Below are positions 1 to 32,000 of a stretch of DNA of 32,000 nt, piece by piece (the first letter of the stretch is position 1; each line of letters opens with the position of its first letter). The position numbers and the translations under genes were made by a program. Below the pieces are notes generated by a model. That model was not told the origin of the DNA, did no database searches, and was given only the letters and a program-made list of their open reading frames with translations. This DNA comes from Fibrobacter succinogenes subsp. succinogenes S85 (GTDB lineage: Bacteria; Fibrobacterota; Fibrobacteria; Fibrobacterales; Fibrobacteraceae): the NCBI RefSeq assembly GCF_000146505.1, contig NC_017448.1:2460001-2492000 (forward strand), read 5' to 3'.

Positions 1-1623
1 CTCCAGACGTTCCTTCTCACGATGTGCCGCGAATACGTGCTTTATCGCTCCTTCGTGGGCGGCACCCCGATTTACATGGGCTTTAGCGATTTTATTGGTT
101 GCTTTGACATCAAGCCCGAAGGCGAAATCGACACGGTATCTCCGCTGATTTCTTACCAGAATCTATTGGACTGGCATGTTTGCGTCGTGCTCGCGAACGC
201 AAAGAAGAAGCAGCTCCGCATCAACACGAACGGAACGCTCCACCGCCGTGGCCGTCAGATCTGCGCCGAAGTGTTTACCGCTTCCCGCCACGCTTCTGAA
301 AAGGCCTGCGAACAGGAAATCTCGCTCATTTTCAGTTTCCTCGTGCAGAACGGTTGGCTTGAACGCGAAAACACCTTCTTGCTCCCGTCCGCAACCGCTA
401 TTGACTTTATCCATAAGAACGGTTTCCGTCTCCATCAAGATGTGATTTCCTGGTGGATCAAGGAACGCTTCCACGGCGACCGCGACCTTTGTGCTCGCTT
501 GCTTACTAGCATTGGCGAAGGCCTCTCCGCTGCTGATGCTGCACAGCTCTTCTGGGTGATGGATCCGTCTTATCGCCTGCAAGAAAAGAACAAGGTTTTG
601 CCGTGGGAATTCCTGCCGCGTCCGCTTTGCGAACTCTGGATTTTGGGCCTTGTCGATTTCCGCATGGCTCAAGGCAAGGTGACTGCAGTTGTCGTGAGCA
701 AGTCCGGCAAGGACTGGCTTGAAACGTCTATCGCTTCGATTCCTGAAGCAAACCTCACCGCGCTCCCGAACTTTGACTTGGTTGTCTCAACCGGCATGGC
801 TCCGCGCGTGCTCTACTCCCTCGCATGCTTGGCAAAAGTCAAGAACGACGAAACGTTCCTCTGCTTCACGCTCGAAAAAGAAACGTACGTCGCGGGCCTC
901 AAGAGCAGTTTCCCGGAATCCGAAGTCGAAAATCTCCGCAACTGGCTCAAGCCGCCTGAGAACGTCTCCTCGACTCTTGCCGAATGGAACGCCTCGTTCT
1001 ACGGCGCCAAGGTTCGCACCGCCCGACTCCTCAAGGTCGAAAGCAAGGAAGTCCTTAGTGAACTTTCCCGCTTCCCGCAGTTCATGGAATGCACCGAGGA
1101 ATACATCCCGGGTTACGGCTTCATTTTGAATCCGGAACTGGAATCCCGTGCTTTCGAAATCCTCGAGAACTACGGCTTCTTCCCATATGCTGGCGAATCG
1201 ACCGAAAACCGCACGCCTGCCGCCCAGGAAGAATGGAAGGCTGAATTCTCGATTGCATGGCCCGAAGCAAAAAAGATAGACTACGAATTGCGCGACGAAG
1301 CTGACGAAGCATCTGCCCAGGCGACGATGGATTCTACCAAGTACGGTAGCGTCTATCAGAAGCTGAGCACGTTCGACCTCGTGAAAGTCCTCCGTTACGC
1401 AAAGACGGTTGGCACTCCGCTTGCCGCCAAGATCATGGACAAGACCAAGCGAAACGCAAAGCTCGAAGAAAAGATGTTCTACGTGCATGCGCTCCACCTC
1501 GCGAAATCCCCGTCGATGGTCGAAATCCAGGAAAGCGGCAAGGAAGAAAAGTTCTCGCTCGACCTTTCGTTTATTCAAGAAATCAAGGTCCTGAGCAAGA
1601 AGGCCTCCGCCCCGCAAGCATAA
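1..1623 (+). CDS. hypothetical protein, 5' end probably outside the window
   Basis: The frame is open from base 1 (no stop in 1-21) to TAA at 1621-1623, and the first in-window ATG is at 22. A hairpin terminator follows. I recognised no family. The antisense and overlapping ORFs in the track look like shadows. Confidence 0.6.
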   Translation, partial: LQTFLLTMCREYVLYRSFVGGTPIYMGFSDFIGCFDIKPEGEIDTVSPLISYQNLLDWHVCVVLANAKKKQLRINTNGTLHRRGRQICAEVFTASRHASEKACEQEISLIFSFLVQNGWLERENTFLLPSATAIDFIHKNGFRLHQDVISWWIKERFHGDRDLCARLLTSIGEGLSAADAAQLFWVMDPSYRLQEKNKVLPWEFLPRPLCELWILGLVDFRMAQGKVTAVVVSKSGKDWLETSIASIPEANLTALPNFDLVVSTGMAPRVLYSLACLAKVKNDETFLCFTLEKETYVAGLKSSFPESEVENLRNWLKPPENVSSTLAEWNASFYGAKVRTARLLKVESKEVLSELSRFPQFMECTEEYIPGYGFILNPELESRAFEILENYGFFPYAGESTENRTPAAQEEWKAEFSIAWPEAKKIDYELRDEADEASAQATMDSTKYGSVYQKLSTFDLVKVLRYAKTVGTPLAAKIMDKTKRNAKLEEKMFYVHALHLAKSPSMVEIQESGKEEKFSLDLSFIQEIKVLSKKASAPQA

Positions 1624-1659
1624 GCGCTTGTTTTGCCGTTCCGCTCTTTTGCAATGTCA

Positions 1660-1690
1660 CCCCGCACGTCGTTGCGGGGTTTTTCTTTTT
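1660..1690 (+). terminator. Rho-independent terminator
   Basis: The stem is ccccgca (1660-1666) paired with tgcgggg (1673-1679), with loop cgtcgt. It is followed by the T-rich run tttttcttttt. Confidence 0.7.
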
Positions 1691-1691
1691 A

Positions 1692-1721
1692 CTAAGTTCT
1701 AAGTTCTGCCAACTAAGTTCT
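1692..1721. repeat. tandem heptamer array CTAAGTT/CTAAGTT/CTGCCAA/CTAAGTT
   Basis: Read directly from the sequence with 7-nt periodicity. The 16-mer ctaagttctgccaact (1699-1714) recurs exactly at 12124-12139. Confidence 0.8.
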
Positions 1722-1741
1722 CTTTTTCTATCATTCCTTCA

Positions 1742-2791
1742 ATGAATTTCGTCCGCATATTCCTTTTGCTGGGTGCGCTTGTCGCGTACTCTTTCGGAGC
1801 ATCCTCTTCTATGGAAAACCTTCTGTTCAATGGCCGCTGGGCCCATGATAACGGCGTAAGCCGCGCAAGTGCGCCTGCCGCATCCATCACGTTCAACGCC
1901 AAGGCCTCAAAGATTACCTTTACGGTCGAAGGCCATTCCCGCTGGCGTCTTGACCGTGACGGCAAGCAGATAGAACAGTTCAAAGTCGATTCCAAGGAAG
2001 AACGCGTGATCAAGGTTGAGGACGACGGCTCTTTCCACAAGTATCGCTTCATCAAGATTAGCGAAAGCGGCGTTCCCGAAATCAAGTTTTACGGCATTTC
2101 CGTCGATGGCGAATTTGGCGAAGCCCCCAAGCCGTCCAGTCGCCGCATCGAGTTCATCGGCGATTCCTTTACCGCAGGCTATGGCTGCGAAGGCTCCTCC
2201 GCCGAAGACGCTCCCGAGTTCGACAAGACGAACGCTTCCAAGAGCTATGCCTACCTCCTTGCTAGCGGTTTCAATGCCGATTACCAGGTGAATGCCTACA
2301 GCGGACGCGGTCTTGTGCGCAACTACGACAACATGGTCCCCGAATGGACGTACGAACGCCTCTATGATTACACGGTCATGGGCTCCGTGACCTCGTATCC
2401 GAAGCCTGAACGCTGGGATTTGGAAAAGTTCCACCCGCAGGTTATTGTGGTTTTTGAAGGAATTAACGATTTTCAGGGCAATCCTCCGTATGCAGATAAA
2501 GGAAAATTCAAGAAAGCGTACGCTAATTTGCTTGATAAGCTCCGCAAAGCCCACCCCGGTGTGAAATTCTTACTTGTTTCCACGAAAGTATGGCCCAATG
2601 ATGACCTCGCCCCGACGATAAAGTCAATTTACGACGCTCAAGTTGCTGCCGGTCACAAGGATTTGGAGTATAAACACGTCCTCACGTCAAATGTCGGCTT
2701 GCATGGCCACCCCGATACCCATTCCCAGGAAGAACTCGCGAACACCTTGAGGCCCATAATAGCCCGGCTTGGACGATGGCTTTCAAGATAA
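1742..2791 (+). CDS. secreted SGNH/GDSL hydrolase, carbohydrate esterase family 2-like (acetyl esterase)
   Basis: It has an N-terminal signal peptide (MNFVRIFLLLGALVAYSFGA). A roughly 130-aa beta-sandwich-like region precedes the block I motif FIGDSFTAGYG, with the Ser codon at 2165-2167. It also has GINDF and a C-terminal GHPDTHSQ (DxxH-type) motif. This two-domain layout is typical of CE2. Confidence 0.8.
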   Translation: MNFVRIFLLLGALVAYSFGASSSMENLLFNGRWAHDNGVSRASAPAASITFNAKASKITFTVEGHSRWRLDRDGKQIEQFKVDSKEERVIKVEDDGSFHKYRFIKISESGVPEIKFYGISVDGEFGEAPKPSSRRIEFIGDSFTAGYGCEGSSAEDAPEFDKTNASKSYAYLLASGFNADYQVNAYSGRGLVRNYDNMVPEWTYERLYDYTVMGSVTSYPKPERWDLEKFHPQVIVVFEGINDFQGNPPYADKGKFKKAYANLLDKLRKAHPGVKFLLVSTKVWPNDDLAPTIKSIYDAQVAAGHKDLEYKHVLTSNVGLHGHPDTHSQEELANTLRPIIARLGRWLSR

Positions 2792-2850
2792 TTTAGACAC
2801 GTAAAAAACCTTTTTTATATATTTAGATAACCGATGTCTAAAATGGATAT

Positions 2851-4188
2851 GTGATTATGTCTTCTACAGTTATGCGAAAAGCTTATGCCCTTTTCAGGAT
2901 GAATTTCCTGATTATCGTGCTGTTGGTGGTAACAGCCGTAGCAATGTTTGCGTATAGGCATTTCTTAGATGACATCATGGAGATTAATCTCGGTGAATAT
3001 CCCTACGTGGTGGCGAGCGCCGACTCTGTTGACGGCGGTACTTCTGCCATTACCATGACGCGTACCGACAGCTCTGCGATTATCGAGTATGAACTCCGCG
3101 AGGGCTATGCCTACCCGTATGTTGGCATCAAGATTTACCTTGGCGATGGCAAGACCATGGGCCGAGACCTGTCCAAGTTCGATAGCGTGTTCGTGTGGCT
3201 CAAGCCGCGTAACGAAGGTTCTGTCCGCCTCTACATGCGCGGTTACGATAGCGCTCTCTACCGCAAGAACGACGAAACTTCCCTCAAGTTCAACGAAATT
3301 GAATTTACCCCGACCAAGGAACCGTACCCGGCTGTATTTGTCCCGCAGGAATTCCGCGTGGCTGGCTGGTGGGTTTCCCAGAACGAAATCAACGTTCACA
3401 AGGCACGTGTAGACCTTTCGAACATCCCGCTCATTGAAATCCAGACGGGGACGAACGCTCCGCTCGGCTATGGTGGCTGGGAAGTCAAGGGGCTCCGCTT
3501 CAAGGGCAAGAAGATTTCGCAGGTGGACCTCGTGACGACGCTTGTCGCTCTCTGGTTTGTCACCTTCCTTATCATCTTGATTATCAGGTTCTTTGACTAC
3601 AGCCGTGAACGCGCGATTAATAGGAAGAAGCAGGAAGAACTCAAGAAGAACCTCCGCGCTTTGGAAATCGAGAAGAGCGAATACGAGAAGTCCAGCAAGG
3701 AAGACCCGCTCACCGGTTGCCTCAACCGTGCTGGCTTTGGCGGCGTGCTCCTTCGCGAACAGGAAAAGCTGAACCGCACGGGCGGCCCTGTCTCGTTCAT
3801 GATTTTCGATATTGACCACTTCAAGGAAGTAAACGACACGTACGGGCATCTCGTCGGTGACGAAGTCCTCGTGAACCTCGCGAAACTCGTGCAGGGCATG
3901 ATCCGCAATACGGACTCGCTTGTGCGCTGGGGTGGTGAAGAATTTGTCATCTTGAGCGACGATACGAGCATCCAGAATGCCGCGTTCCTCGCCGAGAAGT
4001 TGCGCAAGGCTATTGAGTCGGCAACGCTTATTACGCAGCAGCAGGTGACTTGCTCCTTTGGCGTGACCGAAATGATCCCGGGCGAAGACCCGAAGTCCTT
4101 CATTGCCCGCGCGGACAAGGCCCTTTACTCCTCAAAGGAAAATGGGCGTAATCGCGTGACGGTCGCGACGTTCAAGCGCACTCATTAA
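2851..4188 (+). CDS. membrane diguanylate cyclase (GGDEF) with CBM-like periplasmic sensor domain
   Basis: Two TM helices flank a roughly 200-aa extracytoplasmic domain, followed by a coiled-coil linker. The GGEEF active site is at 3931-3945, and an RxxD I-site (RNTD, 3904-3915) sits 5 residues upstream. The start is GTG 2851 or ATG 2857. Confidence 0.9.
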   Translation: MIMSSTVMRKAYALFRMNFLIIVLLVVTAVAMFAYRHFLDDIMEINLGEYPYVVASADSVDGGTSAITMTRTDSSAIIEYELREGYAYPYVGIKIYLGDGKTMGRDLSKFDSVFVWLKPRNEGSVRLYMRGYDSALYRKNDETSLKFNEIEFTPTKEPYPAVFVPQEFRVAGWWVSQNEINVHKARVDLSNIPLIEIQTGTNAPLGYGGWEVKGLRFKGKKISQVDLVTTLVALWFVTFLIILIIRFFDYSRERAINRKKQEELKKNLRALEIEKSEYEKSSKEDPLTGCLNRAGFGGVLLREQEKLNRTGGPVSFMIFDIDHFKEVNDTYGHLVGDEVLVNLAKLVQGMIRNTDSLVRWGGEEFVILSDDTSIQNAAFLAEKLRKAIESATLITQQQVTCSFGVTEMIPGEDPKSFIARADKALYSSKENGRNRVTVATFKRTH

Positions 4189-4197
4189 GAGGTTACG

Positions 4198-4581
4198 ATG
4201 ATTCGCAGTTGGCTCTTCGTTGTCGCTGTTCTCACGTTTGACTTGCTGCTCGTTTCGTGTACCAAGCATCCCGAGGAGGATGATAGCTTCAAGCAAATCC
4301 AGCTCCACTGGAATGCGGTTGACAGCGATGCTGAATCGTCGGAACACAAAGACAACTGTGTGATTGAAATCACATCGAAGGTCATGCAGGCGCCGCTGGT
4401 GCTCAAGTCCAAGCTCGTTGAAATCTCTTACGAAGTCATTTATAGCCTGACTGAAAAGGGCGAACTCGTCTTTGAAGGCCGTTGTGGCGACTCGCGCTTC
4501 AGCGATTTGCCGGAATGTTCCTGGCAGTCGACTTGCTCTGGTGGTTCGGCGTCCGTTGTAAAATTCCACAACGAACGATAA
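4198..4581 (+). CDS. small lipoprotein, unknown function
   Basis: An AAGAGG Shine-Dalgarno sits 5 nt upstream of the ATG. The lipobox is LLVSC in MIRSWLFVVAVLTFDLLLVSC. It lies 9 nt after the cyclase stop. It is preferred over the antisense ORF 4132..4569. Confidence 0.6.
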   Translation: MIRSWLFVVAVLTFDLLLVSCTKHPEEDDSFKQIQLHWNAVDSDAESSEHKDNCVIEITSKVMQAPLVLKSKLVEISYEVIYSLTEKGELVFEGRCGDSRFSDLPECSWQSTCSGGSASVVKFHNER

Positions 4582-4679
4582 CGGGAGACCCTAACCTATT
4601 GAACCGTATATAGATATCTTTATAGAGGTTCAAACCGCCCGCACTGTCTAGTGTCGGTAGCTCGCCGTGAGGATTTTCT

Positions 4680-5516
4680 GTGAAACCGATTTTTGAATAT
4701 ACCGATTATCGCGAATGGATTAGGGATGCTTTTGAAGATTTCAAGAAGCGTAAGACCGTCATATCCTGGCGATACATGGCTATGAAGCTCGGTGCAGACC
4801 CCGGCAACCTCCTCCGCATTTCGCAGGGCAAGATCCACCTCGCTGTAAACTTCATCAAGCCGATGGCAGAGTTCTTTGAGCTTGACGAGAAGGAAGCCGC
4901 CTACTGGTCGGAACTTGTGTACTTCGGCCGCGCGAAAAGCGACCAGGAAGCGCTGAACCATTATGAGAAGATGCAGGCACTGAAGGGTATCCCTTTAAAG
5001 CGCCTTGCCAAAAAAGAACTTGAATTTTACCGCCATTGGTACTACAACGCTATCCGTTCCGTAATCGGTATTTGTAATTTTAAAGATGATTATGAAGGTC
5101 TTGCCGAATGCTGCACGCCGGCTATCACGGTGGAGCAGGCGAAGGATGCCATCAAGCTCCTGCACGACCTGAACATGATTTCTGAGGGTAAGGACGGGTA
5201 CTGGAAAGTGAATGATACATTTGTGAGTACAGGTGGTAACTGGAGATCCGAAGCAGTTCGGACATTCCAGAAGGAGACGATTCGCCTCGCGGGTGAATCG
5301 CTTGAACGGCATGCGCCTCCTCTGCGCGATATCAGCACGGTGACGATGACGTTCAACATGAACGATATCCAGCTCATTCGCGAAAAGATCAAGGAGTTCC
5401 GCTCGGACTTGCTGCGTCTTTCTCAGGATGGCACGGGTGACGATACGGTGTTCCAGCTGAACGTTCAGCTGTTCCCGCTTGCTTTTACTAAGAAACTGCA
5501 GGAGAAGTCAAAATGA
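4680..5516 (+). CDS. TIGR02147-type (Fibrobacter paralogous family, DUF4423-like) protein with HTH-like N-terminus
   Basis: The GTG start and the N-terminus MKPIFEYTDYREWIRDAFEDFKKRK...ISWRYMAMKLG...NLLRISQGK match my recollection of this family. This is recall only, with no search. Confidence 0.65.
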   Translation: MKPIFEYTDYREWIRDAFEDFKKRKTVISWRYMAMKLGADPGNLLRISQGKIHLAVNFIKPMAEFFELDEKEAAYWSELVYFGRAKSDQEALNHYEKMQALKGIPLKRLAKKELEFYRHWYYNAIRSVIGICNFKDDYEGLAECCTPAITVEQAKDAIKLLHDLNMISEGKDGYWKVNDTFVSTGGNWRSEAVRTFQKETIRLAGESLERHAPPLRDISTVTMTFNMNDIQLIREKIKEFRSDLLRLSQDGTGDDTVFQLNVQLFPLAFTKKLQEKSK

Positions 5517-7141
5517 AAAGGCTAGCCTGCATACTTTCAGCTCTTATGCTCTGGAGCTGCTCGGACAAGGTCGCAGGAGGCCCCGGCAGCGAAACGACGA
5601 ACGGCATAGCCTACTTGGGCAATGGCGCAGTGGCGTCGTACGCACGTGTGGCGGTCAGGAGTGTCGATCACACTTCGACGGCTGACAGTGCTACCAATGA
5701 AATTGTGAACGCGGACTTCTACGCGGATTCCCTCGGTAACTTCTCGTTCGAGGCTCCGGAAGGCAAGTACCGCTTGACGATCGTGTATGGCGGTTCGGCA
5801 TACACTGGACTTTACTCGGGCGATACGACCTTGGGTAGTGTGAACCTTGAACCGACGGCTGCGCTTGGCGGCTTGGCCGAAGTGCCTGAAGAATGCGACT
5901 ACGTCTGGGTGGGCGTGCGCGGCATGGACGTGCTTGTGCGCTCGGATTCGACGGGCCGCTTTATGCTCGCTCAGTTGCCGTCGAACGACTCGTTGCAGGT
6001 GTACTTCTTGCGCGGTGACGACAACACGGTCTATGATGACTTGTCCGTGAAGCTCTCGCCGAACGAAACGGAAATGATTGACCTCCAGCCCGAAAAGCCG
6101 GACCCGTACGCCGGAAAGGTGAAGTTTGTGGCGGTGGCAGATGGCAAGGTCGTTCCGTATGCATCGCTTGCAATCCGCAAGGCTGATGCCCGTGTCAATT
6201 CTCTGCACGTGAGTAACGTCATTGCCGAAGTGGATGCCTATGCCGACAAGGATGGCCTCTTTGTCATTGACTCCTTGAAGTCTGGCGACTACCGCCTCAC
6301 TGTAATGCAGTCGGGTGCCGCCTATTCCAAGGTGCTTACTGCAAAGCAGATTGCTGCCCTTGATACGATTGAACTTCAGGAAACGGCAAACTACATGAGC
6401 CGTGTGACACTCCATGCCGGCGAAAAGTATGCGTGGGTGGGTGTCTATGGTCTCGACGTCTTGACGAAGACGAACGAAGAAGGAACGTTTACACTCCCGA
6501 CACTCCCGACGAACGATTCGCTTGATATCTATGTTGTTACAACAAAGGATAGCTTGTATGTAACAAAGCGCATCGCGCCTTCCAAGGGCTCTGCTGATTT
6601 CGACTATCCGTATGTCGTGATGCAGGACTTCGAAAACGTGAAGGATACCGGAAACTGGTATTTTAGCACGGATTCTGTTGGCTCCAAGATTCTGTCCAAG
6701 TCGTTCGATACGGATAACGAGCGCAAGTCCAAGGTGTTCCACGGAAAGTACAACCTGGTGGGAACGAATAATATTTACGCTTGGGTTTTGACCGGCATGT
6801 TCCTCCGCGACGAAGGCTGGAACCTCTCCACGCTCGATTCTATTTCGTTCTATGCCAAGGGCTCGGGCCAGATTCGCGTGTCTCTTGAAAACTGGACCCG
6901 TGAATCCGAAGTCGCAGGGCTCTCGCTCAAGGCTGCCTCGGAATGGAAAGACCTGAATTCGCAGAAGTGGACGCGCTATGTCGTAAAGTATGACGACTTG
7001 TGCTATACCGCCCAGGATGTGAGCAACTGCTATATCGCTTGGAATACGCTCAAGGACGATGTCCGCCAGCTGCATTTCTTCGTAAGAAATGGAACAGAAT
7101 TCTATCTAGACGATATAGTGCTTTATGGCGCTCTTTTCTAA
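5513..7141 (+). CDS. lipoprotein with two carboxypeptidase-regulatory-like repeats and a C-terminal CBM-like domain
   Basis: ATGA start/stop overlap with the upstream gene. The lipobox is LWSC. There is a clear internal duplication: YVWVGVRGMDVLVRSDSTGRFMLAQLPSNDSLQVYF against YAWVGVYGLDVLTKTNEEGTFTLPTLPTNDSLDIYV. The C-terminal roughly 170 aa look like a beta-sandwich. Confidence 0.75.
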   Translation: MKRLACILSALMLWSCSDKVAGGPGSETTNGIAYLGNGAVASYARVAVRSVDHTSTADSATNEIVNADFYADSLGNFSFEAPEGKYRLTIVYGGSAYTGLYSGDTTLGSVNLEPTAALGGLAEVPEECDYVWVGVRGMDVLVRSDSTGRFMLAQLPSNDSLQVYFLRGDDNTVYDDLSVKLSPNETEMIDLQPEKPDPYAGKVKFVAVADGKVVPYASLAIRKADARVNSLHVSNVIAEVDAYADKDGLFVIDSLKSGDYRLTVMQSGAAYSKVLTAKQIAALDTIELQETANYMSRVTLHAGEKYAWVGVYGLDVLTKTNEEGTFTLPTLPTNDSLDIYVVTTKDSLYVTKRIAPSKGSADFDYPYVVMQDFENVKDTGNWYFSTDSVGSKILSKSFDTDNERKSKVFHGKYNLVGTNNIYAWVLTGMFLRDEGWNLSTLDSISFYAKGSGQIRVSLENWTRESEVAGLSLKAASEWKDLNSQKWTRYVVKYDDLCYTAQDVSNCYIAWNTLKDDVRQLHFFVRNGTEFYLDDIVLYGALF

Positions 7142-7187
7142 AAATTAGACCTTTTAAGTGCGCCTCGAATTAAGTATCTTTGTAGGC

Positions 7188-8075
7188 ATGCAGTCTATTG
7201 AATCAGAAGCAAAAATTGCTCAGGAATATCTCGCCCGCATCGCAAAAGATGCCGAGGCGAAGTTTGATGAACATCTCCCCCCAGTAAAGGATCGTCCGTG
7301 CCGTTTGCACGAGGCTATGCGCTATTCCATGTTCGCAGGCGGCAAGCGCTTGCGTCCGGGACTTGCCAAGGCCACGTTCGACATGTTTGGCGGCAAGGGA
7401 GAAAAGATTTGGCTTGCAACGAGCGCTCTCGAAATGCTCCACACGTTCAGCCTTATCCACGATGACCTTCCGTGTGTCGATAACGACGACTATCGCCGTG
7501 GAAAGCTCACGAGCCACAAGAAGTTTGGCGAAGCTACAGCCGTGATGGCAGGCGACGCTCTCTGCATCCACGCCTTTGAGATGATGGGCAAGACCGGTAA
7601 CGCAAAGGCTATTGAACTCCTTGCTCACTTGCTCGGCACGTACGGCATGATCGGTGGCGAAATGACCGACATCGAATGCGAAGGCAAGACTGTCGATCTC
7701 GAAATTGTCGATTACATTCACTACCACAAGACGGCTGCCCTCATCGAAGCCTCTCTCCTCGTGGGTGCAATGCTTGCAAAGGCAAGCGAAAAGGATATGG
7801 AAATCATCCGCAACTATGGCCGCTCCATCGGGCTTGCCTTCCAGATTGTGGATGACATTCTGGACATTGTCTCTACGACCGAAGAACTTGGCAAGGATGC
7901 CGGGTCTGACATCGAAAAGGGCAAGGCTACTTATCCGTCCATCGTTGGACTGGAAAAGTCTAGGGAACGCGCTAGGGAACTTTACGAGGAATCCATCAAG
8001 GCTTTGGATGGCCTCACATGCGATACCTCCATCCTCCGTTCTATAGCGGCATACATCATCACGCGAGTGAAATAA
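7188..8075 (+). CDS. ispA: polyprenyl (farnesyl/geranylgeranyl) diphosphate synthase
   Basis: The first aspartate-rich motif is LIHDDLPCVDNDDYRRG (7461-7490) and the second is FQIVDDILD (DD at 7851-7856). The track start GTG 7158 is possible, but ATG 7188 is preferred. Confidence 0.9.
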   Translation: MQSIESEAKIAQEYLARIAKDAEAKFDEHLPPVKDRPCRLHEAMRYSMFAGGKRLRPGLAKATFDMFGGKGEKIWLATSALEMLHTFSLIHDDLPCVDNDDYRRGKLTSHKKFGEATAVMAGDALCIHAFEMMGKTGNAKAIELLAHLLGTYGMIGGEMTDIECEGKTVDLEIVDYIHYHKTAALIEASLLVGAMLAKASEKDMEIIRNYGRSIGLAFQIVDDILDIVSTTEELGKDAGSDIEKGKATYPSIVGLEKSRERARELYEESIKALDGLTCDTSILRSIAAYIITRVK

Positions 8076-9944
8076 ATGGAACTGAAAGACGTTAAGTCGC
8101 CTCAGGACTTGAAGCACTGTTCCGTCGAGGAACTGAACCACCTCGCAACGCAGATCCGCGAGACCATCATTGGTCAAGTGGCGAAGCATGGTGGTCACTT
8201 GGCATCGAGCCTTGGCGTTGTTGAACTGACTCTTGCGCTGCATTACGTGTTCAACGCACCCGACGATAAGATCGTGTGGGACGTGGGACACCAGGCATAC
8301 GTGCATAAGTTATTGACCGGCCGCTATGACCGATTCGATACCTTGCGCCAGCAGGGAGGCATTTCCGGATTCCTCAAGAGGAACGAAAGCGTTTACGACT
8401 GCTTCGGGGCGGGCCACGCCACGACGTCTATTTCTGCGGCTCTCGGCTTTGCCGTTGCGCGCGACCATTTCAACCGCAACAATAACGTGGTCGCTGTCAT
8501 TGGAGATGGCTCCATGACGGGCGGTATGGCTTACGAGGCGATCAATAACGTTGGTGCCTCCAAGCAGAACATGACCATCATCTTGAACGATAACAAGATG
8601 AGTATCGCCCCAAACATTGGCGGCTTTAGCAAGTACCTGAACCGCGTGATTTCGGACCCGGTTTACAACAAGATGCGTACCGACCTGGATCGCCTGATGA
8701 ACCGTTTGCCGGGCATTCTGGGTTCTCGCTTCCGTGACCTCTTCTTGCAGGTCGAGAACGCGGCGAAGAACGCCGTGAAGCCAGGTCGCTTCTTTGAAGA
8801 CTTGGGCATCCGCTACTTTGGTCCGATTGATGGTCATGACATCGATGAACTCGTGATGATTCTTGAACGCGTCAAGCAGCAGCAGGGCCCGTGCCTTGTG
8901 CATGTGTTGACCGAAAAGGGCCGCGGTTTTGACGCTGCCGAAAAGAATCCGACAAAGTATCACGGTTGCGGTGCGTTCGACCCTGAAAGTGGGCTCCCGC
9001 TTGCTCCGGGCAATCCGAACCCGTCTCTTACGAGCGTGTTTGGCAATACGCTTTTGCAGCTTGCCCGTAAGGACAAGCGCATCATGGGTATCACGGCTGC
9101 AATGCCTACGGGCTGCGGCATGGATATCGTCGCAAAGGAACTCCCGGACCGCGTGATTGACGTGGGCATTGCCGAAGAGCATGCCGTGACGTTTGCGGCG
9201 GGCATGGCTTGCGATGGCGTTGTGCCTGTGGTCGCGATTTACTCGTCGTTCATGCAGCGCGCCTACGATCAGATTATCCACGACATTGCACTCCAGAACT
9301 TGCATGTGGTGCTTGTGCTCGACCGTGCCGGCCTTGTCGGTGCTGACGGTCCGACGCATCATGGCGCCTTTGACTTGTCGTTCTTGCGGACTGTTCCCGG
9401 AATGACCATTTTGGCACCCTCCAACGAAAATGAACTGCGCGACATGTTGACTGCCGCCATCGATATGGAAGGTGTCGTGGCTATCCGCTACCCGAGAGGC
9501 ACTGCACTTGCTGCAGAGCTTGTCCCCTCGGAAGGACCGTTCGACTATAAAAGCCCAAAGATTCTTGAGAAGGGCTCCGGCATACTCCTTCTGGGCGCCG
9601 GCTTCATGACAAATGAACTCAAGAAAACAGCCGCCGTGCTTCGTGAAAACGGATACAACCCGACGCTTGTGGATGCCCGTTTTATTAAGCCGCTCGACCA
9701 GGAATGCTACCGTTCGCTGTTTGACAGCCACAATGTCATTGTGACGCTCGAAGACAATACGAAGGTGGGTGGCTATGGTTCAGCCATTGCGGAACTTTTG
9801 TCCGATCTCGGCTATACGGACAAGAAGCTGTACCGGTTTGGTCTTCCGGACAGATTCGTTGAACAGGGAGAAATCAAGGCTCTCTACAAGATCTTAGAAA
9901 TTGACGGGGAATCCGTCGCCAAACAGTTGATGGAAAAACTATGA
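8076..9944 (+). CDS. dxs: 1-deoxy-D-xylulose-5-phosphate synthase
   Basis: At 622 aa it has typical Dxs blocks (GHLASSLGVVELTLALHYVF, DVGHQAYVHKLLTGR, GDGSMTGGMAYEA, IAEEHAVTFAAGMA). It follows ispA directly, which is the classic ispA-dxs order. Confidence 0.95.
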   Translation: MELKDVKSPQDLKHCSVEELNHLATQIRETIIGQVAKHGGHLASSLGVVELTLALHYVFNAPDDKIVWDVGHQAYVHKLLTGRYDRFDTLRQQGGISGFLKRNESVYDCFGAGHATTSISAALGFAVARDHFNRNNNVVAVIGDGSMTGGMAYEAINNVGASKQNMTIILNDNKMSIAPNIGGFSKYLNRVISDPVYNKMRTDLDRLMNRLPGILGSRFRDLFLQVENAAKNAVKPGRFFEDLGIRYFGPIDGHDIDELVMILERVKQQQGPCLVHVLTEKGRGFDAAEKNPTKYHGCGAFDPESGLPLAPGNPNPSLTSVFGNTLLQLARKDKRIMGITAAMPTGCGMDIVAKELPDRVIDVGIAEEHAVTFAAGMACDGVVPVVAIYSSFMQRAYDQIIHDIALQNLHVVLVLDRAGLVGADGPTHHGAFDLSFLRTVPGMTILAPSNENELRDMLTAAIDMEGVVAIRYPRGTALAAELVPSEGPFDYKSPKILEKGSGILLLGAGFMTNELKKTAAVLRENGYNPTLVDARFIKPLDQECYRSLFDSHNVIVTLEDNTKVGGYGSAIAELLSDLGYTDKKLYRFGLPDRFVEQGEIKALYKILEIDGESVAKQLMEKL

Positions 9945-11188
9945 GTGAAGAAGAAAACAAACCGAAGCGTACTGTAAGAATCACGCTTGACCGTAAATTC
10001 GGAGTCAGTGAAGCTCCTGAACGCCGCCCTCGCCGTAACGACGACGAACGCGGTTCCTTTGGCGACAAGCCCTCGTTCCGTGGGGATCGTGGCGACCGTC
10101 GTTTTGACCGCGACCGCGGCGACCGCCGCTTTGATCGTGGTGAACGCCGTTTCGACCGCGACAACCGCGATGAAAACCGCGAAGGCCGTCCGTTCAACCG
10201 TGAAGAACGCCGTGGTGGTGGCCGCTTTGACCGTGACCGTCGTCCGCGCCGCTTTGGCGACAAGCCGTTTAACCGCGGACCGCGCGGTGCCATGAACGCC
10301 CCGGTCTACCGTCAGCGTCCGGAACAGAAGGAAGCTATTGACGAGAACTTGGACGAAGCCGCACTCGAAGCACGTGCCGCTCAGATTGAAGCCGTTGAAG
10401 ATGCAGGCTCTACACCGCCGTGGTTCAAGCGCCTCATCGCCTGCACGACTGAAAAGGGTCGCGAACGCGAAGGCAAGTTCCTTGGCGAAGGCGTTCACGT
10501 TGTCGAAGAACTCGTGAAGCACCACCGCGAACTCGTGATTTCTGTTTACGTTGTCGAAGGCTTTGAAAACGAAGAACTCATCGAAGCCATTAACGAAGCC
10601 GAAATTACGCTTCACACTCTTACCGAAGACCAGATGAAGCGCCTCTCTTCGACGATGACGACGCAGGGCATCATCGCTTACTGCAACATCGCAAGCAAGA
10701 AGCCGGTCTACGAAACAAGCCGCAGTGTGCTTACGCTTGTGGACGCCGTGCAGGATCCGGGTAACCTCGGTACGCTCTTCCGCACGAGCCTCGGTTTCAA
10801 TTCTTCGGGCATGATTCTCGGTCGTGGTACTGTGAGCCCGTTCAATCCGAAGGTTGTTCGCGGTTCCTCGGGTACGTTCCTCCGCGTTCCGTTTGAATTC
10901 GACGTGGATCTCGTGGACCAGATCAACTTCCTCCGTAGCAAGGGCTATACCATCATCGCTACGGATTTGCACGCTAAGCAGTCCCTCCGCGAAATCCCGG
11001 CTCACAAGCTCCGCAAGATGGCTTTCCTCGTGGGTAACGAAGGTGCTGGCACGAACCCGTACTTCATCGAACTTGCCGACGAAACGGTGAAGATCCCGAT
11101 GAGCAGTGAACTTGAATCTCTGAATGTGGCAGTCGCACACGGCATTCTCTCTTACGAAGCCGCCCAGATTCAGGAGGAATTGAAGTAA
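9941..11188 (+). CDS. SpoU/TrmH-family RNA 2'-O-methyltransferase with Arg/Asp-rich N-terminal extension
   Basis: ATGA overlap with dxs. The SpoU motifs present are DAVQDPGNLGTLFRTS, FLVGNEGAGT and IPMSSELESLNVAVAHGILSYE. The first roughly 110 aa are low-complexity R/D/G/F repeats. Confidence 0.85.
   Translation: MSEEENKPKRTVRITLDRKFGVSEAPERRPRRNDDERGSFGDKPSFRGDRGDRRFDRDRGDRRFDRGERRFDRDNRDENREGRPFNREERRGGGRFDRDRRPRRFGDKPFNRGPRGAMNAPVYRQRPEQKEAIDENLDEAALEARAAQIEAVEDAGSTPPWFKRLIACTTEKGREREGKFLGEGVHVVEELVKHHRELVISVYVVEGFENEELIEAINEAEITLHTLTEDQMKRLSSTMTTQGIIAYCNIASKKPVYETSRSVLTLVDAVQDPGNLGTLFRTSLGFNSSGMILGRGTVSPFNPKVVRGSSGTFLRVPFEFDVDLVDQINFLRSKGYTIIATDLHAKQSLREIPAHKLRKMAFLVGNEGAGTNPYFIELADETVKIPMSSELESLNVAVAHGILSYEAAQIQEELK
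10058..10290 (+). repeat. in-frame degenerate tandem repeats encoding (G)DRRFDRDR units
   Basis: The block is bounded by an exact 14-mer direct repeat, tttggcgacaagcc, at 10058-10071 and 10253-10266. The interior reiterates gaccgc/cgcttt units. It generates spurious ORFs in other frames. Confidence 0.6.
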
Positions 11189-12075
11189 TGACGTGCTTTT
11201 ACGATCGCCTTGAACAGCGTATTGCAAAGTGCGGCAACCCGGTGTGCATGGGCATGGACCCTGTGCTCAAGCTTATTCCGCTCGAAGGCACTCCCGAAGA
11301 CCGCATCAAGCGCTTCTATTCCGACATCTTGGAATGCTGCCTCAAGCGTAACGTGCAGCCCGCCGTCGTAAAGCCGAACAGCGCTTATTACGAATGCGTG
11401 AGCGTGCAGTCGATGCTTGTTCTGCAGCAGCTCATTGCCGATTACAGAAGTGCTGGCATCCCGGTTATCTTGGATGCAAAGCGCGGTGACATTGGCAAGT
11501 CCAGTGCCGCCTACGCCAACGCCGCTTACGATGTTTACCGTGCAGACGCCGTGACTGTCTCTCCGTGGATGGGTGCCGATTCCGTCGGTCCGTTCATTCG
11601 CGAAGATAGCGAAAACGGTGCCTACGTGCTCCTCCGCACAAGCAACAAGGGTGCTCACGATTTCCAGGATTTGCCTGTTACTCGCAGTGACGATCCGCGC
11701 GACGTTGCCGAAGCGTTCTATTCCGTAGCGGACAAGATTATGGAATGGGATGCTGACAAGGGATACCTTGGTGCCGTTGTCGGTGCAACCCACCCGGAAG
11801 AACTTGAGAAGATTACGGCTTACACCGTTGCTCACAAACACGAAATCCCGTTCCTCATTCCGGGCGTGTCCATTCCGGGCGTGCCGGGCGGTCAGGGCGG
11901 CGATGCCAAGACTGTTCTCAAGGCTATCCAAAACGGTGGCGGCAAGCGCAAGTTCCATGTGCTCAACTCGAGCAGTGGTCTTAACTTTGCTTGGCAGCGT
12001 AACGATACGCCGGCAAACTACGCGAACGATTGCGTCGATGCACTCGAAAAACTCGCAGAGGCTTGTTTAATTTAG
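11188..12075 (+). CDS. pyrF: orotidine-5'-phosphate decarboxylase, type 2
   Basis: TAATG overlap with the methyltransferase gene. Motifs present are VKPNSAYYE and ILDAKRGDIG (DAK at 11473-11481). The length fits long-form PyrF. Confidence 0.85.
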   Translation: MTCFYDRLEQRIAKCGNPVCMGMDPVLKLIPLEGTPEDRIKRFYSDILECCLKRNVQPAVVKPNSAYYECVSVQSMLVLQQLIADYRSAGIPVILDAKRGDIGKSSAAYANAAYDVYRADAVTVSPWMGADSVGPFIREDSENGAYVLLRTSNKGAHDFQDLPVTRSDDPRDVAEAFYSVADKIMEWDADKGYLGAVVGATHPEELEKITAYTVAHKHEIPFLIPGVSIPGVPGGQGGDAKTVLKAIQNGGGKRKFHVLNSSSGLNFAWQRNDTPANYANDCVDALEKLAEACLI

Positions 12076-12151
12076 AACTTAGAACTTAGCTCGCTTCGCT
12101 CTTAGAACTTAGTTTTCTAAGATCTAAGTTCTGCCAACTGCCAACTAACAA
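12073..12151. repeat. inverted plus direct heptamer array (AACTTAG x3, then CTAAGAT/CTAAGTT/CTGCCAA/CTGCCAA/CTAACAA)
   Basis: It starts on the pyrF stop codon and ends on the A of the next ATG. The segment agaacttag (12104-12112) can pair with ctaagttct (12124-12132). It shares an exact 16-mer with 1699-1714. Confidence 0.8.
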
Positions 12152-12990
12152 TGCGTTTCCTTGCTGCTATTATAACTGCTATTGCCATCATCGCGCTTGC
12201 GTTCCATTACGCAAAGCCGTTGCCTGGCACGAACTTTGACGAATCCTTCTTGCCGAAGGCTTCGTCTGTTCGCTATGTAGCTGCAGGGCATGACGCCTCG
12301 GTAGCGGGGCTCTTCTGGATCAAGGGCCTCACCGAACTCGGTGAAAGCTACCTCACCGGCAAGGAATATGCGTATCTCGGTCATGTCGCTGAACTCTCGA
12401 CGAGCCTGGATTCGCTATTCTACACGCCGTATTATTTTGTCGGTGGCGTGACGCCCGTAGATGCTCCCGATACTTCGGACTTCTCGGTACTCCGCCGTGC
12501 GACTCGTGTTTATCCTGAAAACTGGCGCCTTTCGCTTTACTTTGCACTCCGCCTTGCTCGTGGCCCGTACCCCAACAAGACTGAAGCCGCCAACGTGATG
12601 CGCAAGTATTTCGATAGCCCGGATACAACGATTCCTGATCACATCCGCACGATTTATCGCAGTTTTGAACTTGACTCTATGCAGACCGAGACTGCGCTTG
12701 AAACCATCCTGAACGACGTGATGCAACCGCGTTTCAAGAAGTTCCGTGCAAGCTTTTATGTGAAGATCCTCAAGCTCCTCGGTTATAAGGGTTTGATTGC
12801 CGACTACGACAAGGACGACAATTATCAGAAAGTCAAGTTCCTTGTCGATGGCATGGCCGAAGGCCGCATCCCGCCGGTTGTTGCTTACAACCGCCTCCTT
12901 GCCATGAAAAAAGTCGAAGAACCCGCCGCCAATTCTACTGCCGCTGATACGGCTAAAGTAAGTGTCGCGGATTCTTTAGAAAAGAAGTAA
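12151..12990 (+). CDS. membrane-anchored hypothetical protein
   Basis: It has an N-terminal TM helix (MRFLAAIITAIAIIALAFHYA) and coherent coding-like composition. No family was recognised. Confidence 0.55.
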   Translation: MRFLAAIITAIAIIALAFHYAKPLPGTNFDESFLPKASSVRYVAAGHDASVAGLFWIKGLTELGESYLTGKEYAYLGHVAELSTSLDSLFYTPYYFVGGVTPVDAPDTSDFSVLRRATRVYPENWRLSLYFALRLARGPYPNKTEAANVMRKYFDSPDTTIPDHIRTIYRSFELDSMQTETALETILNDVMQPRFKKFRASFYVKILKLLGYKGLIADYDKDDNYQKVKFLVDGMAEGRIPPVVAYNRLLAMKKVEEPAANSTAADTAKVSVADSLEKK

Positions 12991-13006
12991 TCTTTAATTG
13001 AATTGT

Positions 13007-13783
13007 CTATTTTCCGCAGCGTGCGGAATTCTTCTCAAGTCCCATCAGTTCGAAGGCTGTTTTGCAACGATTGAACAGCTTGCTTGCTTCGGACGGGTTA
13101 GATTTGCTCAGGAACTTTCCTCGGTAATAAAGGATGTTCGCGGTCGTGTAGGGCGTGTTGGCTTCAACGGATTTTGCCTCGGCCTTGCGGTAAATGGCGT
13201 CGGCATCGCCAGACTTTTGTATGTCTGTTAAGCGGGCGTCCGTCCAGTAGTAAATTCCCGTATCGTCGTCGGTGCGCTTGCCGACCATCTTGAGGGCCTG
13301 TTTGGCTTTCTCGTCGTTGTGGGCGCCTGCGTATGCGATGGCACATTCCGAATAGAAGGCGCCTTGCAGGTTGTCGTTGATTCCGTCGAGGTCGTCTTCC
13401 TTGACGTTTTCGCAAAGCGATACAGCGTCCGAGTATTTTTCGGTCGCATTTTTCAAAGCCATTTTTGCCTTGACGAGCATGATTCTCGTCGAGCGGTCCA
13501 TGCCTTCGTTCTGGACGTAATTCAGGAGCGAGTCGGCCATGCTGTAGTCCAGACTCATTGTGCGGACTTGTCCCATGGCGATGATAATGCGGCCTTCAGA
13601 ACGTCTGTCTGCTTCTTTGCGGCTAGCAATAAGAGCACGCTCGAGTTGCGAATAGCCCTTGGCAAAATTCCCTGCCTTGATGGACTTCTGCGCACGTCCG
13701 GCAAGCTTCCCGGATTCCGTGGCGAAAGCAGCGGCTCCGCTAAGCGCTACGCAAAGGGCGATTTTCAAAGCCTTCGTTACCAT
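13007..13783 (-). CDS. secreted helical-repeat (TPR-like) protein
   Basis: It has a signal peptide (MVTKALKIALCVALSGAAAFA) and a repeated A/Y/G helical-pair pattern. Its start overlaps the upstream MCE gene by 7 nt. Confidence 0.6.
   Translation of the reverse strand: MVTKALKIALCVALSGAAAFATESGKLAGRAQKSIKAGNFAKGYSQLERALIASRKEADRRSEGRIIIAMGQVRTMSLDYSMADSLLNYVQNEGMDRSTRIMLVKAKMALKNATEKYSDAVSLCENVKEDDLDGINDNLQGAFYSECAIAYAGAHNDEKAKQALKMVGKRTDDDTGIYYWTDARLTDIQKSGDADAIYRKAEAKSVEANTPYTTANILYYRGKFLSKSNPSEASKLFNRCKTAFELMGLEKNSARCGK
13012..13028. terminator. hairpin at a convergent gene junction (possible terminator)
   Basis: The stem is ttccgca / tgcggaa with loop gcg, followed on the plus strand by ttcttctc. 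It lies inside the last codons of the minus-strand gene, so the call is weak. Confidence 0.35.
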
Positions 13784-14787
13784 AGCGTCTCCACGACAAA
13801 GGGTACAGAATCATGCCTAGGAACATTGCCTTTCAAAAGCCACATCTTGGACATGCCGGTCATTAAGTCGTCTGCACTCTGCAACGTGTTTTCCGTTGTG
13901 TTCATGAAGTCTTGCAAGCCGGTCGTGACTGCACCGAAGTCCGTGACGAGGTTGTCCACACGACCCACGGTAGAATCCATGGAATTCAAAAGCGTAGTGA
14001 CCTGGCCCGGTAGCGGCTTGAAGTCGTCAAGCAAATTGCCTACGTTGTTTGTGACTTCGTTTGCGCGGCTAATGAGCGTCGGAACGCCGGTCTTCATCGT
14101 ATCGAGCAAGAAGGAAGTCTTTTTCAGCACGTTCTTGCCGAGGAGAGTGATTTCGTCAAGTCGGTAAAGCTGACGGTTTAGGTTGTCGTAAAGAGCGCGA
14201 GACCCGAACAAAGCACCCATGGTTGTGCCTGTATCAAGTGCCATGGCCACAAGTTCATCTGCGGCGTCCACAAGGCGGTTCACGCGGCCCAAAAGTTCGT
14301 TTGCCGTTTCAATGACCGTTTCGATATCTTGAGCCTTGCCTGCCGATAAGGTTCCGTTGTCTTCGAGTACGTGGCCTTTATTTTTCTTAATGTCGATATT
14401 GATGACACGGGCCGAAATCAGGTTCTGGTCGCGGATGGCGTAAGCTTTTGCACTGTCGGTAATGAGATTTTGGTATTTCTTCTCGATGGAGAATTCCATG
14501 AGAACGCTATCGGATATGGCTCCCGTTTCATCTTTCTTGATGGACACGTTGGTTACACGACCGACATCGACACCGCTAATTTGTACACTCGTTCCCTTTT
14601 TTAGGCCAAGCGCCTTGTCGAATGTACTGTAAAGCTTGTACTCGTCCTTGATGACACCGACGTTCTTGTCGTAAAGGTAGTGGTAAAGCACCAACGAAAA
14701 AATCATGACGGCAACAGTGCTGATGACGCCGACCAAAAGGCCGGACATCTCCATCCAGTTAACCTGTTTTATCTTTTGAAATGCCAT
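13777..14787 (-). CDS. MlaD/MCE-family membrane protein
   Basis: An N-terminal TM helix is followed by an MCE-type beta-barrel block (LGLKKGTSVQISGVDVGRVTNVSI). The C-terminus is long and helical. Confidence 0.75.
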   Translation of the reverse strand: MAFQKIKQVNWMEMSGLLVGVISTVAVMIFSLVLYHYLYDKNVGVIKDEYKLYSTFDKALGLKKGTSVQISGVDVGRVTNVSIKKDETGAISDSVLMEFSIEKKYQNLITDSAKAYAIRDQNLISARVINIDIKKNKGHVLEDNGTLSAGKAQDIETVIETANELLGRVNRLVDAADELVAMALDTGTTMGALFGSRALYDNLNRQLYRLDEITLLGKNVLKKTSFLLDTMKTGVPTLISRANEVTNNVGNLLDDFKPLPGQVTTLLNSMDSTVGRVDNLVTDFGAVTTGLQDFMNTTENTLQSADDLMTGMSKMWLLKGNVPRHDSVPFVVETLW

Positions 14788-14853
14788 TGCTTTCGTGAAA
14801 TATAAATAGATTATATTGTCAAATTGAAATTAATTGATTTTTTTCGAGGAAAT

Positions 14854-16119
14854 ATGGATTTTTTTGAATTTTTGAATACTGCCGTGACGCCGTACCATAC
14901 TGTAGACGCTTTGAAGTCGTTTTTTAAGGCTAATTCTTTTACGGAAATTGGGCAGACTGCGAATTTCGAACCTGCAAAAGCCTATTTCGTGTGCCGCGAA
15001 GGTTCTGTCATTGCGTTCCGCACGCCGAAGGTGTGGGACGAATCGTCTCGATTTAGGATTGCGCTTGCGCATACGGACTTCCCGACGCTCAAGATTTCCC
15101 CGAATCCAGATGGAATGAATGCGGGCGTGTGTACGCTCCATACGGAGGTTTACGGTTCTCCGCTTTACACGAGCTGGCTTGATCGCGACCTTGGCTATGC
15201 GGGGATGCTTGCGTATGTAGATTCGGCGGACAAGTTGAATACGCTCAAGACGAAACTGTTCCGCGGTGATAAACTTTTCAGGATTCCGCAGTTGGCAGTC
15301 CACCTGAACCGTGGCGTGAACCAGGACGGTCTCAAGGTGAATCCGCAGGTTGATTTCAATGCGTTGTGGACGGGTGCTTCGGGCAGTAGTGTTTCTGAAA
15401 ACTGCAAGAACTTGTTTGTGAAGGCGCTTGAAAAGGAACTCCCGGAAGGCGCTCGATTGATTGATTTTGACGTGCAGTTATTTGATGCCCAGCCTGCAAA
15501 TCGCGGCGGCTTTAACGACGAATGGATTTATTCGGGAAGGCTCGACAATTTGAGCAGTTGCCATGCTATTGCCGAAGCGATGGTGTCTGCAACATCCGCT
15601 GAAAACGATTGCCTTGTTGCGTGTTTCTTTAACAATGAAGAAGTCGGTTCCAATACGCGCGAAGGAGCTGCCGGTAACTTCTTGAAAAGTGTATTGGATT
15701 CTTTAACTTCGCCTCTCTCGTCTCTCGCCTCTCGTCTCTCGTCTAGCATTGCTATATCCATCGACATGGCCCACGCCGAGCATCCGAACCACACGGAAAA
15801 GCACGAGCCGAATCACGCTCCACTGTTGGGCAAAGGCATTGTGCTCAAGACAAATGCGCAAAAGCGTTACGCAAGCGACTTGATGAGTTCTGCGCAACTC
15901 CGTTTGCTTTGTGAAAAAGCGGGAATCCCACTTCAAGTTTTCATTATGCGAAACGACATGCCTTGTGGCTCGACGGTCGGTCCGACTGTTTCTGCAAATC
16001 TCGGAATTCCAACGGTCGATATCGGCGAGCCCATGCTCAGCATGCACAGCATCCGCGAGATGATGGCCACAAGCGACCACGAAGACATGATTAAGCTTGT
16101 AGAAGCTTTGTATTGCTAG
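14854..16119 (+). CDS. apeB: M18-family (aspartyl) aminopeptidase
   Basis: M18 blocks present are TPYHTV, AHTDFPTLKISPN, SGRLDNLSSCHA, FFNNEEVGS, IDMAHAEHPNH and PMLSMHSIRE. ATG 14854 is preferred because a GAGGA sits 3 nt upstream. The track start TTG 14824 is less likely. Confidence 0.9.
   Translation: MDFFEFLNTAVTPYHTVDALKSFFKANSFTEIGQTANFEPAKAYFVCREGSVIAFRTPKVWDESSRFRIALAHTDFPTLKISPNPDGMNAGVCTLHTEVYGSPLYTSWLDRDLGYAGMLAYVDSADKLNTLKTKLFRGDKLFRIPQLAVHLNRGVNQDGLKVNPQVDFNALWTGASGSSVSENCKNLFVKALEKELPEGARLIDFDVQLFDAQPANRGGFNDEWIYSGRLDNLSSCHAIAEAMVSATSAENDCLVACFFNNEEVGSNTREGAAGNFLKSVLDSLTSPLSSLASRLSSSIAISIDMAHAEHPNHTEKHEPNHAPLLGKGIVLKTNAQKRYASDLMSSAQLRLLCEKAGIPLQVFIMRNDMPCGSTVGPTVSANLGIPTVDIGEPMLSMHSIREMMATSDHEDMIKLVEALYC
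15714..15744 (+). repeat. in-gene tandem heptamers TCTCTCG x4 (one variant CCTCTCG)
   Basis: Read directly from the sequence. It encodes LSSLASRLSS inside the aminopeptidase. The unit is the reverse complement (rotated) of the AGACGAG unit at 22709-22715. Confidence 0.8.
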
Positions 16120-16141
16120 TAGTCTTGCTTGCCGAAGCCTG

Positions 16142-17293
16142 TCATGCCCGTCTCTGAACGGGCATCTCCTTTTTAAAGAGCTTTGCTACGGGCTTTTCGA
16201 CAACGTATTTGAAGACAATCGCCACAACCAAAGTCAAACCAAATACGGCGAGGGCGTAAGGGATGTAATACGCGATGGCATTGAAAAAAGTCATTGCGGC
16301 TCCCGTTTTCCAGAAAATCGTGCTGCGCAAATTTCCCGTTTCAAGGATGACCATGAAATGGAAAAGGTAAATCGCGAATGTGCAGGAACCAACGTAATTG
16401 ATGATGCGTGCCACGATGCCCTTTGCTTTGATTAATGTACCAAGTGCGTACACGGCGATGAACATTCCCACAGTCGTTATAAAGCAAGGCGAACACTGGA
16501 GCCAACGGAATCTGTTGTTCGCATAATTCTCGCCGTATTCGGTGAACATGTAATATTGCAGGCTAAACTTGATGAAAAAGCCGAGTAGATAAATAACGAT
16601 GCCGATGGCAAAAAGCTTGCTCCGCTTGTTTTCAAATTTGCGGATGAACAGTGAAAGTTCGTATCCGAGAATAAGGAAAATCGTGCAATACCCCCAAAGG
16701 AATTTTTCGAAATCAATCATGCTCAACTTGAAAAAATATTGCACGTCGCCAATGACAGCAGCACCGATGGCAATTCCCAAAAGAGTCCGCCTTAATTTGT
16801 TCTTTTGCAGGCTGTCTTGGCAGACAAACGCTAGCATTGGGAAAAAGAAGATAAATGACATGTAAGTACAAATGTACCACAAATGGTCGCCGGGGAGTAA
16901 CCTGAAAATGAATCGTCCGAGATAATCCCAGTCGGCATTTAAAATGGAATTGAGTGGTGTTGGACTGTTGTAATAACGGTAAATGATGTTGATTAGGATA
17001 TAGACAATCGTGGGAATATAAACGCGGGAGAAAAATGATTTTGCCCTATGCGGAAAAGTCGGGATGATGTCTGCATCGGACTTGATTCTGCCAAAGAAAA
17101 AGAAACCGGTTACCAGTAAAAATAGCGGAACATCATCGGCGAGGATTGTCGAAATGGCGAGTCTCCCGCTAATCAGTTCATTGTTGTTTAAGATGCCGAT
17201 TTGGCTATGTGCCATAATCACTAGCAGGCACGCCACAATCCTTATGAGTTCTATAGAATGATTTTTACACGTTGTGCTCTTTATTTCGGGCAT
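16142..17293 (-). CDS. acyltransferase family 3 (membrane O-acyltransferase)
   Basis: The protein is polytopic (about 10 TM helices). It has the family-typical N-terminal block IELIRIVACLLVIMAHS. Confidence 0.8.
   Translation of the reverse strand: MPEIKSTTCKNHSIELIRIVACLLVIMAHSQIGILNNNELISGRLAISTILADDVPLFLLVTGFFFFGRIKSDADIIPTFPHRAKSFFSRVYIPTIVYILINIIYRYYNSPTPLNSILNADWDYLGRFIFRLLPGDHLWYICTYMSFIFFFPMLAFVCQDSLQKNKLRRTLLGIAIGAAVIGDVQYFFKLSMIDFEKFLWGYCTIFLILGYELSLFIRKFENKRSKLFAIGIVIYLLGFFIKFSLQYYMFTEYGENYANNRFRWLQCSPCFITTVGMFIAVYALGTLIKAKGIVARIINYVGSCTFAIYLFHFMVILETGNLRSTIFWKTGAAMTFFNAIAYYIPYALAVFGLTLVVAIVFKYVVEKPVAKLFKKEMPVQRRA
16144..16174 (+). terminator. Rho-independent terminator of the aminopeptidase gene
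   Basis: The stem is atgcccgt (16144-16151) paired with acgggcat (16158-16165), followed by ctcc and then TTTTT at 16170-16174. It is embedded in the 3' codons of the convergent acyltransferase gene. Confidence 0.6.
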
Positions 17294-17411
17294 AACAGTT
17301 CCTTCTCCGTTGTAAATCCTATCGTTTAAATTTATAAAATGGGAACAATGTAAATGGCAATGTGCTAAAAGATTTCTATAATTTCTAAATCAATTTACGC
17401 AAAAGAATATT

Positions 17412-18578
17412 ATGCAAAAAAGTCCAAACGAAATCGATAATTTTTTAACACCTGACGATACCAAAATTATGAAGGGGATTGCCATTATCTGCATGCTCCT
17501 GCATCATCTTTGGTTTTTCCCGAATCGAATCCCTGGTGGCGGCGTTGAGGGCATATTCACATTGTTTAATGCACCGGCAACATCTTATTTGGGAATTTTT
17601 GGCAAAATCTGCGTCCCGATGTTCTTCTTCTTTGGCGGCTATGGCGTTTACAAGAGTAGCTACGGAAAACCGTACGATATTGTGGGCCGCCTCAAGAGAC
17701 TTTATTTTGCGTACTGGAAAGTCTTCCTTGTTTTCATCCCCATCGGTTTCTTGTTCTTTTCTTCGCAAGAACAGTATTGCAACGATCCTTTTATTTCCAC
17801 TCGTTTTAATAATTTCGTGCCGAGAGAACTGCTTTCGAACTTCTTTGGATTCACTTCAACGTACAACAGGGAATGGTGGTTCCTGATAAGTTATGTGTTT
17901 GCCTTGATTTCTTTCCCGCTTATCAGGGCTGTTATTGACCGCTATTCGGCAAGAATCAATTTGTTCATCATCGTGATTGTGTCGCTCTTGTTTGCGCATA
18001 TTTTCCCTGGGCTTAAAACTGTGACTGCGCTTGGTGTCCTTGGACACAGCCACATGTACCTCCGCTTTTTCTGCCAGATTGCTCCGTATGCGGCATGCTT
18101 CTGGATGGGCGCTGTCGTTGCTCGCAATGGGCTATTTGACCGCCTGCATGGATCGTTGAAACAACATAAGCTTTTGAACCCGCTTGTGGATATCGCCGTT
18201 TGGTGCATGGTCATTGTGATGCGCCAAAATGAAGTGGGTGATATTTTTGACGTGTTCTTTATCCCGGTTTTGACGGTGGCGAGTATGGACTTGCTGAACC
18301 ACGTTAAACTCCTGAAAAAGGGAATTTGGTATCTCGGCCGACAGAGCACCTCGATGTGGCTTATCCATCCGTTCTTCTGCTACTATTTTGATGTCCCGGC
18401 AAAGATTGTCGCGGCTCCGCATTATGCGATTCCGTCGCTGTTGGTGCTTATCGCCATGACGTACATCGCATCGGTACTTTTGGCTTATTTCTGGAAGGGT
18501 GTTGGTTTTGTTTTTCAGAAGGCGAATGCCATGAAGATTAATTTTAAACATTTTGGAGCTTCGGGTGAAAAACAATAA
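17412..18578 (+). CDS. acyltransferase family 3 (membrane O-acyltransferase), second copy
   Basis: The protein is polytopic and has IMKGIAIICMLLHHLWFF near the N-terminus. It is divergent from the first copy across an AT-rich 118-bp spacer. Confidence 0.75.
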   Translation: MQKSPNEIDNFLTPDDTKIMKGIAIICMLLHHLWFFPNRIPGGGVEGIFTLFNAPATSYLGIFGKICVPMFFFFGGYGVYKSSYGKPYDIVGRLKRLYFAYWKVFLVFIPIGFLFFSSQEQYCNDPFISTRFNNFVPRELLSNFFGFTSTYNREWWFLISYVFALISFPLIRAVIDRYSARINLFIIVIVSLLFAHIFPGLKTVTALGVLGHSHMYLRFFCQIAPYAACFWMGAVVARNGLFDRLHGSLKQHKLLNPLVDIAVWCMVIVMRQNEVGDIFDVFFIPVLTVASMDLLNHVKLLKKGIWYLGRQSTSMWLIHPFFCYYFDVPAKIVAAPHYAIPSLLVLIAMTYIASVLLAYFWKGVGFVFQKANAMKINFKHFGASGEKQ

Positions 18579-20301
18579 GTCTCTCCAGTATTTTTTGATT
18601 TGGGGCATCATCTGCCTGCTTGCAAACTTGTTCTGCACGAATGCTGCCGCTTTTGGCGGTGACCAGAACTATTGGGTGGATTGGGTCAAGCAGCTGTCGA
18701 AAAACGGTCTTGAACGTTTTAACGGCAATTATCCTCCGCTTTATGTTTTTTGGCTCTGGATTGTGGCGCAAGTCCATAGCTTGGCAAACATCCCGATAGA
18801 AAAGGGAACTCTTATCAAGTTCTTCTGCCTGTGGCCGGTTTACTTTGGCCATGTTGGACTTGTCGATTTGGCGAGCCGCCTGGTAGCACGCTTCAAGTTG
18901 CCGAAGTACTCTGCACATCTCGTGCTTGCGTTTGTGGCCTTGAACCCTGCGCTTTTGCTCGACGGTCCGATTTGGGGACAGGTCGATTTGTTCCCCTGCA
19001 TCTTTGGCATTGCCGCCCTTTACTGCGTCAACTTCCGCGGACTTTTCAAGTACGCTTCGATGTTCTTTGCGCTTGCGCTCTTGGCAAAGTTCCAGATGAT
19101 TTTGCTTTTGCCGATTTTTGGAGGCATCTTCCTCCGTCGCTATAAGCAGTCCTGGCGCGGACTCCCACTCATGGCGGTTGCAATTGTGCTTGTGCTTTTG
19201 CCGTTCTTTGTCGCAGGGAACCTCTCGGGGCTCCTCACGCATGCTTACCTCAACACGACGGAACAGTACCCGTTCTCGACTTACAATGCCGCAAACACTT
19301 GGATGTTCTTTGTGGGCAATACGAGCCGTGATGCCAATCCGCTTTTCGGGCTCTCGCCGGAAGGTGTTGGATTTTTGCTCTCACCGTCCTGGCTTGGAAA
19401 AATCTTGTTCGTGATTATCTCGGCATACATTTTAAAGTGTGCACTCTTTGCAAAGACGCTCCGCCGCACGTTTGAACTTGCGACTTGGGAAGCTTTTGCA
19501 TTCTTCCTTGTGTTGCCGGGCATGCATGAACGTTATTTGATTTACGCCGTTCCCTTTGCTTGCGTGTGGATGGTTCTCGAAACAAAGAAAGCTTGGATTT
19601 GGACTTTGCTCGTGACAGCTATTTGCGCCATGAATATTTCGATGGTGAATGGCTTCAAGGGTGCGGACTTGTGGGTCCCGGTTTCTGGGCTTGCGCTCCT
19701 CATCTTCATTGCGGGTGTTGTGAACAACTTTGCCCCGCGTGCGTTCCCGGCGCTGATTGAAAAGCTTGCCCGCATCCCGTTCCCGCGCTTTACGCCGTAT
19801 GTGGTGCTTGCTCTGTTCCTTTTCCCGATGCTCATTTCTGAAATTGTCGGACTCATGCCGGTCAATGTGGAACTTTCATCGAACCAGTTCTACCTCACAG
19901 ATTTGCCGATTGACCATTTCACGCAGCAGTACGGGAGGCCTCGTGTGAATCGCGCTGTCGATGGCGCTACGCTTACCGTTCGTGGTCAGCAGTACAAGAA
20001 CGGCATTGGTACGCACGCCAATTCTGAACTGTTCTTCAAGATGCCTGCGGATGCGGACTCGCTCGAATTTGTCGTGGGCATTGATGACGAAGCGGGTGGC
20101 GGTGGCTCCGTGCGCTTTATTGTGGCAACGCCCGAAGAAACGCTCTGGAAAGGTGACGTCGTGTTCGGCAATAGAAAGCCGCAGGCGGGTAAAGTCTATA
20201 TCGGAGGCAAGCAGACGATTATCCTCAAGGCTGATGCCGATGGCGACAACGCTTATGACCATGCCGACTGGCTGAATGTCATCGTGACAAAGAGGAAGTA
20301 A
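18553..20301 (+). CDS. GT-C fold membrane glycosyltransferase (ALG6/8- or PIG-V-like) fused to a C-terminal NPCBM carbohydrate-binding module
   Basis: The N-terminal roughly 440 aa are polytopic, with GDQNYWVDW, NYPPLYVFWLW and DGPIWGQVD loop motifs. The C-terminal roughly 135 aa (about 19890-20298) match the NPCBM pattern (LTVRGQQYKNGIGTHANSELFF...VGIDDEAGGGGSVRFIV...DHADWLN). The start is TTG 18553 or GTG 18565, and either overlaps the upstream gene. Confidence 0.75.
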   Translation: MELRVKNNKSLQYFLIWGIICLLANLFCTNAAAFGGDQNYWVDWVKQLSKNGLERFNGNYPPLYVFWLWIVAQVHSLANIPIEKGTLIKFFCLWPVYFGHVGLVDLASRLVARFKLPKYSAHLVLAFVALNPALLLDGPIWGQVDLFPCIFGIAALYCVNFRGLFKYASMFFALALLAKFQMILLLPIFGGIFLRRYKQSWRGLPLMAVAIVLVLLPFFVAGNLSGLLTHAYLNTTEQYPFSTYNAANTWMFFVGNTSRDANPLFGLSPEGVGFLLSPSWLGKILFVIISAYILKCALFAKTLRRTFELATWEAFAFFLVLPGMHERYLIYAVPFACVWMVLETKKAWIWTLLVTAICAMNISMVNGFKGADLWVPVSGLALLIFIAGVVNNFAPRAFPALIEKLARIPFPRFTPYVVLALFLFPMLISEIVGLMPVNVELSSNQFYLTDLPIDHFTQQYGRPRVNRAVDGATLTVRGQQYKNGIGTHANSELFFKMPADADSLEFVVGIDDEAGGGGSVRFIVATPEETLWKGDVVFGNRKPQAGKVYIGGKQTIILKADADGDNAYDHADWLNVIVTKRK

Positions 20302-21875
20302 TGGACAAGGTCTTTGCTTGGCTGAAATCGCGAACGGCGGCGCAATTTGTCTTTGCTGCAATTTTGCTGTTGGGGACGTTTGCGCGTGTCTATATGTTCG
20401 GTTCAGTGCCGGGCGATATCAACCAGGACGAAGCTTTTGCGGGCTATAACGCCTATACGCTCTTGCACCACGCTGCTGATTCTTACGGCTACCGCTTACC
20501 GGTTTACTTGACTGCCTGGGGTTCCGGCATGAACGCTCTCGAATCGTATTTGATGATTCCGTTTGTAGCGCTCTTCGGGATGCAGGTCTGGGTGATCCGC
20601 TTGCCGATGCTTTTGGTGGGCCTCTTGTCGCTTGCGGCGGTTTACTTCTTGGTGCGCCGATTCTCGAGCGAACGCTTTGCTTTGGGAGCAACACTTTTGC
20701 TTGCGATTTCTCCGTGGCACGTGATGCTTTCGCGCTGGGCGCTTGAATCGAACTTGGCGCCGGGCTTTGTGCTGTTCGGACTTTTCTTCTTTGTGAAAGG
20801 TCTTGAAAAACCGAAGTTCTTGATTGCCTCGGCTGCGTTTTATGGACTCTCGCTTTATGCGTATGCGACCATCTGGGTGGCCGTTCCGTTCATCATTTTG
20901 TTGAACGTACTTTATGCTCTTTGGACAAAGTCTATTCACAACAATCGTTACACTTGGATTTCGCTTGGCGTGCTTGCTGCACTTGCGCTCCCGCTTATGC
21001 TCTTTATGTTCGTGAACAAGGGCGTCATCAATGAAATCCGCTTGCCGTTTATCAGCATCCCGAAGCTTGTTTATTTCCGTGCAAGCGAAATTTCGTTCCA
21101 AAAGATTCCCGAAAATTTCATGAACCTCTGGAACATTTTGAAGAACCAGTCTGATGGGCTCCCGTGGAATTACATCCGCAATTTCGGACTTTTCTATCCG
21201 GTGACACTTGCGTTTTTCTTTATTGGGCTTGTTGAAAACATTTGGCAGGTCGTGCGTGATGTGAAAGCGCGCAAGCTTGGGCTCCCGTTCTTTATGCTTG
21301 CCTGGCTGCTCGCCGCTTTTACGATTGGAATTTTAATCAATGTCAATGTTAATCGCGTGAACTTGATTTTTATCCCGATTATCGTCATGGCTGCGCAAGG
21401 GATTATTATCGCGTTTAGCTATATCCACCCGAAGTTGATTTACGTTCCGCTGGTCGCGTATCTCTTATGCTTTGCAAATTTTGAGCGCGAATACTTTACG
21501 ATTTATAAGGACCAGATTGCAAATCCGTTCTGCGAAGGCATTGGCGATGCTATGGAATTTGCACAGTCGCAGTCGAAACCGGACGATAAAATTTATGTGG
21601 ACCCGGGCGTGAGCTACCCGCGAGTGCTTTTTTACGGCAAGGTGGACCTGAACTCTTACCTTTCGACGGTCCGCTATACGAATTTCCCGAGCGCATTCCT
21701 CTATGTGCACGAATTTGACCGCTATGTTTTCACATTTAATTTGGATAATGCCGATACGCAAGCGGTTTATCTTATGGAAAACAAGGATTCTAGACTTTCT
21801 TGGTTTGAACAGCGTGGCTTTTCGGTCCGTAATTTTGGAAAATATATTGTAGCATACCCCGCAAAATTACTCTGA
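20301..21875 (+). CDS. ArnT/PMT-like GT-C glycosyltransferase (GT39/GT83-like)
   Basis: TAATG overlap with the previous gene. The protein is polytopic. The first-loop acidic motif GDINQDEAF (DE at 20427-20432) is typical of polyprenyl-phosphate-sugar dependent GT-C enzymes. The C-terminus is a soluble domain. Confidence 0.8.
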   Translation: MDKVFAWLKSRTAAQFVFAAILLLGTFARVYMFGSVPGDINQDEAFAGYNAYTLLHHAADSYGYRLPVYLTAWGSGMNALESYLMIPFVALFGMQVWVIRLPMLLVGLLSLAAVYFLVRRFSSERFALGATLLLAISPWHVMLSRWALESNLAPGFVLFGLFFFVKGLEKPKFLIASAAFYGLSLYAYATIWVAVPFIILLNVLYALWTKSIHNNRYTWISLGVLAALALPLMLFMFVNKGVINEIRLPFISIPKLVYFRASEISFQKIPENFMNLWNILKNQSDGLPWNYIRNFGLFYPVTLAFFFIGLVENIWQVVRDVKARKLGLPFFMLAWLLAAFTIGILINVNVNRVNLIFIPIIVMAAQGIIIAFSYIHPKLIYVPLVAYLLCFANFEREYFTIYKDQIANPFCEGIGDAMEFAQSQSKPDDKIYVDPGVSYPRVLFYGKVDLNSYLSTVRYTNFPSAFLYVHEFDRYVFTFNLDNADTQAVYLMENKDSRLSWFEQRGFSVRNFGKYIVAYPAKLL

Positions 21876-21926
21876 GAAGTCGAAATTTGATATATTGGTG
21901 TTCGAAAAAGAATAAGAAGTGTGAAT

Positions 21927-22676
21927 ATGCGAATTTCTACTGTATTTAAGATTTGTTCTTTGACGATGCTTATGGCTGTGGCTTCGTTTGCCCGGCCGAT
22001 TAACGATGGCAACAAGCTCTTTGCCGCTGGCGATTATGCCGGTGCGCTTGAAAAGTACATGAAGGCCCGCGAAGCGGAGCCTGCAAATCCGCTTTTGTTC
22101 TACAATATTGGAACGTGCCAGTACAAGCTCGGCAATTTTGAAGAAGCCAAGAAGGAACTTGAAAGTGCCGTGCGCATGCCGGACAAGAATATGGCTGCTA
22201 AGGCGGCGTACAACTTGGCAAATACGCATTTCCGCGTGGGCGAGAAGGCTCAAGAACCGAGTGCTCGCATTGCGGCCTGGCGAGAATCGGTTGCTTATCT
22301 GAAAAAGGCAATTGACCTCGATAACGATTTTGAAAACGCGAAGAAGAACGTCGAAATTGTCCAGCGCAAGCTCAAGGAAGAACTCGACAAGCAAAAAGAA
22401 AACAAGGACCAGAACCAAAATCAGAACGACCAGAAACAACCTCCGCTGAGCGATAATGCAAAGCAGGTTTTGGCTCGTGCGCTCCAGCTTTGCAAGGATG
22501 GCAAGTATGCCGAAGGCAAGCAGATGCTCGAGAACCTGATTGCCGAAGACGAGACTGCAAGCCAGTTGAGCGGTCACGTGCAGCGCATTGACGACGTTAT
22601 CGAAATCAAAGCCGGTCGTAAGCCCAAGGCAAAGATTGACGCCAGCAACACCGACAACGACCTGGAGGTGATCTAA
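21927..22676 (+). CDS. secreted TPR-repeat protein (BatC-like)
   Basis: It has a signal peptide and TPR pairs (GNKLFAAGDYAGALEKY, FYNIGTCQYKLGNFEEA, AYNLANTHF). A short DQNQNQNDQ run is also present. ATG 21927 is preferred over GTG 21921. Confidence 0.7.
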   Translation: MRISTVFKICSLTMLMAVASFARPINDGNKLFAAGDYAGALEKYMKAREAEPANPLLFYNIGTCQYKLGNFEEAKKELESAVRMPDKNMAAKAAYNLANTHFRVGEKAQEPSARIAAWRESVAYLKKAIDLDNDFENAKKNVEIVQRKLKEELDKQKENKDQNQNQNDQKQPPLSDNAKQVLARALQLCKDGKYAEGKQMLENLIAEDETASQLSGHVQRIDDVIEIKAGRKPKAKIDASNTDNDLEVI

Positions 22677-23443
22677 TGGCTATGCTGAGACGAAAGACGA
22701 AAGACGAAAGACGAGAGAATTGTGTCATCCTGAGCGGAGCCGTTAGGCGGAGTCGAAGGATCTCTGTAGCGTTGGGCTTTGTATTGCTTTTTGCGGTGGT
22801 TGCATTCGCAGCTCCGAAGTCTGCTTCGGCTTACTATGGCGATGCGGCGTTCCAGTACATCGAAAACCGCTTGCCGACGGCAGAAATCACTTGCAACGAA
22901 GGCTTGCAATACTACCCGAACGATCAGAAATTGCAGATGCTCCTCGACCGCATTCACGAAGCGAAAAACGAGCAGCAAAACGAAAATAAGAAGAACGATC
23001 CTAAGAACGACCAGAATCAAGACCAAAATAATCAGGACCAAAACCAGGATCAGAATCAGGACAAGCAAAACCAAGACCAGAATAAAGATCAGCAGAACCA
23101 AGATCAGCAAAATCAGAACCAGAATGGCGACCAGAGCTCATCTAGCGCCCAGAATGACCAAAACCAAGATCAACAGAATCAAGGTCAGAACGGTCAGTCT
23201 AGCGACAGCCAGCAGCAGAGTTCCGATAGCAATGGCGGTGCCGATCAGCAGCAACAGCCTGAACAGTCCGAAGGGAATTCCAGCGACAGTAACGGCGGTG
23301 AACCGGAACAGCAGCCGCTTCAACCTGGTGAAATGACTCCTGAAGAAGCCGCCCAGCTCCTCAAGGACTTTGACGAACAGAATGGCGAACGCAAGCCCTG
23401 GAAACCTGTCCGTGGCCAAGTCCGTCCGGCTAAGGATTGGTAA
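22676..23443 (+). CDS. secreted TPR-like protein with long Q/N/D-rich low-complexity tract
   Basis: A GGAGGTG Shine-Dalgarno lies 5 nt upstream, and there is a TAATG overlap with the upstream gene. A basic N-terminus carrying repeats precedes a hydrophobic signal-like segment (ALGFVLLFAVVAFAAPKSASA). The Q/N/D tract is about 100 aa long. Confidence 0.65.
   Translation: MAMLRRKTKDERRENCVILSGAVRRSRRISVALGFVLLFAVVAFAAPKSASAYYGDAAFQYIENRLPTAEITCNEGLQYYPNDQKLQMLLDRIHEAKNEQQNENKKNDPKNDQNQDQNNQDQNQDQNQDKQNQDQNKDQQNQDQQNQNQNGDQSSSSAQNDQNQDQQNQGQNGQSSDSQQQSSDSNGGADQQQQPEQSEGNSSDSNGGEPEQQPLQPGEMTPEEAAQLLKDFDEQNGERKPWKPVRGQVRPAKDW
22688..22718 (+). repeat. tandem heptamers AGACGAA x3 + AGACGAG + AGA at codons 5-15
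   Basis: Read directly from the sequence. The unit length is not a multiple of three. It is followed by the sequence gtcatcctgagcgg...gtcgaaggatct (22725-22757). Confidence 0.8.
22964..23265 (+). repeat. degenerate hexanucleotide (GAYCAR/AAYCAR) reiteration encoding a DQ/NQ tract
   Basis: Visible reiteration of gaccagaa/caagatcag units. It produces the spurious L/I/V-rich antisense ORF 22673..23110. Confidence 0.7.
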
Positions 23444-23571
23444 GTTCTAACAAGCTTTGTTGTCGGCTTTACAACTCAAGTAAATAAATCTTCACTTTAT
23501 TCATGATTTTTCTTGTACAAAGCGTAGAAAATTTGTACATTAATAAAAACAATTTAATAATGAGGATTTGT

Positions 23572-24459
23572 ATGAAAAAAGTTCTTGCCGTACTCCCTGC
23601 GGTCGCCCTCGCTATGGCGGGTTGCGTATCGTCTTCCGATGATTCCAATTCCGTGGCTCCAACTCCTGCCTCGCTCCCGACGGATTTTATCGTCACTGAA
23701 ATGGGTGAATATAGCTATGCTGCTGACGGCTCCTTAGAAGTCACTAAGGCTACTTGCACGGATTATGCAAATGAAGTTGTCTGGAAAAAGACAACCCAGC
23801 GTGGCTCCTTGACGGATGCTGGTAACGGTACTGCTAAAATGGATTTGGGCGATGGTGATGGCAAGAACACTTATGAATTTAGAGTGGCTGCCGGTGAAAA
23901 ATTCCCGGAAGGCAATTTCTATAAGAGCTCTACTCTCAACGATCCGCTGATTTGGGGTGTCGTTCTTGAAGACCCGTATTATAGTGAAGCTGTTTTCATC
24001 AACACGGATTGCATTTTCCAAAACTTTGGCGAAATGCAAGAAACGCTTGCTTTGATGGTCGGTGTTCCGAAGACTTCTATCAACATGAGCTGCAAGACAC
24101 TTAGCATTGAAGGTCTTGAAATGACTTATGTCTCTCATACGCAGGAGTCCATTGAATATACAGTGTCGTATGGTGGCGTGACTAGCTCTGTCAAGCAGCG
24201 TTTCCGTTATGCGTTTGTTGAAAATGACTGCAAAAAGGCATTTAAGGATTATCAGAAAGAATATGAAAGTGGTGAAACGCAGGAATTCTTCAATTTTGAT
24301 TACTATGATCAGGACATCGATGCTTCCGCTGAATTCACAGACTTGATTATAAATTTCCATAATAGAACGGGCCTTGCTAAGTCTGCGCCGACGCTGACCA
24401 AGAAGCAGATTAAGGATATTTTCCGCGCTGTTGGTTCCAAGATCCGCCGCGGCAAGTAA
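23572..24459 (+). CDS. lipoprotein, unknown function
   Basis: A GAGGA lies 5 nt upstream of ATG 23572. The lipobox is LAMAGC in MKKVLAVLPAVALAMAGC. The track start at 23503 lies in AT-rich promoter-like sequence. Confidence 0.65.
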   Translation: MKKVLAVLPAVALAMAGCVSSSDDSNSVAPTPASLPTDFIVTEMGEYSYAADGSLEVTKATCTDYANEVVWKKTTQRGSLTDAGNGTAKMDLGDGDGKNTYEFRVAAGEKFPEGNFYKSSTLNDPLIWGVVLEDPYYSEAVFINTDCIFQNFGEMQETLALMVGVPKTSINMSCKTLSIEGLEMTYVSHTQESIEYTVSYGGVTSSVKQRFRYAFVENDCKKAFKDYQKEYESGETQEFFNFDYYDQDIDASAEFTDLIINFHNRTGLAKSAPTLTKKQIKDIFRAVGSKIRRGK

Positions 24460-24485
24460 TAAACGTATTCATAATAGGTACAATG

Positions 24486-24511
24486 CACCCTGCAAATGCG
24501 GGGTGTTTTTT
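24486..24511 (+). terminator. Rho-independent terminator
   Basis: The stem is caccctgc paired with gcggggtg (one G-U pair) with loop aaat, followed by TTTTTT at 24506-24511. It lies inside the track's extended ORF start, which argues against that extension. Confidence 0.75.
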
Positions 24512-24563
24512 ATGCGTAAACAATAATGTTGCAATCTTCTGTTTATTTTCATATCTTAATAAT

Positions 24564-27500
24564 ATGGCTATGCGGAAATTTCTCTTTGTTTTGCTTTTGG
24601 TCTTGTCGTTTGTCTCGTTTGCAGTGGCATCGAACACAGTCGCTCGTCCATCGACGAGCGGTAAGCTCCATGTCGTTGGCTCGGAGATTCACGACGAACA
24701 CGGAAATGTCGTTGTTCTCAAGGGCGCAAGTACCCATGGCCTCGCATGGTTCCCGCAGTTTGTGAATAACGGGCTGTTCAAGCAGCTCAGTACAGAATGG
24801 AATGCGAACCTTATTCGCCTTGCGATGTACTCCAAGGACTATGTAGAGGGCAACCGCAAAAAGACTTTAGAACTTTTGCGCAAGGGGGTTGAATACGCTA
24901 TTGCAAATGACATGTACGTTCTTGTGGACTGGCATGTCCTAGAAGATCAGAATCCTAATGTGTATCTTGCCGAGGCGATTTCCTTCTTTAACGAGATGGC
25001 GAGGGATTATGCAAACGTCCCGAACGTGATTTTTGAAATTTGTAACGAGCCCAATGGCGACTGCACCTGGGAAGATATCAAGGAATATGCGCATGTCGTT
25101 ATCCCGGTGATTCGCAGGCACAAACCTGATGCTCTGATTGTCATTGGTACGCCAAATTATGCTCGTGAAATCCAGTACCCGGCAGAGGATCCGCTTCCAT
25201 TCGACAACGTGATGTATTCGTTCCATTTTTACGCGACTTCGCATACTTATGTCTTTCGTGCAAAACTTCGTAATGTCATGAAACGAGGAACGCCGATATT
25301 CGTCACGGAAAGTGGTCTCTGCGAAGAATCGGGCGATGGCAAAATTAATTTCGAAAGTGTAAAACTTTGGTATAGCTTACTAGATTCCTTGCATATGAGC
25401 TATGTTGTCTGGAATCTTTCGAATAAAGAAGAAGAATCCTCAATGATCCGTGACGGTTCTCGCGCCGTGGAATATTTGACGGATAAAGATTTGACGCTTT
25501 CCGGGCGGTTTGCAAAGGCGCTATTCCAAGGAAAACCGATTGATCAAATTACGCTTGAGTATAGCGCGATTGAAAATTTCAAGATTTTAGCCCGTTCTAA
25601 GCCACACAAGGTCTGGCTCATGTTTGCGGGGCCTCTGTTTGTTTTCCTCATTCTGAGTCTTGCGTTGGAAAAGTATAGAAAGCGCTCTAAAAACAAAATA
25701 ATCCGCTCTTACGATGATTTGTTAAAGTACAGTACAGACGAGGCTGCGAAAAAGTTTAACAAGAGCCCGCTCAAGGTGATTCTTGGCGATATGTTCCTCT
25801 TGTTTAGCTCGCTCTGTACGCTCGTTTACCTCTGCTGGCGCGTGACGTGCTCCATTCCGTTTGCGTATGGCTGGATTGCAGTGGCGGGGAGTATCCTCTT
25901 GCTCGTTGTAGAAATTCTCGGCTTTTTTGAATCGTTTGTTCATTACGGTGGTTTGTTCAAGTTGCGCGATCATCCGCTCCCGAAAATTGCAGATGAAGAA
26001 TTCCCGGATGTTGATATTTTCATTTCGACGTACAACGAGCCTGTGGAACTTTTGCGCAAGACAATTATCGGCTGCAAATGCATGGAATACCCGGACAAGT
26101 CTAAAGTCCATATTTGTCTGTGCGATGACAACCGCCGCCCAGAAATGCGCGCGCTCGCCGAAGAGCTTGGCGTGATTTACTTTGACCGCCCGGACAACAA
26201 GGGCGCAAAGGCGGGGAACTTGAATGCTGCTCTTGCTCGGACGAGTTCTCCGTATGTGGTGACATTCGATGCCGACATGATTCCGCAGCGCAAGTTCTTG
26301 CTCAAGACGATTCCGTATTTTGTCGATGCCGACCGCATCAATGCGAGTTTGCCAAAGGAACGTCGTCGCTCGCTTGGATTTATTCAGACTCCGCAAAGCT
26401 TTTATACGCCTGACGTGTTCCAGCATAATCTTTATGCCGAACGCGTTGTGCCGAATGAACAGGATTATTTCTATGACGTGATTGAAGCTGCGAAAACCTC
26501 AACGAATAGCGTGATTTACGGTGGATCAAATACAATCCTTTCCCGTAAAGCGCTCGAAGATATCGGCGGATTCTATACAAAGTCTATTACGGAAGATTTT
26601 GCGACGGGCATGCTGATTGAATCGGCGGGTTATGTGAGCCTTGGGCTTTCTGAACCGCTCGCGTCGGGTGTTGCGCCTTCGACGTTCCAGGAGCATGTGC
26701 AGCAGCGCACCCGTTGGGGTCGCGGTGTGATTGCAACTGCAAAACAGCTCAAGTTCTTGCGCAACCGCAAATTGAATATATCGCAAAAGATGAGTTACTT
26801 AAATTCTGTGCTTTATTGGTTCTCGCCGATTAAGAATCTGATTTACCTGATTTCTCCGTTGATGTTTGCGGTGCTCTGCATCCCGATTTTCAAGTGTACG
26901 CTTGTGGATCTTGCTCTATTCTGGTTGCCAATGCACATATTGCAAATCGCGGCACTCCGTGTTACGAGCCAGGGCAAAACTTCTGCGCAGTGGAGCGGTA
27001 TTTATGAGACTTCCGTGATGCCGTTCCTCCTGATGCCTGTTGTGAAGGAAGTGTTTGGCATAACGCTTTCCAAGTTTAAGGTGACGAAAAAAGAAAAGGC
27101 GAGTTTCCGTAGAGTTGTTGACAAGCGAAGCCTTGTGCCGTTTGCCATCCTTTTGGTGCTCACGCTTGCGGGTATTGTACACATGACTTACATGATGGTG
27201 ACATTGGAATACATCGGAATTTTGGCGGTGTTATTCTGGCTTGTGCGCAATTCGTATTACCTCACGATGTGCTTGTTCCTTGGCTTTGGTCGCGATTCCG
27301 ATGGCGAAAACGTGAATGTCTTTGCGGCCGAGCTTGTTTCGCTCCACAAATGCGATGGCAAGCTTGTAGATGGCGTAACGACTAGGCTTACCGAACACTC
27401 GGTGGATGTTTATGTCGATGAAGTGGACGCACTTTATTTAGGTGAGCAAGTGGAACTTGGGATCTCTACGGATGCCAATGATTTGAATGTCAAGGGAACT

Positions 27501-27701
27501 GTTGTTTCAATTCGGCATTCTTGCAATCCGAAATTGCCAAGCGTTTACACGGTCGAAATTCTTGATTTCGTAGGCCAAAAGGATGAGTTTGTGCAAATGC
27601 TTTACGACCGCACGCCGACATTGCCACAACGCTTGCGTTTTGGTGACGAGTATATTCGCAACCTTTGGACAAATCTAGGATGGCGAATTTTTAGAGCTTA
27701 A
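24564..27701 (+). CDS. fusion protein: periplasmic GH5 endoglucanase + BcsA/CcsA-like processive GT2 beta-glycan synthase + PilZ-like C-terminal barrel
   Basis: - Signal/anchor: MAMRKFLFVLLLVLSFVSFAVA.
- GH5 blocks: VLKGASTHGLAWFPQF; IFEICNEPNG (acid/base Glu codon 25047-25049); FVTESG (nucleophile Glu codon 25308-25310).
- Three TM helices lie at about 25606-25930.
- GT2 motifs: STYNEP; CDDN (26124-26132); FDADM (26268-26276); TED (26589-26597); QRTRW (26703-26717).
- More TM helices follow.
- The last roughly 120 aa are barrel-like.
- There is no Shine-Dalgarno. The sigma70-like hexamers TTGCAA(24529)-17 nt-TATCTT(24552) end 6 nt before the ATG. Confidence 0.9.
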   Translation: MAMRKFLFVLLLVLSFVSFAVASNTVARPSTSGKLHVVGSEIHDEHGNVVVLKGASTHGLAWFPQFVNNGLFKQLSTEWNANLIRLAMYSKDYVEGNRKKTLELLRKGVEYAIANDMYVLVDWHVLEDQNPNVYLAEAISFFNEMARDYANVPNVIFEICNEPNGDCTWEDIKEYAHVVIPVIRRHKPDALIVIGTPNYAREIQYPAEDPLPFDNVMYSFHFYATSHTYVFRAKLRNVMKRGTPIFVTESGLCEESGDGKINFESVKLWYSLLDSLHMSYVVWNLSNKEEESSMIRDGSRAVEYLTDKDLTLSGRFAKALFQGKPIDQITLEYSAIENFKILARSKPHKVWLMFAGPLFVFLILSLALEKYRKRSKNKIIRSYDDLLKYSTDEAAKKFNKSPLKVILGDMFLLFSSLCTLVYLCWRVTCSIPFAYGWIAVAGSILLLVVEILGFFESFVHYGGLFKLRDHPLPKIADEEFPDVDIFISTYNEPVELLRKTIIGCKCMEYPDKSKVHICLCDDNRRPEMRALAEELGVIYFDRPDNKGAKAGNLNAALARTSSPYVVTFDADMIPQRKFLLKTIPYFVDADRINASLPKERRRSLGFIQTPQSFYTPDVFQHNLYAERVVPNEQDYFYDVIEAAKTSTNSVIYGGSNTILSRKALEDIGGFYTKSITEDFATGMLIESAGYVSLGLSEPLASGVAPSTFQEHVQQRTRWGRGVIATAKQLKFLRNRKLNISQKMSYLNSVLYWFSPIKNLIYLISPLMFAVLCIPIFKCTLVDLALFWLPMHILQIAALRVTSQGKTSAQWSGIYETSVMPFLLMPVVKEVFGITLSKFKVTKKEKASFRRVVDKRSLVPFAILLVLTLAGIVHMTYMMVTLEYIGILAVLFWLVRNSYYLTMCLFLGFGRDSDGENVNVFAAELVSLHKCDGKLVDGVTTRLTEHSVDVYVDEVDALYLGEQVELGISTDANDLNVKGTVVSIRHSCNPKLPSVYTVEILDFVGQKDEFVQMLYDRTPTLPQRLRFGDEYIRNLWTNLGWRIFRA

Positions 27702-29002
27702 TTGGCTTCCTTGTCCTTAGGCAATACCAAATTCAAGACTACGGCGAGGATGAATACCACGGCGACGCAGTTTTCGGCGAAGATGGTCTGGATGATCTGC
27801 GGGAAAATTTTGAACATCTGCGATGCGGATGTGAATCCTAGGCCGGTGCTTAAGGACAAGCTAACGATAATCATGTTGCGCTGCGAGAATCCGCTTTTCG
27901 CAATCATGCCGAATCCTGCGAAGAGGATGGAACCGAACATCATGATGGTGCAGCCGCCGAGGACGGCTTGCGGGATGGTCGTGAGGAGTGTGCCTACGGG
28001 CGGGAAGAGGCCGCCGAGGAGCATGATGCCTGCGCTTGTCGCAATGGCGAAACGGTTCACGACGCCAGAGAGCGAGGCGAGGCCGACGTTCTGGCTGAAG
28101 GATGTAATCGGGGTGCAGCCGAAGAGTCCGGAAATGGAGCTGACAAAGCCGTCGCAGCTGATGGCGCCTCCCATCTCGACTTTGTGAATTTGGCGCTTGA
28201 GGGCGCCGCTGCAAAGGGCGCTGGAGTCACCGACGGTTTCTGTGGCGGACACGAGATAGATGGCGATGACGGAGAGAATGGCGCCCAAGTTAAATTCCGG
28301 GGTGAACGGGAGGAACTTGGGGAGTGCGAAAAAGCCGTTGTTTGTGATGCCCGAGAAATCGACCATGCCCATGCAGAGTGCGAGAATGTAACCGACAATA
28401 AGGCCGACGAGCACGGAGAGCGAACGGAGGAATCCCTTGGCGAAAACTTGCGTGAGCAAACAAGTGAGGAGCGTGACGCTTCCGACGATCCAGTTCTGTG
28501 CAGAGCCGAAGTCAGCGGCGCCTTGACCGCCTGCGAATGAATTAGCGCCGATGGGCAAAAGCGAAAATCCGATGGAGGTCACGACGGTAGCCGCAACGAT
28601 GTGTGGGATGAGCTTGAGCCAGTATTTGGCGCAGAGGCCGAGAAGTCCTTCGACGATACCGCCGACGATGACGGCGCCCATGAGCGTTCCCATGCCTTGC
28701 GACACTCCGATGGAAATGGAAACGGAGAGGAATGTGAAACTGATGCCCATGACGATGGGGAGTCGGGAGCCGATTTTCCAAACGGGGTAGAGCTGGATGA
28801 GTGTGCCGATGCTTGCGATAATCATGCAGTTCTGGATAAGCGAGGCGGTGAGGCCTTTTTCAATCCCGACGACGTTTGCAAGGATGATGATCGGCGTAAT
28901 GTTGCTCACGAACATGGCGAGCACGTGCTGCAAGCCGAATGGAATTGCCTGTAAAAGCGGAACGCGTCCGTCAAGCTGGTAGATGTTGTCCGAAGTCTTC
29001 AT
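27698..29002 (-). CDS. pbuX: NCS2-family xanthine/uracil permease
   Basis: At 434 aa it is a polytopic protein resembling a nucleobase:cation symporter-2. It lies immediately downstream of xpt, as in the Bacillus xpt-pbuX operon. Confidence 0.85.
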   Translation of the reverse strand: MKTSDNIYQLDGRVPLLQAIPFGLQHVLAMFVSNITPIIILANVVGIEKGLTASLIQNCMIIASIGTLIQLYPVWKIGSRLPIVMGISFTFLSVSISIGVSQGMGTLMGAVIVGGIVEGLLGLCAKYWLKLIPHIVAATVVTSIGFSLLPIGANSFAGGQGAADFGSAQNWIVGSVTLLTCLLTQVFAKGFLRSLSVLVGLIVGYILALCMGMVDFSGITNNGFFALPKFLPFTPEFNLGAILSVIAIYLVSATETVGDSSALCSGALKRQIHKVEMGGAISCDGFVSSISGLFGCTPITSFSQNVGLASLSGVVNRFAIATSAGIMLLGGLFPPVGTLLTTIPQAVLGGCTIMMFGSILFAGFGMIAKSGFSQRNMIIVSLSLSTGLGFTSASQMFKIFPQIIQTIFAENCVAVVFILAVVLNLVLPKDKEAN

Positions 29003-29041
29003 GCTTTACCTTGAATAATTTGCCTGCGGCAATCTATCTAG

Positions 29042-29623
29042 TTACTGTTCGCGGAACTTGATGAATCCAGTTTCGGGGTCCATGCTATCGACGATGGCGA
29101 TGGATTCGAGGCGGACGCCAGCGGCGCGGAGCTTTGCTCCACCGGGCTGCATGCCCTTTTCAATCGCGATGCCGACGCCGACAAGCTCGGCGCCTGCTTG
29201 TTTCACGAGGTCGATGAGCGCCTTGCTGGCTTCACCATCGGCGAGGAAGTCGTCAACAATCAGAATCTTGTCGGTCGGCTTGAGGTACGGGCGCGAAACG
29301 AAAATGTCGTTGAACTTTTTGTGCGTGAAGGAATATGCCTTGGCAACGTACTTGTCGTCGGTGCTGTTGACGGTCTGGCCCTTCTTGGCGAATACCACGG
29401 GCACGTCGTTCAGGTAGGCGATAAATGCCGCGATAGCGATACCGCTTGCCTCGATGGTGAGCACCTTATTGAACTGGACGTCGGCAAAACGGCGTTTGAA
29501 CTCTTCGCCGATTTTTTGCATCAGGCGGATGTCAATTTGGTGGTTTAAGAAACTGTCAACTTTAAGGACGTTGCCGGGTTTGACTACGCCATCGGCAAGG
29601 ATTTTTTGCTCAAGGAAGTTCAT
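29042..29623 (-). CDS. xpt: xanthine phosphoribosyltransferase
   Basis: It is strongly collinear with Bacillus Xpt as I recall it (VLKVDSFLNHQIDIRLMQKIGEEFKRRF; PRPP-binding loop ILIVDDFLADGEA). Confidence 0.9.
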   Translation of the reverse strand: MNFLEQKILADGVVKPGNVLKVDSFLNHQIDIRLMQKIGEEFKRRFADVQFNKVLTIEASGIAIAAFIAYLNDVPVVFAKKGQTVNSTDDKYVAKAYSFTHKKFNDIFVSRPYLKPTDKILIVDDFLADGEASKALIDLVKQAGAELVGVGIAIEKGMQPGGAKLRAAGVRLESIAIVDSMDPETGFIKFREQ

Positions 29624-29756
29624 GCATGAAATCTAGCAAAAAGCGCCATTTTTGCAATTATTCGAATTGCTTACATTATGGGGTGAGATTGTCGGAATTT
29701 CCTTAGAAGTGGGCGAAATGTCGAAAAACGGGACGCTTGAACATGTGTTGCGTGAA

Positions 29757-29788
29757 GTGATTAATCAGTGATTAAATCGATTAATCAC
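29757..29788. promoter_or_regulatory. three adjacent GATTAATC-type palindromes (candidate operator array)
   Basis: The sequence is gtgattaatca / gtgattaaatc / gattaatcac, with cores starting at 29759, 29770 and 29779. The outer arms form an 11-bp inverted repeat. It lies in the divergent spacer between xpt and the Rpn-like gene. Confidence 0.4.
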
Positions 29789-29794
29789 TTTTTC

Positions 29795-29810
29795 GCAAAT
29801 TGCAATTTGC
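29795..29810. promoter_or_regulatory. perfect 16-bp palindrome GCAAATTGCAATTTGC (candidate operator)
   Basis: Verified by eye as self-complementary. The half-sites (C)GCAAA resemble LacI/PurR-type half-sites but with different spacing. Confidence 0.4.
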
Positions 29811-29869
29811 CGTTTTTCGCGTGAAATTAGCATTTTTTCGGTTGGCATGAATTTCGCATATATTGCCGC

Positions 29870-30796
29870 ATGAAAAAGAAAAATGTTACTACTCACAAGT
29901 CACTCGAAGACTATCTCGTAAAGCCGGGCGAACAAAGTCCGTATGCAAATTTGTTGATTGATCTCGCTTTTAAGAAAGCGTTTGACCCAGACAAACCTGT
30001 CAGCCGCGAAAACCTAGTGAACCTGTTGAACGACCTTTTGGCTCCGCAACTCAAGCATCCCATCAAGAGCGTGAAAACCCGCAATGTGGCTAAAAATCTG
30101 AGCGGAAGTAAGGTGTCCCGCACGGCGATTTTTGACTTACACTGCGAAGACGATGCTGGAAATTTGATAGAAATTGAAGTTCAGATTCGTGAAATGGACA
30201 ACTTCTTGAAACGTCTTGCGTTCTATGCGAGTGAACTTGTTGCGAACCAGGCGGAACCCGGTGAATGGGATTATGACGTGAAGCCGACTTATGTCATTGC
30301 TCTTGCTCAGTACCGCATTTTCGAAAATGACAATCGAATTGTTCACCGCGCTACGACTTTGGATTTGGAAACCGGCGAACAGATTATGGATGCGTATAAC
30401 TATACGATTATTGAACTTTCGAAGGTCCCGTTCTTTATCGGCAAGGACAATCTTAGCAAATGGCTGTTCTTTTTCCGTTATTTGGATAAGCTGCGAGAGC
30501 TCCCCGAAGAGCTTTCTGACAAAAAATTCAAACAGTTGACGGAGAGTTCCAAAGTATCTAAATTCAGTAAAAAAGAATTCGAGGCTTATCAGAAAATGCA
30601 TCACGACAGATGGGATCATAATGTCCTTAGACGGGGCTTCTTTGAGGAATTCGCGGATGAAATCAACGCGGAGATTTCTAAAAATGTATCTAAAAATACT
30701 CGTGAAATTGCGAAGAAGATGAAAAGCAAGAATATGCCTATTGAAGAAATTATTGAATTTACCGGCCTTACCGAAGAAGAGGTCAAGGCTCTATAG
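29870..30796 (+). CDS. Rpn-family / PD-(D/E)XK (PDDEXK_2) recombination-promoting nuclease or putative transposase
   Basis: The family-typical layout is present: N-terminal LIDLAFKKAF, the nuclease core AIFDLHCEDDAGNLIEIEVQ and RLAFYASEL. The C-terminal tail is MPIEEIIEFTGLTEEEVKAL. Confidence 0.85.
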   Translation: MKKKNVTTHKSLEDYLVKPGEQSPYANLLIDLAFKKAFDPDKPVSRENLVNLLNDLLAPQLKHPIKSVKTRNVAKNLSGSKVSRTAIFDLHCEDDAGNLIEIEVQIREMDNFLKRLAFYASELVANQAEPGEWDYDVKPTYVIALAQYRIFENDNRIVHRATTLDLETGEQIMDAYNYTIIELSKVPFFIGKDNLSKWLFFFRYLDKLRELPEELSDKKFKQLTESSKVSKFSKKEFEAYQKMHHDRWDHNVLRRGFFEEFADEINAEISKNVSKNTREIAKKMKSKNMPIEEIIEFTGLTEEEVKAL

Positions 30797-31368
30797 ATTC
30801 TCGTTGTTGCTACGATTGGGCTTTGAAGAAAATGAAATAAGTAATCCCAATGAACGATGGTGATTGATTTACTAAGTCTGTTTTGGAGGAGTGAGGGGAG
30901 AAAGGTCTTTTTTTGCATAATTCTATGGCTTTTTTAATGTGCTCATATAGGCGTATAAGCTCTTTTTTTCTACTATTCTTAATGAAATATTTGAGTTTTG
31001 CTCTTGTTCTCTAGTTCGAAATACCGCTAATACTTCAAACAGAGAAGAACAAGGCAACGCTCACGCGGTCATGTTGTTTTCAACATGACTCGATGTGCCG
31101 CATCTACAGAAATGTGGATTTTGGTGCATTGCCCTTTGGCCGCATGCGGCGGTGCTTTTCTCGAATCGAGAAAGGTCTTTGGGGGCGTGGGTTGTTTCGC
31201 CTGTTTCTTTGTTGGGCACTTAGCGGTAGCCTCGAACTAAGGCGGGTGGACCTGCGCCCCTTTTTATTTCATAAAATAGCGCAACCTACTGTCAGAACGA
31301 GAGCGTACTGGCAGAGGTTTGATTGGCTAATAAAAAGACAACATTGCGTATTGACAATGAGGAATTAC

Positions 31369-32000
31369 ATGAAAGTTCCGGTTTTCTTTCTGCGCAAGTC
31401 TTTTGGTGTCAATCTTGTCGTGTTCCTATAATCACATCTCCAGAGCAGATTAATGGTGTTAATGGCAAAAGCGTATGTCCACTTTGTCATTCAACAACAA
31501 CATTTCTGTCAACAGATTTGCGTCCGGTCTTTCCAGAGGAAAGATTGCTGTTGGAACTTCTGTTAGCTCACAATCAACCTTTGAAATATTCGGAGTGCTC
31601 TGTATGGGCTCTTGATAGCCGTTATTATATCGACGGAAAGATGAAGTCCATTCCTTCAAAGACCTTTCGAACGGAAGATTGCGATGTCCTTTCCGCATTG
31701 ATTAAGGAAAGCGAAAAAAACAATAAATCCAAGAAAGTTCAAGCATGTTTTGATGACTTCAAAAATAAATTTATTGCTGCTAACAAAAATCGCCTCAACG
31801 CCCTGATTAGCGAAGCACATGCTTTTATTAAGAAAGAAGCCGCCAACTATCCAGAAGAAAACATTGTTCTGTCTTTCTCTGGGGGTAAGGATTCTTCCGT
31901 TACAGCGGACATTGTGACGAAAGCATTAGGTAATCCGAGTCTTGTTCATATTTTCGGTAACACAACATTGGAATTTCCGCAAACGGTTGAATACGCAAAA
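31369..32000 (+). pseudogene. Zn-ribbon + PP-loop (PAPS reductase/DndC-like, SGGKDS) gene, apparently frameshifted; 3' end outside the window
   Basis: This gene is not in the supplied ORF track.
- Start: GAGGA plus ATG at 31369, read in the codon phase that starts at 31369.
- Main reading: a 188-codon open frame at 31323-31889, one nucleotide behind that phase. It encodes FWCQSCRVPI...CPLCHS (Cys codons 31407, 31416, 31476, 31485) and ...ALISEAHAFIKKEAANYPEE.
- Second switch: after the A5 run at 31858-31862 the sense continues in the 31369 phase again, as NIVLSFSGGKDSSVTADIV (31861 onward; PP-loop SGGKDS at 31879-31896).
- The end runs off the window. Confidence 0.6.

Follow-up and report, generated by a model that had tools for sequence, protein, structure and literature searches.

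The locus raises the question of whether a single membrane protein of Fibrobacter succinogenes S85 makes a β-glucan and also cuts it, and what product such a protein would deliver. The window, the whole 32,000-nucleotide stretch of DNA that was analysed, contained an uninterrupted reading frame on the forward strand (24483..27701; 1072 residues counted from the first ATG in the ORF listing), in which the earlier note had placed a GH5 endoglucanase and a BcsA-like GT2 synthase on one polypeptide. The ATG at 24564 (MAMRKF...), giving 1045 residues, was the better start codon, because the ATG at 24483 lay inside a terminator-like hairpin situated between the upstream lipoprotein-like gene and the fusion gene, the homologues were about 1044–1048 residues long, and the public gene call in CP001792.1 was exactly the same 1045-residue protein. 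By inference, the gene is Fisuc_1661/FSU_2150. The features are collected in Table 1.

Table 1. Features of the fusion gene and its product, in window positions
Feature	Residues	Position	Strand	Evidence or remark
Terminator-like hairpin and T-run		24485..24512	+	3' of upstream lipoprotein-like gene; hairpin with T-run also placed at 24485–24506
Whole fusion gene		24564..27701	+	1045 codons and stop; GH5, TM, BcsA-like GT2, PilZ-like
Signal peptide, MAMRKFLFVLLLVLSFVSFAVA, then S	1–23	24564..24632	+	Hydropathy; AxA cleavage-type site; no lipobox Cys
Periplasmic GH5 catalytic domain (predicted location)	30–325	24651..25538	+	Pfam, PDB sequence matches, Foldseek, conservation
Short helix, then TM1	335–345; 347–375	25566..25688	+	Hydropathy, model; tethers GH5
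TM2 and TM3	402–465	25767..25958	+	Hydropathy, model
Cytoplasmic GT2 catalytic core (predicted location)	469–735	25968..26768	+	Pfam, NCBIfam, conservation, Foldseek
C-terminal membrane region	739–830; 854–908	26778..27287	+	Hydropathy, model
PilZ-fold barrel, degenerate c-di-GMP motifs	909–1015	27288..27608	+	hhalign, model, alignments
C-terminal helix	1029–1044	27648..27695	+	Model and alignment

An assembly or sequencing artefact, in which a missed stop or a frameshift joined two genes, would give the same appearance. However, the full-length reading frame and the domain order were repeated at the best 80 species-level genome loci, complete genomes and cultured isolates among them, as well as in over 120 independent protein clusters (48–93% identity). 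This recurrence and the identical gene call refuted the artefact, which we give practically no weight, and the intact gene of 1045 codons was confirmed.

The two catalytic domains

The GH5 domain was complete. PF00150 (GH5) matched residues 44–288 (E = 7.6e-55) and scored 186.7 bits, where the cut-off is 23.5; positions 2–271 of the 272 in the profile were aligned. The acid/base Glu162 (25047–25049) and the nucleophile Glu249 (25308–25310) were encoded by the codons that the earlier note had assigned to the catalytic glutamates. Together with Arg85, His124, Asn161, His221, Tyr223, and Trp283, they constitute the eight signature residues established for GH5, and all eight were invariant in 79 aligned homologues. 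The domain was 37–43% identical to GH5_2 endoglucanases, and its PDB sequence matches included 4xzw, 6gjf, 3pzt, and 1a3h (E values of about 1e-68 to 1e-76). The (β/α)8 fold was well matched to 3pzt, 1a3h, and 6gjf by Foldseek, with TM-scores of 0.93–0.96 and r.m.s.d. values of 1.3–1.6 Å. The best solved relatives were those of the Bacillus and Clostridium Cel5A/EglS group, and the entries 1egz and 1tvn, labelled 'family GH 5-2', matched as well. Judged by these matches, the domain appears closest to the GH5_2 endo-β-1,4-glucanases. The CcsZ-type subfamily GH5_25 was rejected, as 6uje matched with an E value of only 4.9e-12 over 168 residues versus about 1e-76 for the GH5_2-type entries.

The synthase half contained the complete set of processive-synthase motifs that had been claimed for it, DDN (residues 521–523), DAD (569–571), TED (676–678), and QQRTRW (713–718), encoded at 26124–26129 (DD), 26268–26276, 26589–26597, and 26700–26717, respectively. 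Residues Asp521, Asp522, Asp569, Asp571, Thr676, Glu677, Asp678, Gln714, Arg715, Arg717, and Trp718 were invariant in the 79 homologues. The gating-loop motif FKVTKK (residues 838–843; 27075–27092) was located between the two C-terminal helix blocks, and Phe838, Val840, Thr841, and Lys843 of the FxVTxK pattern were kept in every one of the 79 sequences. The Pfam GT2 models matched residues 481–770, Cellulose_synt matched residues 666–813, and the NCBIfam model TIGR03030 (CelA) matched residues 411–970 with an E value of 7e-106. Foldseek aligned the protein with BcsA in 4p00_A (E = 1e-42, target TM-score of 0.76, about 746 columns) and in 9b8v_E (E = 1e-45), and the sequence alignment with E. 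coli BcsA extended over 570 residues (E = 2e-89).

The equivalog cut-offs of the cellulose synthase models were not reached, with 354.9 versus 699.1 bits for TIGR03030 and 286.3 versus 992 bits for NF008558. In addition, IYGGSN was found in place of the canonical FFCGS of BcsA. Given the TIGR03030 score and this replacement, the polymer may be something other than plain cellulose. The GT2 domain was the best-conserved stretch of the protein, with an identity of 73–78%, and the GH5 domain was 50–57% identical across the fusion family. These identities, and the invariance of the catalytic residues of both domains in 79 sequences, indicate that the two halves are selected together.

Membrane topology and the PilZ-like tail

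The whole protein was modelled confidently by AlphaFold2, with a pLDDT of 87 and a pTM of 0.76. Three transmembrane helices (residues 347–375, 402–429, and 437–465) were found by hydropathy and in the model, and TM1 was followed by a Lys/Arg-rich loop that would be cytoplasmic. The alignments with the BcsA proteins of E. coli and R. sphaeroides began in the TM2/TM3 region. The signal peptide was a low-confidence helix in the model and, as usual for such sequences, showed little conservation (23% identity). On the basis of the signal peptide, the three transmembrane helices, and the Lys/Arg-rich loop, the GH5 domain is predicted to lie outside, in the periplasm, and the GT2 domain inside. This is the arrangement that the earlier note had deduced from a signal or anchor sequence followed by three helices, and both hydropathy and the model agreed with it. 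The further transmembrane helices and the barrel-like tail that it had described were also present, and the tail was modelled as a barrel of six strands with a helix after it. In BcsA, the place of this helix is taken by a C-terminal interface helix (PMC8892547).

The tail had been described as holding the PilZ position without the canonical motifs, and c-di-GMP control had therefore been called uncertain. The position, the fold, and the loss of the motifs stood, and the kinship with PilZ could be settled. The tail was aligned by hhalign with 68 canonical BcsA PilZ tails at a probability of 99.3% (E = 7e-21), and the top Foldseek matches of a tail-only model were 4i86 (CeSA PilZ, target TM-score of 0.71), MotI, YcgR, and Alg44. 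The tail is demonstrably homologous to the PilZ domain of BcsA. Nevertheless, Pfam PilZ (PF07238) gave no match to the tail even at E ≤ 10, whereas the nearest unfused relatives (P0128, P0135, and P0140) did match it.

The RxxxR motif was absent, with Gly914 and Asn918 aligned to Arg696 and Arg700 of E. coli BcsA. Residue 914 was never arginine in the 79 homologues, and residue 918 was lysine or arginine in 57 of them. The (D/N)xSxxG motif was also absent, and the segment Arg941-Leu-Thr943-Glu-His-Ser946 was aligned there, so that Asp723, Ser725, and Gly728 of E. coli BcsA corresponded to Arg941, Thr943, and Ser946, respectively. Within the family, the D/N position was variable, the serine was replaced by threonine, and the glycine position held serine, asparagine, or glycine. 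Instead, a new set of residues, Gly909, Arg910, Glu915, Val917, Glu944, and His945, was invariant in the barrel. The first arginine of RxxxR holds BcsA in its resting state (PMC10374906). RiGT2, a BcsA-like synthase from a Gram-positive bacterium, works without BcsB and without c-di-GMP and still needs its PilZ domain.

Neighbourhood, distribution, and relation to known systems

None of the genes for BcsB, BcsC, or BcsQ was found within the 32-kb window, and PF03170 had no match in the window ORFs scanned. No outer-membrane exporter or channel gene was found among the window ORFs or the neighbours at homologue loci, and no conserved neighbour gene was shared across the best 80 loci. Proteobacterial BcsA requires the tail anchor of BcsB (PMC8892547). 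Genes for GGDEF, HD-GYP-like, cNMP, and two-component proteins recurred beside the homologues, and a GAF-GGDEF gene was located directly downstream in the two nearest Fibrobacter relatives. Control by a nucleotide second messenger through some route is therefore possible. The cyclase at 2851, which the earlier note had mentioned when calling c-di-GMP control uncertain, lies 20 kb away and had no demonstrable connection to the fusion gene.

The survey of databases showed the full-length fusion in several phyla. Its carriers included Fibrobacter, rumen Treponema, Butyrivibrio, Oscillospiraceae, Atopobiaceae, and Erysipelotrichaceae, and most members were from monoderm Firmicutes or Actinobacteria. 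Horizontal transfer has carried the family into four or more phyla of bacteria from herbivore guts. Related synthases carried a C-terminal GH5 (P0127, P0175, and P0137) or a C-terminal GH16 (P0177 and P0206), each with an extra hydrophobic, transmembrane-type segment immediately N-terminal to the hydrolase, which would again place the hydrolase outside. Hydrolase–synthase fusions have arisen repeatedly, with a differing domain order and GH family.

The earlier note overstated the novelty of a covalent hydrolase–synthase fusion, as NdvB/Orphan of pseudomonads had already been described with a periplasmic GH17 domain whose cleft lies directly above the transmembrane region of a BcsA-like GT2 (PMC10237404). 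That protein has no PilZ domain, is encoded outside bcs operons, and is proposed to synthesise, cleave, and cyclise β-1,3-glucan (PMC10237404). Both proteins combine a signal peptide, an N-terminal periplasmic TIM barrel of clan GH-A, a transmembrane region, and a cytoplasmic BcsA-like GT2 in one polypeptide. Both are encoded outside a bcs operon and lack a functional PilZ domain, and for both, chain synthesis followed by processing at the channel exit is proposed. However, the hydrolase is GH17 (β-1,3) in NdvB/Orphan and GH5 in the fusion, and NdvB/Orphan has no PilZ barrel at all while the fusion keeps a degenerate one. The GT2 of NdvB/Orphan is also only distantly similar to BcsA (about 21% identity over a core of 240 residues), unlike the 570-residue alignment of the fusion, and taxa and habitat differ. 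The fusion would therefore work like the NdvB family without being a member of it. The GH5 version of such a fusion appears to be undescribed; CAZy lists Fisuc_1661 under GH5 and, separately, under GT2.

The fusion shares with proteobacterial BcsA (4p00 and 9b8v) the GT2 fold, the transmembrane channel, the D, DxD, TED, QxxRW, and FxVTxK motifs, the C-terminal PilZ-fold barrel with its terminal helix, and a glucanase in the system. In proteobacterial Bcs systems, however, the glucanase BcsZ belongs to GH8 and is a protein in its own right, BcsA depends on BcsB, BcsC exports the polymer, and the PilZ domain binds c-di-GMP, whereas the fusion has a covalently attached GH5, neither BcsB nor BcsC in the window, and no PilZ motifs, and it scores below the TIGR03030 equivalog cut-off. 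The clostridial CcsA/CcsB/CcsZ system (PMC7710045) resembles the fusion in having a Firmicutes BcsA-like synthase with a membrane-anchored extracellular GH5 as cognate hydrolase, but CcsZ is a separate GH5_25 protein, CcsA keeps a predicted PilZ domain, and CcsB and acetyltransferases accompany it (PMC7710045). RiGT2, the mixed-linkage glucan synthase of Romboutsia ilealis (PMC10374906), is likewise a stand-alone BcsA-like GT2 with a PilZ barrel; in contrast, its 637 residues include no hydrolase domain and retain RxxxR and NxSxxG, and it was absent from the 150 nearest representatives of the fusion protein. The BcsAB and BcsZC fusions (PMC7112194 and PMC9693552) join subunits of the cellulose machinery, and neither joins a hydrolase to a synthase.

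Proposed function and its significance

We consider the fusion to be, with a probability of roughly 0.6, a self-contained β-glucan synthase-translocase with its own processing enzyme attached. The GT2 domain would polymerise glucose from UDP-glucose in the cytoplasm into a chain with β-1,4 linkages in it, which would be threaded through the synthase's own transmembrane channel and would exit into the periplasm beside the tethered retaining GH5 endoglucanase. Cleavage there would release short cello-oligosaccharides, or would limit and release a longer polymer. Since no outer-membrane exporter is encoded nearby, we lean towards a short product in the diderm Fibrobacter, either released or periplasmic. 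With the c-di-GMP-binding residues gone, control would not operate through the classical c-di-GMP/PilZ switch, and the barrel is probably kept as a structural element or to receive another input. What we infer in this reading is the nature of the substrate and the linkage, that the two activities are coupled, how large the product is, and how the protein is regulated.

Other readings of the same architecture were weighed. The protein could be a classical exopolysaccharide synthase whose product, a long polymer of cellulose-like or mixed-linkage type, would serve adhesion or biofilm, with the GH5 domain as a BcsZ/CcsZ-like accessory for stalled chains and quality. The cellulose operons of proteobacteria, clostridia, and actinomycetes alike include a glucanase (PMC8892547 and PMC7710045), in the monoderm majority of the family the polymer would come straight to the cell surface, and the signalling genes that recur close by are of a kind typical for biofilm control. 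This reading is nevertheless rather improbable, as no outer-membrane channel gene was found nearby in the diderm Fibrobacter and Treponema, long chains are difficult to square with an endoglucanase tethered 1:1 where the channel opens, and none of 25 papers naming both cellulose production and F. succinogenes was found to describe such production by this species. Tailoring in the manner of NdvB, in which the GH5 domain would act mainly as a transglycosylase that cuts and re-ligates the nascent chain by cyclisation or branching into a defined periplasmic or secreted glucan, seems unlikely. GH5 and GH17 are alike retaining (β/α)8 enzymes of clan GH-A, which speaks for it, as do the orphan locus without an exporter and the layout shared with NdvB/Orphan, whose GH17 domains show trans-β-glucosylation (PMC10237404). 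However, the GH5 domain superposes closely on ordinary hydrolytic GH5_2 enzymes, is 37–43% identical to them, and carries no transglycosylase mark in its sequence. Cyclic β-1,4-glucans are also not known as products of bacteria.

Finally, the two halves could be functionally unrelated, with the GH5 domain as a degradative cellulase anchored by a membrane protein or the GT2 domain as a relic. Fisuc_1661 is one of the 31 cellulases tallied in the S85 genome paper, and cellulose degradation in Fibrobacter uses envelope-bound enzymes. But the GT2 half is the best conserved, with all of its catalytic and gating motifs invariant; hydrolase–synthase fusions are repeated in other orders and GH families; and a periplasmic enzyme tethered to the inner membrane cannot reach insoluble fibre. 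This makes an unrelated pairing very unlikely. In favour of the self-processing synthase, the gene is transcribed, and at low pH it behaved unlike the majority of the 30 further cellulases listed, of which 18 were down (PMC5442110).

On the reading as a self-processing synthase, S85 has ten GH5 "cellulases" of which one is probably biosynthetic rather than degradative; this bears on tallies of degradative enzymes and on how expression data are read. The protein would be a natural combination of synthase and glucanase in one polypeptide, apparently needing neither BcsB nor c-di-GMP, and a compact system for how the long-debated glucanases of the BcsZ, CcsZ, and KORRIGAN type act on nascent chains. 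More tentatively, and with less than even probability, the family may represent an unrecognised class of self-processing β-glucan synthases, widespread in herbivore-gut bacteria, in which a BcsB- and c-di-GMP-independent channel feeds a tethered GH5 or GH16 matched to the linkage and defined oligosaccharides, not a polymer, are exported. F. succinogenes synthesises and releases cellodextrins, so far ascribed to phosphorylases acting in reverse. If the class exists, it would provide a UDP-glucose-driven route to cellodextrins in this organism, and the released cellodextrins could serve cross-feeding, priming of cellulose adhesion, or osmoprotection of the envelope. The spread over at least four phyla, together with the parallel GH16 and C-terminal GH5 fusions, suggests that coupling of synthesis to cleavage is a general, overlooked way to soluble β-glucan products in gut ecosystems.

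The fusion gene and its product

The fusion gene occupied a single open frame, without interruption, in the ORF listing of the window. The first ATG of this frame fell within a terminator-like hairpin and T-run located 3' of the upstream gene. Homologues from the protein cluster search were 1044–1048 aa long, and the identical protein in the public annotation of CP001792.1 was called as 1045 aa. The ATG at 24564 was therefore taken as the correct start, giving the uninterrupted 1045-codon ORF described in an earlier note made from the sequence alone. Long ORFs on the antisense strand, such as one of 234 aa, overlapped the conserved coding frame and were most likely shadow ORFs.

Positions of features in the window and at two related loci
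Feature	Position	Strand	Remark
Open frame of the fusion gene	24483–27701	+	first ATG at 24483
Terminator-like hairpin and T-run	24485–24506		
Fusion gene	24564–27701	+	GH5, TM, BcsA-like GT2, PilZ-like tail
Acceptor-site motif	26512–26529	+	aa 650–655
Antisense ORF	25722–26426	-	234 aa
Esterase	1742–2791		CE2-type N-terminal domain, GDSL lipase domain
GGDEF gene	2851–4188		PF00990, E = 3e-40
Acyltransferase	16142–17293	-	Acyl_transf_3
Acyltransferase	17412–18578	+	Acyl_transf_3
NPCBM-domain protein	18553–20301		
ArnT-like glycosyltransferase	20301–21875		PMT_2
TPR protein	21921–22676		
Low-complexity protein	22676–23443		Q/N-rich
Lipoprotein-like protein	23503–24459		no Pfam match
Xanthine/uracil permease	27698–29002		convergent with the fusion gene
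Transposase	29870–30796		PD-(D/E)XK nuclease family, PF12784, E = 3.5e-35
GAF-GGDEF diguanylate cyclase, locus L015	13261–14634		same strand as the homologue
GAF-GGDEF diguanylate cyclase, locus L006	13358–14734		same strand as the homologue

In the S85 genome paper, Fisuc_1661/FSU_2150 was the sole entry in both the GH5 cellulase table and the GT2 list, and we therefore infer that it is the fusion gene. The paper labelled it an 'endoglucanase' with a signal peptide and uncharacterised activity, and its double listing went without comment. In a transcriptome at pH 5.65, Fisuc_1661 changed 2.2-fold, and 18 of the 31 listed cellulases were down by more than 1.5-fold (PMC5442110). The gene is therefore expressed, and out of step with the bulk of the degradative cellulases.

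Profile searches placed GH5 (PF00150) at aa 44–288 (E = 7.6e-55), GT2 models at aa 481–770, and Cellulose_synt at aa 666–813, in line with the two enzymes proposed in the earlier note. The NCBIfam model of the cellulose-synthase catalytic subunit, TIGR03030, matched aa 411–970 (E = 7e-106), although its score of 355 bits was below the equivalog cut-off of 699. The protein is thus BcsA-like but cannot be classed as a true cellulose synthase. Among solved structures, aa 30–320 matched Bacillus/Clostridium-type Cel5A endoglucanases (E ~1e-68 to 1e-76, ~40% identity), whereas the GH5 part matched clostridial CcsZ (6uje, GH5_25) at only 5e-12. Residues 410–896 matched BcsA of E. coli and Rhodobacter at ~1e-65.

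The catalytic residues of both enzymes were invariant in a full-protein alignment of 79 sequences. They comprised the GH5 signature residues Arg85, His124, Asn161, Glu162, His221, Tyr223, Glu249, and Trp283, including both catalytic glutamates noted earlier, and the processive-synthase residues Asp521/Asp522 (DD), Asp569/Asp571 (DxD), Thr676-Glu677-Asp678 (TED), and Gln714-Arg715-X-Arg717-Trp718 (QxxRW), all likewise noted before. The gating-loop residues Phe838, Val840, Thr841, and Lys843 were also invariant. On average, the GT2 core was 78% identical to the S85 protein, the GH5 domain 57%, the C-terminal TM region 59%, and the tail 51%. Judged from this alignment, purifying selection acts on both enzymes as one unit. 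The acceptor-site motif was IYGGSN in the fusion clade and IYAGSN or IFGGSN in many relatives, compared with FFCGS in canonical BcsA; the difference might bear on linkage specificity.

Hydropathy analysis gave a signal peptide (residues 1–23, AVA|S), TM segments at about residues 350–368, 405–425, and 437–457, and a further block across residues 753–896. The 15 residues following TM1 held seven Lys or Arg. Taken with the signal peptide and the odd number of TM helices, this positive-inside loop puts the GH5 domain in the periplasm and the GT2 domain in the cytoplasm, as first proposed. The AlphaFold2 model built on the 79-sequence alignment (pLDDT 87, pTM 0.76) agreed with this topology. It was composed of a (β/α)8 domain (residues 30–325), a short helix (335–345), three helices (347–375, 402–429, and 437–465), a GT-A core, helices across residues 739–830 and 854–908, and a tail of six strands (924–1001), a helix (1006–1014), and a terminal helix (1029–1044). 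When the model was compared with the PDB using Foldseek, it aligned with BcsA (4p00_A) over 746 columns with a target TM-score of 0.76, and with GH5_2 enzymes with r.m.s.d. values of 1.3–1.6 Å. The short helix and TM1 after the periplasmic domain resembled the tail anchor of BcsB, which consists of an amphipathic helix and a TM helix (PMC8892547). Speculatively, they might replace BcsB.

Distribution of the fusion and related synthases

Among 5.8 billion protein clusters searched, at least 120 full-length proteins (1030–1095 aa) had an identical Pfam architecture, at 51–93% identity. Scanning a single genome for each GTDB species gave 541 relatives, and the fusion was present in all of the best 80, which were examined as loci; the match was essentially full length in each except locus L016, where it was shortened by a contig end. 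This recurrence excludes a missed stop codon, a concern raised in the earlier note. The carriers among these 80 loci included many Fibrobacter, the rumen Treponema sp. C6A8 and JC4, cultured Butyrivibrio (XPD2002, FCS014, LC3010, NC2002, and JL13D10), Pseudobutyrivibrio MD2005, Ruminococcaceae YRB3002, Oscillospiraceae, Atopobiaceae/Coriobacteriia, Erysipelotrichaceae, and Solobacterium. Almost all of the loci came from the ruminant or horse gut. Neighbour joining on the synthase part recovered the fusion family as monophyletic and distant from E. coli BcsA. The copies of Treponema sp. C6A8 and JC4 (loci L010 and L013, 68–69% identity) nested within the Fibrobacter clade, which indicates recent horizontal transfer between phyla within the rumen.

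An exhaustive HMMER search of 1.84 billion representatives with residues 400–1045 gave 7586 matches, 1344 of them at E ≤ 1e-30, and the top 150 were inspected. N-terminal GH5 fusions of the same design were found in the representatives P0072, P0124, and P0125. A further fusion, P0122, had an N-terminal GH5 domain too diverged for the GH5 profile of the fusion family to match. GH5 was fused at the C-terminus in P0127, after a degenerate barrel, and in P0175 and P0137, which had no barrel; GH16 was fused at the C-terminus in P0177 and P0206. An extra hydrophobic segment preceded every C-terminal hydrolase, as would be needed to place it outside the membrane. The C-terminal GH16 and GH5 synthases came from gut metagenomes, one of them from the termite-protist endosymbiont Ca. 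Paraimprobicoccus trichonymphae, and the GH16 fusion cluster held 208 member sequences. The repeated occurrence of such fusions, in different orders and with two GH families, provides strong comparative evidence that synthase and hydrolase would act on a shared chain. The choice of hydrolase family may follow the linkage made by the synthase.

The PilZ-like tail

When the tail was searched as a single sequence, no PilZ was found in Pfam even at E ≤ 10, and no PDB chain was matched. However, the alignment of the family profile to E. coli BcsA carried on through its PilZ domain, and the tail profile matched one built from 68 canonical BcsA tails with 99.3% probability (E = 7e-21, 122 columns, hhalign). 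The best structural matches of a tail-only model (pLDDT 73) were PilZ domains, namely those of CeSA (4i86, target TM-score 0.71), BcsA, MotI, YcgR, and Alg44. The tail is therefore a PilZ homologue, whose relationship surfaced only by profile and structure methods. The PilZ position proposed in the earlier note thus held, and so did the loss of the canonical RxxxR and D/NxSxxG motifs. Residues Arg696, Arg700, Asp723, Ser725, and Gly728 of E. coli BcsA corresponded to Gly914 (Gly in 68 of the 79 sequences and Arg in none), Asn918 (Lys or Arg in 57 of 79), Arg941 (variable), Thr943 (mostly Thr), and Ser946 (Ser, Asn, or Gly), respectively. The fusion family had its own invariant tail residues, Gly909, Arg910, Glu915, Val917, Glu944, and His945, as well as an acidic stretch, GRDSDGE.

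An assignment of Arg910 as the first arginine of RxxxR, with only the second lost, was ruled out by an alignment of 108 relatives and by hhalign, both of which placed the true RxxxR positions at Gly914 and Asn918. Arg910 was part of a separate 'GR' motif common to canonical relatives such as P0128 (FILGRRFFRVSERV). The glutamate partner of the BcsA autoinhibitory salt bridge was also considered as a discriminator. The position eight residues before QxxRW was His, Ser, or Thr in the family; the nearest relatives with a canonical PilZ also have no Glu there, so that this position does not discriminate.

Breaking the salt bridge of the first RxxxR arginine reportedly made BcsA constitutively active, in work by Morgan and colleagues from 2014. 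This arginine (Arg580 in Rhodobacter/Cereibacter sphaeroides) keeps the gating loop locked in the absence of c-di-GMP (PMC10374906). Its replacement by glycine argues that the classical c-di-GMP switch does not operate in the fusion protein. RiGT2, the glucan synthase of Romboutsia ilealis, shows that activity can depend on a PilZ barrel that does not bind c-di-GMP (PMC10374906); the RiGT2 motifs were not found among the 150 nearest representatives of the wider family. None of the hydrolase-fused proteins among these had a Pfam PilZ match, and those keeping the barrel had degenerate c-di-GMP motifs, whereas the nearest unfused relatives, P0128 (Oscillospiraceae), P0135 (Lachnospiraceae), and P0140 (42–44% identity), had a canonical PilZ with RxxxR and DxSxxG. 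Regulation through c-di-GMP bound directly by the PilZ domain is unlikely. The new conserved tail residues may receive another input, or neighbouring signalling genes may act at the level of transcription.

Genomic neighbourhood and proposed function

No BcsB, BcsC, BcsQ, or other Bcs/Ccs component was found among the window ORFs scanned. The stretch upstream of the fusion gene (16142–24459) held envelope or polysaccharide-type genes, described as a same-direction run. Among the 80 loci, this gene order recurred in the two closest Fibrobacter MAGs (L006 and L015) and in no other. These genes possibly modify the glucan. Downstream in S85, the permease gene overlapped the stop codon of the fusion gene by 4 nt. 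In the same two MAGs, a GAF-GGDEF diguanylate cyclase gene stood directly downstream; it was absent from the S85 site, where the permease gene stood instead. A transposase gene lay just past the permease and phosphoribosyltransferase pair, and could mark a rearrangement point explaining the missing GGDEF gene.

No conserved neighbour gene emerged after clustering all flanking ORFs from the 80 loci, the large ORF 'families' being generic ABC ATPases and signalling domains. By raw recurrence, the other signalling genes beside homologues encoded an HD_5 protein, a double cNMP-binding protein, a PAS-adenylate/guanylate cyclase, STAS-kinase and SpoIIE proteins, and hybrid histidine kinases. The cyclase that the earlier note had seen at 2851 was confirmed as a GGDEF gene. 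Between it and the fusion gene lie 20 kb with unrelated housekeeping genes, including those for DXP synthase, polyprenyl synthetase, OMP decarboxylase, and M18 aminopeptidase. The esterase gene beside it is a candidate for an ordinary Fibrobacter hemicellulose esterase.

In the proposed mechanism, the GT2 domain would make a β-1,4-containing glucan from UDP-glucose and translocate it, and the tethered GH5 domain would cut the glucan as the chain emerges. We give this reading a probability of roughly 0.6. For the diderm Fibrobacter, short released or periplasmic oligosaccharides are favoured over a long exopolysaccharide, because no exporter is encoded in the window; for the monoderm majority of the family, either product is possible.

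Reviews and surveys reported only BcsAB and BcsZC fusions (PMC7112194 and PMC9693552), the glucanase being otherwise a separate gene, namely BcsZ (GH8), CcsZ (GH5_25), or GH5_1. The literature searches turned up no description of GH5 fused to BcsA. The closest precedent was NdvB/Orphan of pseudomonads, composed of a signal peptide, a periplasmic GH17 TIM barrel with its cleft just above the TM region, and a BcsA-like cytoplasmic GT2 without PilZ. Its gene is not part of the bcs operon, and its suggested role is to synthesise, cleave, and cyclise β-1,3-glucan (PMC10237404). The Fibrobacter protein has the same layout, but with a GH5 endoglucanase in place of GH17 and a synthase much closer to BcsA. 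The hydrolase-synthase architecture of the earlier note stood, and its newness only in part. The protein is no new category: NdvB already shows the design principle, each domain belongs to a known family, and CAZy lists the gene under both GH5 and GT2. The GH5-BcsA-like fusion itself appears to be undescribed; it is widespread and experimentally tractable, and occurs in a model organism where it is mislabelled as a cellulase.
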